This document shows positions 1 to 64,000 of a DNA stretch of 64,000 bases, one piece after another. Source of the DNA: a virus (lineage: Duplodnaviria; Caudoviricetes); the IMG/VR virus record IMGVR_UViG_3300028591_000122, positions 1 through 64,000 of that record; one strand, written 5' to 3'. Position 1 is the first letter of the stretch, and every line of letters starts with the position of its first letter. Position numbers and translations under genes: made by a program. Under the pieces are notes generated by a model. That model had not been told where the DNA came from, did not search any database, and saw nothing but the letters and a program-made list of their open reading frames with translations.

Positions 1-23
1 GTTTTAAAATATGGTCTCTTCAT
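1..23 (-). CDS. 5' end of a gene running off the window (MKRPYFK...)
   Basis: ATG at 23 with AGGAGG RBS at 31-36, downstream of a consensus promoter. Confidence 0.7.
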
Positions 24-58
24 AATCTTACCTCCTATTGGTTTTTTATTATGTATTT

Positions 59-87
59 ATTATACCATAATCTATCAGGTTTGTCAA
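59..87 (-). promoter_or_regulatory. sigma70/SigA promoter
   Basis: TTGACA-17 bp-TATAAT, perfect consensus on the minus strand. Confidence 0.85.
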
Positions 88-91
88 AGAC

Positions 92-126
92 AAAAAAAGT
101 GGCAAATTTATCTATCTTTGCCACTT
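92..126 (-). terminator. Intrinsic terminator ending the upstream small-gene array
   Basis: AAGTGGCAAA/TTTGCCACTT stem followed by a T-run on the minus strand. Confidence 0.75.
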
Positions 127-266
127 GATAATCCATCTGAATACACTTACCTGTCCATATAGACGCAAATAAGAGAGAAAAATTGTTAGACAACTTTCTC
201 ATCTATCTTTGTTATATATAAAAACAACTATTTCAAACAATATTATTAATACTATCCCAAAAAATT

Positions 267-488
267 TCATTTCTTCTCCTGTGTAACAATCATAACGTCT
301 TTTACTGCTTTTTGCATTGATTCAGACATACCTGAATATAATTCGATTATATCTTCATATTTCTCAAGTGATATGCCATTAGCTGTTGCATTGATTAAGT
401 GAAAGCCTAAAACTCCCATATCATTATCACTTTTTAATTTTAAGCAATCCTTATACACTCTTTCGTCTATATCAATTATCAGTTTCAT
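267..488 (-). CDS. Small modular hypothetical protein (MKLIIDI...NG.LE type)
   Basis: 73 aa ORF, RBS inside the upstream gene end; paralogs at 4263, 29559, 30021. Confidence 0.8.
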   Translation of the reverse strand: MKLIIDIDERVYKDCLKLKSDNDMGVLGFHLINATANGISLEKYEDIIELYSGMSESMQKAVKDVMIVTQEKK

Positions 489-715
489 TCTGTTTCTCCT
501 TTCAGTTTTGCAATATGTTTGTCTATGATTTTTAAGTTATCAAATACTTCGCACCACTCATCAAGATTGTCCGCATAGCATTTTTCAATATCATATCCAA
601 CATCACACTTATTACAATGCTTTGCAATTATTTCTGCCTTTATCTTTGCAAGTTCTTCGATAGCACCATCTTTTTTACCATTGATATAATCTTTACATTC
701 CAAACAATGACTCAT
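485..715 (-). CDS. Small modular hypothetical protein (CxxC...IEEL.KIKAEI...IDKHI.KLKGE)
   Basis: 76 aa ORF; paralog at 14134-14349. Confidence 0.8.
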   Translation of the reverse strand: MSHCLECKDYINGKKDGAIEELAKIKAEIIAKHCNKCDVGYDIEKCYADNLDEWCEVFDNLKIIDKHIAKLKGETE

Positions 716-716
716 T

Positions 717-782
717 TTAATTACTTCCTTTCAGTTCGGCTATATGATTGTCTATCTTAATTACTAACTCTATATCTGCCAT
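717..782 (-). CDS. 21-aa mini-ORF MADIELVIKIDNHIAELKGSN (start module fused to end module)
   Basis: Read directly; GTGAGG RBS upstream; absent from the ORF track. Confidence 0.6.
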   Translation of the reverse strand: MADIELVIKIDNHIAELKGSN

Positions 783-784
783 AT

Positions 785-937
785 TTATTCCTCACTTTCT
801 ACCTTTGACTTAATCTGCTTTTCAAAGTATTCATCAGTACAAAGTTGATAAGGCTTTTTATCAATATAAATTGTTACGGGTTTGTCGTCACATAATGTCA
901 ACATATCTGGTCTGCTTAATATAATAAATTCAGTCAT
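785..937 (-). CDS. 50-aa hypothetical protein ending VESEE
   Basis: Read directly; ATGA overlap with the upstream gene. Confidence 0.65.
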   Translation of the reverse strand: MTEFIILSRPDMLTLCDDKPVTIYIDKKPYQLCTDEYFEKQIKSKVESEE

Positions 938-1377
938 TTCTCTTCCTCACTTTCTATCTTGTATGGTTTAGGTAATGGCATCCATGCTTTAATTTTTCCA
1001 TTAAACCAAAATTCCTCGCCCCCATAAACTGTTAAAATAACTCTTAATTCATCATAATCGCTATCCGCACTCGCTAATACAATATCATTAAAATTCGGTA
1101 GCCTCTCACTAACAGGAATCCATTTTGGCTGTGGTGTGACGGGTGGCATTTCTTTAATATCTTGACAAACTAACTCATTTTCCGAACTATGTCCTAATTC
1201 CGCCCAACTTCCCTCAATGTATTCAAGCACCGCCTGTCTGCTTATACAATCCTCGCAAGGTTCTTGCTCTAATGCTTTAATTCCCATTTGTAAAGCCGTA
1301 TCATAATCGGAATTGTGATTATCTTCTACCATTCCGATAAGATTATCTAATAAATCTATTGCTTCTTCTCTTGTCAT
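934..1377 (-). CDS. Modular phage protein with DUF551-like C-terminus
   Basis: WIPVSERLP...AWMPLPKPY motif; middle segment shared with 18748-19185. Confidence 0.75.
   Translation of the reverse strand: MTREEAIDLLDNLIGMVEDNHNSDYDTALQMGIKALEQEPCEDCISRQAVLEYIEGSWAELGHSSENELVCQDIKEMPPVTPQPKWIPVSERLPNFNDIVLASADSDYDELRVILTVYGGEEFWFNGKIKAWMPLPKPYKIESEEEK
1127..1278. repeat. 152-bp dispersed repeat, copy 1 (copy 2 at 18917-19068)
   Basis: Gapless alignment with 13 mismatches and a 62-bp perfect core (1169-1230). Confidence 0.95.
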
Positions 1378-4300
1378 TCCTTATCCTCTTCTTCCTGTGT
1401 CTCTACATACTTCTTTTCAATTTGTTCAAGATTATCAGCAAATTCATTAAAGGCTTGTGCAACCTCTCTTGATTCATCAATAATCTTTTTTAAATTCATT
1501 TCTGCTGTAATTTTATATGTTGCCATATCACTCCTCACTTTCTTTCTTATCCCACTTCGGGCATATAAAGTGTATCTGACCATCGCCGCCTTGTTCAGCC
1601 CATCTGCACATTCTTAATGGTGATATCTGATGTTTGCAGTTTTTACAACCTTTATAGCCAATTTTCTTAATAAGTTTTTGTAGTTCCTTATCCTCACTTT
1701 CTTCCAACAAAAATACTCGCCGTGATTGTTGGTGCTTCACATTCAGTATCAATCTCATAAGTTATGTTCTCTTTAATAGCCTCAAATAAATCTTTTGTTA
1801 ATGATTGTTTGAATAATGCTATAAATCCTGCATCATATGGTCGGTATGGTGGCAAAAATCTTCTTGACCGATACTCTTGAAATTGCATTGTCGTATGTGT
1901 TACAAACTTTGGCTTATTATATAAGTCATATAATTCCTGCATAGTAGGACTGTCCGTAATAATTCTACGCATTAAATCATTATCTGATTGAAGCTTTCCT
2001 ATCTGCTTTTTAAGGTGTTTTTTCATCTGCCTTGCGTTCATTTCTATCTCCTTTCAGTTTTCCTCACTTTCTGCCTTGACTAAATCCTTACTATATCAAC
2101 ACAAATCTTGCCATTAACAATTGTTTTGGTGTAAATATAATTTCTTCCTGTATAAGGACAATGAATTACGACAAATCTATTTTCCATCTGCTTCTCCTTT
2201 CAGTTCAGATATTCTAACTAAAATAACATCAAGGGCTGAATCAACTGAATCACACTCTATATCAATCTTTTCCTTTATTTTTCAAGTTCTTCAACAATCA
2301 TTTGTTGTTTAACATCTGCCCAATTTTGGTGATTGCCATCAGTAATACAAGGCAAACAAGGATATTCATTAAATCTTCTATCTCTATAAAAGCAATTAGA
2401 ACATCTTTTTTCATTGTGTATCTCCTTTCAATTTAGATACAACACTTCTTATTCCGCTCATAGCAATCTCGATATCTTTTGCATTGACTCTGTATTGTTT
2501 TGTATATACGTCAAACAACCACTTTTCTTCGAAATCAATTTTTTTAATAATTTCATTGTACTCGTTATTTGTCATTTCGTTTCTCCTTTTGTAATCTTTT
2601 TCTTTTGGTGACTGTCATATAGTATTTATGTTGGTATTCTTTGTAATGGTCTTTCCGAATATCTTCTTTAGTGCCCTCAAGTTCTTCAATTTTTCTTTCA
2701 TAACTCTTGGCTACTCTTTTCCAATACTCTGTTTCAGTGGACTTAAGTATGTTGCGTTCTCTCTGTGCTTCTGCATCGTGTTTTCTTTGACACATTCCGC
2801 AATAAGGATTAGTTCTACTATCGTATCTGTTTCTAAAGAACTCTGAACCACAATCAACACACTCAAAATAATAAGTTGTTAAATACCATATTTTATTAGG
2901 TTCTACCCTTATTAGTTTTGGAGCTGGTTTGTTTGTCATTCTTTATTCTCCTTTCAATTCTGCTATATGCTCATATATTTTTTCAAATACATCTTCAACA
3001 CAAATCAAATTGTCTAAAATACTCATATCATCAATTTCTTTTAGAAGTTCTTCAAGTGTATTAATTGCAACACTATTTGAATTTTCCAGAGATTTTACAG
3101 CCATATCCATTGCTTCAGAAAGAATTGTATTATTCGACATAAAAGGATTGTGTAAGTTTAAGGTTTCTATTGCTTCATTATTTGTCATTTTTATTCTCCT
3201 CCCCTAAAATTCTTTTAAGTGAATAAATGCTATAAACACCAATTAGCACCCACGGAGAAACAAGCCCGAACCATATAATCCAATATTCAATATCGCTCAT
3301 TATTTATTCTCCTCTAAAGGTTCATACCAATCCTCAATACCTTTTACACATTCATAGCATTCGCCCGATAATTCGTCTGTGTTATTTTTGCAATTATCAC
3401 ATCTGCTCTCCTTGTTCTCTTCTCTTAATCTATATCCGTTTTTATATGCTAATCTCACAAGTTCTTTTGCTTCTTGTATTTTCACGTCTGTCCATTTAGA
3501 ATCAAATGTCGGATTCAGCGTTACAAATAGTGCTTCGTCTAATTCTTCATTTGTAACTTCGTGTTCCTCGACTACTGTACGTGTTTTATAAATTATCATT
3601 CTTGTTTTCTCCTTTTGGTTATACTAATGCATTGCGCATAAACTCACATAATCTCCATCGCAATCTTTAACAATTGTCTTATATGGACAACTTTCTGAAG
3701 ATGTGCAATATGTATCATAATCTCCATCACAATCCTGTCTATAACTTAAATAATGACATTCATTTCTTACATCTAAATCATTCTCGCCCATTGTTCTTCC
3801 CTTTCAGCTCACAATCTTCTTTAAATACTTCTTTCATAGTCATATATTCTGTTTTACCATTAGCGGCATTTTTTGCTTCTTCTTTAATTTGCTTAATGGC
3901 ATCAATTATTTCTTCTTGATTTGTTTTCATTTGTTATCTCCTTCTTCTATATATTTACTTCCACCTTTTAAATATTGCTTACCTTCTTCTGTTTGACACC
4001 ATTCCAAATATTCTTTTTTCATATCTTCTGTAAACAATTCTAAATGTCCGAGCATTATAAGTCCTATTATATCTTTATGATTTTCCCATAACCAATGTTG
4101 TAAACTTTGTGTCAGTGTAACCATTTATTCTCGCCTTAAAACCAATCTTCAAGTTTTTCTTTTATTATTGCTATGCCAAGCCATAAAACCGGAATACCTA
4201 TTATTACTCCGACAATAATCCATCCTATGATTTCTTCATAATACTTAAGTTCAAAATATTTTTCAGCCATTTCCATTGTTATCTCCTTTCAGTTCGGCAA

Positions 4301-6812
4301 TATGTTTGTCTATTATGCTTACCGATAAATCTCTTGTTAAGAGAAATACATTTTCGGCACTATTCCCATTAGCTGACCATAAAGAATAGTCTTGTATCTC
4401 ATCTTTTATCTTTTCAAACTCTCCTTCAAGTGGAGCGCCGTTTGCTATAGTAGTTTCCATTCGCATATTAAAAGTTAAATCTGTCGGTTCCCCATCTAAC
4501 GAAAGTAAATCTTTTCGGAATTTACATTCTCTATAATCTTCTTCAGATATATCAATTATTAGTTTCATTTTTCAACACCTTCTCTTTCATCGTAGACCTG
4601 CACATCCGCTCTTATGATAAGAGTGTTATCAAGACCATCATATTCTGTAAATGATACAAGATTATTTTCATACAGGTATCTACCTATTTCATCACATACG
4701 TGTCTTTTTATGCATTCCTTGTATTCAGCAGTACCCTTTTCATCACAATAACCAAATCTTTCTTTCTGTATTGCTTGCGAGTTACTTATATGTTTCACTT
4801 TACTCAGGACTTCGTGTCTTCCAAACATTCTGCCATCTACATAGCCTTTTTCATATTGATGCCTATCATAATTCAATGCTCGGATAAGTTCGTCCTTATC
4901 AATATCAACACCTATCTTTCTTGTAATTTCTGTCACTATCGCTGCTTCTTCCTGTTTATGCATTTCTTTGATTTGGTCATCAACCATTTGGCTGATTATA
5001 CTTATTGGACTATTGTAACTCATTTATTTAACCTCTCTTTCATCTTTTCTGAAATACCAATGTCTTAAAGACTCATAACAATCTTTACATAAATCTATTT
5101 CTTTTTGCCCTCTATCGGTGTCTCGTGTCATAATAATTTTTCTATTATTTTTGAAGATATAAAAAGACGGACTAAACCAATCAGGAATTTCTTTACCACA
5201 TCTATCACAAGTAATTTTAACAGTTTCTTTTCTCATTCTTCATTCTCCTTTATCTTAAAACTTTGGTCTGTCAATGCTTTATATAACAGTTCTGCTTGTT
5301 CATCTAATTCCATTTTTAAGACATTTGTATGTGTTCCGTCTTTCTTTTGAGTCTGTCTTGCTACGCATATTCCAACTTCATTTGTCTCTTCCTTTTTATT
5401 GAAACTTACTATCAAAAAATCAGTCATTTTTATTCTCCCTATATTTCTCAAAATCTTCACGCATATTTTCCAACATTGTTGTTGCTATCTGTTTATCTTC
5501 TTCGTGTCTGTCTAAAGATAAATAATCACGCAATGCTTGATTAAGCACTAAGCATTCTGTGGGTGTTAACTCCAATTTTACACATTTAACTATATCTTCA
5601 TCTTTTAAAATAAGTTCTGCTTTCATTGTGTTCTTCTCCTTATTCATTAATGTTTTCGTCAATTAAATCCATTATTATTCCGCAGGCTTCATTAAATTCT
5701 GTCCAATTATAATCGGCGTGATTCTCATCATAATAATGGAAAACTCTTCTAACTATTCTTGTAAGGTTTTCTTTTTTGTCGCATTTTAACTTTTCAATAT
5801 CAGACCATAATAGGCATATCACTTTGTTTTCAAGATATATTGCCAAAACATTGTCATCTTTAATCAAATCTATATCAATGTTTTCTTTATGGGTATTTTC
5901 ATCGGCATTAAGAATTGTACATACTGTTTTCATCATTATCCCCTTTCAAATCTTCTAACAACTTGGATTGTAATGCTTGTAAATCGTTGATGACTTCTGT
6001 TATCTGTTCAATAGCAACCTTTTTATCTGGGTGTGCTATGAGTCGTTTATTCTTTTCGTCTCCTCTAAATGAATAACTACGAGATTTGTATGTGACTATC
6101 CATTCGTCCGGTCTTGATGCGTAATGTTCAAGATGAAATTTACATCGTCCAACTTCTACAACTTTATTAGTAAGTTTCTTAATCTCTGCTTCAATCTCTC
6201 TCTTCTGTTGTCTTAATGCTTCCAATCGTGTCATATTATTCTCCTTATACAATAAATCTTGCACCACAATTCTTACATTCTCCCCACGCTGATTGCCACT
6301 TCTTTGTAACTACGTTTTTGCGCATATGGGTTTCCATAGTGTAATTATTACAAGAAAAGCAATAATCGTTAGGAACTATCTTTTCTCCTTGCCTATCTTT
6401 AAGCCATTTAATTTGTGCTTTATCTGCTATGGCTACTTGATGGCAATTAACACACTCGCAACTTTGTCCATCTTTTAATAAATAAACAGGAACCGCTCCG
6501 TATTCTTGAGAACAGTCACTACAGCAAGGAGATTTATAGCATCTATCAGAATGTAAATCGTAATCTTCTCTCCAAACTATTTTCATTTTACTCTCCTTTC
6601 GAATAATACTTTGGTATCTTTTCATATACATCGACACCTTTATCATATCCTAATGTTCTTAATGTTCTACACATCAAGTCATCAGCTTGTTTATGAAAGT
6701 TCTCAAAGTCTCTTTCCTTTTCAACTCCGTTTGATATGTAACTATTATTCTCTATAAGTTCTTGCATATTTTTTTGAAAGTCAGCGGCACTAATAAATAT
6801 CATACCAATCAC
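1374..6812 (-). other. Array of about 20 small, tightly coupled hypothetical ORFs (e.g. 1374-1526, 1694-2041, 2565-2939, 2943-3188, 3300-3599, 4263-4568, 4565-5023, 5024-5236), several with CxxC motifs
   Basis: Abutting or overlapping minus-strand ORFs, each with AGGAG/GAGG RBS. Confidence 0.75.
2080..2414 (-). pseudogene. Modular gene broken by two single-base losses in A-runs (pseudogene or assembly error)
   Basis: Restored frame reads MKKRCSNC...EELEK/IKEKID...RISELKGE; breaks near 2406-2411 and 2278-2282. Confidence 0.55.
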
Positions 6813-7096
6813 TCTCCTCTCATTTTCTTTAACTCACTGTACGGCAACGACTCTTGTGGGAGTAAATTCTTTTTTAATTCCCATCTATGTCGTTGAATAG
6901 CACCTCTACTTCTTCGTAATTGTTTGGATAATTCCAAATCACTTACTTCGTGTTTTAAAATTGCTTCATCTTCGGCTTTAGTATAAGGTCTTTTATCATA
7001 GAGATACGCACCGCCACGTTGTCGGTAGCGGTCCGATTGTCTCTTTTTAGTTGCTTTATATTTGTCTAAATCTTTATACATTTCTTTTCTGTTCAT
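6809..7096 (-). CDS. Small basic HTH/Myb-like DNA-binding protein
   Basis: YT.AEDEAIL...ELSKQLRRSRGAIQRHR pattern; start uncertain. Confidence 0.45.
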   Translation of the reverse strand: MNRKEMYKDLDKYKATKKRQSDRYRQRGGAYLYDKRPYTKAEDEAILKHEVSDLELSKQLRRSRGAIQRHRWELKKNLLPQESLPYSELKKMRGE

Positions 7097-9017
7097 CTTT
7101 TTTATCTCCATATATTTCCATCGCATAATCCTTTAATTTCTCTGGAATTTCAAGATTAGCATTAGCTTTTTCGCTATCCCACTTGAAGTTTCTCGTGTAT
7201 TCTTCGTAATTCGTATAGAATCTACGAGATGGAACATCATAATAAAAAGGTATCTCAACACCGTTACGTCCTTGTACTCTGTCTTTAATGATAGACAACA
7301 GAACATCGTGTCTGTTATAAGGACATTTAGGGTCTTCCTTTTCTTTTTTAGATATTCTTCTTAATGCGAAACTCAAATGAGCAAGGTTAATAATGTTTGA
7401 CGAACCACTAATATCATACATATCAACTTCTCTTACACCAGCAGGAAGTTTCTTTGGGTGACAAACAATAATAATTGCTACATTAAACTTCTTTGCAAAC
7501 TTAATTAGCCTGTTAAAGAACACCGTTTGAGCATCATACTTATCATTACTTGCATTATTAAGAGCAATACACATCAAGTTATCAATGATAAGAGTCCGTA
7601 TACCGAACTTTCTAACACATTCTTCCATACTAACAAAGAGTGAATCTTCATCATTCGGAGCATCGTCTTTATAAATGTACAACTGCCCGTCATAAAATCG
7701 TCTTATTTTCTCTTTTATCTCAGGCGGTGTCTTATAATATGGCGCTCCAGTGTATGTACTGATGTATTCGTTAATGTTTCCTCTACCAGCAAGTCCTAAT
7801 GTTAACCAGTTAGATAAAATATTTGAGTTCATCTCATTTGAGAATATCCAAACACGTTCTCCAGAATCAATTACATTACCTATAATCTGATTTAAGAATG
7901 AACTTTTACCAGATGATGGAAGACCACTGACGATTGTAATCATTGAGTAAAATATTTTACCTATGACTTTATCTACTTCTTTAAATCCAGTGTAAATTCC
8001 GGGCATCTTATCTATATCAACATCCTCAATAGTAGAGAAGTCCACAACAGATTGAACAGGAGAGTCTTTTGCGTTAACAATTGCGTCTAAAACCGCTTCC
8101 TTGCCCTTATAGTAGAGAAGTTCGTTAATGTCCTTTACTGTAACGGTACGGTCATTAAACTCAACCGTGGTAGGTATGTCAACAACACCAGTTCTCCAAG
8201 TTCCTAATCGGTATATTACTTCTTTTTGAGCCTTAATACCCGCTTCATCATTATCAAAAGCAAGTATAATTGAGTTAAACTGTTCAAGAAACTCCCAATT
8301 CTGTTCTATCCAACCATAATTATTTGCTCCTAAAGGAACAGATACGGAGTTTTTATACCCTGACTCAATAGCGGCAAGGCAATCAGGCTCCCCTTCTAAA
8401 ATTAGTAGAGGTTGATTAGGGTTAACTCGGTTCATATTGAATAATAATTGAGTTGTATCTGCACCCTTTTGACACCATGATTTGTTCTCGCCTTTTTGTG
8501 GTTTACGACTCAGTTTGTATTTAACCATAGTTAATACATCATTAGTATCATAATAGTTAAATACTGCGTTTCCACCTTTATCTTCACGAACATCACAATA
8601 ATCAAGAGTCTCTCTTGATATGCACCGTTTCTTGAAGTATTCTGTTATGTTTTCTTTTTCTGTTATAGGTTCTTCTTTAGGATACCTATATTGAGATTTA
8701 GTTCTAACACCCTTTTCTCCAAATGTATAAGAAATCCCAGCCTTTTCAAAGATTTGTTCGCAAGCTTCGTTGAATGTAAGACCGCTTTCCATATATGCGT
8801 CCACTATATCAACGTTGTGAGAGCAACCAAAGCAGTGAAAATTTAATGCTTTAGGATTCCAAACAAAACTAGGAGTGTCTTCACTATGTACGGGACATAA
8901 AGCCTTATGATTTCTCGAATCATATTGTTGTAGATTTAATAAATCTGCAATCAAATCTGGTGTTTCATTGGCTATAGCCCGTTTTGCTTGTTCTAATTTG
9001 TCTTTGTCAATAAGCAT
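7074..9017 (-). CDS. DNA primase-helicase (T7 gp4/Twinkle-like)
   Basis: CPVH...CFGC zinc finger, TOPRIM EGEPD and FDND, Walker A GLPSSGKS, IIDNL, HP.K and SGS SF4 helicase motifs. Confidence 0.92.
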   Translation of the reverse strand: MLIDKDKLEQAKRAIANETPDLIADLLNLQQYDSRNHKALCPVHSEDTPSFVWNPKALNFHCFGCSHNVDIVDAYMESGLTFNEACEQIFEKAGISYTFGEKGVRTKSQYRYPKEEPITEKENITEYFKKRCISRETLDYCDVREDKGGNAVFNYYDTNDVLTMVKYKLSRKPQKGENKSWCQKGADTTQLLFNMNRVNPNQPLLILEGEPDCLAAIESGYKNSVSVPLGANNYGWIEQNWEFLEQFNSIILAFDNDEAGIKAQKEVIYRLGTWRTGVVDIPTTVEFNDRTVTVKDINELLYYKGKEAVLDAIVNAKDSPVQSVVDFSTIEDVDIDKMPGIYTGFKEVDKVIGKIFYSMITIVSGLPSSGKSSFLNQIIGNVIDSGERVWIFSNEMNSNILSNWLTLGLAGRGNINEYISTYTGAPYYKTPPEIKEKIRRFYDGQLYIYKDDAPNDEDSLFVSMEECVRKFGIRTLIIDNLMCIALNNASNDKYDAQTVFFNRLIKFAKKFNVAIIIVCHPKKLPAGVREVDMYDISGSSNIINLAHLSFALRRISKKEKEDPKCPYNRHDVLLSIIKDRVQGRNGVEIPFYYDVPSRRFYTNYEEYTRNFKWDSEKANANLEIPEKLKDYAMEIYGDKKDEQKRNV

Positions 9018-9039
9018 TTGTTTCGCCCCTTTAATCTAT

Positions 9040-9573
9040 TTATCGAATCTGCATATTGAGATTTCTAACTAGCTCTGCTCCCTTTACTTTTTCCCCATTT
9101 TTGAGAGCCTTTGTAATATCTTCTGTGCTTATTTTTGTAACTACTTCCTTGGTCTTGTATTTCTTTGGAATTAAATCCGCATCAAGAATCTCAAGTTTAG
9201 TAGACTTTCTATAAGAGATAATTGCTTTAGGGTCATCAATCTTCCACTTATTACAACCATCAAAGTCGTTATCAATATCATTAAGACGATGTTTAATAAC
9301 ATTATCCATAGCCTTTTTATATCTCTCTACGGCTTTTTCTTTAGACTGTCTGCGTTTCTTAAGTCTATCTTCTTCTGCTTTTATCTGCTCAATATCACTT
9401 TGAACATTCTTAATGTAACAAGCAGTGTTGATGAGTTTATTTTCCATATCCATTTGGATATCTTCATACATTCTTTGGAAGTCTTCTTCGGAAACAGCAA
9501 CTTCTCCGGTCTCTGTATCAACACCATATGTTTCAAGGTTTAATAATCTTTGGTCAATTTCGTATAAATTCAT
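9040..9573 (-). CDS. Siphovirus Gp157 family protein
   Basis: MNLYEI...IKAEEDRL..RR...ISYRKS...IKALKNGEKVKGAEL..N.QIR. Confidence 0.85.
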   Translation of the reverse strand: MNLYEIDQRLLNLETYGVDTETGEVAVSEEDFQRMYEDIQMDMENKLINTACYIKNVQSDIEQIKAEEDRLKKRRQSKEKAVERYKKAMDNVIKHRLNDIDNDFDGCNKWKIDDPKAIISYRKSTKLEILDADLIPKKYKTKEVVTKISTEDITKALKNGEKVKGAELVRNLNMQIR

Positions 9574-9980
9574 TTTTTCTCCTCCATATCTTTTTCATAT
9601 ACTATGTAATCACCTTTATCCCAGTCGTAATTATCTGAATCAACATTGCCTTTGTGTTCTTTAAATTCAGATAAATCAATCTTGTTATTTTTGAACTTTC
9701 CTTTTTCAAGTTCGCAAAGGAACGCAACATTACAAGCCAAGTGCCAAAGGTGTGGCAGACCGCTTTCATCATCTAAGCCGTAAGGGTCTTCAATATATAA
9801 AAGCGTATGTCTTAATAATGCATCTCTGTATCTTTCTACTTCTACAGACTTCCACGATTCTTTCTCTTTGTACTTCTTAAGACCAAACTCTCTTATCCTT
9901 GCAATATTTCTTATAATTTCCATTGGAACCAGACTTAATCTTGGTTTGCCGTTATCAGCTTTAATTTCTTGATTATTCAT
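9570..9980 (-). CDS. dATP/dGTP diphosphohydrolase-domain protein (DUF5664-like)
   Basis: KADNGKPRLSLVP, FG.KKY, Y.DALLRH, D.ESGLPHL.H.ACN; start re-set to MNNQ. Confidence 0.85.
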   Translation of the reverse strand: MNNQEIKADNGKPRLSLVPMEIIRNIARIREFGLKKYKEKESWKSVEVERYRDALLRHTLLYIEDPYGLDDESGLPHLWHLACNVAFLCELEKGKFKNNKIDLSEFKEHKGNVDSDNYDWDKGDYIVYEKDMEEKK

Positions 9981-11329
9981 CTTCTTCTCCTTCATATCCT
10001 GTACATTCATATTTATGGTCACATATTTCACAATCACAGTCACTTAAATAGTTTCCTGTTTGCCAACAATAATCTTCTTTACTGATTCTTGCGGGGATAA
10101 CGTGTGTTGCATTACAATCATCACAACATCTATCATTTTCTCCTTTGGTTACTGGATAAGGATTATTGCCATATCCATCAAATTTTTTACCGCATATAGA
10201 ACATATAAAAGTCATATCAGTCTCCTCTCTACAGTGCTGTAAATCTTACACAACTCGCATCTTTATATCTGTTTGGATAGCCTTTTCTATATTCATATTT
10301 GCGTGAGCCATCAGGATTAAACAGATGCTCTTTAATCGTTTGAGACGTTATCTCTTCTTCGGTTTTTTGATAAACAGTATAACGATTTTTAAATACCGTC
10401 TCTGTGCTTGCTGCGTATACGTCCATCTTAGGCACTTTAAGCAGGTTTGCTACCTGCTCTGCATTGCCCTCAAAGATTGGAACTCCATGTTCTCTTACTA
10501 CAAATACACTCATTAAATACTTTCCCACTCCTTTTCTTCCCAATTTTTTATTCGTTGTTTTGTTTTTTGTTTTTCAAGCTCAGTAAGTCTCTTGCTTTGA
10601 GCCGCCGCCATTATTCTCGCTCTTTCGGAAATGATACTCTTTATTTCTTCATCTTCGATGAGATTAAGTAAATCATCTCTTAATATTCTTATTCCATCAC
10701 CAAGTCCATTATAGTATTTTCTTACTGTAATCGGTGCTTTATAAGGATTTGGTTTCTTACGAGCCTTTTTAGCGGGCGGTTTCGTCATCATTGGACACAT
10801 ACCGGCAGGGGTATCAACTCTTAACTTTTTCATTCAGACCACCAAATATTGAATTAAATTCTTTTTTTAACCAGAAGTTAGCCATTTCGTCGCCTTTTAC
10901 AAGAATGATTGTTTTGTCGTTGTCTATACTACGGTAGCACTCCAGAACAGTTCTTTCACTAAAAGGTTTAAACTTTTCAATTCTTTTATTGCTAGACTTT
11001 ATATTGTCTTGTAATTGCTTGAGTTTGTCATTGTAATCTTTAACGACATCTTCAAACGGCACATCTACTTCCATTGTTTTACCCGTTTTAAAATCGTGTT
11101 CTTTTCTTGTAACTTTGGCTTCTTTATCAGGCGGTGAAGCCAACAAATTATTGTATGCGATTGTTGCCGTTCTAACACTGTTAACAAATGTTTTATACCA
11201 TTTGTCATTAAATATGTGTTCGTTATCCAGAAAAACCTGTGGCTTTCCTATAAAAAAGAAAGCAGAACGAGAACCAATACATACATCTTCTTCGCTATTC
11301 AATTGTAAAAGTTGTGTTCTTAATTTCAT
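9973..11329 (-). other. Four hypothetical ORFs (9973-10215 Cys-rich, 10229-10513, 10513-10833, 10814-11329)
   Basis: Coupled ORFs with RBS; 9973 has CSICG...GNNPYP...CCDDCN. Confidence 0.7.
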
Positions 11330-11410
11330 ATTATCTCCTTTTGGGGTAAACAAAAGAAGCGGACCATTTACTTATATCCACTTCTTTATATTTACCAAAC
11401 ACTTGCTAAA

Positions 11411-11833
11411 CTACCAAGGTAATTCTTCTGTAAGACTCGGGTCAATGTTCATAAAGTCATCATCTGAACTAACTTCTTTTGTTTTCTGTCCAGAAGATTC
11501 TGTTTCTCCACCAGAAGATTTTTTGCTCTCTGCAAACTCTTGGTCTTCTGCAACAACATCTGTTGTATAAACCTTTTGTCCGTCCTTGTTGGTGTAAGAA
11601 CCTGTCTGAATACGACCAGTAATTACAACTTTCATTCCTTTTGCAAAATACTTCGATGCAAATTCTGCACTCTTACCAAAGGCTACGATGTTAATAAAGT
11701 CTGTATCATATTCACCGTCTTTGTTTTTAAATCTTCTGTCTACGGCAAGTGAATATCTTGCAACCATATTATTACCGTCACCTCTTGAATCAACATCTTT
11801 GCATACGCGTCCCATCAAAATTACACGATTCAT
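11411..11833 (-). CDS. ssb: Single-stranded DNA-binding protein
   Basis: MNRVILMGR...DFINIVAFGK.AE...GRIQT.SY...acidic tail ending LPW. Confidence 0.95.
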   Translation of the reverse strand: MNRVILMGRVCKDVDSRGDGNNMVARYSLAVDRRFKNKDGEYDTDFINIVAFGKSAEFASKYFAKGMKVVITGRIQTGSYTNKDGQKVYTTDVVAEDQEFAESKKSSGGETESSGQKTKEVSSDDDFMNIDPSLTEELPW

Positions 11834-11885
11834 ACTTTTTTGTTCTCCTTTTCTGATTTAATTATCGTTCATTTCCCATAAGGGA

Positions 11886-12008
11886 TTGCATAGGTAGGGA
11901 TTCGAACCCTACATAACCAAGACTATACTTTTTACACCACTAGCGCGCCATAAGGCAACTTGGTCTATTCAGTGAGTTTAGCGTCTACTACCTTTCCGCC
12001 ACTATGCA
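11886..12008 (-). ncRNA. tRNA-like RNA, about 123 nt, anticodon arm replaced by a larger domain
   Basis: Acceptor TGCATAG/CTATGCA, Leu-type D arm, T arm GTAGGG-TTCGAAT-CCCTAC. Confidence 0.7.
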
Positions 12009-12193
12009 ATTTGCAAGGGTAACCCTAAAGCCGTCAGTGTTAAGCCTAAATCGAGATAGGTCAATAATCACTGCACACCTCCCCGCGTTTTTTATCAATC
12101 TTCCCTTGCCATTTACAAGACACTTGCTCTTTGCCTGTAACTTTGGGTTTAGGTTTTTATGAGAGCCTAAGCAAGTCGGACATCTCAAGCAGT

Positions 12194-12283
12194 TTCCATG
12201 GGTGAGGATTTGAACCTCACAAGGTATTTCTCAACCAACCGAATTGGTACCAAATCGTGCATTACCATTTCTGCCACCATGGA
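12194..12283 (-). ncRNA. Non-canonical tRNA-like RNA (Tyr-like GTA, long variable arm)
   Basis: Acceptor TCCATGG/CCATGGA, T arm GTGAGG-TTCAAAT-CCTCAC, irregular anticodon arm. Confidence 0.65.
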
Positions 12284-12339
12284 ACATATATTTTATGGAT
12301 AGCATTTAATTTCCCACAAGCCCGCATAGATTGTGGGAA

Positions 12340-12410
12340 CAGGAACAAAAGGAATCGAACCTATATTTACAGTTTTGGAGACTGCTGTTCTACCGTTGAA
12401 CTATGTCCCT
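12340..12410 (-). tRNA. trnW: tRNA-Trp(CCA)
   Basis: Cloverleaf AGGGACA...GCAGT-CTCCAAA-ACTGT...TTCGATT...TGTTCCTG; no encoded CCA. Confidence 0.92.
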
Positions 12411-12428
12411 ATATTGCATAAGCAATGA

Positions 12429-12500
12429 CTGGACTAGTTGGATTCGAACCAACAAATGCAGGAGTCAAAGTCCTGTGCCTTACCTTTTGGCTATAGCCCA
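12429..12500 (-). tRNA. trnQ: tRNA-Gln(TTG)
   Basis: TGGGCTA...CAGGA-CTTTGAC-TCCTG...GTTGG-TTCGAAT-CCAAC-TAGTCCAG. Confidence 0.95.
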
Positions 12501-12611
12501 ACACATCGGCTACCGCATCTAACACCGATATGTGATTTTGAAAAGTTTGACCTTTCCTTTGTATTTAATAACCATAGAAACGGAGTACACTTTTATGCGG
12601 TAATTAAGTTA

Positions 12612-12684
12612 CGGAAACAACAGGACTCGAACCTGTGACTTATTGATTAACAGTCAATCGTTCTACCAACTGAACTATGTTTCC
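12612..12684 (-). tRNA. trnN: tRNA-Asn(GTT)
   Basis: GGAAACA...ATTGA-CTGTTAA-TCAAT...TTCGAGT...TGTTTCCG. Confidence 0.93.
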
Positions 12685-12812
12685 ATTTTATATTCTTAAG
12701 CCACTGCTTATTGGCACTTAAGAATATATGGGGGTGCGTGTAAAACAACAACAATCATTTTAAGGGGCTATTTAATGTCTTTAGGGAAAATCACGCAGTG
12801 TTTAAGCCATAT

Positions 12813-12884
12813 TGCGTAGGTGGGTTTTGAAGCCCACATTCGATGGTTTCTCACTCAATCCGGTGGAAACGCATTCACTACGCA
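12813..12884 (-). ncRNA. tRNA-like element lacking a D arm
   Basis: TGCGTAG/CTACGCA stem, GTGGG-CTTCAAAA-CCCAC T-like arm, central GTTTC/GAAAC stem. Confidence 0.45.
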
Positions 12885-12909
12885 TTTATATAAAGCACAA
12901 AGCCTTATA

Positions 12910-13197
12910 TCATAAATAAGATTTCCAAAAGTATTGCATCCATTCTTCTCTTGAACCTATCTTTTCTTCGAATGTTCTTTGAGCAAGTTGTTTTAATTCA
13001 AGTTCGTTTTTGTTATCATCGTGAATTAATGTATGGCAGTTATAACAAATCCAAATCTTAAGTCCGAATTTCTCTGATAAATCTCTTCGTCCACGCCCCT
13101 CTATAATGTGATGTTCACTCAATAATTCTTCTTGGGAACAACCACATAGATAACATTCTTTTTTATCTTGAATAATACTTTTGGTTACTTTCCCCAT
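12910..13197 (-). CDS. HNH-like Zn-binding protein
   Basis: CYLCG...EHHI...GL.IWIC..CH..IH. Confidence 0.65.
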   Translation of the reverse strand: MGKVTKSIIQDKKECYLCGCSQEELLSEHHIIEGRGRRDLSEKFGLKIWICYNCHTLIHDDNKNELELKQLAQRTFEEKIGSREEWMQYFWKSYL

Positions 13198-13709
13198 TCT
13201 CGCTTAAGCCTTTCTATTTCGCTATCAGGGATAATTGGTATATCTAAATCTCTACACTCCGAAATGATTCCGTCTATAAAGACACTCATTTCTTTTGTAG
13301 TAAAGGTTGAACTTCCGAAGTAGCATTGTAACTGATGACCTGTTTGTCCGTTTACAGTAACCTCTCCTAAATCAATACATACTCTAAACATTTCTTTAAT
13401 TCTTGGTATTACTGATTCCCTTACTATCAAGTGTGTAAATGCTCTGCTATATCTTTGTAAACAGTTGATATACACTTCCCATTTATCAAGATATGTTGCT
13501 TCTGCTATCTTCTGCATAAGCTCCCAAGCATATCTATTCGAATCAAGACTTCGTTTATCGTAATGTTGTTTTGCTTGTATATCTAATTGTTTATTGCTAC
13601 TCAACTTATCAAGGTCTTTTATATTTCCTTCGTCCATTTCAAAGGTTATGTTGTATTTGCCAGTTGATAAGTTACGAGCAACACTAACAAGATGACCTTT
13701 AAATTCCAT
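13185..13709 (-). CDS. NinB/Orf-like recombination accessory protein
   Basis: RSLDSNRYAW.L..KIA...GSS.F.TKEMS.FIDGI..EC..L.IP. Confidence 0.65.
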   Translation of the reverse strand: MEFKGHLVSVARNLSTGKYNITFEMDEGNIKDLDKLSSNKQLDIQAKQHYDKRSLDSNRYAWELMQKIAEATYLDKWEVYINCLQRYSRAFTHLIVRESVIPRIKEMFRVCIDLGEVTVNGQTGHQLQCYFGSSTFTTKEMSVFIDGIISECRDLDIPIIPDSEIERLKREWGK

Positions 13710-13888
13710 TTGTTTTCGCCTTTACTATTTTCTTTATTGTCTTTTAAAACAAGAGACTGCAATGAATGGTATAACTATTGCTTGTCCGAATCATTACTAA
13801 TTGTGTGCTTGTTATATCTCTCGTACTATAAGCACCATAGCCAAAATACCAACCAGAAGGTGTAACATAATATGACATTTGTTTTCTC

Positions 13889-14796
13889 CTATTCCATTTT
13901 ATTCTCTCTTTTTAATTCTGTTATTGTATTATGAATAACAGCCTTGCAAAAGGCTATTCCGTCACGATAACGATTTGTGTTTGCACTTCTTTCTATTTCT
14001 TCTTCAAATCTTTTCTCAATTTGTTTCAGTTTTTTGATAGCAAAATCTTCTTTTTCATTTTTTGATGACGTATATTCTTTGCCGTTACTAATTGAAGTTG
14101 CATAAACATTTCCATCTGTTCCATATACTCTGTTCATTTCTTTTCTCCTTTTAGTTCTGATATTCTTTTGTCGATTAAATCCATAACATCATCGTTGTCT
14201 ATGACACCTATATATTCTCCGTCATTATCATCAAAGGCTAATTTATGAATTTTTTTCTTTATTTGTTCAAGTTCTTCAATAGTGCCTTCTCTTTTACCAC
14301 GGTTAAATCCGTCCATATAATCGTGACAGTCGAAACAACTCATACTCATTGTTTTTCTCCTTTTAAAGAGTGTTTTCTTCTTTCCATTTTGCACCGCAAT
14401 TCGGACAATTATATTCAGAATATTCAATATAAACTTTTTCGTATTCTGATTCCATTTTAGCTATTACCTTTGGAGGAAATTTTGTAAGTTTTCCAAAACT
14501 ATTACAGGTAGGGCAAATTCCTTCTCTTTTCTTGTCTGTTAAATCATTCATTTTTCTTTCGCCCACCTTTTGCACTTGTCTGTAAAGCAACTAACATATC
14601 CGATATGATGGTTATCTATCTCGCAATAACACTCAATGTTTGTGATTTCGCCTTTTCGTATATTGTGTCTGCAATTACAACAGACCTTTTCGCATTCTTT
14701 TTCAAGTTCTTCATTGCATTTATCGCATATATTGAAGCCTTGTTTATTGTTTTCTTCTGTTAGTTTGACACCGCAACGGTCACAGAATCTATTCAT
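13889..14796 (-). other. Small-ORF cluster (13889-14137, 14134-14349, 14363-14551, 14548-14796), modular and CxxC types
   Basis: Coupled ORFs; 14134-14349 ends IDKRISELKGEKK. Confidence 0.7.
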
Positions 14797-14821
14797 TGTT
14801 TTTCCTTTCATTTATAACAAC

Positions 14822-14902
14822 TCGGTGTGACTCGGCAAGGGTATTAGTTAACCCCCAACTTTTGCATTGTTCTTTTAGCCTTTTCACTCCACGCCACACC
14901 GA
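14822..14902 (-). ncRNA. Structured RNA motif, copy A
   Basis: 10-bp closing stem TCGGTGTGGC/GTCACACCGA; core shared with 49647-49740. Confidence 0.6.
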
Positions 14903-15038
14903 TATTGTTTTCACTAACCGCCGTATATCCTACCTACACCGATACACCTTTACCTTGCAACTCTTTCGAGCCATACGGCTTTCCCCTTTTGGTTAGTTTA
15001 ATGTTCTAAATCTTTCATTTGTTGTCTCCTTTTATATT

Positions 15039-15782
15039 TTACACTTTGTTGTATGCAGTTACAACCTTGCTCCAATTCTTTGTAACATTTGTATACATTT
15101 CTTCTGTAAACTCTTTAAATGACTTTATCTTATAAGAGTTAAGTAGGAAGTCTGCCGATACTCCATCTTTCTTCATAAGAGTTTTAAGTTCTCCTATCTG
15201 CTCTAATGTTGCCATAGGCTTATCTTCTTTGGGTTTACTTTCTGTTGTTTTTGTTTTTGTGGGGCTAGTAGTTCCAAATGTATAAACAACTTCTTTTGAT
15301 TTAAGATTTATGATAACTAATTTGTTAATTTCTTTTTTGTCATCATAACCTATTTCTTTTACTTCAAATTTATCATAACATTTTCCGTCATTAAGAATAT
15401 TGCATTTGTCTCCCGGCACCCATATAAACGGTGCAGTGTACAACTCTCTGCCAATGCCGAAGTTAAATGCTGCCCTCTTAAAGCTATCAGATGCCTGACC
15501 CTTTTCTTTTTCTGTATAAGATTCAGTACCTACATCTTGTTTTGAAATCCACTGTTTCTTTTCATCGTCCCATATTGAAATAGTACAATATAATCTATCT
15601 CCAATTAACTGATGATTTCTCTGCCAGTTCATAGCACCGACCGTTTCGTCTAAAAGATTTTGGTCAACTCTTGCATCTTTATATAACAATAAAGTTAAAC
15701 CGCCTTTGTTTTCCTTTTCGGGTTTCTTTACTGTTGCTATTCTACATTCAATTTCATCCGCTCTTAATAATCTAAATTCCAT
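15039..15782 (-). CDS. sak: Rad52/Sak-family single-strand annealing protein
   Basis: YKDAR...LDETVG..NWQ...K.DVG.ES..E.EKG.ASDSFKRAA..FGIGRELY. Confidence 0.88.
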   Translation of the reverse strand: MEFRLLRADEIECRIATVKKPEKENKGGLTLLLYKDARVDQNLLDETVGAMNWQRNHQLIGDRLYCTISIWDDEKKQWISKQDVGTESYTEKEKGQASDSFKRAAFNFGIGRELYTAPFIWVPGDKCNILNDGKCYDKFEVKEIGYDDKKEINKLVIINLKSKEVVYTFGTTSPTKTKTTESKPKEDKPMATLEQIGELKTLMKKDGVSADFLLNSYKIKSFKEFTEEMYTNVTKNWSKVVTAYNKV

Positions 15783-15904
15783 ATCATGTACCCCTTTCTA
15801 AATCGAGTAAAAAATAAAAGGCAACGCATATTTGGTTAATAGGAGAACAACTAATTTCTTTTGTATAGTCGCTTCGTTGCCTTTATCTTTTCACTTCTGT
15901 TATT

Positions 15905-15933
15905 ATATTATCACCTAATCATTACCATGTCAA
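15905..15933 (-). promoter_or_regulatory. SigA-type promoter
   Basis: TTGACA-17 bp-TAATAT with TG extension. Confidence 0.75.
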
Positions 15934-15941
15934 CAACTTTT

Positions 15942-16214
15942 TTAAAAAATAAACACCATCTGAATTCCTTTGTTTCTGTCACTTAAAGAATATGAATTAC
16001 AGCCATTAGAATCTAAAGTGATTGTATAATTCTCTACATCTCTTATTCTGATATATTGAGAACTATTAAATACAATTACTAAAGTTCCGTCATATTCTAT
16101 CGAGTCAGGAATAAAATGACATTGACTTGTTTTATCTCTATCTGTTATAGAGAATTTAACTTTAATTCTATTTTCTTTAGCCTTATATAATTCATTTAAG
16201 AATAAATTTAACAT
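15942..16214 (-). CDS. Hypothetical protein
   Basis: 90 aa ORF with AAGGAG RBS. Confidence 0.7.
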   Translation of the reverse strand: MLNLFLNELYKAKENRIKVKFSITDRDKTSQCHFIPDSIEYDGTLVIVFNSSQYIRIRDVENYTITLDSNGCNSYSLSDRNKGIQMVFIF

Positions 16215-16384
16215 ATACTTACTCCTTATATATTATTATACTATATTTATTTTATTTCTCTCTTTTAAGAGAGAGAAATAAAATAATAAATAAATATATA
16301 CTATATAATATAATATATATAATTATATTATTTATTTAATTATTAAACTATAGTATAATAATTAATATTCCATTTATATTATAA
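16215..16384. other. Extremely AT-rich intergenic tract with a long inverted repeat
   Basis: TTATTTTATTTCTCTC...GAGAGAAATAAAATAA around 16247-16286. Confidence 0.6.
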
Positions 16385-17086
16385 CTACCTTTTTCTTTTA
16401 AGAGAAGTTGATGCATTTTTATATCTGTTTTCTAAAGCTCCATCTAAATAAAGTATGTTGTTATGACCTACGCTTGGTTTAAATCCCATTTCTATGCCAG
16501 ATAAAATCTGTTTATTGGCTTTGTCCATTATGAATTCAGAGACTTGTTTGCAGGACTCTCCATATGTCTGTCTATCTATAGTTGCCGTTTCCTCTGTAGG
16601 ACCGCAGATATTATATTCCATATCCATATAATAATATCCAGTATAGTCTTTTATAAATGAATTCAGTTCATTTCTGTATGGGCTATAATATATTTTTCTA
16701 ATCACATATAATTTATCATTGTTGATATTTTTATATCTATTTCCAATTATATCGTCATTGCCAAAACGATGTGATTGCCCGGTGTTTCCTCTGTCGGTCC
16801 AGTATAAATATACATTTTTATTTTGCTTTATCGCTTCCTCTCTTCGCCTTTTAGATTCTATGTCGTCAATATTAATTTCAGTATAATTATATTTAGCATT
16901 ATTAATGACTTTTTCTCCGTATTCATTGTAAGTGTCAACAATTCTATGGCAATTTTGTTTTAATCTATAATCTCCATTACCATCAAGATATACACCATAT
17001 TTATTAGAATCTGTTTTACCAAATTGAGTTTTAATAGTTCTGTTGATGGTATGCAAACCAAATAATGTCAAGATTTCCAATATCAT
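16385..17086 (-). CDS. Hypothetical protein with hydrophobic N-terminus
   Basis: 233 aa ORF with AGGAGG RBS. Confidence 0.75.
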   Translation of the reverse strand: MILEILTLFGLHTINRTIKTQFGKTDSNKYGVYLDGNGDYRLKQNCHRIVDTYNEYGEKVINNAKYNYTEINIDDIESKRRREEAIKQNKNVYLYWTDRGNTGQSHRFGNDDIIGNRYKNINNDKLYVIRKIYYSPYRNELNSFIKDYTGYYYMDMEYNICGPTEETATIDRQTYGESCKQVSEFIMDKANKQILSGIEMGFKPSVGHNNILYLDGALENRYKNASTSLKRKR

Positions 17087-17101
17087 ATTTAATACCTCCT
17101 T

Positions 17102-18118
17102 TTAGATTTTAAGAACATTAGACATTATATTTATTGCCCTTTCCTTTTCGTCTTTGTCAGTAGTTATATATCTTTGAGTTGTAGCTATATTTGAATGTCC
17201 AACAGTTCTCCTTACAAACTCTACATCGTGTGTCTTATTATAGAGTATTGAACAAAAGCCTGCTCTTAATTTATGTGGTGATATTTTATATCCAAGTCCT
17301 TCTTTACAATATTTCTCTACAAGTTTAGCAATGGCTTGAGAACTTAATCTAGTACCTCTTTCCGAAATGAATAACGCATCACGTTCGTCCTTTAAAAACT
17401 GTTCTCTATCTACGAGCCACAATTCAAGATATTGTAAAACCATTTCGCTCAATGGATAAAAATGATGTTTATTGCCTTTATCTATAATTTTGAGCGAGTA
17501 TGTTTCGTAGTTTATATCTTGTATATTTATCTCGGACAACGCAGTTTTTCTCATTCCAGTTGTCATAAATAACAGAATAATAAGTATATCTCTGTTTTTT
17601 AATTTCTCTTGAAATGCTCTGGCTTTAAGACTCCCCGCACCATTCTTCGCAGCCTTAAGGATATTGTTGAAATCCTTTTGTGTTAATAATATTCGTTCTT
17701 CCTGTATTCTATCGAAGTCCTTATTTTTTGGTCTGTCAATATCATTCATAAAATTATGTTGTATATATTTTCTTTTACACAAAAAATTCAGAAAATTATT
17801 TAATGCATACCAGTTTGTTTGCTGATATGAATCAGATGTCATTCCTATTGTTCCGTCTGAATTTGTTTTTGTTTGACAGGCAATTAAATAACTTTCACAG
17901 GATTGCAAAGTAATATCTTCTGGCTTTATTGAAGAAACATCTGGGCTGATATAAGAAAGAAATCTTTTAACTTTTCTTATATAATCTTGGCAGGAAGCCG
18001 CGGTTTTCCGTGACGCTTTCATATTGATATACCATTCATTTACAAAAGTTGGCATATCTTTTAACATCATTGATGTTGACTGTTGCATTTTCAGTTCATT
18101 TTCTAATCTCCCTTGCAT
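17102..18118 (-). CDS. Tyrosine recombinase (XerC/D-like)
   Basis: TGMR, DKGNK, HKLR, GHS, TTQRY: complete R-K-H-R-H-Y set. Confidence 0.93.
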   Translation of the reverse strand: MQGRLENELKMQQSTSMMLKDMPTFVNEWYINMKASRKTAASCQDYIRKVKRFLSYISPDVSSIKPEDITLQSCESYLIACQTKTNSDGTIGMTSDSYQQTNWYALNNFLNFLCKRKYIQHNFMNDIDRPKNKDFDRIQEERILLTQKDFNNILKAAKNGAGSLKARAFQEKLKNRDILIILLFMTTGMRKTALSEINIQDINYETYSLKIIDKGNKHHFYPLSEMVLQYLELWLVDREQFLKDERDALFISERGTRLSSQAIAKLVEKYCKEGLGYKISPHKLRAGFCSILYNKTHDVEFVRRTVGHSNIATTQRYITTDKDEKERAINIMSNVLKI

Positions 18119-18130
18119 ATAAACTCCTTT

Positions 18131-20274
18131 CTACAATTCTTTTATATCATCAATTGCTTCTGATATTTTGTCGCAGGCTTCTTGCATTGAGTATATGGTG
18201 TCTTCTATAATACACGCCTTATTACCATACTGTAACGATTCTGGTATGTTGTCATATGTGTCCTGTTCTTCATCTATTAATGACTGTAAGAATAAAACAC
18301 ATTCCTCAAGTTGTGATATTAATTTTTTTAATTCTTTTCTTCGTTTGTTGTTCATATTATACCTCACATATTTAATTCTTTAATAGAATCTTCGGATAAA
18401 ATTCCTCTTATTAACAGTTCCGATTCTAAATCTCTTAAATGTTTCAATAACCTATCGGTTCCTCTTTGAGTAACAAAGTTAGTGTCATAATGAGAATATG
18501 TTTTTACATATTCAACAATTAACTGCTCATTTGTTATCTTTTTAATTTCTGCTTTAGTCATATTTTATTCCTCACTTTCTGCCTTGTATGGCATCCTGCA
18601 TTTTCAATTCGTCAGCACAATTCTTACAGTAAACTCCCTCTTTGCCCTCTATCTTGTAGAGAAAGCACATCCATTGAACATTCCACTTGCCACGCTTTTT
18701 ACATAAAGCGCATTGTCCTTGTCCATTACCCTCTGCTTGTGTTATTTTCATTCTTTTACCTCCATCTTCGCTCCGCAATGGCAATACGGGTATTCTTTGT
18801 AAACCTCATCTCTCACTTCATATGGGACAATGATTTCTCTTTTACAGCAAGAACATTTATATGTTACGTCAAAATAATTAGAATATTCATCATCATATAT
18901 CCAATGCCCCATCTTCGGCTGTGGTGTGACAGACGGCATTTCTTTAATGTCTTGACACACTAACTCATTTTCCGAACTATGTCCTAATTCCGCCCAACTT
19001 CCCTCAATGTATTCAAGCACAGCCTGTCTGCTTATAGCATCTTCACAAGACTCTTGTTCTAATGCTTTGATTGCCATTTCTAAAGGCTCTCTATCTTCTT
19101 CCGTTACATAACACACAGAGTTTTCATACTCTGTGGCTTCTGTAAGTATTCCCTTTAATTTTTCTATTGCTTCTTTATTTGTCATTTTTCTACCTCACTT
19201 CCCTGCTTGTGCCTTAACAGTATTTTCTTTATCCATATTGGCAACATACATATCAGTATCGGTGCATCATCGTATCCCTTTTTAGCCATGTAGCATCCGC
19301 AATCGTTGCACTCGCCCTCGTAACTTCTATCTTCCCACGATAACGGACAATGTTCACAATCACATTCATACCAACAATGCAATTCCGTCCAATGTGTAGG
19401 CTTACCATTTTCAAAAGAACCATAATGTAATGTTTCTATGTGAAAATTACCGATTGTTTTATCTATTTCAATGTGCTTTTTAAACTTCCAAACTTTCATT
19501 CCTTATCCTCAACTTTACATTCACATTCTCCACAATCTCTTGCTTCACAAAAGGCTTCTTCATAAGATTGACAATCAGTTCTACTTGTGTCATATTCTAT
19601 TTCCTTGTTCTCCTTTATAATTATTGGTGTTAAATCTAATGCCTGATATAAATCGCCATTAGTTCTCTCATATTGCTCACACAAAATATTTGAATCAATC
19701 AAATCGCCGTGTTCTTTCGGAAGCACCGTACCATTCTGTACGGCTTCTATGAGCTTTATTCCTAAAACCAAAGTATCAAATTCTGTTCTGTCAATTACCT
19801 CTTTGTAGGTTTCATCATTAAGTTTAATTACCAACTCTGTCATATTTATCCCTCACTTATCTTCAATGCAACCTCTCCAAATACTGTCTTGTATTGAATC
19901 TTTTAAATTCCATTCATCTTCATAGTCTGGATATTCTTCCATTTCTCTATCGTAATCGTCTTTATTCCAATCTGGTATATTTAACATTTTTATTCTCCTT
20001 TATCTGCTTCTATGACTGTTGGTGCATTAAGAACTGCCATCTCTGTTAATCTTCGTATATTCATATCATCTCTATCATTGCAAGGGAATTTTCTAAAAAC
20101 CTTTTCCTTGTATGCATCAGCATCTATCAATCTTCCGTGTTCTTTAGGTAGCACAGTTCCGTTTGCAACACTCTTAATGATATGAAAATCAAAGCCTTCG
20201 TTTTCTTCTGTTAGTTCTGTGGTTTTGCATTGTTCATATAATTCATCTTCAAGCCTAATTAGAATTTCTTTCAT
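18131..20274 (-). other. Small-ORF cluster (18131, 18364, 18572, 18748, 19182, 19496, 19990), several modular
   Basis: Coupled ORFs; NGTVLPKEHG.LID shared by 19496 and 19990. Confidence 0.75.
18917..19068. repeat. 152-bp dispersed repeat, copy 2
   Basis: About 91% identical to 1127-1278. Confidence 0.95.
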
Positions 20275-20293
20275 TCTTTATTCTCCTTTCTAC

Positions 20294-20674
20294 TTATAAA
20301 ATAAATAGCCACCACGTTAATGCTATCTGAATAAAATGCAAGCATTGGTCGGTAATTAAATTGATACATAAATAGTTTGCTTTGCAATTATCAATAATGG
20401 AATGTACTATTAAATTTCCGACAAGCATAGCAACATACAATCCTATATGCAATTCGTTGGTGTATATCATATAAATTAGCACAGGCAACATAATCATAAA
20501 AGACCAACTAAAAGCGTGTTCTAACAAAGCCATAATATAATCATATTTATATAACTTGTTAGATGTCTGTTTTTGCCACCACGATTTCTGTTTCATATTA
20601 GCCAAACAACCTTGTAAATAATAATCATCAACTATATGACAGAAAAACATTACAATCAAAATAACTATTTTCAT
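20294..20674 (-). CDS. DUF3307-like membrane protein
   Basis: HIVDDYYLQ, H..ID..K and DQ.LH motifs with hydrophobic helices. Confidence 0.75.
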   Translation of the reverse strand: MKIVILIVMFFCHIVDDYYLQGCLANMKQKSWWQKQTSNKLYKYDYIMALLEHAFSWSFMIMLPVLIYMIYTNELHIGLYVAMLVGNLIVHSIIDNCKANYLCINLITDQCLHFIQIALTWWLFIL

Positions 20675-20688
20675 TCTTTATTCTCCTT

Positions 20689-22063
20689 TCAATATACGGG
20701 ATAAGACCTAACTTCGTTTTTATTTTCGTCATACTCAATACACCAAACACTATAATAGTATGGCTCATCAATTGGATTCTCTTCAATGAATTGTTCACAT
20801 TCTTCGTATGTATTTCCAACAAATACTTGCTTTTTCCAATTAGGAATCCAATTTGCTTTCTCTACTTCATTTAATTCTTTGTATACTTCAACTGTATATT
20901 CTTCCGACATATCATTCTCCTTAATCTGTTGTTGAGTAGAAATAATTTAACTCGTCTCCCTTTAAATGAGTGCAAGCATACTCATCTGCTTCCTGCCAGA
21001 GTTCGTTATATACTTTCGCATATTCATCATTGCTTCCGTGATGTTCCCATATTTTCCAATTAAGAACCATCACTAATTCGGTGAGATATTTATAATCTCT
21101 CTTCCAATCTTTAAATGCTCTTTTGTAAGTGTCTTTAATTGCATTTACTCCGAAGTGGTCTGCAATACTGAAGTCACTGTAAAATGTTGTTATCTGTTTG
21201 TAACCGCAAAATGATTCACTATCAAAAACTTTAATGTTCATATTGTTCTCCTTATCCTAAAACTATACAATTATCAACGGTATGAGTTCCATCGTGTTCA
21301 TCTTCAATGCAATATTCTAATTCGTTCTTATCATCAAGAAATGCATAGAATAGAGTATGATAACCGTTGCCTTCGTCATCGTTTGAAATAATAATGTGTT
21401 TGTCTCCGTTTCCTTTTCTTACCTGTTCTTTACAAGCGAGTAATAATTCATTAACTGTTAATCCTAAATTCATTTTTTTCTCTCCTTTGCAAACTTATTA
21501 CATATTACATAATATTTTCCATTGTTTTCCGATGGTGGATTACTTGGTTTTTCTTTTTCATACATTACGATTTCAAAATCATCTTCCGGTCTGTTGTATT
21601 CTTCCATAAGATAACCAAGTAAATATTCCGCGTCTAATTCTGCACTGACTTCATCATCAAATATCTCGTCCCCAGAATCTCCTGCCAGTTGGTCATCAAG
21701 CCAAATCTCATAAATAAACATAATCAATCTCCATATTTTGTTATCTTCTCGATTCCGTATACATAATTGGAATCTTGGTTTACAAATTGTTTCGCTTCAT
21801 TTTCGGATTGGCAAAACCCACCAACATATTCGAATGTCAGTGGGTTAAAACCATTTCTGAAACGCAAATCTTTTCTGTATCTGAAAGCAATATACTCAAT
21901 CATAATAATAAATCTCCTTAATCACATTATTGATGTCGTCTACCATATTGTCCAAGTTGTTTTCCATTTCATCAAAAACCATTGGGCGCGCATCTTTAAC
22001 AGACGGGATAATACTTTTTATTTCATATATCTTTGAAATAATCATATTCAATTTTTCAATCAT
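20689..22063 (-). other. Small hypothetical ORFs (20689-20910, 20921-21241, 21252-21473, 21470-21721 and two shorter ones)
   Basis: ORFs with AGGAG RBS. Confidence 0.7.
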
Positions 22064-22064
22064 A

Positions 22065-22259
22065 TTAAACCTCGATTCCTACTTTTTTACACTCGCGTTT
22101 CCAAGTTTTTTGTGAAAGTGGTTTGCCTGCTGTGATTGTAAATGTTCTTCCGTTCATATCTTTATAAATTACGTGACTACCACTTGTTCTTACTCTGTAG
22201 AATCCGTGTGTGTTAAGTACCTTGTTCGCTTCCAAATTGTTTAATGCTTTGCCGTTAAT
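22065..22259 (-). CDS. HicA/YcfA-like mRNA interferase fold, ATT start
   Basis: 64-aa frame ...KVLNTHGFYRVRTSGSHVIYKD...; GGAGGTG RBS before ATT; absent from the ORF track. Confidence 0.7.
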   Translation of the reverse strand: MNGKALNNLEANKVLNTHGFYRVRTSGSHVIYKDMNGRTFTITAGKPLSQKTWKRECKKVGIEV

Positions 22260-22261
22260 AA

Positions 22262-22552
22262 TTACACCTCCTTTCTATCGGCATTTCTGTCGTCTATCCA
22301 TTCAAAGTGTCCACAAGAATATCTGTAGGGGTGTTCTGTCATCTCTATAGGTGAGCATACAGGTAATGCCATATAGAAATTTAATAACAACCCTAATGAA
22401 ATATCCTTTGCGGAAGATTCTGATAATTCTAAAGGCTTTTTATCCAACTCCCATTTCGCTTCTTTGTGCGGATTGTAAGCCACATCTGTAACAAATCTCG
22501 GTCCATCGTTAGTCATAACTAATACATACCAAAAGTTCTTTTTCTTTCCCAT
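22262..22552 (-). CDS. Hypothetical protein
   Basis: 96 aa ORF with RBS. Confidence 0.7.
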   Translation of the reverse strand: MGKKKNFWYVLVMTNDGPRFVTDVAYNPHKEAKWELDKKPLELSESSAKDISLGLLLNFYMALPVCSPIEMTEHPYRYSCGHFEWIDDRNADRKEV

Positions 22553-22563
22553 AATTGTTCTCC

Positions 22564-22869
22564 TTAACTATACTTTTTAACTTCATCTAAATCAAAACGA
22601 TACACGGGATATGAACACCAACCCGATGTTTGATGCATTCCTGTTGGAGTTCCTAACTTATTATCCTTTATGAAATCTTCTGCCCAAGGACAATTGTTGG
22701 TGTCTACCGAAGCAAGACAATCATCTGCGAGTGTGTTAATGTTAACTGTCAGTGTTGCAAACGGCTCTCCAATATCTGTTATCAATGATATAGCAAGATT
22801 GTTGTTGTTTCTGTAGTTACCTATATGTGTTTTAACTTTGTAACCTTTAATCTTTAATGTATTCTTCAT
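22564..22869 (-). CDS. DUF4313-like protein
   Basis: GEPFATLTVN...DTNNCP....FI....LG..TG....SG.C.YP.Y.F. Confidence 0.75.
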   Translation of the reverse strand: MKNTLKIKGYKVKTHIGNYRNNNNLAISLITDIGEPFATLTVNINTLADDCLASVDTNNCPWAEDFIKDNKLGTPTGMHQTSGWCSYPVYRFDLDEVKKYS

Positions 22870-22884
22870 ATTATTCTCCTTTTA

Positions 22885-23419
22885 TTAAAATGGTTTCTCT
22901 TGTTCTGCGTCTTCGAGAAGTTCTTCGAAGTTGATTACTGCGTGTAGATATTTCTCTTCATTTCTGTAAGCAGTTAACTTACTCATCATTTGTGATACTT
23001 TTTCTTGACATTCTTTTTTCGTAGATGCACCAGATATTAGAGCCATGCCAGTATATTTGTCTGTTGCTCTCCAACCATCTTTTGTTTTGTCAAAATACAT
23101 AGCAGACTTTGAATCGTATTCTCCCTCTTGTCTTTCGGTTGTGTACTTTCCATTGTTAATTATAAGTGTTGCAAACATTTCTTTCATATTGTATTCTCCT
23201 TTACCAATAAATTACATCAAACTCGTTATCCCAATCTGTATAGAACTTAACATCGTCTGGTAATTGCTTCGTAATTGCTTCAAAATCGTAATTGTCTGTG
23301 TCTCCGCAAGTAATTCTCACTTTGTCAATTATCTCTTGAATTTGCTTGCCTGTGGTTGTTTCAGTAATGAAGACCACATCAGGTTCTGTTGTGTTGTGGT
23401 CTTTTAAAATTACAATCAT
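22885..23419 (-). other. Two hypothetical ORFs (22885-23187, 23201-23419)
   Basis: ORFs with AGGAG RBS. Confidence 0.7.
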
Positions 23420-23432
23420 AATACTCTCCTTT

Positions 23433-24941
23433 CTATGCTATATCTCTCATCATTAGTTTCTTTTTCTTTGCGAAGTCTTTAATAAATTTGTGAACTTCTC
23501 TTGTACAATGTTTGTTACTAAAACCTCTGCACTGAATCATCTCATCTCCTTGAATTTCCATCGTGTAATATGGTTCATCAGTTTTGTTTATTCTCCTTAC
23601 AAACAAGATAATTGAAGTTCCGTTTGCTACCTTGCTCACATAAGTTCCAACACAATGATGTAACTTCTGTCCCTCTCTTAAAATAGCGTCGCAATCTTCA
23701 GGAACAACTATCTGTAGATTGTTTTCCTCAAAAGAGAACTTATCAATGTAATTGTTTTTAAGAGCGAGATAACTTTTCTTTTGCTTATTAAATTCTCGTT
23801 TCTTTTTCTGTTCTTTCTTTCTGTTAAAGTGCTCGGTTGCCATATCGTGAGCCAATTTTAAATCTTTAGGGAACAGAACAAATGTGTTGTTTAAATCATA
23901 TTTCAGTTCTTTACAAAGATTCAAATAATCCATATAGAATTTTAACTTAAATCCGTCTTGTGAGTCTGCATATTTAGCAAACTGCTTAAGGGTTTTTGGA
24001 AATACCTTTTTAAAATCATCATACTCTGTTGCAGTGTTTGGTCTGTAGTAGTAATATTGTCTGTCGTTTAAATACTTCTCAAAGATTTCATATTCTTCTT
24101 CAGAGAAATTATACTGTGTCATTCTTTGTCTCTTAATTAACTCCATAACAGTCGGGTTTCCGTTTGCTAACAATGCTTTCCAATTTTTTGAATCTACAGA
24201 TAACATCTGTGGTAAGGTTTCTTTGTTTGTGTAACAAGGAAGACTACAGTGTAATGATGAATCAAGAAGCCTTTTAAAACCTACCTTGTAAAGATATTCG
24301 TCAATAGGTGAAGATAAATATGATTTTAAAAAACTCGAAACAGTAGAGCCAGTAAAGTTACTTGTTTGTTTAAAAATCGAGTCCATACAACTGTACTCCC
24401 AAGCAGTTCCCTTGATTACTTCCTTTAAGTTCTTCGTGTACACATTGGCAATCTTCCAATTATTGTTTATATGTAATACCGGTTCACCTGCCGCTCCTTT
24501 CCAATTGCCGTACTGTCTTATATTGCATTTTCTCCAACCATATGTCCAAGAGTTATCCCAAGTTTCTGCCAGTCCGTCATTATCGAATGTCTGTCTCATA
24601 CATTCTTTAATGTCAACATCGGCTAACGTTCCGTCTTTTCTGTATGTCTTTTCAACATCGAAGTATCTTACAATCAGTGAGTAAGAATCTATATTATCAA
24701 GTATGATTCCAACTCCGAAATCAAAGAAAGCATTTTTTGTTTGTCCTTTTGCCTTTAATATCGCTTTCCTTTTACAAGACGGGCAAGTTACTTCTGCTTT
24801 AGGTCTTGTGCCTTTAAAATCAAGGTCTACTTCGTGTTGACAATGTGTACAAAATGCATATTTATCTGCCTTTGAATATAAAATGTAATCTGGTGTTACA
24901 TCTTCTTTCAGAAATCTTTGCATTGATTTGGTTATCTTCAT
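23433..24941 (-). CDS. PcfJ-domain protein
   Basis: N-terminal CxxC pair; DYL, P.DL..AHD, EG..LHHCVG.Y, PYYTME, Q.RG..N. Confidence 0.88.
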   Translation of the reverse strand: MKITKSMQRFLKEDVTPDYILYSKADKYAFCTHCQHEVDLDFKGTRPKAEVTCPSCKRKAILKAKGQTKNAFFDFGVGIILDNIDSYSLIVRYFDVEKTYRKDGTLADVDIKECMRQTFDNDGLAETWDNSWTYGWRKCNIRQYGNWKGAAGEPVLHINNNWKIANVYTKNLKEVIKGTAWEYSCMDSIFKQTSNFTGSTVSSFLKSYLSSPIDEYLYKVGFKRLLDSSLHCSLPCYTNKETLPQMLSVDSKNWKALLANGNPTVMELIKRQRMTQYNFSEEEYEIFEKYLNDRQYYYYRPNTATEYDDFKKVFPKTLKQFAKYADSQDGFKLKFYMDYLNLCKELKYDLNNTFVLFPKDLKLAHDMATEHFNRKKEQKKKREFNKQKKSYLALKNNYIDKFSFEENNLQIVVPEDCDAILREGQKLHHCVGTYVSKVANGTSIILFVRRINKTDEPYYTMEIQGDEMIQCRGFSNKHCTREVHKFIKDFAKKKKLMMRDIA

Positions 24942-24952
24942 ATTTTTTCTCC

Positions 24953-25384
24953 TTAAAACATATCGAATATACTTACTTGTTTACTCGTGTTCGCTTTTAA
25001 TTTAGCGAGTTCTGCTTTAGCGTCAAATGTAGGTTGTGTCGCCTTTGTTGTTGTCTTTTTAGCGAGTGCTTTTTCTTCTTTTTCGACTTCTTCCTTATCG
25101 TCGAGTCCTACATATTCATCAACCCAACCAAATACTGTAGAGTCATCAACAAACGCAGTACCATTTACTTCGAATGTTTTCGCTTTTGTCATCATATATT
25201 CCCATAAGCGAGGAAATGATTTGTGTTCTTGAGCCAGTAGACCGTCATATTCGTCATCACATACGCTCTCAATATGTTCTACAAGTCTGTCGGTTGTTAC
25301 CTTGTAAAACTTTCGCTTGTTCTCATCTTTCAACTTATCAAGTTCTTCTTTAATCTGTGTTTTAAATTTTTCCAAACCGTTCAT
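24953..25384 (-). CDS. PcfK-like / AcrIIA9-like protein
   Basis: KS...W.Y....AK...G...VDDSTVFGW..EY...Q.SIFD; immediately upstream of PcfJ. Confidence 0.6.
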   Translation of the reverse strand: MNGLEKFKTQIKEELDKLKDENKRKFYKVTTDRLVEHIESVCDDEYDGLLAQEHKSFPRLWEYMMTKAKTFEVNGTAFVDDSTVFGWVDEYVGLDDKEEVEKEEKALAKKTTTKATQPTFDAKAELAKLKANTSKQVSIFDMF

Positions 25385-25405
25385 ATTTTCCTCTCCATTC
25401 TTTAC

Positions 25406-26412
25406 TTATCTGTGCTTTTCAATTAACTTTTCAATGTTATCCCAATATGATATGCAACAGTCTAATCTTCCGTTATAAACAATATCATTTGCAACACATT
25501 CCTCAATTTCCTCAACATCTTCTTCGGAAAATGTGTCTTCGTAAAAGTCATTGATGTATGTTTCCACGTCATCTTCAACGTTTCCGAACCATACCATTCT
25601 AAAAATCTCATCTCTCTGTCTGTCTGTCATTTCCGTAAACAGTTCTGATGAACTCATTTCTTCAACTCTCATATCGTTCTCCTTTCTTCTACAATATTTA
25701 ATTCACCAAGAATAAGTTGCTTTGTTCTGTCGTATATGATTTTATTGTCACTACTTACAAAATCAATGTATATAATTTTTGGTCCCAAGTAACTATAAGT
25801 GTCGTTAACTATTTCCCTTGCTTGTTTTCTGTTTTGTGCAGACACTAAACAATTAACTTCTTTCCCATAAGAAAACCGAGCATGGAAAAGAGAATACCCA
25901 AGTGGCAAGGTACATTTTGTTCTGTCAATGATGCAATTCATAGTTTCTCCTTTAATCATCTGACCAAATACTTAACACCTCAACAATAATCATTATGAGC
26001 ATTATGGCGATAAGAGTACCGCCACAAGCCCAAATGACTATTCCGTTGTAAAGTGCATATGCTAATTCTTTACCAATCATCTGCCAATTCCTTTTTTATA
26101 CAAGTTGTAGTAATAATCAACATCAACATCTAAATGGTAAGCCACATCAATCCCCCATTCATCTCTGTCTTCAACTTCAACGTGATTGATTCTGGGGTTC
26201 CAAATAATTGCACGGCTTAAATAGTCAAGGAAATCTTCATCACCTGCATATTTATCGTCAAGCCCACCATATACGTCTCCGTATTCGCAACTTGTAAGCC
26301 TATAATCAATATCTTCACGACACTCATCATACAGATTGTATGTTTCAATTTCCAAACTTCCCATAGTTCCTTTTGAGAACGGCAGTGTTAAATAACCTCT
26401 TACAATTACCAT
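25406..26412 (-). other. Small hypothetical ORFs (25406-25672, 25669-25941, a short membrane ORF, 26077-26412)
   Basis: ORFs with RBS. Confidence 0.7.
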
Positions 26413-26423
26413 ATTATTCTCCT

Positions 26424-26987
26424 TTATAATGTGTAAATATATAAGTTTCCTTTGTTGGTAATGAAATGACTTACGCCTAATTTCTTTAAGTCTGCTTCTT
26501 TGATTGCAGGCAATTTCTTATTGCCCAACCTAACATAATACTGAAGCCTATCTCCGTCTGCAAATGGCATTTTGCCGTAATCCTTTTCTGTTACAAACCC
26601 ATCGAACATCTTGTCTAATGCGTCAAATATTTTTTGTATTTTGTCGGGGAATGTTTTCTCGCTCGTTTCGCTTGCAAACAGTGTCATATCATCGTCCGCA
26701 TCGTTGTCTGTTGCTTCGTTGTCTGCTACATCAAACAGACTTGAAAAATCGTTATCGGTATTCTCATCTGTCTTATCTTCCGTTTTGTCTTCTATACCGA
26801 GAAGTAAATCGTACAGTGCCTTTAATTCCTCTTTTGTAAGAGTAATTCCCTTACCAACATTTCCGTTGTCATACCAATCACGAATGTCGAACTTATAATC
26901 CCCCCCATTCCAAGATGTGAATGTCAGTTTCTTATTACCGCCGATTTTACCAAAGTCAACTTTTGTTTTAAATGTTAAATTTGCCAT
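26424..26987 (-). CDS. PC4/YdbC-family ssDNA-binding domain fused to an acidic linker and C-terminal domain
   Basis: SWNG...KFDIRDW.....GKGITLT.EEL..L. Confidence 0.8.
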   Translation of the reverse strand: MANLTFKTKVDFGKIGGNKKLTFTSWNGGDYKFDIRDWYDNGNVGKGITLTKEELKALYDLLLGIEDKTEDKTDENTDNDFSSLFDVADNEATDNDADDDMTLFASETSEKTFPDKIQKIFDALDKMFDGFVTEKDYGKMPFADGDRLQYYVRLGNKKLPAIKEADLKKLGVSHFITNKGNLYIYTL

Positions 26988-27016
26988 ATTTAATCTCCTT
27001 TACATTTCATCTTTAT

Positions 27017-28643
27017 TTAATCGTCAAGTTCTTTTTCTTCTATGTAGTCCATACTGTTTGCAATGTGGTCTACGACAATCTTTCCAATTTCTTCAAGTGT
27101 TAAGCTTTTATAATCGGCTCCCGAAGAATTGTTCTCCGAGACATATACATCAAATGTAGTTCTGTCTAAGTCTCCGTCATACTGTTTGATAATGTCGAGT
27201 TCAATGTTCATATCAGTTCTCCTTGTTTCCTATAAATGTTAGTGTTCCGTTTTCGTAATCGTAGCGAAAATAAAAACTTGTTTCGGTGTCATCTACACAA
27301 GAAAATGTGTACTCGTCTAATATGCAGATACGGTCTTGAGGGACACACTCGCTACATTTTTCAAGCAATAAAAGTTGTGCAAATGCCGTATCCATACTTA
27401 CTCTCCTTTCTTAATCCTTGCATATATGTCACAATAAGTTGAGTCAAATCCGTCATCTACCTTTTCTATAAACCAAGGTTGATTTACAACGTCTTTGTAA
27501 TAATATGACCAGTTGCCACCGCCTATTCTTGCGTGGATATAAAGAATATCATCTCTTCCGACATATTTATTAAAGACTTTTGCCTGTCTTTCACAGGCTT
27601 TTTTATAATTATGAATAGCGGTCTTTAACATTTTTCTGTGCTTTCCGTGGATTCTATCCCATCGTACAAATTCTTCTTTGTCTTTGGACGCAAAGTTGCC
27701 AATGTAATACTCTTTACAAATATCGGTCCAAGCACTTAATTCATACCAATGTTCTTTTGGGTCCCAATGTTGTTCGATTAGCCCTTTTAAACAAAGGACA
27801 TCGTAACCTTTCAACCATTGAGAAACATCGGCAATGTCTTCATCTTTCATAAGACGATACCCTCTTAATCTTGGACAGTCAATTCCGTTTGCCTTTGCTA
27901 TTGGTTCTAAATCTTCTATTCGTACATATGCTCCCAAGTCCATACTTGCTCTCCTTTCTAAAAGATTGTTTCAAACATCCGAGCATTCAATCCGGTCTTC
28001 TCCAATTCGGCTACCTTGTCTTCCGCTTCCTTCTTGTTCTTCGTACAGAGAACTTCTCTCCATATCCTATTGCCTGTTCGTTTACTTACTTCATCCGATT
28101 CGTATTCAACTGAATATCCGCTTATTGATGGTAATGTTAACATGTCTGCTCCTTTTTCTCTTCTTTCTTTTCTTTATTGGCTTTGTATCTGTCTATAGCC
28201 TTTAATGCTTTCTGTTTAACATAATCGACATAAGAATCCATGCTTCCATCTCCGTATATCCAGAAGTGGTCTTGGTCATAACTCCACCAAACAATAACTT
28301 CATGTCCGGCGGTTACCTTTCCAAAACTGTATTCCGAATCGTTAAAGTAATCATCAAAGTTTCGTACACCGTGCATTGATAACATAAGGTGTAAATATGC
28401 TTTTAAGTTGTCTAAATCTTCCTGTGTCTGAACATCAAACACTTCAACTGCATCATCATAACAACCGCCAACCGAAAAATCTTCTTCGTTTGTATCTGCT
28501 ATGAGTTTTAATTTCGCTCTCATAACAAACAAAGCACTCTTTTCGTACTTCTCACATTCTTCGATGGAATAAAATTCAGTTCCGTCATCTGCTACATATT
28601 TTGTTCCAACTACTTTTGTTTCTTTAATTTCTACTGTTTTCAT
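27017..28643 (-). other. Hypothetical ORFs (27017, 27213, 27398-27943, 27958, 28137-28643)
   Basis: ORFs with RBS. Confidence 0.7.
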
Positions 28644-28670
28644 ATTTGTTCTCCTTTATTCTTTGTTCTC

Positions 28671-28695
28671 AAAAAGAGGGACATTTCTGCCCCTC
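28671..28695 (-). terminator. Intrinsic terminator
   Basis: GAGGGGCA-GAAA-TGTCCCTC followed by TTTTT. Confidence 0.7.
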
Positions 28696-28714
28696 GCAAC
28701 CGTGTCAAGTATTT

Positions 28715-28960
28715 TTACTTTACATCTTTAAATATTCCCTTTTTATCGAGCTCCTTTAATTTGTCTAACAGACCTTTAAGTTCTTCATCTGTAAGTGTAA
28801 TTCCCTTGCCACACTTGTCTTCTTTCCAAGGTCTGATGTCGAACTTTGCGTCTCTGTTATTCCAAGAAATCTTTCTCAATCGGAGTTCATATCCGTTCTT
28901 TTCCGAGATAACTCCATAATCTTCAATAATGTCCATCTTAATTTCTGTGTTATTTGCCAT
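28715..28960 (-). CDS. PC4/YdbC-family protein
   Basis: L..ISWN.RDAKFDIRPW....GKGITLTDEEL. Confidence 0.85.
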   Translation of the reverse strand: MANNTEIKMDIIEDYGVISEKNGYELRLRKISWNNRDAKFDIRPWKEDKCGKGITLTDEELKGLLDKLKELDKKGIFKDVK

Positions 28961-28977
28961 AATTTTCTCCTTTTCTA

Positions 28978-31900
28978 CTAAATGCTAAAACGATTCTGTG
29001 GTCTTTCTGCTCTAACCGGATAACGTTGTGCTTGCCAATCAGCATAATTCTCTCCTTTCGCTTTCTGTTCTACCATAATCTTATCCAATTTGCATAATCC
29101 AGTTGTCTTTGTCGGCTTTGCAAACTGAACTTCCTTTGTAGGACTACCTAAAGTTTCCATTGTGTACCTCCTTTCTACCATTCGTTGATTTTCTTACTGT
29201 CTTCGTACGCTTCTTGAATTGCCCTTGTTGTTGTTTCAAACATATACACACCCCCTTTATGCTATTTCATACAACTGTTTCCATACATCTTGAATAAGTG
29301 CTACGCATGAATCTGCCGTAACATTTACTCTATAATTATCAACGTTTCCGTCAATATCCTCTATGCCAAATAAGACATATTCTCCGTACTCATTAGTCGT
29401 ATATCTCATTGAAGTTAACGAATAATGAAAACTTCGAGTTGTTTTCAGTAGTTTGAATAACTGTTCAACACATTCCTCTTTGTCTTCGTTATATACAGGT
29501 CTGCACATTCTGTCTAATTCCTCTAATGTTACCTCTTTAATTGTTAAATTATCCATTGTTATTCTCCTTTCAATTCTTCAATACGATTGTTAATTACCTC
29601 TATTGACTTTTGCAATCCACTACTGTATACATAATCTTCTTCATATTGGCAATTAACATCTTCTGAATTTATTTTCTCTTTTAATCTGTCGAGTTCGTCT
29701 TCAAGTGGTGTGCCGCTACAAATTGATTTGTTCATACACTCACATTCTTTCGAAGTAAGCATACCTGTTAAACCCCTGTTCTTTAAATCATTATAGACTT
29801 TATCATCCATATCAATTATCAGTTTCATGTTTTATTCGCCTTCTTTCGCTTGTTCTAATGCGTGATAATATGCATCGTCTCCACCACAAACATCATACAT
29901 AATCTCTTTAACTTGCTCTTCACCATAACCTTCGGTACAAGCAAGGAAATTATAAAAGTCTAAATCTGTTTCGCATTGTTCATATTCTTTTCTGTACTCT
30001 GCAAAATCAAATTCCATTTTTCACTCTCCTTCCATCTTTGCACCACAATGACAATAGGGATAATCTTTCAAATCATTTTCATTTCCTGCATAAATCGTTC
30101 TTCCACAAACAGAACACTCGCAAGTATCTGCAAGTCCATATGCTCCTTTTTGCCTTATCCAATGTCCTATCTTTTCTTCAAGCGGTGTGCCGTTACAGAT
30201 TGCTTCATCAACATTAGTTCCTAAACCCATATCAACTATTGTACTTACTCTTTTATAATCTTCTTCTGATATATCAATTATTAGTTTCATTCGATTTCTC
30301 CTTTCTTTATTAACACTTTACACCCCCGTGTAATTTCTCTGAACATTTATACCAATTCCATAATGCCAATATAAGTCCAACTGCTTGTGCAATCGAAATT
30401 GTAATCAACATTACAATATCAACTGTGTCTAACGTGATTGTCATTATTTATTCTCCTTCAAAAAGTTGTTTTAAATCTTCGTATTCATCTCTCAACCACC
30501 CCAATTCAAATTCCCTGATTGGACAATACACATTTCCGACAGTACAAAGAGTATCGGGGCTTTCATCTCTTTTAAGAAACAGAGGGTATGTTTCGTTTTT
30601 ATAATATTCAAAACATCTTTCAAGGCTACCATGTGTTTTGTTTGTAAAATAATCTCTCATCTCATCTTCACTATCAAATCTGATATATCTTTTGCCTTGT
30701 GATACGTACATTGTTTATTCTCCTTTCAGTTTTGATATTTTATTGTCGATAATTTATAGATTCTGTTCTCATTCTTTGTTCTCCTTTTAAGTTTCACAAA
30801 AATTGCGAAAATAAAATTCCATATCGCTGTTGCAATTTGGACATTTATCAAGTCCAATCACATCAACCGATAATGAATATGCTTCTGTTTTTAATTCGGA
30901 TTCCTTATGACAAATAGAGCAAGTACCATAAGCCTTTTCAGTTAATAGGTCTCCTCGTATTTTCTTCCATTTACCTTTATTCATTATTTAATCTCCTTTC
31001 AATTAAACAAATTCCATTGCGGGACAATGTACAGATATGCTCTTTTCGGGGAGTCGATTAACTCCAACATTTAGATATGCCGACTCACAGTTGATTCCGT
31101 TCTTACCGCCACTTGCGTTCTTATGTTTACAATAATTTGTTCTTGTGCCGTATTCATATCTGTTTCCGTAATACGGACATTCCTCACATTTATTGACTTC
31201 AAATTCAAATGTTACTGTCATCTACTATCCTTTCAGTTCTGCTATTCTTTTGTTTATAATCGTTAAGACTTCATATTGTTCTACATATTTGTCATATCCG
31301 TCTGAACCATCTTCTATGTTCAAATGCTCAAGTTTTTCGATTTCTGCCTTTATTGTTTTAAGTTCCTCAACTGTCTTATCTTCAACAGACGGCTCTGTAT
31401 TGATAATATCTTTTATTGACTGCGTGTCTATGTACTGATGACTGTTGTAATTGAGATTTATTCTCTGTTTTAATGATTCTCTTCTGATTAAATCACCCAT
31501 TTGTTCTCTCCTTTCAGTTCTACAAAATATCTCCTGTCTTACCCCTTTATCTTTGATTGAAATTTCAAATATTCCATAGCAATCTCGTATGCTTTTTGAC
31601 ATTCTGATATTGGTATATCCATTTCTATGTGCATTAAAAATGGAATTGAACAACAAGGTGTTTTTCCAATTACTTCTACTATATATTTCGCTATTTCATC
31701 TGCTCTATCTAAATCTCTTTGGCTTCCGTTGTCTATCATATCAATAAGTTCGGTCAATAAATTTTTGACCTTTTCTTCTCTTGTCATTTGTTCTCTCCTT
31801 TCAGTTCTTTGATGTGATTGTCTATAACTTTTATAGCAGTGGTTTGATTTAATAAAATATATTTATCTTCTTCAAATTCTGCTTTTAACTTTTCAAGTTC

Positions 31901-32195
31901 TTCGATTCCTTTGTCAACTCCGTCAAGATAAGCACCTAATCGGTTAATCGTTATAGGTTCTGCACTCTCACCTGTTAGTTGTTCGTATCTTGCCATTTCT
32001 TCTCTTAAACTCATTTTATTTCTCCTTTCATAATACGACTTCTTTGTATTCAGTTCCGTCGTAATTGTGTTCTGTTGCTATTTCTGGGCGAATATGATAT
32101 ATGACACCATAACTGCCCATGTTGATGCGTATGGTACAATTTTCAACTCCGTTGTCTTTCGCCCATTCATATAACTCTCTCACGGTAATTGTCAT
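28978..32195 (-). other. Small-ORF cluster rich in modular genes (29559-29828, 30021-30290, 31225-31500, 31539-31787, 31784-32014 and others)
   Basis: Coupled ORFs carrying MKLIID, NGTPLE and ELKGE modules. Confidence 0.75.
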
Positions 32196-32229
32196 TCTCG
32201 ATTTTATCTCCTTTCAAAAGGGACCTCAC

Positions 32230-33294
32230 TTACGTGAAGTCCCAATCTAATACATCATTGAAACAAATCTGCGGGTTGGTCTTAAAGAAGTCTTCCCAAC
32301 ATTCGCTTTCTGTTTGTCCTTCTCCGTAGGCAATCATATCTTCGTTGTCTTTATCTATGTACTGTACTTCAAGGAGTAAATAATCCGTTGCTCCTTTGGT
32401 TGATGTACTTGTCGCTACTGTCTTTCCGTAGTAGCCAGACTCATAATAGTCATCATACCAATCATTATATCTTCCATAGGTCTTTCCGTAGTAGTAAGGA
32501 ACATATTCTTTCTCAATATATTCATACTGAACACATTCCGTATTGAGCAACTTTTCTACAGTGTCTTGTGTTCTCTGCATTTCTGTCATATTTACATACT
32601 CGCCAAGTGTGTGAGCATTGTAATATCCACAAGAGAGGTTAACTCCGGCTATCTTTGCGGCAGGACATAGATAACTTATATCCGAACAACTTCCGCTTGC
32701 TGTTTTATATTTTGTGTTTTCCGTGATAAACTTTTCAAAGTCTTTGTTGTCGCAATCATAAAACACTGCGTCATTGTTGTTGGCTCTGTCAAGTTCAATT
32801 ATGTACTTACACTCTTTGCCTATTTCGTCGATGTATGATGTCTTTATAAATTGCCTTGAACCCACACAACCAATCTCTTCATCTTCGCAGAACACAACAT
32901 ACGGCTTATATCCCTTTTCGAGAAGTTTGATTATCATATAAATTCCACATCTGTCATCACCACCAATTCCTTGAGGAGATGAAAGAAGATAATCTCCGTT
33001 CTTATTGTACTCATATGTTGTCTTTACCACTTCCGCGTGAACCGTGTCCATATGTGCCGTCAAACAGAAAGGAATACTTCCCTTTGCATATAGGAATCCG
33101 TCTCCAACGTGAACATCTTCATAACCGACTTCATACAGATACATCGCCAAAACATTTTTCAGTTGTTTCTGTGGCATTTTGCATATCTTTACAAAACACT
33201 CGTTCTCGGGAATCAATTTATTTTTTCTGCCTAAATACTGTACATTCTTTTGAGTTTTCTTATTAAACCATACTTCCTGTGACATACGCTTCAC
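32230..33294 (-). CDS. Zn-dependent peptidase (M28/M20 superfamily)
   Basis: AHMDTVH, GGDDRCG, DEEIG, ELDR, GS.SDI, NLS.GY...HT metal-ligand motifs. Confidence 0.88.
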   Translation of the reverse strand: MKRMSQEVWFNKKTQKNVQYLGRKNKLIPENECFVKICKMPQKQLKNVLAMYLYEVGYEDVHVGDGFLYAKGSIPFCLTAHMDTVHAEVVKTTYEYNKNGDYLLSSPQGIGGDDRCGIYMIIKLLEKGYKPYVVFCEDEEIGCVGSRQFIKTSYIDEIGKECKYIIELDRANNNDAVFYDCDNKDFEKFITENTKYKTASGSCSDISYLCPAAKIAGVNLSCGYYNAHTLGEYVNMTEMQRTQDTVEKLLNTECVQYEYIEKEYVPYYYGKTYGRYNDWYDDYYESGYYGKTVATSTSTKGATDYLLLEVQYIDKDNEDMIAYGEGQTESECWEDFFKTNPQICFNDVLDWDFT

Positions 33295-33301
33295 CCCTTT
33301 C

Positions 33302-35626
33302 TTATGCTACAACTCTATCAACTTCTTCCATTTCCGACATATCCAACGGAGTCCAATTTCCGTCTACTATTACACTTAACTTTCTCAAATAGAAAGTACC
33401 TTTGTAATATATCGTGTCTTCGTCTTTGTACCATTCTCCGTCGATTTCCGTACAAACATCTTGGTCATACCATTCTCCGTCAATATTGCAGGCATACCAT
33501 TCGGGAACTAAATCTCCGTCTACAGTTTCCACGCAATTTGCGACGTAATAGTATTCATCGTCATACTCTACGATGTCAGGATTATCACGGTGAGCGATTT
33601 CAGTGTCTCCGTCTTCGTTCAAAACGATTTCAACCGACTCCCATTCAGGAATCAATCCATCAACAGTTTCCACCATTACGTTCTCGCCGTACCAATTTCC
33701 GTCATATCTTACACAACTTGACTGCCTTGCAATAGTCCGCTCATCTTCCTCGTAATATGCATAGCATAAATCATAGTAAGATAAATCGTAAGTCGGCAAA
33801 TCTTCGCCGTCAATTTCGGAATACTCAAAATCATCTTCCGACAGATAATCTTCTGCCATCTCTACCCAATAGTAGCCCTCTCGTTCTGCACAACTTTCAC
33901 AACAGAACCATCTTTCGTCTCTATCAGAACGAATTCCGTCATCATAGCGACCTATGTAAAACCATTCGTCGCAATGGTCACATCTTGCGAAGTCTCCAGA
34001 ATTTTCGAGAGCATCATCGCAAACCCAACCGTAATTTTCAACGTTTTCTCCGTCACAGGTTTCCCATCTCTCGTGATACTCACAATAATTACTACTTCCG
34101 TCTTCGTTGATACAACTTTCGCAGAATGAATTGCTTGAATCGCCGTGTCTTTCTCCGCATTTAGGGCATATAGGGTCTGCACCAACGATGATACGTGGTG
34201 TTCCTGTATATTCTTTCAAGAAAGAAACATTCGGATTATCATAATTTGTTATATCATGGTAATGCGTTCCGTACTGGTATGAGTTCTCACCACAAATTCC
34301 ACCGTACCTTTTATTTGTCTTATTAGTCCACAAGTTAGGCACATTCCATAACTCCGACAACAATGTCTGTACTATTTCTCTGTACTGAACATAATCTTCG
34401 GGTTCTGCGTGATTTCCTTTATCTGTCTGGTCAAAGGGATAAAGTCTACCCTGAATGAACTTTTCTTTTCCGATGTGGAACATCTGTCTCATTTCCTTAC
34501 GAGGAACGGGTTCTCCCTTTTCTTTTGCTTCTTCTACTGCGTTATCTCCGAGAATAAAGAACACAACAGAACTTTCATCAAGCATATAACTTTCGCAACC
34601 AGACGAATAACAACCGCTATAACTTGCTCCCGAACGGTCACTCCATTTATGTTTGTTGTTCTTATCTGTTGAGTGACAAGAACTCCAATCAGTTCCCCAA
34701 GCCATTGTCAAATAGTCTAACGGATTCAGAGAGATGAAGATGTGCTTTTGCGTTGAGAACGGATTACAAGCATCTGCAAACTTCGCAAATTCGAAGTTGT
34801 AGACATTCTTATCATCTTCCATATTTTCATACGCATAACGACCACCGAGGTCTTTAAGGTCTTTATTTGTGAATTCCGTTAAGCCTGCCATTTTGCACAA
34901 CTTATTTACTACTCTCGAAACTTTCTGCCCCGATTTTGCCTTAAAATCAGCCATGTAACTGTTAATTATTGCCGCCATTTCTTCATCGAGGAACTGTTTC
35001 GGGTGATTATACAAGATTGACATACAGTTCGAGAAGTCATAATGGAAATTATAATCTTCTGTCTTGTACATACGACCATCAAATGGAGAATACTCATCTC
35101 CCTCAAATTTATCTCTTAAAGCCTTAAATCGTTTTTTATCTTCTTTCGCTTCAAGAATCAAATCATTCAGTGGATTTCCGGAATAGTAACTCTGTGCGTC
35201 TCGCAATGCTGTAATCTTATCTGAGAGTCTGCTTATGTGTGTGGTTAATTGACCCAAAGTATAAGTTCCGATTCTCTGTTCTTTTTTCTCAAGAACGAAT
35301 GATTCCCAACGTTTTGCAATATTGAGGAATGTTCTATAAGTGTCTATGTCGAAACTTCTGTGAATCGGCTTATCAAACTCTATCGCATACTCTCCGTTGT
35401 AAAAAGGACTCTTAACCCAAAGGTTAATCAGTTCCTTTTTCTTATCAAACCATTCTGCTATCATTGTTTTGCAAGCATCTAAATCTGCGTCAGGATAGCA
35501 CTCGCACCAGTCGAATAACTCTACGACTTTCTCTGCAAGTCTTGTAACTTCTTCACTTTTCAAGCCGATAATCTTTCCGTCCATACCAAATTCAAACTTC
35601 TCTGAACCCTTAAAAATTGTACTCAT
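33302..35626 (-). CDS. Large phage protein: conserved N-terminal domain plus Cys-rich and acidic repeats
   Basis: S.NPLDYLTM...WSSCH...SYMLD...GRLYP, then CxxC clusters and DGEWY repeats; start re-set to MSTIF (RBS AAGGAG). Confidence 0.8.
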   Translation of the reverse strand: MSTIFKGSEKFEFGMDGKIIGLKSEEVTRLAEKVVELFDWCECYPDADLDACKTMIAEWFDKKKELINLWVKSPFYNGEYAIEFDKPIHRSFDIDTYRTFLNIAKRWESFVLEKKEQRIGTYTLGQLTTHISRLSDKITALRDAQSYYSGNPLNDLILEAKEDKKRFKALRDKFEGDEYSPFDGRMYKTEDYNFHYDFSNCMSILYNHPKQFLDEEMAAIINSYMADFKAKSGQKVSRVVNKLCKMAGLTEFTNKDLKDLGGRYAYENMEDDKNVYNFEFAKFADACNPFSTQKHIFISLNPLDYLTMAWGTDWSSCHSTDKNNKHKWSDRSGASYSGCYSSGCESYMLDESSVVFFILGDNAVEEAKEKGEPVPRKEMRQMFHIGKEKFIQGRLYPFDQTDKGNHAEPEDYVQYREIVQTLLSELWNVPNLWTNKTNKRYGGICGENSYQYGTHYHDITNYDNPNVSFLKEYTGTPRIIVGADPICPKCGERHGDSSNSFCESCINEDGSSNYCEYHERWETCDGENVENYGWVCDDALENSGDFARCDHCDEWFYIGRYDDGIRSDRDERWFCCESCAEREGYYWVEMAEDYLSEDDFEYSEIDGEDLPTYDLSYYDLCYAYYEEDERTIARQSSCVRYDGNWYGENVMVETVDGLIPEWESVEIVLNEDGDTEIAHRDNPDIVEYDDEYYYVANCVETVDGDLVPEWYACNIDGEWYDQDVCTEIDGEWYKDEDTIYYKGTFYLRKLSVIVDGNWTPLDMSEMEEVDRVVA

Positions 35627-35677
35627 TATAAAATCTCCTTTCAATTTAAAAAAAGCCACCACCATTAGTGACCTTAT

Positions 35678-38600
35678 TAACGCTCAACGATTTCGACACT
35701 CAATACAGAAGCGTCTTTTTCATAATACTGTTTACGATGTAATGCGTCTAATGCATTACGGCAGTCCTCTTCTCTTGTGTCTTTTCCGTTGTTAAAGACG
35801 GAACTGACACGAATTGCATAATGTTTCATCTTACTCTCCTTTCTATCTGAAAGCGATTTTTACTTTCTTCACATCGTCTTGTTTGTGCATACGCCTTGCA
35901 TATATATCTGCAAACAATTTAACTTTGAACGGTCTAAAAATAAGGTCTCCGTTGTTCATTGTTGTTTCGACACTATACTTGAATCTCATAATCGTTCTCC
36001 TTTACATTGTGTAATATTTCATGGTGTCGTTGTCGTATGCGTCTGACAAGAGGTCTTGTCTTAAAAGAAAATCAATTGCGTCAATTGAATCTCCCGAATT
36101 AAAGAACTTGTCCTTTGCCTTGTTAACATTTTTTCTTGCTTTTCTAATGGATTTTGCTTTGTCATTTCTCATAATCTTATTCTCCTTGTCTTTTTGTCTT
36201 TTTCGTAACCCTTGCAATTTTTGCAGTTTTCTGTGTTACCGCAAGTTTTATAATATTTGCAAGTTTTCTTACCGCCCATCATTTTTCTCCTTTCATGATT
36301 CATAAATCTTGATAGCCAAATCTCTCATTTTCTCTTTTTCGTTTTCCAAACTGTCAATTCTACTCAGTAGGAAATAGAGTACGGTATAAACTCCGTCTGT
36401 ACCGTTTTCGATGAAATTCCGCATAAATGTTCTGTCATCATCTGCATCGTATGGAGTTTTCGTAGTTCGTAATTTTATGATTTTATCTATGATTTCCGTT
36501 CTCTGCTCTTCAGTCATAATCATTCTCCTTCCAATTCAGATAATTTTTTATTGACACGAACCTCTACGGCTTTTAACTCTTTAATCTGTTTTGCAAGTTC
36601 TTTCTTGCGTTTAGAAATCATTCGCTTAAGATAAAATGATTCCATTCCTTTTTTGCAGTAGTACATATCTCCACTACCCTTGTTACCCGCAAAGCACATA
36701 TGCTGTGTGCGTTGGTTACTCTGTGCCGATTCGATTTCCACATCTCCGTTGTTGTATAAGAGAACTTTTACCATTTCGTCTTTCATTGTCAGTCTCCTTT
36801 CACTTTCCGTGATTTCCGTTGTTTGCCCGTATGCGTGTCCGATAGCACAGACCACTTATTTAATTTACCTTAACCCAGTGGATTAAGTGTTTCAGGCAAG
36901 TAAATAGTACCGCCTGTTCCGTTCAGAATGGGAATCTCTCTCATACGTTTTCTCCTTTCTGTTTGCCTTTACTCTTGAAGTTTGCTAATGAGTCTTTCAG
37001 AAATTGCAATTCATCTTTGATTTCCTCGTCAGTTCCGACACTCATTAACTCTCCGTACATATCCGACAAGGTGTTCTTTATCTGTTTTACTCTCTCTTTT
37101 CGCTTGAGTTCGATTTCTTTTGCGTATGCTTCTGCATACATATCATCGTTTTCTTCAATGCGAATTATGATGTTTTTTCCCATACGGAGAGAATCTTCGT
37201 GGCTTACTCCATAATCTCTTTCCAATATTTCGGCTTCAGAACAAGCACGGAAATATTCGCTTATTGCCGCGAGTTGTCCTGTCGTTAAGAGTTTTCCATT
37301 GACTGTACACTTAAAAAACTCGTTCTCGTCTGTCTTAATCTCGTTATCTGCGTTTGCTCGTTTATGTATTTCTTTTGCGACAAAGGTTTTGACTTCCCTT
37401 TCGTGTTCGAGTAACCTTTCGAGTTCGGCTATGTGTCTATGGTGGTCACTGATAGCCTGCTCGTACTCATCTATGATTTTCAAAACCTCTTCTCTTGATA
37501 AATATGGGTCTTTAATTGGCATTTTCGTTCTCCTCTCTTTCTATATCATTTAATGTCCACATCAAACTAATCATAAAAGTAAATGCTAATGCGCTTAAAA
37601 CAGTTCCGATAAGTCCTATTGTGATTACGATTTCGTTCCAATTGTTTATACCACTTATAAGGGCACGGGCAGATGGAATACCAATTGCCGATGTTAATAT
37701 AAACAAAATATTTATTGCCTTATGAATTTGTTCAATTGTCATTTTAGTTCTCCTTTTTATAAATTTTCGCATTTATTACAACCCCAATATTCGTCCCATT
37801 GAGAACAATTTTCACAACCTTTCTTAATTCCGTTGTTCACATTGTTGATTCTGCATTCTTCTTGTTTACGCATTTCTTTAAAAACCTTTTGAAGCACAAG
37901 ATTCATATCAAGGTCATACTCTTTCATATCTGTTCTCCTTTCATATTCCCAACAGTTCTGCTAAAGTGATATTTAAGCCATAACTGACTCTGTTTCCGTC
38001 GTTATCAACCACATCACAACCATACGATTCTTCTATACGGCTACGGATAGAGGAAATTTCAAATTCCATTTCCTTTCTTAAGTCTGCTATAGCACTACCT
38101 ATGGAATTCCCTTTCCCAATTCTTCCGAGTGGCTCGTCAAACCAACCCCCAACATACAGTTGAAGATGTGCTTCGTAATGCCCGTATTTAGTCTTTTCGA
38201 CTCTAATTCTTATCATTTCCGTTCTCCTCTCTATGCTTGTTCGAATTCCCTTTTGAAGTCGTCTAACTGTTGTGAAACATCGTTCCCAAGTGCGTACATC
38301 TCCGAGAACTCTTTAGAGAATTCAAGTCCGTTGAGTGTCATTTCTCTCAATGTCTCCGTTATGTCATTAAGCATAGCGGTATACTGTTTGATGAGAAGTA
38401 ATAACTGTATTTTATTCATTTCCGTTCTCCTATTTAACCCAATCCTCATAGTCTTTATCGTTAGCAAATTCCATATATCCGTTTTCATCTGCTCCGGCTA
38501 CATCTTTGCCAACGTATCCTTTGTAACTATAGCCAACCCAGAATCCTTTAATTTCCATAAGCCATTCTCCTCTGTTGGTTATCTTTCCAATGTACTCTGT

Positions 38601-40412
38601 TGTATCTGTCCCAGAACTTGTTCCATTTCTTCTTGCGTTCTTCCCCTTGGATATTTTCCATTTCGAGATAGAACTTGAACTGGGCAATTTCCATTTCTTT
38701 CGCTTCGTCTTCAGACAAATGCTTTGCCTTTTTGGGTGGGTTCTTGAGAAATCCCACTGCTTCATCACGAGTCATAAAGACATGCTCGTAGCGAAGTCTT
38801 GCCTTTTCCAATTCCATTTCGGAATCTGTCATAAAATTACGGATTGCTCCGTTTTCTACCACGAAATACATTGTCATCTTCATCTGTTTTCCCTCCTAAA
38901 ATGCGTCATTCGGAATGTCAAATGTATAATCATCTATGTCATCATCGTCCCACTCATCATCGAGAGGGTTTGCGTGATAAGGGTTCTCGATTCTATAATT
39001 CTCTTCGAACTCTTCATCTTGCCACGCAAAATTCACGCGGTTTTCTAATTCCGCAATATCCTCGTGGGCATCTACTAAAACATCAAAGTCTAAATCTCCC
39101 TTATCTACTCTCTCTGCGAGTTCTTCATAGCGAGCCCTTTTCTCGTCTAACTGTTTAGTCAGTTCCCTTGGGTCTTCGTACTGTCTGTACATAAATTAAC
39201 TCCTTTCCCATTTATTGCCATCTAGTAAACTGAGTAGCCATATTGTATGCGGTGTTGCTGTCATAGCCTAACCTTATGAGGAAATCATATAGTTTCCGAT
39301 GGATTTTTTGTTTACTAGTACCCATCTTATACTCTAATTTCCCTATGCGTCTACGGATTAACTCACAAGCTAACCCTATCAACACGAAAGGTACTGCGAT
39401 AATAATCACTAATACTACGATTTCCAATAATGCTTCCAACATTGCAAAGATAATTCCTAACATTCTGCTTTCCTCCTATATCAGTTTCCCTGTCTGTGCG
39501 AGTTTATCTAATAACCCATTTCTTCTGTTAATCTTATTCTCCGTGTATCTTATTTCCCTCTTGAGAACTTCTATTTCCGCTAATTTTGCGATGATTCTGT
39601 TTCCATTGTAATCATCGTCATAGTTATCCTGATGAAATTCTGCATCTGCCTTGGCGAGTCTGACTTTCAAAGACTCGATTTTATCCCTGAAAATACTTTC
39701 TGGGGTATTGACTAACTTTTGATTTCCTTTTAAGATTCTTAATCTCATTCTTTCTATATTTGTCATAATTATTCTCCTCTCTAGTGCGACAAATACACCT
39801 TACCTTTATTCCATAACACCATAGCAGTCTCATAGTCATTTGCGTGCGAGTATGTGCCACATTCTCTGCATACCGCATTAACGCATGATATACCCATGTT
39901 CGTATAGTGTCGATTCATAGCAATATTCTTGCTCTGACACTTCGGACATCTAGTCAGATAATGTTCTTCGGAGTGTGGGCGAATGAGACTCAACTCCTCG
40001 ATAGTCCACCCGTAAGTCTCTTGAATCTGACGAGCCGACAGTATTTTTCTACAGTAATAATTTAAGAGCCATCTTCTCTGCATACGAGTCAATGGTGCCT
40101 TTTGTTCTTTCATAAAAACCTCCTAACCGCTACAATTATTCTGTCATCATACAAATAGTCATTGGCACAGTTGTCCATTAACAGAATGTATTCATCGCCT
40201 ACTTGCACATCTTCACTCGGTCTGAATGCCCACAGATTACCCGTCGAGTCTTCGCCTACAACCTCTATGCCACCGTCCTCGACTTCGACTATGCATGTCT
40301 CAAGAAAATACACCTGTCTTATGCATGTTCTGACACCAAAGCCTAATAATACCAATACTGACACTACCATTATGATAATGCCCACAATGTTACTCTTATG
40401 CGTGGTAATCAC
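35678..40412 (-). other. Array of about 20 small early hypothetical ORFs, including a 24-aa ORF at 36870-36944
   Basis: ORFs with strong AGGAG RBS. Confidence 0.7.
39781..40113 (-). CDS. Zn-ribbon protein, weakly Lar (restriction alleviation)-like
   Basis: CPKC...C.ECG......A...WN pattern. Confidence 0.4.
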   Translation of the reverse strand: MKEQKAPLTRMQRRWLLNYYCRKILSARQIQETYGWTIEELSLIRPHSEEHYLTRCPKCQSKNIAMNRHYTNMGISCVNAVCRECGTYSHANDYETAMVLWNKGKVYLSH

Positions 40413-40533
40413 CTCCTATCCTTATGGTCTTACGGAGATACTGCGTACAGGATACACATTAGCACGCAATACATCGCTATTAAGAGCCTATTAAACCACT
40501 ATTGAACCACGCAACCTTAAACAGTTACTTAAC

Positions 40534-40560
40534 AAAAAAGGGCAAGGTTACTCCTCGCCC
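40534..40560 (-). terminator. Intrinsic terminator after the first early gene
   Basis: GGGCGAGG-AGTAA-CCTTGCCC-TTTTTT. Confidence 0.75.
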
Positions 40561-40581
40561 ATACCCATATTCAATTGTAGA

Positions 40582-41220
40582 TTACTTCTGTGCGTTTGCT
40601 ACCTCTTTGTTGACCTTGCCGTCTTTAACATACTTCGCCTTAAGGCAATCGGGTATCATAGCGGCTTTGATGGTGCCTGCACTAACCATGTAGTTAAACG
40701 TTACCCAGAAGATGAGATTCAATGCACCTGAAGTGTTGAACGATACACCGTCTGTACCCTCGGACTTAACGAATTTTCTCATGTCCACCTTGCCCCCAAG
40801 GGTATTCAGTAGCGACTTTTCAAAGTCTGTGCCTTTAATGTCAAGGTCATACTTCGAGAAAAAGTCCTGCAAAGCCTTTTTGATAACAGTAGTATCATCG
40901 CAAGATACACCTTTAAGAGCCTTACGTAATGCCTTTTCATCGTCTGATAACTCAAACTTATCCATCTGTGCGAGTCTTTCCTCGTATGCTACTCTAAACG
41001 CGTCAAGGTCTGCCTGATACTGTGCAAGTCGCTCGGGGATAGATTCTGCAAAGATACTGCCCTCTAATGTCTTCGATGTTGATTCGATTAACTTCTTGGT
41101 CGCACTTGTCTGCACGCGATAGTCCTCTGCGTACTCTGCCCTTAATACTTTAAGGTCTACAAACTTTGCTACTCTATCTGCGAATTCTCTCTGTGCTTTA
41201 AACATATCAATATTCTTCAT
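40582..41220 (-). CDS. First gene of the leftward block, hypothetical coiled-coil protein
   Basis: 212 aa ORF, GAGG RBS, own terminator. Confidence 0.8.
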   Translation of the reverse strand: MKNIDMFKAQREFADRVAKFVDLKVLRAEYAEDYRVQTSATKKLIESTSKTLEGSIFAESIPERLAQYQADLDAFRVAYEERLAQMDKFELSDDEKALRKALKGVSCDDTTVIKKALQDFFSKYDLDIKGTDFEKSLLNTLGGKVDMRKFVKSEGTDGVSFNTSGALNLIFWVTFNYMVSAGTIKAAMIPDCLKAKYVKDGKVNKEVANAQK

Positions 41221-42441
41221 AATTTTTTCCTCTTATCTTTCCGTGGATATTCCACTAATCTAAAATGGTTGCGTGATTCAATAATGATTCAATAGTGGTA
41301 TTGTGGTTTTATGAGTCCATCTGCCCTCTAAACAGAGTTTTCTTCTTTATGGTCATTGCGCAAAGCCGTAAAATTTGAGTCGTTGGCTTGTTGCCCACAT
41401 TTTATAGAGTAAGTGGACTCGCTCTCATAAAGAGTATAGTTCAAACCGATATTAAATTGATGCTATTGGTTACTTTAGTTGCTCGCCGTTTCGCCGTGTC
41501 CACCTTATCTCTATCTATTCTCATAGCCTAATAATCATCAATTTACTGAGTCAAAAGCCCTTAAGCAAGAGACCAAGCGATTTTGAATACCTTAGTTGTT
41601 AGAGAAAATTTGGTTATTTGTGGGTGGTATTATCAATAGCCGTGATAAATAATCTTTATCTTTATAGTTGCATTAAAGCCGTGACTTTATGCTATCTATT
41701 TGTGAGCCGTGACTCATTGAATAGATATACTATAATCATATTGATTACAATAATAGTATATCAAAATTCAATAGTAAAAAGTGTCATTTTTTATATAAAA
41801 ATAGGGGGTATTTAAAATGGTGGAATGCCTTATTTTATGGGAAGTGCTAGCACCAGCTAAACAATGTTCATATCCCATCACAATCCGATACGATTTTGTA
41901 CACCCAAATGCCAATAGCAAGATTTGTAAAATAGAGCAATATTTGTAAAGCAATAAATGTAAAAAATAGCAATAATTGTAAAACCGCGGGTGTAAAGTAA
42001 AAATACTTGACAGGTAGTCTAAACTAACCCGAATGTTATAATGTGGAGTATAACATTTAAAAATAAAAAATAAGGTTTTTGTTGAAAAACACAAGATAAT
42101 GTGGTACGATAAATTCCGGAATACAAAAAGTTGTCACCTTTGACTGAATAGTAGTGTATTATATATATAAATATACTGTATATATTTTAACCACTACTGT
42201 ATATATAAGTTTACTGTATATGAAAGAGTAACTGTATATATATAAATATACTATATATAAAGAGTAAGTATATTATGTATACAGTAAGTGTATTAATATA
42301 AATATAACATAGCTATAGAGTAAGTATATATTATATAAGTTAGTATAACTATATTAGTAAGAGTGATATAAGTAAGTTTATTGTATAGAGTATATTATTT
42401 TTTCTCCGTCAGGAGAGAAAATAATAATATAAAGGGGATAT
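41221..42441. other. 1.2-kb non-coding strand-switch region (candidate termini/origin/divergent promoters)
   Basis: No credible ORF; short direct repeats; AT-rich right part. Confidence 0.65.
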
Positions 42442-43338
42442 ATGATATTAGAATTAAATACTAATAATATACAAGAAGGTATGTATATTAAAAACTATAG
42501 AGAGTTATGTAAGTTATTAAACTTAAATATATGTACTGGTAAAAGTAAGATATTGCAATTAAAAGAAGTAAATAGATATTTAGATTTACTTAAAGATAAA
42601 AATACTAATGGGTATATTGTATTAGAGAAATATGAGAAACCATTACCAAGTACAGTACATAGTAAGTATACTAAATTCATACAGAATATTTTACTGTATT
42701 ATTTATCTCAAAAAGATTTGCCTGTAGTATATGTGAATAAAAATGAACTGATTAAGATATTGGGATTAGTAAATGACAGATATATAGATTATAGGCGAAA
42801 TAAGAATAAGTTATTGGATATAGCGAATGAATATAATATCTATGAGTTTTATAAGCGGACGGACAGTAAGATATTAAGTATACTAGAATCATCACTCAAG
42901 AGTTTAAAGAATAGACTGCTTATAGATTATAGTGACGCATATAAGATATATTATTTAAACAGCCACGGAACGTATGATTATAAGATAGCCAATATAGAAG
43001 AACACCAATACATATTAGATGTCAAAAAGCGTGTGTTGGACGAATTGGGTTATCAATCCGAATACCAAGTATATTTTTCTAATGGCATAAAAGAGAAATA
43101 CTATGCGAGGATAAATCACATAGTCGAAGAAGAGATGTGTTGGGAGGGGGTATTCCAATGTTACCAAATCATTTATAACCAACGGCACGTTATAAAGGAA
43201 CTTGAGAACGAAAGAATACTTTTAAACAACGAAGTCAAGAAAGCATTAGATATACAGGCAGAGAAAAGATATAACGATTACGATTTAGCATTACAAAAAG
43301 TATTATCCGAGTTTTTAATAGAATTAAATGTATTATAA
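42442..43338 (+). CDS. Hypothetical protein upstream of the RNA polymerase gene, possibly DNA-binding
   Basis: 298 aa ORF, KNYRELC.LL...G.SK.LQLK N-terminus, AAGGGG RBS. Confidence 0.75.
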   Translation: MILELNTNNIQEGMYIKNYRELCKLLNLNICTGKSKILQLKEVNRYLDLLKDKNTNGYIVLEKYEKPLPSTVHSKYTKFIQNILLYYLSQKDLPVVYVNKNELIKILGLVNDRYIDYRRNKNKLLDIANEYNIYEFYKRTDSKILSILESSLKSLKNRLLIDYSDAYKIYYLNSHGTYDYKIANIEEHQYILDVKKRVLDELGYQSEYQVYFSNGIKEKYYARINHIVEEEMCWEGVFQCYQIIYNQRHVIKELENERILLNNEVKKALDIQAEKRYNDYDLALQKVLSEFLIELNVL

Positions 43339-43346
43339 AGGGGATT

Positions 43347-45929
43347 ATGATGTCAGAATTTGGATATAAGATTAACAACTATGAAGCAGGGTCTATCTAT
43401 GGAGTCATGTTAGGAATGAGAGATAGATACGACTACACAGAAGCAATGTTAACTAATAGTCTTTTCACAGACTTTTTACTTGATAATGGCTTGCAAGTAA
43501 AGAATGATTCTACTCGTGATGTTATTTGTTTGGATTTCAATTATGGAACTCGCGGACCTGAAGATGAAATCAAGCATTTAATCAAAGTAGCGAAAGAAGC
43601 AAGACTAAAATATAAAGTGGCAAAGTCATTCGGAGAAGGAGAAAACGAAAGACTCAGAAGAAAGAAAATCTCTGCTTTGTATTTAGACGTTAAGAATAAT
43701 CCCGAGAAATATAAAAAAGTTTCAAAGGACGAGATACGAACATACTTTTACAATAATGGTGTGCCTATTACATATCATACCCGTAAGGGAGATGAGACAA
43801 TAACATATAAGATGTTGTATCGTACACCGGGCAAAGCCAAAGCAGGCAAGTGTATGTTCATCAAAGAGAAACTTTATAAAAAGGCTAGAAACTTTCTTTA
43901 TATGGGCATTAAACTAAAAAAGAGAAATGCACCCATAGTTGAGATAGGGGCATACTCGTCTTTGATTACTTCCACCATTGTCGGTAAAGTCAGAATCAAA
44001 CCAGAGGAGATTTTAGTGCTTCCAGACTTTGATTCCAAATTCAAGACTAATATAGTGGCTATTAAAACAGATAAAGAGAAACATTGTTACGCAGAGAGAA
44101 TCAATGACTACGAAGTAAAGAATACTATCTTCGACGGACAAGGCTTAATTGATGCGTCAATCTTTCCCGAATGGGGAGATGGTTATATTCTCTTAAGACA
44201 TCATATGTGTAAGTGTGCCGCGTTTAGTGCGAATCTCCAATTGTTCTTTAAGGATTACTTTAGGGAAGACTATGAGAAAGCCACAGTAAAAGATATGTGG
44301 GGGAATGATGTAAGGGTTAAGAAGATAAAACTCGTAACCACAGACCAGAGTATGAAATGGATTAAGTTTGATTTAGGCTTTGATTATTGGTCAGAGTGGG
44401 TGAGAAAGAACGATTGTATGTTCGGCATCGTAAAGACCGCACATCATAGCAAACTCGGAAATGTACAGAGAATGTCGTATCAAATGATTAACTCATTGTC
44501 GGAAGAGATAATGCCTAATGTCATTGATAAGAGCATAAGATACATCGAAAGACTCAAAACAGATGATTATATATTCCTTGAGTATTTGGAGAGAACTGCC
44601 AACTTCAGTAATGACCACGAAGTATTAGTGGCATTGGTAAAGAGAAATCCAGACTTCTTAAGAAGCGAATACTATAGAGCCAGAAAAAGAGACATTATCC
44701 GTGCGTATGTATTGGACTTCAAGAACGGAAGGTCTATTCAAAACGCAGATAATTTAACCATAGTAGGCAGTCCTTATGCTATGCTGCTTCATGCAGTGGG
44801 GGAGAATCCGGAAGACGACCCCACATTTAGAACCGAGAAAGATTGTATTCAATGTTATTCCGAGAGATTCTTGGATAAAGAATACCTTGCAGAGTTTCGT
44901 TCACCGTTTAACTCTCGTAATAATATGGGGTACTTGCATAATAATCTCCATCCGTTGATTAAGAAATACTTTAATCTCGGTAAACTTTGTATCGCAGTTA
45001 ATATGATACACACCGACTTCCAAGATAGAAATAACGGTTCGGATATGGACTCCGACTCAATCTACACAACGAACCAAGAAGATATAGTCGCTCACGCGAA
45101 GTATTGCTATTTGAATTACCCAACAATTGTTAATATGATTCCCAAGGAAAAGAATCATTATGACAATACGATGGACGACTTTGCAGCGATTGATAATAAA
45201 CTTGCCGCATCACAGCTTGCCATAGGGGAATCATCTAACCTCGCGCAGTTATCATTGTCATATACTTATAATTATGATGATAAGAAGTATGATGATTATG
45301 TATGTATATTAAGTGTTGTGGCACAGGCGGCTATTGATAATACCAAAAGAACATTTGATATAGACATACCGCAGGAAATCAAACGCATTAAGAAAGACTT
45401 GGGAGTCAGTGACAGTAAATACCCCAAGTTCTTCTCAATAGTTAAAAAGAACTTTAACTATGATAATATAAATAAACAATTAAAGTGTCCCATGAACTTC
45501 TTATACGATGTAGAGATTTCAAAGATAAGAGATTCAAGACCACCAATCCCTATGAGTGAATTCTTCGAACCCGTACCGTTGGACTCTGATAGAAAGAAAT
45601 CCAAGAAAGTTGAGAAGATGATAGAAAAATATTCTTTGTCTGTATATAAATATAATATAGGCGAGGGAAACGAGGAGTATTTGGTACTGCAATATAACTT
45701 CTTTAAGTTAGTAGAAGATATAAGAGCAATGTATATATCCCGTAATTATAAAAGTCTTATGGCTTGGTTAATCAATAGAGCCTTTCTTATAACACCGGGC
45801 ATACAGTGTAACCAGAAAACAATAAAGACCAAACTAAATAAGAACAGGTCATTACTGCTTAAGACATTATATACAGTTAATCCAGATTTATTTTTAGAAT
45901 GTTTTACAAAAATGGAAAAAACTTTCTAA
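43347..45929 (+). CDS. Single-subunit DNA-dependent RNA polymerase, SPbeta YonO-like (related to cellular RdRPs)
   Basis: 860 aa; R.PGKAK.G, FDGQ, FRSP, GSDMDSD metal motif, IGE.SNLAQ, AID..K; lies before HU/terminase as in SPbeta. Confidence 0.88.
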   Translation: MMSEFGYKINNYEAGSIYGVMLGMRDRYDYTEAMLTNSLFTDFLLDNGLQVKNDSTRDVICLDFNYGTRGPEDEIKHLIKVAKEARLKYKVAKSFGEGENERLRRKKISALYLDVKNNPEKYKKVSKDEIRTYFYNNGVPITYHTRKGDETITYKMLYRTPGKAKAGKCMFIKEKLYKKARNFLYMGIKLKKRNAPIVEIGAYSSLITSTIVGKVRIKPEEILVLPDFDSKFKTNIVAIKTDKEKHCYAERINDYEVKNTIFDGQGLIDASIFPEWGDGYILLRHHMCKCAAFSANLQLFFKDYFREDYEKATVKDMWGNDVRVKKIKLVTTDQSMKWIKFDLGFDYWSEWVRKNDCMFGIVKTAHHSKLGNVQRMSYQMINSLSEEIMPNVIDKSIRYIERLKTDDYIFLEYLERTANFSNDHEVLVALVKRNPDFLRSEYYRARKRDIIRAYVLDFKNGRSIQNADNLTIVGSPYAMLLHAVGENPEDDPTFRTEKDCIQCYSERFLDKEYLAEFRSPFNSRNNMGYLHNNLHPLIKKYFNLGKLCIAVNMIHTDFQDRNNGSDMDSDSIYTTNQEDIVAHAKYCYLNYPTIVNMIPKEKNHYDNTMDDFAAIDNKLAASQLAIGESSNLAQLSLSYTYNYDDKKYDDYVCILSVVAQAAIDNTKRTFDIDIPQEIKRIKKDLGVSDSKYPKFFSIVKKNFNYDNINKQLKCPMNFLYDVEISKIRDSRPPIPMSEFFEPVPLDSDRKKSKKVEKMIEKYSLSVYKYNIGEGNEEYLVLQYNFFKLVEDIRAMYISRNYKSLMAWLINRAFLITPGIQCNQKTIKTKLNKNRSLLLKTLYTVNPDLFLECFTKMEKTF

Positions 45930-46140
45930 AATGTATACGGAAAAAAATAAAATCAAATAGTTTTTCAACAAAAAATATATAAAAAAATATCAAAAATTTA
46001 GGTTTTTTGGGACACCCTTTGACCCACTATCAAGGTTAAGAGGTGTCTCAACCCCTTGCAAATAGGGCGTTTCAGAAAATTTTTTAATGTGACTTATAGA
46101 AGGGAGGCGAACGACCTCCCCGATAGTGAGAAAAGGGAGT

Positions 46141-46356
46141 AAAAAGATGAAGGAAAAAAAGGAAAACAAATGTAGAGCGTGCGGTTCTCCTTTCGTGCGT
46201 ATTGACGGAACCAATATCATTGCGTGTTCTAATGTGAAATGTGATGGCAAACAATGGTTCACAGACGAAAAAGGAAACAAAAAGTTTAAATATGTTGGTA
46301 CTTATTTCCTAACGGACTCCATTCCTTTAACGGGAGGGGTTGAATGGGAATGCTAA
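46141..46356 (+). CDS. Small Zn-ribbon protein
   Basis: CRACG...C....C; start uncertain (46126-46148). Confidence 0.55.
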   Translation, partial: KKMKEKKENKCRACGSPFVRIDGTNIIACSNVKCDGKQWFTDEKGNKKFKYVGTYFLTDSIPLTGGVEWEC

Positions 46357-46679
46357 ATTATAAACAACTTGCTCGTAAAGTAGCAAAGAAAACTGGCTAT
46401 CACGTTGGAGAAGTACAATACATTGTCAAAGCAACATTTGCAGTTATGCTTGAAGAACTGTTAAATGACAATGAGATAATGATAACGAACTTTGGTAAGT
46501 TCCAATTGAGTAAAAGGGCTCCGAGAAAATGTATCGATGCCAGAACAGGTTTGCCAACAATGACTAATTACAAAGCAGATATTAAATTTACTACTGCCTT
46601 AAGATTAAGAGAAAAACTTGCGCTCTTGACAGACCCAAAATATGATTGGGGAGATGATAACTCCGTTGGAGACGAATGA
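46344..46679 (+). CDS. HU/IHF-family DNA-binding protein
   Basis: L..KVAKKTG...NFGKF....RAPR...D.RTG...IKF. Confidence 0.85.
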   Translation: MGMLNYKQLARKVAKKTGYHVGEVQYIVKATFAVMLEELLNDNEIMITNFGKFQLSKRAPRKCIDARTGLPTMTNYKADIKFTTALRLREKLALLTDPKYDWGDDNSVGDE

Positions 46680-46741
46680 ACTCTGGCGTTGTTATAAATA
46701 GGTCTGCCCACCTTTTGGGCGAGAACATGAGGTTCTCTGGT

Positions 46742-46815
46742 AGCGTAGTAGCTCAGTTCGGCAGGAGCAACGGATATTAAGCCGTGTGTCGCGGGTTCAA
46801 ATCCCGTCTGCGCTC
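46742..46815 (+). tRNA. tRNA with undetermined anticodon (arm one base short)
   Basis: AGCGTAG/CTGCGCT acceptor, GCTC/GAGC D stem, GCGGG-TTCAAAT-CCCGT T arm. Confidence 0.7.
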
Positions 46816-46851
46816 GCTGAGGATTGAAAGGAATAAAAGGAGGAAAAGGAT

Positions 46852-47916
46852 ATGGCATCGTTACAGTATGCCCTGTCGGTTAATGAATTAAAGGCTAGGG
46901 GTGTATCTTCTTTAAGAGAAGAATACGATAAAATATCCAACACCTATAATTCGTTATTGGACAAAGAAATATTAATGTGTCCAGTATGCGGTGACTTTAA
47001 AAAGAGAGACACCGCTTTTTATAATGATAATCGTTATATTACTGGCAAGAATCCGATTTGTAAGGAATGTCTGTTAAAGATTGCAGAGCAGAGAAAGAAA
47101 GACAGAGACACTCCCGTTGAAACAAAAGAGAGTGTTCAAAAGGTTTTGCAGATATTGGATAAGCCTTACGATGATGATTTCTATGAAAAGTGTGTAAAAG
47201 GGGCAAAGGACGGAGTTAGGGAAAAGAACCGTAACTCACCCTTTGCTACTTACATAACCGCTATTATGTCTCTACCTCAATGGCAGAATAAAACATATAG
47301 CGACAGTGACTTTGGAAGTTCCATAGAAACAACAGAACTCACAGAAGAAGAAATCGCAATGAACGAGGAGCTTCTTCGAAAAGCCAGAGACAGATTCGGC
47401 AGAGATTATAACAATGTCGATTTGTTGTTCTTGGAAAAGGAGTATGAAGATTGGACAGCGAGAAACCCGTGTGAAACAAAAACACAGGAATTACTGTTTA
47501 AGAGAATTTGTTTCAAGGAACTTGAAATTGACAAATTGCAGAAAGATGGCAAAGATACTAAAGAAGCAGATAAAACTTTACAAGAGTTATTGGCTTCGTC
47601 ACAGTTAAAGCCATCACAGAATGCGGCTAACGCATTAACAGATGCAAAGACGTTCGGTCAGTTAATAGAGAAGTGGGAAAATGAGAAACCCATACCTGAG
47701 CCATTAGAAGAATTTAAGGACGTTGATAGGATAGGTCTTTTAATAGATGTATTCTTCAAAGGACACCTTTCGAAAATGATGGGATTAAAAAATGCATTTT
47801 CTTCTCGGTATGACCAATTTATGAAAAAATATACTGTCAACAGACAGGAATATCAGAACGATGAATATTCCGAAGAACTGTTTGATAAGTTGTTTGGTAC
47901 GAAGTTAGATGACTAA
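46852..47916 (+). CDS. Putative terminase small subunit
   Basis: CxxC pairs, FG.LI.KWE...PI motif; overlaps the terL start. Confidence 0.6.
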   Translation: MASLQYALSVNELKARGVSSLREEYDKISNTYNSLLDKEILMCPVCGDFKKRDTAFYNDNRYITGKNPICKECLLKIAEQRKKDRDTPVETKESVQKVLQILDKPYDDDFYEKCVKGAKDGVREKNRNSPFATYITAIMSLPQWQNKTYSDSDFGSSIETTELTEEEIAMNEELLRKARDRFGRDYNNVDLLFLEKEYEDWTARNPCETKTQELLFKRICFKELEIDKLQKDGKDTKEADKTLQELLASSQLKPSQNAANALTDAKTFGQLIEKWENEKPIPEPLEEFKDVDRIGLLIDVFFKGHLSKMMGLKNAFSSRYDQFMKKYTVNRQEYQNDEYSEELFDKLFGTKLDD

Positions 47917-49648
47917 AACTGCCAAACAAGTTGCTCAGGATAAAGAACAAAAGATTATGGAAACCGTTGCGGAAAGAGCGGCTTATTATAGAGCCAATCC
48001 GCATAGGTTTGCAGAGGAATGTTTAAATATAAAACTTAAATGGTTCCAGTGCATTCTCTTGTGGGCTATGATGCAATATAACTATTTTGCATTTATTGCC
48101 GCCAGAGGACTTGGAAAAACATTCCTAACTTCACTGTTTGCAGTAATTCGTTGTATTCTTTATCCCGGCACCAAAGTAATCGTAGTATCGGGTACATTAA
48201 AGCAAGCCAACGAAGTATTGCTTAAGATACAAGATGAACTTATGCCAAAGTCCGCGTTCTTAAGACGAGAAATAACCAAATGCTCTATAGGTGTCCAAGA
48301 CGCAGAAATTGTTTTTGCTAACGGCTCGTGGATAAGAACAAGACCTAGTACGGATAACGCTCGTGGTTGTCGTGCTAATCTTCTAATCTGTGATGAATTT
48401 AGAATGATAAACGAAAAGGTTGTTGACTTGGTATTAAGAAAATTCTTAACATCACCGAGACACCCCGGTTACTTGGACAAACCAGAATATGCTCATCTTG
48501 TAGAAAGAAACAAGGAAATTTATATGTCCTCTGCTTACTTCAAGAGTTCGTGGGCATATAAAAAGGTACAAGGTTATGTCATTAACTTCTTCGACGATAT
48601 GAAGAAGTTTTTTGTTTGTGGACTCCCTTATCAACTTTCAATACGAGAGGGGTTGCTTTCTCGTGAACAGATTGAAGATGAAATGAGTGAATCCAATTTC
48701 AACCAAACCTTGTTCGACATGGAAATGGGTTGTATGTGGTTCGGAGATGACGGAGACAGTTTGTTTAAATACGAAGATGTAAATCATTGTCGTAAAATAC
48801 AACACACACTGTTGCCGTTAAAATACTATAATCAAAACAATCCAGTGCCAAATGTTTCTGATAATGGCAGACGTATTCTTTCTGTCGATGTTGCTTTAAT
48901 GCAAACAACGAAGAAAAAGAAGAACGACGCGACTGCTATTTTCATAAACGAACTCGTACAACAAGACGATGTAAGTTATCAATCCAACTTCTGTTATGCG
49001 GAAACATTGGAGGGTAAGACTACTGACGAAGTAGGTCTTGTCGTAATGAGATATTTTTATTGTTATAAGTGTACTGATTTAGTTCTAGATACGATGGGCG
49101 TGGGTTTAGGAATTTACGATTTTATTGTTAAAGACCAATACGACCCAGAGACTGGTAAGGTTTACAAGGCGATTACTTGTATTAACGATGCAGACATGGC
49201 TCAACGTTGTAAGGTTAAAGACCCGAATAAAGTCTGTTGGTCTATTAAAGCCAATCCTAAATTCAACAGCGAGATATGTTTGTTGTTGAGAAACGGAATC
49301 CAGAACGGAAAAGTAAATATGCTTATTGATGAAACTGAATGTGACGAATCTCTTAATAAGACTCTCAAGAAATTTAAAACATTCTCTGATGCGGAGAAAG
49401 CACTCATCAAGAATCCTTACGTTCAAACCACTCTCACGGTATATGAGTTAATTAAACTTGAACACGAAGTAAAGGGAAACCTTGTATCTGTACGAGAACA
49501 ATCCGGTATGCGTAAGGACCGTTATTCATCTATGGCATATAATTATTGGTGTGCGTGTCAACTCGAATTAGGTCTTAAACCAAAAACAGAAAGCACACAG
49601 TCTTTATTAGATAAATTTCTAATAAGGGCGGCAAGACACAGTTTTTAA
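47909..49648 (+). CDS. terL: Terminase large subunit
   Basis: AARGLGKT Walker A, ARG.RA, ICDE Walker B, SVDVA and KDRYS nuclease motifs. Confidence 0.93.
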   Translation: MTKTAKQVAQDKEQKIMETVAERAAYYRANPHRFAEECLNIKLKWFQCILLWAMMQYNYFAFIAARGLGKTFLTSLFAVIRCILYPGTKVIVVSGTLKQANEVLLKIQDELMPKSAFLRREITKCSIGVQDAEIVFANGSWIRTRPSTDNARGCRANLLICDEFRMINEKVVDLVLRKFLTSPRHPGYLDKPEYAHLVERNKEIYMSSAYFKSSWAYKKVQGYVINFFDDMKKFFVCGLPYQLSIREGLLSREQIEDEMSESNFNQTLFDMEMGCMWFGDDGDSLFKYEDVNHCRKIQHTLLPLKYYNQNNPVPNVSDNGRRILSVDVALMQTTKKKKNDATAIFINELVQQDDVSYQSNFCYAETLEGKTTDEVGLVVMRYFYCYKCTDLVLDTMGVGLGIYDFIVKDQYDPETGKVYKAITCINDADMAQRCKVKDPNKVCWSIKANPKFNSEICLLLRNGIQNGKVNMLIDETECDESLNKTLKKFKTFSDAEKALIKNPYVQTTLTVYELIKLEHEVKGNLVSVREQSGMRKDRYSSMAYNYWCACQLELGLKPKTESTQSLLDKFLIRAARHSF

Positions 49649-49740
49649 ACGGTGGCGTTAAGGTTGGTAACCGAGGCGAAACAAGCAACTTTTTCAGGAG
49701 TATACGGTATCTCAATACAAGCCGTGCCGAGTCACCGTTT
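49647..49740 (+). ncRNA. Structured RNA motif, copy B
   Basis: 10-bp closing stem AAACGGTGGC/GTCACCGTTT; core shared with 14822-14902. Confidence 0.6.
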
Positions 49741-49833
49741 ATAATATATAGCATTATTCGTTTGGGCGGTTCCGTCAGTGTGATACGAAATCGCTCGAAT
49801 GAAAATGTATAAAACAAAGAAGGAGGTAGCCTT

Positions 49834-51342
49834 ATGGCTGAATTAAAAGACAACCATACGGTTGCCGAAAATAATACTATAATGTTTAAAAAGGCTATGG
49901 ACTCAACACTCACACGGTTGCGAGATGTAAATAAAATCATTAATCCATCAATAAGAGCCATCAATAAAGATGAACTTAAGCAGTGGATTAAGAACACTGG
50001 CAACAATGAGAAGAATTTGAGGAACACGGCAAGGTATTTATATTACCGCTCTAATATTTTCTTTAGATTGGTTAATTGGTATGCGTCAATGTTTTGTCTT
50101 GATTGCAGGATAGTCTCACCTAACTACGATATGACAAAAGAAGGTAGCAATTCTGCTAAAGACATATTGCGTTCATATAGCAATACCCTTGATTGTCTTG
50201 ACGTTTTAAACTTACAAGATAATATGTTACCTGTTCTTATTACGGTGTTCAGAGAAGATGTTTATTACGGAATAATTCTTCGTGGGGATAAAGGTAATTT
50301 CTTTTATCAGTTAGACCCAGATGAATGTGTAATAGACGGCGTATATGAAGACTATGGTTGTTACGGATTCTCTGTAGATATGTCCAAATGGAGAAATGCC
50401 AACAAACAGGCACTTATCGAAATGATAGGCTCTCCTCTTAAAGAAATGTATGCAGAGTATGAAAAAGACCCGTCTCATAAATACGTACATTGTCCTGCGA
50501 AATATAGCGTATGCTTTAAGTTTAGAACAGACACATATAATATGAATATACCTCCTTTCTTGCCATTGTTCTTACAATTGGCAGGGTTGGAAGACCTTGT
50601 TGATATTCAGTCTGAAGCCGATGCATTAGCAATCTACAAACTCATTTATATGCCGATGGAGGTTTTATCTGGGGCAAAAGATGCAGACGACTTCGAAGTC
50701 AGTCCAGACTTGGCTTCTGCATATTTCCAGAGAATGATTGACACAGGGCAGATACCTGAAAATGTAGGTAAAGGTGTTATTCCCGGCAAAGAACTTAAAA
50801 CAATTGATTTCGAGAAGAGCGTAGACAAAGACACTAACAGTGTTGAAATCTCATCTAATCAAATCTTGCAGACCGCTGGTGGTGGAGCGGTTATAAATGC
50901 AAATAAAATTACAAGCACCGCCGCTTTTAACGCGTGGTTAAAGGCAGAAACTGAATTTGCCATTTCTCCTTTAATTCCGCAAATCAATGGCTTCTGTAAT
51001 ATGCAATTAAGTTATATGATGACGAAGCCTGCGAAAGTAAAGCATTTCGAATGTTCCGTATATACGAAAGAGGAACTCGCAAAGAGTATGCTCGAAAGTT
51101 GTCAATACGGATATTCAAATAGACTTGCTTACGGCACTCTCATTGGTGTAAGCGAAAAAGAACAACTCGCTCAGATTTACCTAGAAACCGAAGTGCTTAA
51201 ATTACAAGACAAGATGATTTACCCTTTGAGTTCATCATTCACTACGAGTAATGATGGGTACACCCCAGAAACTGGACAAGGCGCACCCGAGAAAGACCCG
51301 AGTGATTTAACACCCGAAGGAGACCGCAGTAGAAATATTTAA
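49834..51342 (+). CDS. Portal protein
   Basis: 502 aa directly after terL; P.SSSFT...GAP C-terminal pattern. Confidence 0.8.
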   Translation: MAELKDNHTVAENNTIMFKKAMDSTLTRLRDVNKIINPSIRAINKDELKQWIKNTGNNEKNLRNTARYLYYRSNIFFRLVNWYASMFCLDCRIVSPNYDMTKEGSNSAKDILRSYSNTLDCLDVLNLQDNMLPVLITVFREDVYYGIILRGDKGNFFYQLDPDECVIDGVYEDYGCYGFSVDMSKWRNANKQALIEMIGSPLKEMYAEYEKDPSHKYVHCPAKYSVCFKFRTDTYNMNIPPFLPLFLQLAGLEDLVDIQSEADALAIYKLIYMPMEVLSGAKDADDFEVSPDLASAYFQRMIDTGQIPENVGKGVIPGKELKTIDFEKSVDKDTNSVEISSNQILQTAGGGAVINANKITSTAAFNAWLKAETEFAISPLIPQINGFCNMQLSYMMTKPAKVKHFECSVYTKEELAKSMLESCQYGYSNRLAYGTLIGVSEKEQLAQIYLETEVLKLQDKMIYPLSSSFTTSNDGYTPETGQGAPEKDPSDLTPEGDRSRNI

Positions 51343-51356
51343 GTAAGGAGGAAAGG

Positions 51357-51680
51357 ATGATGACAATCTGGCAATGGTTAAGCTTTTTTGGTATTCCGAC
51401 AGCCGTGTTCGGTGCTACCTTTACATACTTTGCAACCAAGTTAAAGAAGTATAAAAAGGAACAAGATGCCATTAGAAATGGTATTCAAGCATTGTTACGC
51501 GCTGAAATGATTTCAAGTTATAATAAATATAACGACCTCGGATATGCACCCATTTACGCTAAAGAAAACTTTGAGAATGTATATATAAACTATCATTCTT
51601 TAGGTTTGAACGGCGTGATGGACGGGATTAGAAAATCATTCATGGACTTACCTACAGAAGACCCGAACAAAAATGAGTAA
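51357..51680 (+). CDS. Small membrane protein, holin-like
   Basis: N-terminal TM helix; G.QALLR...Y..Y..LG.NG motif. Confidence 0.6.
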   Translation: MMTIWQWLSFFGIPTAVFGATFTYFATKLKKYKKEQDAIRNGIQALLRAEMISSYNKYNDLGYAPIYAKENFENVYINYHSLGLNGVMDGIRKSFMDLPTEDPNKNE

Positions 51681-51702
51681 TAAAAAGTAGGAGGATTTTA
51701 AA

Positions 51703-51882
51703 ATGATAAAATTAGTCGATAAGAAACCAGACGGCACTTCCTATTTCATTGCTGACACGGACGCAGATGTTGCGAATCTTCCTACTGATGTAAGTGTTGG
51801 CAGTTCCTGTTTTGTAATAGGAGATGGAAGTGGAAGTAAAGCGTATATGATTAACAACTCACAGACTTGGGTTAAAATCTAA
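51703..51882 (+). CDS. 59-aa hypothetical protein
   Basis: MIKLVDKK...LPTDVSVGSSCFVI...W; AGGAGG RBS; absent from the ORF track. Confidence 0.75.
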   Translation: MIKLVDKKPDGTSYFIADTDADVANLPTDVSVGSSCFVIGDGSGSKAYMINNSQTWVKI

Positions 51883-51895
51883 AGGCGGTGGTTAA

Positions 51896-53440
51896 ATGGA
51901 TATTGAAACATTAAGTCTTGCAAAGAACTATGCCGATTTGATTTTGAAAAAATCCTTTATAGACAACACCGACATAGATTTTATATATGATGAAGATGGT
52001 GGAGCAAATTATTTTTTGATAAGAGTATACCGAGATAAACTTGACGGTTCGCAACAATATCCTTTGGTATTGTGTCCCGAATCTGGAGAAACCGGAACTA
52101 TGTCAACAAAAGATTTGCAAAACATTTATGACTTTGACCTTGCGATTAATGCTGGTATTTTTAACACAACAGATGTTACACCAGACGGTATAGTCATAGA
52201 AAACGGAACGGTAATTAAAAACTCTCCGTCTGCCACCCATAGTCAATGCAGACCTTTAACGATTAACAGACAAGGCACTCTTGGGTATGCCGCATATGAT
52301 GCAGATGCTCAAACCTTGGTTAATAATGGTATTTACTCTGCTGTGTGCGGCTTTATGGAAATCATTCGTGACTATGAGAAAGTTCCTAGCAGTGAGTGGA
52401 ATAATGTTAGTCATTATACGGAGAATTGTCAGAGACAAATCATCGGACAATTTGGGAATGGTGACTATGGAATTATGACTTGTGAAGGACGTAATTATGA
52501 CAATTCTGACGGCTGGACAGTAGAAGAAGCACAAGACGCTTGTGTAAAGCACGGCTTTAAATTTGCTTATCTGCTTGATGGTGGTGGTTCAACAGAAAGT
52601 ATGATGCACCAAAGACATATCAACACTATTTACGAAAGTACAACAGGACGAAAAGTTCCTACGTTTATAGTGTTCAATGGAAGCACTACAATAGAGCCAA
52701 AAAAAATAATTATACCACAAGGCAACCTAATGAAATGCATTGATGAAAATGTTACCGTTGGAGTGCTTGGATTGAAATTCAATTATGTTCCCAATCCTGA
52801 AGATTTGGAAATTATAGGCAACTGGTCAAATCAAGTTGAAAATATTATTATAGACGGTTCTTATTGGGACACTCAACATACGGTTTATTTGATGTTTTCA
52901 AATTTCTTATCTGCCGGAGAATGTTATATTACAATTCGTGATAAGCGTTATGATGTGGTTTCTACTCCTATTCACGTTGTGGTTGATAAGATTGACAAGA
53001 GCAATATCATGCAAGTAAATCAAGTTACTGATGTGTATAAAGATGGAGACGCATTTGTTACTTTAAACGATAAACAGCGAGCCATATTATACGCAAATGC
53101 TTCTGATATAAGGTCTATATATTTACAGAACACTACAACAGAATCTGGCTATTATGCAATTCCATTGCGAGCAGATGTTAATTCTATTATGTTTATTGGT
53201 AGTATTGGAAATGTTAATGTAACACATTCCATGCAACTTTATATATTTGAAGACAATAAACACAATAGAATTGTCGACCCCGGTTGGACCAATGGAGGAA
53301 GTAAGACATATGACTTAACCTCATATAGACAAAGTTATCCCGATACACAATTATACGTTACCTTCAAAATGAGAAGGACGGATTGGGGAAATATTTCCGA
53401 TTGGGACGAAGTTAATATGGGAATCACGTTCTATTCATAG
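51896..53440 (+). CDS. Phosphodiester glycosidase (NAGPA/DUF2233) domain protein with beta-rich C-terminal domains
   Basis: AINAG.F, R..IGQ, EGR, LDGGGST. Confidence 0.85.
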   Translation: MDIETLSLAKNYADLILKKSFIDNTDIDFIYDEDGGANYFLIRVYRDKLDGSQQYPLVLCPESGETGTMSTKDLQNIYDFDLAINAGIFNTTDVTPDGIVIENGTVIKNSPSATHSQCRPLTINRQGTLGYAAYDADAQTLVNNGIYSAVCGFMEIIRDYEKVPSSEWNNVSHYTENCQRQIIGQFGNGDYGIMTCEGRNYDNSDGWTVEEAQDACVKHGFKFAYLLDGGGSTESMMHQRHINTIYESTTGRKVPTFIVFNGSTTIEPKKIIIPQGNLMKCIDENVTVGVLGLKFNYVPNPEDLEIIGNWSNQVENIIIDGSYWDTQHTVYLMFSNFLSAGECYITIRDKRYDVVSTPIHVVVDKIDKSNIMQVNQVTDVYKDGDAFVTLNDKQRAILYANASDIRSIYLQNTTTESGYYAIPLRADVNSIMFIGSIGNVNVTHSMQLYIFEDNKHNRIVDPGWTNGGSKTYDLTSYRQSYPDTQLYVTFKMRRTDWGNISDWDEVNMGITFYS

Positions 53441-53452
53441 GAGAAAAAGGAT

Positions 53453-53623
53453 ATGCAATATTTCATAAAGACTTCTGATGAAGAAGTTGCTAAAGAACTT
53501 CGAGAGAGTGGATATCAAGAATTATCCAAAAGCGGTAAGTTCTTTGTATTTATTAACGATACATCAAAGGTAAAAACTTTTGATAAAGAGAAAGTAATAT
53601 ACACGAATAATCTTTGTGTATAG
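53453..53623 (+). CDS. 56-aa hypothetical protein
   Basis: MQYFIKTSDEEVAKELRESGY...; RBS; absent from the ORF track. Confidence 0.7.
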   Translation: MQYFIKTSDEEVAKELRESGYQELSKSGKFFVFINDTSKVKTFDKEKVIYTNNLCV

Positions 53624-53637
53624 GAAAGGAATTAACA

Positions 53638-55329
53638 ATGCCTAAAACAATTTTGACGATGGATGAATTGGTTAAGTTTTGTGTAGAACACAACTTCCAA
53701 CATTTTTCTTCATCCGAATCGGGATATGAATTAGCCGTTAAAATTCCTGCTACATTTGAAATTGATGAAACTGATGATTCTAACCAGAGAGGAATGTTAA
53801 GACTTAAATATAAGTTATTCCATTTGGGTAGGAACCGTAATGGCAGCAATGTATCAAGAGAATCTGGCGAAGAGTCTTTACCGACAATCGCAAGCAGACC
53901 CGTTCTTGCCGCCATCCATCAGTTAGATAATGGAGAATGGGATTTTCACTCTCACGATATGGAAGTTGTGAAGAATGAAAATGGAGAAGAGGAACTTCAA
54001 TATATCGAAAAGCAAGTAGGTTCGTTTTCGGGATTCCCCGATGAACAACCCTATATTGAATACGACGAGGAGACAGGCAAAGATTTCGTGTTTGCGTATG
54101 CTTATATTCCAAGAGAATATACTAAAACAGCAGAGATTATTGAACGCAAAGGTGGAAGTAAGAACTCTGTCGAATTGCATATTGAAGAAATGGCTTATAA
54201 TGCAAAAGAAAAATATCTTGACCTTAAAAAGTTCTATGTAAGCGGTTCTACACTGTTAGGTAGCGAACCAGACGGAACCGAAATTGAAGAGGGTATGTTG
54301 GGAAGTAGAGCAGATATTGCAGACTTCAAAGCAGAACCTCAGACATTCGAAGCGAATGCCGAATTGATTAAAGTGCTTGAGAATCTTAATAATACTCTCT
54401 CTCGCTTTAATATAAACGACTCTTTAGGAAAGGAGGAAGGAGAAGTGAAGAAGAAAGAAATTGAAGGTGCAGTTCAAGAGACTTTTGATTTAAGTGGCTC
54501 TAGTGAACCTGAAGGAGACGCAACTGTTGACGGTGGTGAAGCTGATAACGAATCTGGTGGTGAGCCTAGCGGTGAACCTCAAGGGGCAGAACCCGGTGCT
54601 CTTTTATCTGGAGCAAATGAAGGAGATTCTAGCGACGGAGAGGCTCCTCAAATCATTGATGATGGTTCGGATGCAGAAGCACTTAAGAAAATCACATATT
54701 CCATTACTACCGTTGATGGAGTAAATAGAGAATTTGGTCTCTCCGTTTCTGAAAAGATGAATGCCGTATATCATATGATTTCCGCAACTTATGGTGCTGA
54801 AGACAATGAATGGTATGACGTAGATTTGTTTGAAGAAGACGGCTATGTTGAGATGTACGGTTGGTTCACTGGAAAGAACTACAGACAGAATTGCCATTTT
54901 GACAATGACGAGTTTATTCTTGATGGAGAAAGAGTTGAAATCTTCCGTCAGTATGTAACACAAGAAGAACGCGACGCTCTTGATAGTATGCGTGCTAATT
55001 ATGCACAAATGGCAGAAGAACTCAAGAACTATAAAGAAGAACCCGACAAGATGGAGATTCTTAATTCTGATGACTATTCCAAAATTGAGAATACTAAAGA
55101 GTTTGAAGAATTAAAGAAACAGGAATCTCACTTTACTTTATCTATCGAGGAAGTAAGAGCAAAAGCAGACGAGATTCTTCTCGACTATGCAAAACATGGT
55201 CAGTTTAGTGTCCAGACAGAAGAGGCACGTACAGAGACCAAAGCAAACTTTGTTTCTATTCCCGTTCAAAAGGCAAAACCCAACAGATACGGAAATTTGT
55301 TCTCTGGAACAAACAGTATTGAAAAATAG
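53638..55329 (+). CDS. Prohead protease/scaffold
   Basis: H.GRNRNGS, SVEL, LLG, EGM motifs, then acidic/coiled-coil tail; position before capsid genes. Confidence 0.78.
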   Translation: MPKTILTMDELVKFCVEHNFQHFSSSESGYELAVKIPATFEIDETDDSNQRGMLRLKYKLFHLGRNRNGSNVSRESGEESLPTIASRPVLAAIHQLDNGEWDFHSHDMEVVKNENGEEELQYIEKQVGSFSGFPDEQPYIEYDEETGKDFVFAYAYIPREYTKTAEIIERKGGSKNSVELHIEEMAYNAKEKYLDLKKFYVSGSTLLGSEPDGTEIEEGMLGSRADIADFKAEPQTFEANAELIKVLENLNNTLSRFNINDSLGKEEGEVKKKEIEGAVQETFDLSGSSEPEGDATVDGGEADNESGGEPSGEPQGAEPGALLSGANEGDSSDGEAPQIIDDGSDAEALKKITYSITTVDGVNREFGLSVSEKMNAVYHMISATYGAEDNEWYDVDLFEEDGYVEMYGWFTGKNYRQNCHFDNDEFILDGERVEIFRQYVTQEERDALDSMRANYAQMAEELKNYKEEPDKMEILNSDDYSKIENTKEFEELKKQESHFTLSIEEVRAKADEILLDYAKHGQFSVQTEEARTETKANFVSIPVQKAKPNRYGNLFSGTNSIEK

Positions 55330-55348
55330 AGCTTCGATGCTCTTTTTT
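55327..55348 (+). terminator. Intrinsic terminator-like hairpin
   Basis: AGAGC-TTCGAT-GCTCT followed by T-run. Confidence 0.5.
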
Positions 55349-55380
55349 AATTAAACTAAATTTTATAGGAGGAAAAAAAG

Positions 55381-55857
55381 ATGGCAGTAGATTTTACTAC
55401 TAATCATGCAGATGCCAACGTATCGAAGCTTTTGGCTACGAACTACGGTGGACACATCTACAACGTAACTCTCTCTTCAGCCGCAGATAATGGCAATATT
55501 GTCAAGAGAGGTAATTACAATAGTTTTGACAACTATGACGAAGCAGCCGCTAACTCTTTCAACGGTATTGTTAGAGGACAGGCAGCAGATGGTAACTGGT
55601 ATGTTGAAGTTCTTGCAGACCTCGGTTTCGATGCTCTGCTTGTTTACAATGTACCCGACAATGGATATGACTCACCTTTATCAATCGCAGGCGAGAAGAG
55701 ATTCTATCTTGAAGCAGGCGAAGTAGCAAGAGCGCATCAGCTCTATGCTGGTGATATCTTTGAGGTATCCAAGGAAGCATTTGGCGGTAACTTAAATAAC
55801 CTCAATGCTGGCGTAGCAATCACAACAATCACAAATAAGAAACTCGTGATTGCATAA
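55381..55857 (+). CDS. Putative head decoration/cement protein
   Basis: 158 aa, DNG.IV and L..GDIF.VS; immediately before the capsid gene. Confidence 0.6.
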   Translation: MAVDFTTNHADANVSKLLATNYGGHIYNVTLSSAADNGNIVKRGNYNSFDNYDEAAANSFNGIVRGQAADGNWYVEVLADLGFDALLVYNVPDNGYDSPLSIAGEKRFYLEAGEVARAHQLYAGDIFEVSKEAFGGNLNNLNAGVAITTITNKKLVIA

Positions 55858-55881
55858 TAGGGGAAAGGAGGTAAACAGACA

Positions 55882-56967
55882 ATGTTAGACGTAGCAGTTA
55901 GAAATCTTTTATTTGATGCCGCTAATGGCATTGAAATTTTCGATGAAGACCTTGGACGTGTTATGAACAAATCAGAAGTTGATGAGAAAATCAAAGAACT
56001 TTGCTTTGAGTACACAGGTCTTAATGAGAAATCTACAGATAAGCAGATTAAGAGAGCACTCAAATCAGAGGGCGCTCGTGAATTCTTCGCAGTAATCGAA
56101 GAGATTATTGAAGTAAAGGTACAGCAGGGTCTCGAAGGTCTTGATATCTTCAACAAGTATGTTGATGAAATCAACCTTGCAGACGGTGATGTAAACGAGT
56201 TCTGGGTAGAGAAGGAAACATACCTTCAGGTTGAGAAAGTTTCTGGTTCTCATCATGACTTAATTCAGCAGAAGCTCGCTCCCGGCGAACCTTTTGTTGT
56301 TCCTACAGCATACTATGGTGTTAAAGTTGGACAGGACATTAGACTTTTCCTTACAGGAAAGAAGTCTTGGGCTGCTTTCATTGATGCCGCAGTAAAGGCA
56401 TTCGCTAATTTAATTATCGAACTTATTTACTCCAAGTTCGCTAATGCCGCTTCAACGCTTCCTCTTCCTTCTGGACTTACAGGTTCAGGTGCGTTAGTTG
56501 CCGCTAACAAGGACGACTTTGACCATATCATCGAAGTTGTTGAATCTCTTAACGGTGGTGTTCCCGTAGTTATTATGGGTACAAAGACTGCTCTTAAGAA
56601 GATGAACAACCTTGTTAACAATAGCACAGCAGTTACTTGGATGGCTGCTTCACAGAAAGAGTCTATCGCTCACACAGGTATTCTTGGTGACTATGAAGGT
56701 ACAGACCTTCTTGAAATGCCCCAGAGATACAACCTTGGTGACCTTAGTGCTGCAACAGGCGGTCTTGTTGATAATACTAAATTATTCATCATGCCCGTTG
56801 GTGAAGACAACAAGTTCATCAAATACATTAACGGTGGCGAGACAATTCTCGAAGTTAATGAGATTGGCGAAACTTTGAATGACCAGCAGACATACGAAAT
56901 CCAGAGAAAGATTGGTGTAGGTACTACACTTACAAAATACTTTGGTGTATGGACAATTACTGCGTAA
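55882..56967 (+). CDS. Major capsid protein
   Basis: 361 aa, GT..AL, G..G.YEG..L; strong RBS; synteny. Confidence 0.82.
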   Translation: MLDVAVRNLLFDAANGIEIFDEDLGRVMNKSEVDEKIKELCFEYTGLNEKSTDKQIKRALKSEGAREFFAVIEEIIEVKVQQGLEGLDIFNKYVDEINLADGDVNEFWVEKETYLQVEKVSGSHHDLIQQKLAPGEPFVVPTAYYGVKVGQDIRLFLTGKKSWAAFIDAAVKAFANLIIELIYSKFANAASTLPLPSGLTGSGALVAANKDDFDHIIEVVESLNGGVPVVIMGTKTALKKMNNLVNNSTAVTWMAASQKESIAHTGILGDYEGTDLLEMPQRYNLGDLSAATGGLVDNTKLFIMPVGEDNKFIKYINGGETILEVNEIGETLNDQQTYEIQRKIGVGTTLTKYFGVWTITA

Positions 56968-56990
56968 TTTTTACATAGGAGAAAAAGGAA

Positions 56991-57593
56991 ATGGCAAAAT
57001 CTAAAAAAGAAGAAGTAATGCTTGATTTTGACGAGACACCCAAGAAGAGTGTTTCTAAAAAGACAGAAGAGCCTGTCAAGGAAGAAAAGAAGGAAGTAAA
57101 GCCTAAAACAATCAAAAACGTTAAGGAATCCAAATTCAATGATAAAGACTTAATTCCCTGCAAGTCTGTGACAAGTGGGGGATTAAGTTTTATCGGAGCA
57201 AGTGGAAATAAAGTTCGCTTTGAAGATTATGGTATGGTTGAATACGTAGAGTACGGTGATTTAAGAAGAGAAGCACAAAGTGCTAATCCTACAAATTACT
57301 TATTCTATCCGAGATTCATCGTACTTGATTCTGACTTTATTGAAGAGTTTCCCAAATTGGAAGAGTTTTATAATAAGTTCTACACAGACGAAGGAGACTT
57401 TGAAGCCATTCTTGAAATGGACAACGACCAGATGATTGAAGCGATAGAGAAACTTCCCAAAGGCTGTAAAGAATGTCTCAAGGGAATTGTGTCTACCAAA
57501 ATAGACGCAGGAGAATTGGACAGCGTACAGAAGATTAAAGTCCTTGATGGAATCTTTAAAACAAATATGCTTCTTACATTAGCAAATAATTAA
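56991..57593 (+). CDS. Conserved morphogenesis-region protein
   Basis: 200 aa after the capsid gene. Confidence 0.7.
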   Translation: MAKSKKEEVMLDFDETPKKSVSKKTEEPVKEEKKEVKPKTIKNVKESKFNDKDLIPCKSVTSGGLSFIGASGNKVRFEDYGMVEYVEYGDLRREAQSANPTNYLFYPRFIVLDSDFIEEFPKLEEFYNKFYTDEGDFEAILEMDNDQMIEAIEKLPKGCKECLKGIVSTKIDAGELDSVQKIKVLDGIFKTNMLLTLANN

Positions 57594-57612
57594 AGAAACG
57601 GAGGTGTTTAAT

Positions 57613-58083
57613 ATGGCATCTCTGCTTTATGAGAAAATCAACGAGACTCTTTTAAGAAAAATTACTGATTGTGATATTTTACATATTCCCGAAGAAGACG
57701 GTAACAAGCAATTGGCTGGTTACTTACATTCAACCGTATCTAAACCCTATTGTCGCAGACTCTTTTCGTCTCTTTTATTAGACGACGAATTAGAAGAGGT
57801 TACTTATGACCTCAATGTTACAACCGACGAAAGTCAAGATGAGGACTTTGTTACGGAAATGCTCGCATTAGGTATGTTAATTGAATGGACAGAGCCTATG
57901 GTTAATTCCAGACTCAATCAAAAACAATTGATTACGAGTAGTAAAGAATCAAAGTTTTATTCTCAACAAGCCCATATGGACACGTTGCAAACGATGTACG
58001 ATGCGGCTGTTAAGAAACAAAGAGACTTAATAAGGGACAGAGGGTACATTTATAATCCATTTAATGGAGGTACCAATGGTTAA
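57613..58083 (+). CDS. Putative head-tail adaptor
   Basis: LA.GM..EW...YSQ..H; synteny. Confidence 0.55.
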   Translation: MASLLYEKINETLLRKITDCDILHIPEEDGNKQLAGYLHSTVSKPYCRRLFSSLLLDDELEEVTYDLNVTTDESQDEDFVTEMLALGMLIEWTEPMVNSRLNQKQLITSSKESKFYSQQAHMDTLQTMYDAAVKKQRDLIRDRGYIYNPFNGGTNG

Positions 58084-58408
58084 ATACAAATACGGGAAAC
58101 TTAAATCACAACAAATTAAAGACATAAAAGAGACTATGAGAAAGCAAATATTCTTTTTGCTTTTATTGGCTGACCCTGCCACAAAAGGGCAATATCCCGA
58201 CGTGGATATACAACGCGCATTTGATAATCTTATGTATAAAATCAATGGGTTTAATAGTCTTCTCTCTTATCCTTGCGAGGTAATGGATGTTCTCATCATA
58301 CTTCAAGAAGCGAGAGAAGAACTCAATAAGCCCGAATTAGATTTTGAGACATATAGAAAACTTGTATTAGATGCAGGAGCAAGTGTTCAAAAGATAAAGG
58401 AGGTGTGA
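58076..58408 (+). CDS. Hypothetical protein
   Basis: GGAGG RBS; ...YRKLVLDA. Confidence 0.7.
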   Translation: MVKYKYGKLKSQQIKDIKETMRKQIFFLLLLADPATKGQYPDVDIQRAFDNLMYKINGFNSLLSYPCEVMDVLIILQEAREELNKPELDFETYRKLVLDAGASVQKIKEV

Positions 58409-59625
58409 TAATGTCTGCTTTATCGGATTACAAAAAACGAATGGAGAGAGAGGGATTGTATAACGGAGAAATCCGCAAGACCTATGCAGACCAAATTGTC
58501 GAAGCCACTTGGTTTAACGATTTGGCAACTAGAAAATGCTATCTCTTCGACTTTAAACATGACCCTCAACCGTTTCGTTTAAATGACCTTACTCCCGACG
58601 AATCACTACAGATACCGGTTTGGTTAAAGTATATAGTATACAGTTCACAAACATATGCCAAAGATGCGATTACTTATCATATCCAGTTTAAGCCAAGTCA
58701 GGACGGCAAGGACGATATTGTGCCATATTATGAAGAACTCTTCAAGAATAGGTATGACGCATCATTCCCTTGCGGTCTTTATGTGCTTATTCCAGATAAT
58801 CACGGTAAGTATAACAAATGGCTTGTGGTTGATACTGCAAACTATAATGACCCGCAATTCTCTACCTATGAGGTATTGAGATGTGACAAGGTATTTCAGT
58901 GGATATATCAAAACAAGAAATATCAGATGTGTGGAGTATTACGTAGCCAAAATTCGTACAATAGCGGTATATGGATAAAATACAACATCGAGAAAGTAGA
59001 AGACCAACAGCAGTTCTTGTTACCTCTTACTCGTGATACTGAAAACTTATTCTATAATCTGCGAATGATTATAGATAATAAAGTTTTGTCCGAACCTCGT
59101 GCTTGGCATATCACAAAAGTAAATAGGTTAGATGCAAATGGTCTTACGAAAGTCACTTTGGCACAAGATAGATATGACCAGCATAAAGATTACATTGAGT
59201 TAGATGATGACGGAAATGTAATTGGAATGTGGGCAGACTATTACACCGAGGGACAAGCAGAACCTACAGATTCGTATGAAGAATTACCGTCCTTGCGTTC
59301 CGAAATTGTGTATAGCGGATTAAAACCCGAGATTAAAGTCGGAGGTGGCTACAAGAAATTCCTAACGGAATATTATCGTGATGACGAAAAGATTACGCCG
59401 TACGGTTGCGTATGGACATTTGCCATTAAAGATGGGGATACGGTTACTCCGATTGATGAGTCGAGCGGCTTAATAGATGTCGTTACTCTCAGTTTGACCG
59501 AAATGAAGGTTAAGTTTATGGGTGATGGTTCTTATATTGGCAAGGCATTAGTCATAACAAGTACGGCAGAAACGCATTGGACACCAGTGCAGTCGAGTGT
59601 TGAATTTGATATTAAAGGACTTTAA
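58405..59625 (+). CDS. Putative head closure/neck protein
   Basis: 406 aa; G.YV.IPD...WLV...Y.VL.C; synteny. Confidence 0.55.
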   Translation: MIMSALSDYKKRMEREGLYNGEIRKTYADQIVEATWFNDLATRKCYLFDFKHDPQPFRLNDLTPDESLQIPVWLKYIVYSSQTYAKDAITYHIQFKPSQDGKDDIVPYYEELFKNRYDASFPCGLYVLIPDNHGKYNKWLVVDTANYNDPQFSTYEVLRCDKVFQWIYQNKKYQMCGVLRSQNSYNSGIWIKYNIEKVEDQQQFLLPLTRDTENLFYNLRMIIDNKVLSEPRAWHITKVNRLDANGLTKVTLAQDRYDQHKDYIELDDDGNVIGMWADYYTEGQAEPTDSYEELPSLRSEIVYSGLKPEIKVGGGYKKFLTEYYRDDEKITPYGCVWTFAIKDGDTVTPIDESSGLIDVVTLSLTEMKVKFMGDGSYIGKALVITSTAETHWTPVQSSVEFDIKGL

Positions 59626-59636
59626 GGAGGAGTGTT

Positions 59637-60203
59637 ATGGAATGGACTGATGAAGACGAACAGAGACTCCGAGCTTGGAGGGAAAATATTGATAACGAAG
59701 ACATTCGAATCAAAGAAAAAATAAAAGAGTTGTTGCTTAACAACAAAACTCTAATTCACGTATTGAATAATGAGGAGTTGGAGAAAGCAGATGCTGAACC
59801 CGACGAATATTATTACGTGAACATTTTACCATATTACATTATTTATCCCACTCAAACAAACGTACAGAATTATGTATGTTATGAGACGAACTTTGAAAGA
59901 GTTTCGAGATACAATAATGTGATGAAATATAATCAAATAGTGTTTACTATCTTGTGCGAACAAAAAAACATTGTTGAAGAAAGCACCGGATTGGCGAGAC
60001 ACGACTTGATAGCATCCTTGATATTAGACCAATTTAACTGGAGCAATTACTTCGGACAACAGATTGTGTGTGTTTCGGATAAAACTTCAGTATCAGATAA
60101 CTCCTATGCTTGTAGGACTTTAATCTTCCAGAGTGAAACTCCTCTCAATATCATAAGAACCGATAATATAACTCGCGTCATTAACAACGAGGTGAGAGAA
60201 TGA
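59637..60203 (+). CDS. Putative tail completion protein
   Basis: RHDLIA..I...FN; synteny. Confidence 0.5.
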   Translation: MEWTDEDEQRLRAWRENIDNEDIRIKEKIKELLLNNKTLIHVLNNEELEKADAEPDEYYYVNILPYYIIYPTQTNVQNYVCYETNFERVSRYNNVMKYNQIVFTILCEQKNIVEESTGLARHDLIASLILDQFNWSNYFGQQIVCVSDKTSVSDNSYACRTLIFQSETPLNIIRTDNITRVINNEVRE

Positions 60204-60931
60204 TTGACGAATTAAAGATGTACTTCAGTGGCTATGAGTATCAAGTTAATGAGGGCATCACAATGATTTCGCCTACTATCGGAGATATTATTGAGTTTGG
60301 AGAAAACGAATACTTTTCCGCAGTTCATTATATTACTTGTATACCGAGTGATATGATTAGCACCCTGTGGGATATGGGTATTGATTGGGAGACATTGGAC
60401 GATTTTGAACTGTTTATAATGCTTACTCGAAGTTTAACAAAGGACGATTTGAAACTCATATTCAAAGACTTAAGTCTTGCGGATATGGAAGTGCAAGTTA
60501 ACCCAGAGAACAACGAGATTTGTCTGCATAACAGCGAAACAAATCAGACAATAGATAAGTTAGCCTATTTAAAGATTGTCGAATATCTTCGTAAGATACA
60601 CGGTCTTGAGCCGAAAATCAAACGAGCCAAAAATAAAGACACGAAAGATGTTCTTATTATGGTTGATAGAGACGATAAGAAAAAGGCGGCGAAAGAAGCC
60701 CAAAAGCAAGCGAGTCAGTTAATTCCCCTTATATCTGCAATGATGCGATATCCGGGGTTCAAATATAAGTCTAATGAATTAAAGGAATGCACTCTTTATG
60801 AGTTTATGGACACCGTTAAGGGCGCTAGTATTTATATTAGTTCCACATCACTTCTTCAAGGAAGTTATAGCGGTTTCTGTGACACTAGTAAAATTGACAA
60901 AAAGAACTTTGATTGGATGAGACGGTCATAG
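60200..60931 (+). CDS. Morphogenesis-region hypothetical protein
   Basis: PTIGDI...G.YSG..D. Confidence 0.65.
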   Translation: MIDELKMYFSGYEYQVNEGITMISPTIGDIIEFGENEYFSAVHYITCIPSDMISTLWDMGIDWETLDDFELFIMLTRSLTKDDLKLIFKDLSLADMEVQVNPENNEICLHNSETNQTIDKLAYLKIVEYLRKIHGLEPKIKRAKNKDTKDVLIMVDRDDKKKAAKEAQKQASQLIPLISAMMRYPGFKYKSNELKECTLYEFMDTVKGASIYISSTSLLQGSYSGFCDTSKIDKKNFDWMRRS

Positions 60932-60965
60932 TTCTTTAAAGAAAAACTATAAAGGAGAAAAACAA

Positions 60966-61757
60966 ATGAAAGTTAATAACTTTGCGATTGATAGAGTTAT
61001 TCGTGGTATGATGTTCTCTACCGCAGATGGCTCTTATATGTGGTCTATCAACCAGATTACAGACCCTTCGTTGAATATTACTTCCGAAACAGCAGAAGCA
61101 GTTGATGCTCTTGGCTCAAGAATCGCAGTATTCAACAGAGGTAAGTCCGCAGAATTTTCTGCACAGAACTCTTTATTTGACCTTGGCTTGTTCGCTGCAC
61201 AGAACGGTGTAGAAGTTCAGGAAGCAAGCGTAAGCGCTCCCATCAAAACACCTATGTTTGATGAGATTAAACTCAACTCTACAAGTGTAACATATCCTTT
61301 GACAGAGACTCCTCTCGAAGCACCTTCAACAATTTACAAGTTGAATGGTGATGGAACACTTGGTACAGCATATACAAAGGACACTACTGCAAGTGCTACT
61401 ACTTTCGTATATGATACTGCAACTCATGCAATTACACCTCCTACTGGTCTTTCCGCAGGAGATATCTTATTCGTAATGTATGATTACAACCTTGCTGGTG
61501 GTACAGCAGTTCAGGGCGATGCGGTTAACTTCCCTAAGGCTGGTAAGTTCATTATGGAAGTTCTTGGTGTAGACGTTTGTGACCCCACAACTCTTATCCA
61601 TGCTTACCTCGTATTCCCTAATGCTAAACTCGACGCTAACGTTGACCTTAGCTTTACAACTGATGGTAATCATCCTTTCACAATTCAGTGCCAGCAGTCC
61701 TACTGCGATACTGAGAAGATTCTTTATCAGCTCATCATTCCCGAAGTGTCTGATTAA
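60966..61757 (+). CDS. Major tail tube protein
   Basis: 263 aa, Thr/Ala-rich beta type, FPNAK...G.H.F; followed by a terminator. Confidence 0.7.
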   Translation: MKVNNFAIDRVIRGMMFSTADGSYMWSINQITDPSLNITSETAEAVDALGSRIAVFNRGKSAEFSAQNSLFDLGLFAAQNGVEVQEASVSAPIKTPMFDEIKLNSTSVTYPLTETPLEAPSTIYKLNGDGTLGTAYTKDTTASATTFVYDTATHAITPPTGLSAGDILFVMYDYNLAGGTAVQGDAVNFPKAGKFIMEVLGVDVCDPTTLIHAYLVFPNAKLDANVDLSFTTDGNHPFTIQCQQSYCDTEKILYQLIIPEVSD

Positions 61758-61764
61758 TTTTTAT

Positions 61765-61790
61765 AAGGGGGCTTTAATGCCCCCTTTATT
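61765..61790 (+). terminator. Intrinsic terminator
   Basis: AAGGGGGC-TTTAAT-GCCCCCTT-TATT. Confidence 0.65.
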
Positions 61791-61808
61791 GATTGAAAGG
61801 AGAAAACA

Positions 61809-62150
61809 ATGCAGAAAAATAATCGTAAATGCTTGGCTTGTGGCGAAGAATATTTCTTCTGCTTCAAGTGCAGTCATCGTAGCTCTAATCCTCAACCTGC
61901 TTGGCGTATTGATTTCTGTGACGAGACTTGCAAAAAAGTATTTGAGACGGTATCTAGTTATAACTGCGGAAGTCTTACAAAGGAACAGGCTCTTGAAGCA
62001 ATCGGAACCATTGACTCTGTAAAATTCGCTAAATTAAAAGATTCTCTCAAACAAAAAATCAAGGAACTCCAGAAAGCAGACAAGCCTGCAAAGTTCTCTG
62101 AATCTTTCAAGTCGGAGAAGAACACATCTAAAAAAGATGCCGAGGAATAA
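61809..62150 (+). CDS. Zn-finger protein
   Basis: CLACG..Y.FC..C...W...FC..C. Confidence 0.7.
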   Translation: MQKNNRKCLACGEEYFFCFKCSHRSSNPQPAWRIDFCDETCKKVFETVSSYNCGSLTKEQALEAIGTIDSVKFAKLKDSLKQKIKELQKADKPAKFSESFKSEKNTSKKDAEE

Positions 62151-62157
62151 TTTACTA

Positions 62158-62192
62158 TAGGGTGTGCGACAAAAGACGTATGCCCTTTTTTT
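62158..62192 (+). terminator. Intrinsic terminator
   Basis: AGGGTGTGCG...CGTATGCCCT followed by T-run. Confidence 0.65.
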
Positions 62193-62205
62193 ACTTTTGG
62201 AGAAA

Positions 62206-62445
62206 ATGGATATGAATGAAGTAACGTCAGAGTACAGAAACAAGAAGTATCAAACGACAGGCGCAGTGCGTATTCTTGACCAACGACAAGCGGCTTTTTA
62301 TTGGGCAGAGGGAATAGAACCATTAGACATCTATCTAACTAGGGATTTTCAAACCCACAAACCTAAAATAGTTTATGTGTTTAGTCGTGAAGATACAAAA
62401 GAATTATATGAAAGATGGATTAAATTAAAGGAGGAACAACAATGA
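62206..62445 (+). CDS. Hypothetical protein
   Basis: GGAG RBS; ...VYVF.REDTKELYERW; start re-set. Confidence 0.65.
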   Translation: MDMNEVTSEYRNKKYQTTGAVRILDQRQAAFYWAEGIEPLDIYLTRDFQTHKPKIVYVFSREDTKELYERWIKLKEEQQ

Positions 62446-62744
62446 CAACAGAGATTTTCTTAACCGGTCTTTTAGCAGTATCTTTATTCACTACTCTTGG
62501 AACTCAAGCAGTTAAAAAGTTGCTTGGAGATTTCAAGAAAAAAATTGGTTCCAATATTTTATCCAGTATTGTTTCTATCGTAGCATCAGCATTACTTTGT
62601 GTATGCTATGCGATAATTATGAAAGTTAACGTAGATGCAGTTTATGTTACAGAATCAATTGTATTAACAATATTGGGTTGGCTTGTTGCTATGTGTGGTT
62701 ATGATAAGGTTAAACAGGCAATAGCACAAATTATTAAGAAGTAA
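62442..62744 (+). CDS. Holin
   Basis: Three hydrophobic helices, GYDKVKQAI.Q tail, upstream of the lysin-fold gene. Confidence 0.75.
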   Translation: MTTEIFLTGLLAVSLFTTLGTQAVKKLLGDFKKKIGSNILSSIVSIVASALLCVCYAIIMKVNVDAVYVTESIVLTILGWLVAMCGYDKVKQAIAQIIKK

Positions 62745-62764
62745 TTATTTAGGAGTAAAAGGAT

Positions 62765-63580
62765 ATGGACTTAAAAGGAATTGACGTAAGCAGTTACCAC
62801 GGGGTCATCAAATGGGATAAGGTCAAAGAGTCTGGCATCCAATTTGTGCTTATTCGTGCAGGCTGGGGAAAGGATATTGTTGACCCAAGATTCCGAAAAA
62901 ATATTGAAGGTGCGGCAAGTGTCGGATTAAAAGTTGGAGTGTATTGGTATTTGTATGGCAAAACCGAAAAGGATATTGTAGCCAATGCAAAGAAATGTCA
63001 CGAAATGATTTATCCATACAAAAACGTTATTACCTGTGGAGTATGGGGAGTTTGGGGAAATGATTCCGAAACTTATCATAAGTGTAGAACAAAGAAAGAC
63101 CGTACAGAATTAGTTCGGTTATTCTTAAATACATTGGCAGAGCAAGGATATAAAGTAGGATATTATGCAGACCGAGATTACTACCGCAGTAAATTTAACG
63201 GAATAGAATACCCTTTGTGGTTTTCACATTTAGCAACTTCGAATGATGTGTGTGAGCCGTTAATTTGGCAATATGATATTCGTGGAAGAGTTGATGGCAT
63301 TGTGCCAAGAGTCAACTTAAATATTTGCTATGGAGACATAAAAGATTTTGTGGTTGTAAAACGAACAATGTACCCGTCCTTAAAAAAAGGTTCGGACGCA
63401 CCTAGAGTCTCTATGCTCCAATCTATTTTAGCCGAATTGGGTTATGAAGTAGATATGACAGGGAGGTTTGACCCTAAAACGTACATTGCCGTTAAGAAAT
63501 ATCAACTCGACAATAACATTAAAGACACGGGAGAAGTTGACGACAAAATGTGGGAAATGCTTGTAAGTCGAAAGGACTAA
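62765..63580 (+). CDS. GH25 muramidase-fold protein with C-terminal peptidoglycan-binding domain (catalytic motif degenerate)
   Basis: GIDVS, IRAG.G, G.YWY, WQY; LK.GS....V..LQ..L..LGY...G.F...T..AV..YQ. Confidence 0.85.
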   Translation: MDLKGIDVSSYHGVIKWDKVKESGIQFVLIRAGWGKDIVDPRFRKNIEGAASVGLKVGVYWYLYGKTEKDIVANAKKCHEMIYPYKNVITCGVWGVWGNDSETYHKCRTKKDRTELVRLFLNTLAEQGYKVGYYADRDYYRSKFNGIEYPLWFSHLATSNDVCEPLIWQYDIRGRVDGIVPRVNLNICYGDIKDFVVVKRTMYPSLKKGSDAPRVSMLQSILAELGYEVDMTGRFDPKTYIAVKKYQLDNNIKDTGEVDDKMWEMLVSRKD

Positions 63581-63581
63581 T

Positions 63582-64000
63582 ATGAAGTTAGTATTAGATA
63601 ACAAAACACTTGAAAAATACAATGAATACTACTTTGCTTTACACCCGAAGGCAAAGAAAGTTCCTATTGAAAAACCGTATCACCCATCAATCAATGTGTG
63701 GTTTACTAAAAAGAGAATTGAGATGAATGCTCTTAAACAAAAGTGGAAAGACTTCACTGTATGGTGGGTTAACGATTTAGGGTGTCAAGGGAAATTACTT
63801 GACAGGTTCACTATGACCATAACTATTTATTTCCCTACTAAAGCGAGACATGATTTAGATAACCAAACACCTAAATTCATTTTAGATGGATTTACCGAAG
63901 CTGGATTTATAGTCGATGATGACGAGAAACACTTGACATCATTGACTTTTAAATCTGGCTATGACAAAGAAAACCCTCGAACAGAAATTGAAATCGAGGA
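63582..64000 (+). CDS. rusA: RusA-like Holliday junction resolvase (runs off the window)
   Basis: R.DLDN..PK.ILDG...G.IVDDD...NPRTEI. Confidence 0.85.
   Translation, partial: MKLVLDNKTLEKYNEYYFALHPKAKKVPIEKPYHPSINVWFTKKRIEMNALKQKWKDFTVWWVNDLGCQGKLLDRFTMTITIYFPTKARHDLDNQTPKFILDGFTEAGFIVDDDEKHLTSLTFKSGYDKENPRTEIEIE

Follow-up and report, generated by a model that had tools for sequence, protein, structure and literature searches.

RNA signals that act in cis are known from phages HK022 (putL and putR) and lambda (nutL and nutR), where they occur two per genome, in oppositely oriented operons and ahead of terminators that have to be read through. The put signal consists of two adjacent stem-loops and nut of a boxA plus a 15-nt boxB hairpin; the hosts of these phages are enterobacteria. 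Phage T7 carries about ten structured, intercistronic RNase III sites per genome, and phage phi29 encodes a small RNA (pRNA) that has a three-way junction and whose 5' end is paired with its 3' end. Furthermore, HDV-like theta ribozymes adjoin tRNA genes in Caudoviricetes of mammalian gut microbiomes, where a role in RNA end formation was proposed for them, and adopt a nested double-pseudoknot fold (PMC10879173). GOLLD RNAs are often found near tRNAs and in prophages; ROOL, for which similar properties were described, was first found in cow rumen (PMC5737381).

The stretch of DNA considered in the present work (hereafter, the window) comprises the first 64,000 nucleotides of a Caudoviricetes record of 116,456 bp. 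The initial annotation had reported in it a structured RNA motif in two copies of one architecture; both were found at their places and with that architecture, and a covariance model (R2, cmsearch) run over the whole record places the element exactly twice, at the same positions, referred to here as copy A and copy B. Copy A, of the variant that we call A-type, occupies 14820–14904 of the minus strand (79.3 bits, E 9e-18), or 14822–14902 from stem to stem. From 5' to 3' it consists of one strand of a 10-bp stem (UCGGUGUGGC), GU, GGAGUGAAAA, GGC, UAAA, two hairpins, U, GCC, GA, and GUCACACCGA. The 5' strand of helix P1 (14893–14902) has its partner at 14822–14831 and is followed by the 5' strand of an internal loop, represented by the A-type module GUGGAGUGAAAA (14881–14892), and by the 5' strand of P2 (GGC, 14878–14880), which pairs with 14834–14836. 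Then come the variable hairpin P3 (CAAU-GCAAAA-GUUG, 14856–14869), placed by minimum free energy (MFE) folding, the hairpin P4 (GGGG...CCCU, 14838–14855), and the P2 3' strand GCC with the loop GA and the P1 3' strand (14822–14836), all on the minus strand; in this last segment GCCGAGU is kept in 22 of 24 aligned members of the family described below.

Copy B, of the B-type, lies on the plus strand at 49645–49742 (60.5 bits, E 6e-13) and spans 49646–49741 from stem to stem. The order of its parts is that of copy A with a stem of 11 bp, except that GU is followed, ahead of GGC, by UAA, a small hairpin (GGUU-GGU-AACC), and GA. The P1 5' strand (UAAACGGUGGC, 49646–49656) pairs with 49731–49741 and embeds the terL stop codon (49646–49648); the B-type module, that is, GUUAA, the small hairpin, and GA, forms the 5' strand of the internal loop (49657–49674), and the P2 5' strand GGC (49675–49677) pairs with 49726–49728. 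P3, again from the MFE fold, is at 49688–49701 and P4 (ACGG...CCGU, covarying with the GGGG/CCCU and GCGG/CCGC of other members) at 49704–49725, while the P2 3' strand GCC, the loop GA, and the P1 3' strand fill 49726–49741. The two copies thus have in common a closing stem of 10–11 bp ending GGC/GUC, GU, AGGC-N-AAA, two hairpins, and UGCCGAGUCAC. In the window there are exactly two occurrences of the 11-mer TGCCGAGTCAC, for a chance expectation (within one mismatch) of 0.24. Compared with shuffled sequences, folding gives z = -3.65 for copy A and a weaker z = -1.4 for copy B. The AATAC reported in the second hairpin is present in both window copies and in close relatives, and is not shared by the family as a whole.

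Each copy lies on the strand of its flanking genes and the two gene blocks face opposite ways, in agreement with the early-type and the late-type transcribed region to which the copies had been assigned. Copy B is placed between terL (47909–49648, plus strand; Pfam Terminase_6N and PHROG terminase large subunit families) and the portal gene (49834–51342, plus strand; phrog_2739 portal protein, E 6e-64). Directly upstream of terL there is a phrog_3314 gene (46852–47916, plus strand), assigned by a PHROG match and with no Pfam match. Upstream of copy A lies a gene for an Erf/Rad52-like annealing protein (15039–15782, minus strand; phrog_1097, Pfam Rad52_Rad22); downstream there is an ORF of 87 amino acids (14548–14811, minus strand) without a family match, listed as starting 8 nt past the model match but with its likely ATG, the one that has a ribosome-binding site, about 25 nt past it. 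With the terL stop codon inside copy B and 8–25 nt between copy A and the next gene, both copies are parts of mRNAs. Promoter and terminator scans beside the two copies gave nothing above chance, and no terminator adjoins either of them. Terminator-like sites are in excess in the part of the window that contains copy B (31 in 44001–64000, against 11.6 ± 3.3 in shuffled sequences) and not in the part that contains copy A (7 against 6.7 in 1–20000), including the block downstream of this copy. Logan contigs from three metatranscriptome runs and one DNA run were aligned to the terL–portal stretch; two RNA-library contigs (49529–49899 and 49600–49767) cross copy B without a joint, and so give no sign of splicing, although contigs do not show ends, strand, or level, and DNA carry-over is possible.

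Two further structures were observed in the same region. A second long hairpin without a U-tract is predicted between copy B and the portal ribosome-binding site (49750–49815, plus strand), where relatives have other structured elements or terminators. Moreover, a tRNA-like gene (46742–46815, plus strand; Rfam tRNA, 43.7 bits), which ARAGORN reports as an undetermined tRNA with a four-base anticodon call (atta), is found directly upstream of the phrog_3314–terL pair, in the place where other phages have the motif.

The initial annotation could not recognise the motif, and no catalogued family accounts for it. A cmscan of the whole window against Rfam 15 (4227 models) at the gathering threshold retrieved four tRNAs only, and at the same thresholds nothing was retrieved from eight related loci. 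With E values up to 10 at both window copies, and up to 1 at four other variants, no model overlapped the element on the same strand; the single overlapping row was an opposite-strand chance match to the yeast snoRNA model snR73 (E 2.6). The motif is called as a tRNA neither by ARAGORN nor by the Rfam tRNA model, and no description of it was found in the literature.

Concerning the systems introduced above, the element resembles put and nut in its place on the transcribed strand, upstream of terminators, and in its few copies per genome; unlike them, it is a junction clamped by P1, without the sequence or fold of put or of boxA/boxB. Its fold is also unrelated to that of EAR. With the T7 RNase III sites it shares an intercistronic location in both early and late regions, as well as an upper domain separated from a lower stem by an asymmetric internal loop; however, it is found only once or twice per genome, and its upper domain is a junction rather than a simple helix. 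Paired ends, a junction, and the vicinity of terminase and portal genes recall phi29 pRNA, but there is no Rfam pRNA match, and copies of the motif also occur in early regions and in tRNA arrays. We would give a very slim chance to the idea, drawn from that vicinity, that the motif is an RNA cofactor of the packaging motor; no complementarity between its two hairpin loops that could build a ring was seen by eye. Like theta ribozymes, it is a small structured RNA of gut Caudoviricetes adjoining tRNA genes, whereas P1 closes a fold without crossing helices, and positions ahead of tRNAs or between protein genes occur as well. An HDV-like (theta) ribozyme was rejected, since the motif has no supported double pseudoknot and no HDV-type Rfam match. 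It is an orphan structured RNA, as are GOLLD and ROOL, with the rumen origin of ROOL and the tRNA neighbourhood of GOLLD, but these are ornate and about 580–800 nt long, whereas the motif measures 82–107 nt across the family and has no Rfam match to either.

A total of 26 distinct members, all from rumen or gut samples, were gathered by pattern scans of viral and metagenome contigs and of species genomes, together with loci fetched via terL homology. The first pattern (GGCGT...TGCCGAGTCAC) returned about 116 stretches, nearly all of which were chance matches in GC-rich coding DNA; only two loci (L027 and L104) were real. True members can be told from chance matches by the complementarity flanking the conserved core, which extends over 7–12 or more bases in the former and 0–3 in the latter. 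Two covariance models were built, R1 on 7 sequences and R2 on 20; R2 gives 34–95 bits to 24 distinct members, and 68 and 57 bits to the later-found L204 and L209, respectively. It also finds one copy in each of four other phage records, two of which are near-complete (126 and 142 kb), and R1 finds two copies in one 24-kb contig; the copy number is one or two per genome. About 450 genomes were sampled from the order, family, and class of a motif-carrying sheep-rumen Clostridia MAG, and only two of them were positive, both copies lying within tRNA arrays. The sequencing runs that contain the terL–portal stretch of the window are sheep and bovine gut or rumen samples. Among GenBank phages, blastn with A-type and B-type members retrieved only chance matches of 18–31 nt, and the 800 nt around copy A retrieved nothing. 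The element is specific to uncultured rumen or gut phages of about 60–140 kb.

The compensatory changes previously noticed between the two copies are real and extend over 24–26 homologs, with both-sided changes at 13 pairs. In the 24-sequence alignment, which was fitted to the covariance model, 94.4% of cells are standard pairs, against 72.8% in shuffled alignments, and none of 500 shuffles reaches any of the measures; the covariation of P1 is visible in the raw flanks as well. When partner columns are slid out of register, pairing falls to 35–49%. P1 is a clamp of 7–13 bp with double changes in eight of ten pairs, and P4 has them in all four of its pairs; P2 (GGC/GCC) is nearly invariant, with the wobble variants GGU/GCC and GGC/GCU. 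P3 is weakly supported (66–76% of cells paired family-wide) and was treated as a variable region. RNAalifold independently gives P1, P2, P4, and a 2-bp trace of P3. Past P1 there is an asymmetric internal loop, with GU...A and an optional insert on the 5' strand and GA or AA on the 3' strand; the 3-bp P2 then closes a junction holding an A-rich strand, the variable hairpin, and the conserved hairpin P4. About 20 nucleotides are conserved. All the supported helices are nested: pairings between the P4 flank and the P4 loop are possible in several A-type members (CGUU/AACG, ACUGU/ACAGU, and CGCGUU/AACGUG), and a pseudoknot between the 5' flank and the loop of P4 was not significant in a permutation test over the 26 members (p = 0.07).

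The last pair of P1 before the internal loop is C-G in 24 of 24 members, and the pair adjoining it within the stem is G.U in 23 of 24. This constancy makes the fold strand-specific and, therefore, an RNA fold; the same is indicated by the invariant G.U together with the orientation of the element, which in every inspected locus is on the strand of the neighbouring ORFs or tRNAs. We conclude that these sequences represent a genuine, uncatalogued structured RNA family supported by covariation.

The 5' strand of the internal loop exists in four variants, namely the A-type GUGGAGUGAAAA (15 members, two of which are single-base variants), the B-type with GUUAA, the hairpin, and GA (10 members), the C-type GUGA (L164), and the D-type GUUUA (L195). 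The A-type module is invariant across 13 A-type members in alignment A8 despite their differing stems; 12 of the 13 were retrieved by patterns fixing the module, while a scan that did not constrain it yielded the two single-base variants (L204 and L209). The B-type module is common to 10 distinct members, seven of which, including the variants GGUUGGUUACC and GGUUGGUAGCC, were likewise retrieved through patterns fixing it, the other three having been found independently of it. On the 3' side the loop reads GA, except for AA in two members, and the strand GCC-GA-GUC is continuous in all of them; the optional hairpin GGUU-GGU-AACC sits on the 5' (bulged) strand.

This loop had been likened to a kink-turn or k-junction. 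In the standard kink-turn, tandem G.A and A.G pairs come after a bulge of 3 nt (PMC5061560), and a k-junction has an additional helix on the non-bulged strand of the k-turn (PMC10573300; also PMC4005666). The 3' strand of the motif does read helix-GA-helix, and the 5' strand of the B-type sets GA beside the GGC helix, so that with GA opposite GA a tandem G.A/A.G flanked by a C-G-ended helix would be possible, as in a kink-turn; yet the "bulge" of this type is 16 nt long and includes the hairpin. The C-type has GU plus GA opposite AA, the A-type AA opposite GA, and the D-type UA opposite GA. The tandem G.A/A.G signature is thus complete in the B-type only, and half present in the C-type (G.A, then A.A). 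Because the extra hairpin is on the bulged strand, opposite to what is seen in k-junctions, and the signature is incomplete outside the B-type, the k-junction identity was rejected; as far as the sequences tell, the resemblance to a k-turn is partial at best. No L7Ae gene (PF01248) was found in five motif-bearing phage records.

The genomic context was then compared across the family. In about ten loci the upstream stop codon precedes P1 by 0–25 nt, and in about six the next ribosome-binding site follows the motif by 15–30 nt. The motif directly follows terL in the window and in L120, L121, L123, and L161; in L157, L164, and L104/L125 it comes just before the phrog_3314–terL pair, and contig G008 has one copy on either side of this pair. 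The phrog_3314 gene is constantly just upstream of terL in these phages, and its product may be a small terminase or DNA-recognition subunit. Other members accompany tRNAs: the motif is about 4–8 nt from a downstream tRNA-Met in L158 and L104, about 4 nt before a tRNA-Gly within an array of eight tRNAs in L195, and about 5 nt after a tRNA-Gln and 67 nt before a tRNA-Asn in L194, and it follows five tRNAs in L163 and tRNA-like elements in L155, L204, and L164. The motif is enriched at the borders of terminase operons and inside tRNA arrays. Downstream of the motif and ahead of the next start codon, L162/L120, L146, L157, L155/L204, L209, and L161 have a terminator-like hairpin with a U-tract; that of L121/L123 is atypical. 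The distance from the motif to the terminator ranges from about 5 to 120 nt, and that from the terminator to the ribosome-binding site is 0–20 nt in L162/L120, L146, L157, L155/L204, and L121/L123. Motif and terminator form together in one minimum-energy fold, where no pairing competing with the terminator appears. The L155-type locus shows a 10-bp stem enclosing hairpins, a GAAA hairpin, TATAGGCA/TGCCTATA, and a terminator. Close terL relatives (76–100% identity) have the motif at the terL–portal junction in differing variants (A or B); in more distant ones it is absent and terL abuts the portal ribosome-binding site. Lastly, L139 and L141 share the same module from P1 to P1, with one substitution, within unrelated flanks.

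Such covariation and about 20 conserved nucleotides usually point to a specific function. Terminators, operon borders, one or two copies per genome in opposite blocks, and the independent folding of motif and terminator are together best fitted by a cis-acting read-through (antitermination) signal, a reading that we put forward tentatively and at somewhat less than even chances. The element would act in cis on its own transcript, at the edges of two operons, the late one for packaging and an early one, where the invariant loop of the folded RNA would be offered to an antiterminator protein or to RNA polymerase during elongation. As a result, the intrinsic terminator that separates the motif from the next gene in many relatives would be passed by the polymerase, following the logic of HK022 putL/putR or lambda nutL/nutR with an unrelated fold. 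The 0–20 nt between terminator and ribosome-binding site leave no room for a promoter, and the genes past the terminator include the essential portal gene, so the polymerase must read through; moreover, the presence of motif and terminator in the same minimum-energy fold fits a processive mechanism and not competing pairings. Against read-through, the window's own copies have no adjoining terminator, with no excess of terminators downstream of copy A; the L194 and L195 members lie in the middle of tRNA arrays, which is unexpected for a promoter-proximal antiterminator; the module swapped from P1 to P1 between L139 and L141 looks more gene-like; the fold is unlike put, nut, or EAR; and the terminators may do no more than end a small-RNA cassette. 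A second reading, possible although improbable on balance, is a gene for a small, stable, trans-acting non-coding RNA, freed by the processing of flanking tRNAs or ended by its own terminator; through its invariant loop this RNA would bind a protein of the host or the phage and serve, for instance, as a decoy or as the scaffold of a ribonucleoprotein. A terminator after the motif is the typical layout of small-RNA genes, the pairing of the 5' end with the 3' end is a trait of stable RNAs, and there are one or two copies per genome. The spacers between the motif and neighbouring tRNAs (L158, L104, L195, and L194) are like those between tRNAs, and in L155 the motif follows a tRNA-like element with a weak mascRNA-type match (26.6 bits). 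In addition, the same module is found in unrelated flanks before non-homologous downstream genes, related terL–portal junctions carry different variants and more distant relatives none, and GOLLD, near tRNAs and in prophages, and ROOL, from cow rumen, offer a precedent (PMC5737381). Such a gene is harder to reconcile with the lack of a convincing promoter directly upstream in most loci, with the overlap of copy B with the terL stop codon and the 8–25 nt that separate copy A from the next gene, and with the want of a partner, no gene for L7Ae or for a Ro/TROVE protein having been found in the phages. In sum, the terminators that lie ahead of the next ribosome-binding site speak for read-through control, and the tRNA-array members and the exchange of modules speak about equally well for a released small RNA.

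A signal for RNA processing or stability appears unlikely, whether a new self-cleaving ribozyme, a site for a host endonuclease comparable to the RNase III sites of T7, or a block to exonucleases that defines and protects the ends of adjoining mRNAs and tRNAs. The tight intercistronic positions, the vicinity of tRNAs (as for the theta ribozymes of gut phages; PMC10879173), the roughly 20 conserved nucleotides with an invariant G.U beside an internal loop, and the alternative peripheral inserts at one site, typical of small ribozymes, would all suit it. On the other hand, a punctuation signal of general use should recur at many junctions and not once or twice per genome, the Rfam searches at relaxed thresholds (E up to 10 for the window copies and up to 1 for the four variants) revealed no similarity to a ribozyme family, and the RNA-library contig that runs unbroken through copy B and its flanks argues weakly against cleavage, contigs showing no ends and DNA carry-over being possible. 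The narrower proposal of a new self-cleaving ribozyme class that cuts late transcripts and tRNA arrays in phages of rumen Clostridia, with the G.U/C-G step and the asymmetric loop as its active site, is more doubtful still. We consider it quite improbable that the motif is a riboswitch, in which a small-molecule aptamer would control a downstream terminator or ribosome-binding site. Its architecture is aptamer-like (a P1 clamp, an internal loop, a multi-helix junction, and conserved unpaired nucleotides), and both classical platforms follow it, either a terminator (L157, L146, and L162) or a ribosome-binding site (copy A, L160, L178, and L184). However, the downstream genes (portal, head protease, endolysin, tail protein, tRNAs, and unknowns) are non-homologous and have no common function, no pairing competes with the terminator, whose distance varies from about 5 to 120 nt, and some members lie within tRNA arrays; the combination of an aptamer before functionally related genes and a competing platform was not found. 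Only a very remote chance is left for an element acting at the DNA level, such as a miniature inverted-repeat transposon, a target for recombination or homing, or a packaging site of the pac/cos type. The motif does move as a module, short direct repeats flank it in L146, L174, and L193, terminase genes are close by, and in L158 a homing endonuclease gene ends 19 nt upstream; but the outer stem varies by compensatory change without a conserved terminal-repeat sequence, the G.U of 23 of 24 members would be a C-A mismatch on the other strand, and the motif is on the transcribed strand in every inspected locus, unlike a DNA element. Should the element control read-through, phages of Gram-positive anaerobes would have a new RNA-based means of timing their late genes; should it prove to be a ribozyme or a released small RNA, the small repertoire of phage non-coding RNAs would gain another class. 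In either case, the covariance model R2 allows the element to be annotated.

Some additional features were observed beside the motif. The homing endonuclease gene of L158 (1609–2490, minus strand; GIY-YIG/HNH-type PHROGs) is absent from the otherwise similar L104 locus. The tRNA-like element immediately upstream of the motif in L155 (1431–1497; also in L204 and L164) has a GGUUCGAUUCC T-loop; ARAGORN makes no call on it, and the Rfam match to mascRNA-menRNA is weak (26.6 bits, E 0.07). The tRNA array that contains the motif in L194 also holds a weak match to YrlA, a Y RNA-like family (2332–2441, minus strand; 29.7 bits, E 0.0045, against a gathering score of 69), and, near it, a tRNA with the anticodon CTA, of the amber suppressor type (2777–2869). 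The short direct repeats bracketing the motif (CTAAATAGGACT in L146, TGTAACGATTACGCA in L174, and GGTCTTTAGGAYGACYTAAAACT in L193) may be phage-specific promoters or insertion traces. In L161 and L209, a conserved terminator-like hairpin with compensatory changes (GGCGGUGCG...CAAAAC...CACCGCU, followed by a U-rich stretch) is located 5–45 nt past the motif. Finally, a small hairpin with a UAUA loop, followed by a terminator, lies beside the motif in two unrelated contexts (L155, 1680–1700, and L162, 1601–1617). This hairpin covaries, being GCC-UAUA-GGC in one locus and ACC-UAUA-GGU in the other; its recurrence with a terminator beside the motif suggests that the three may form a larger cassette.
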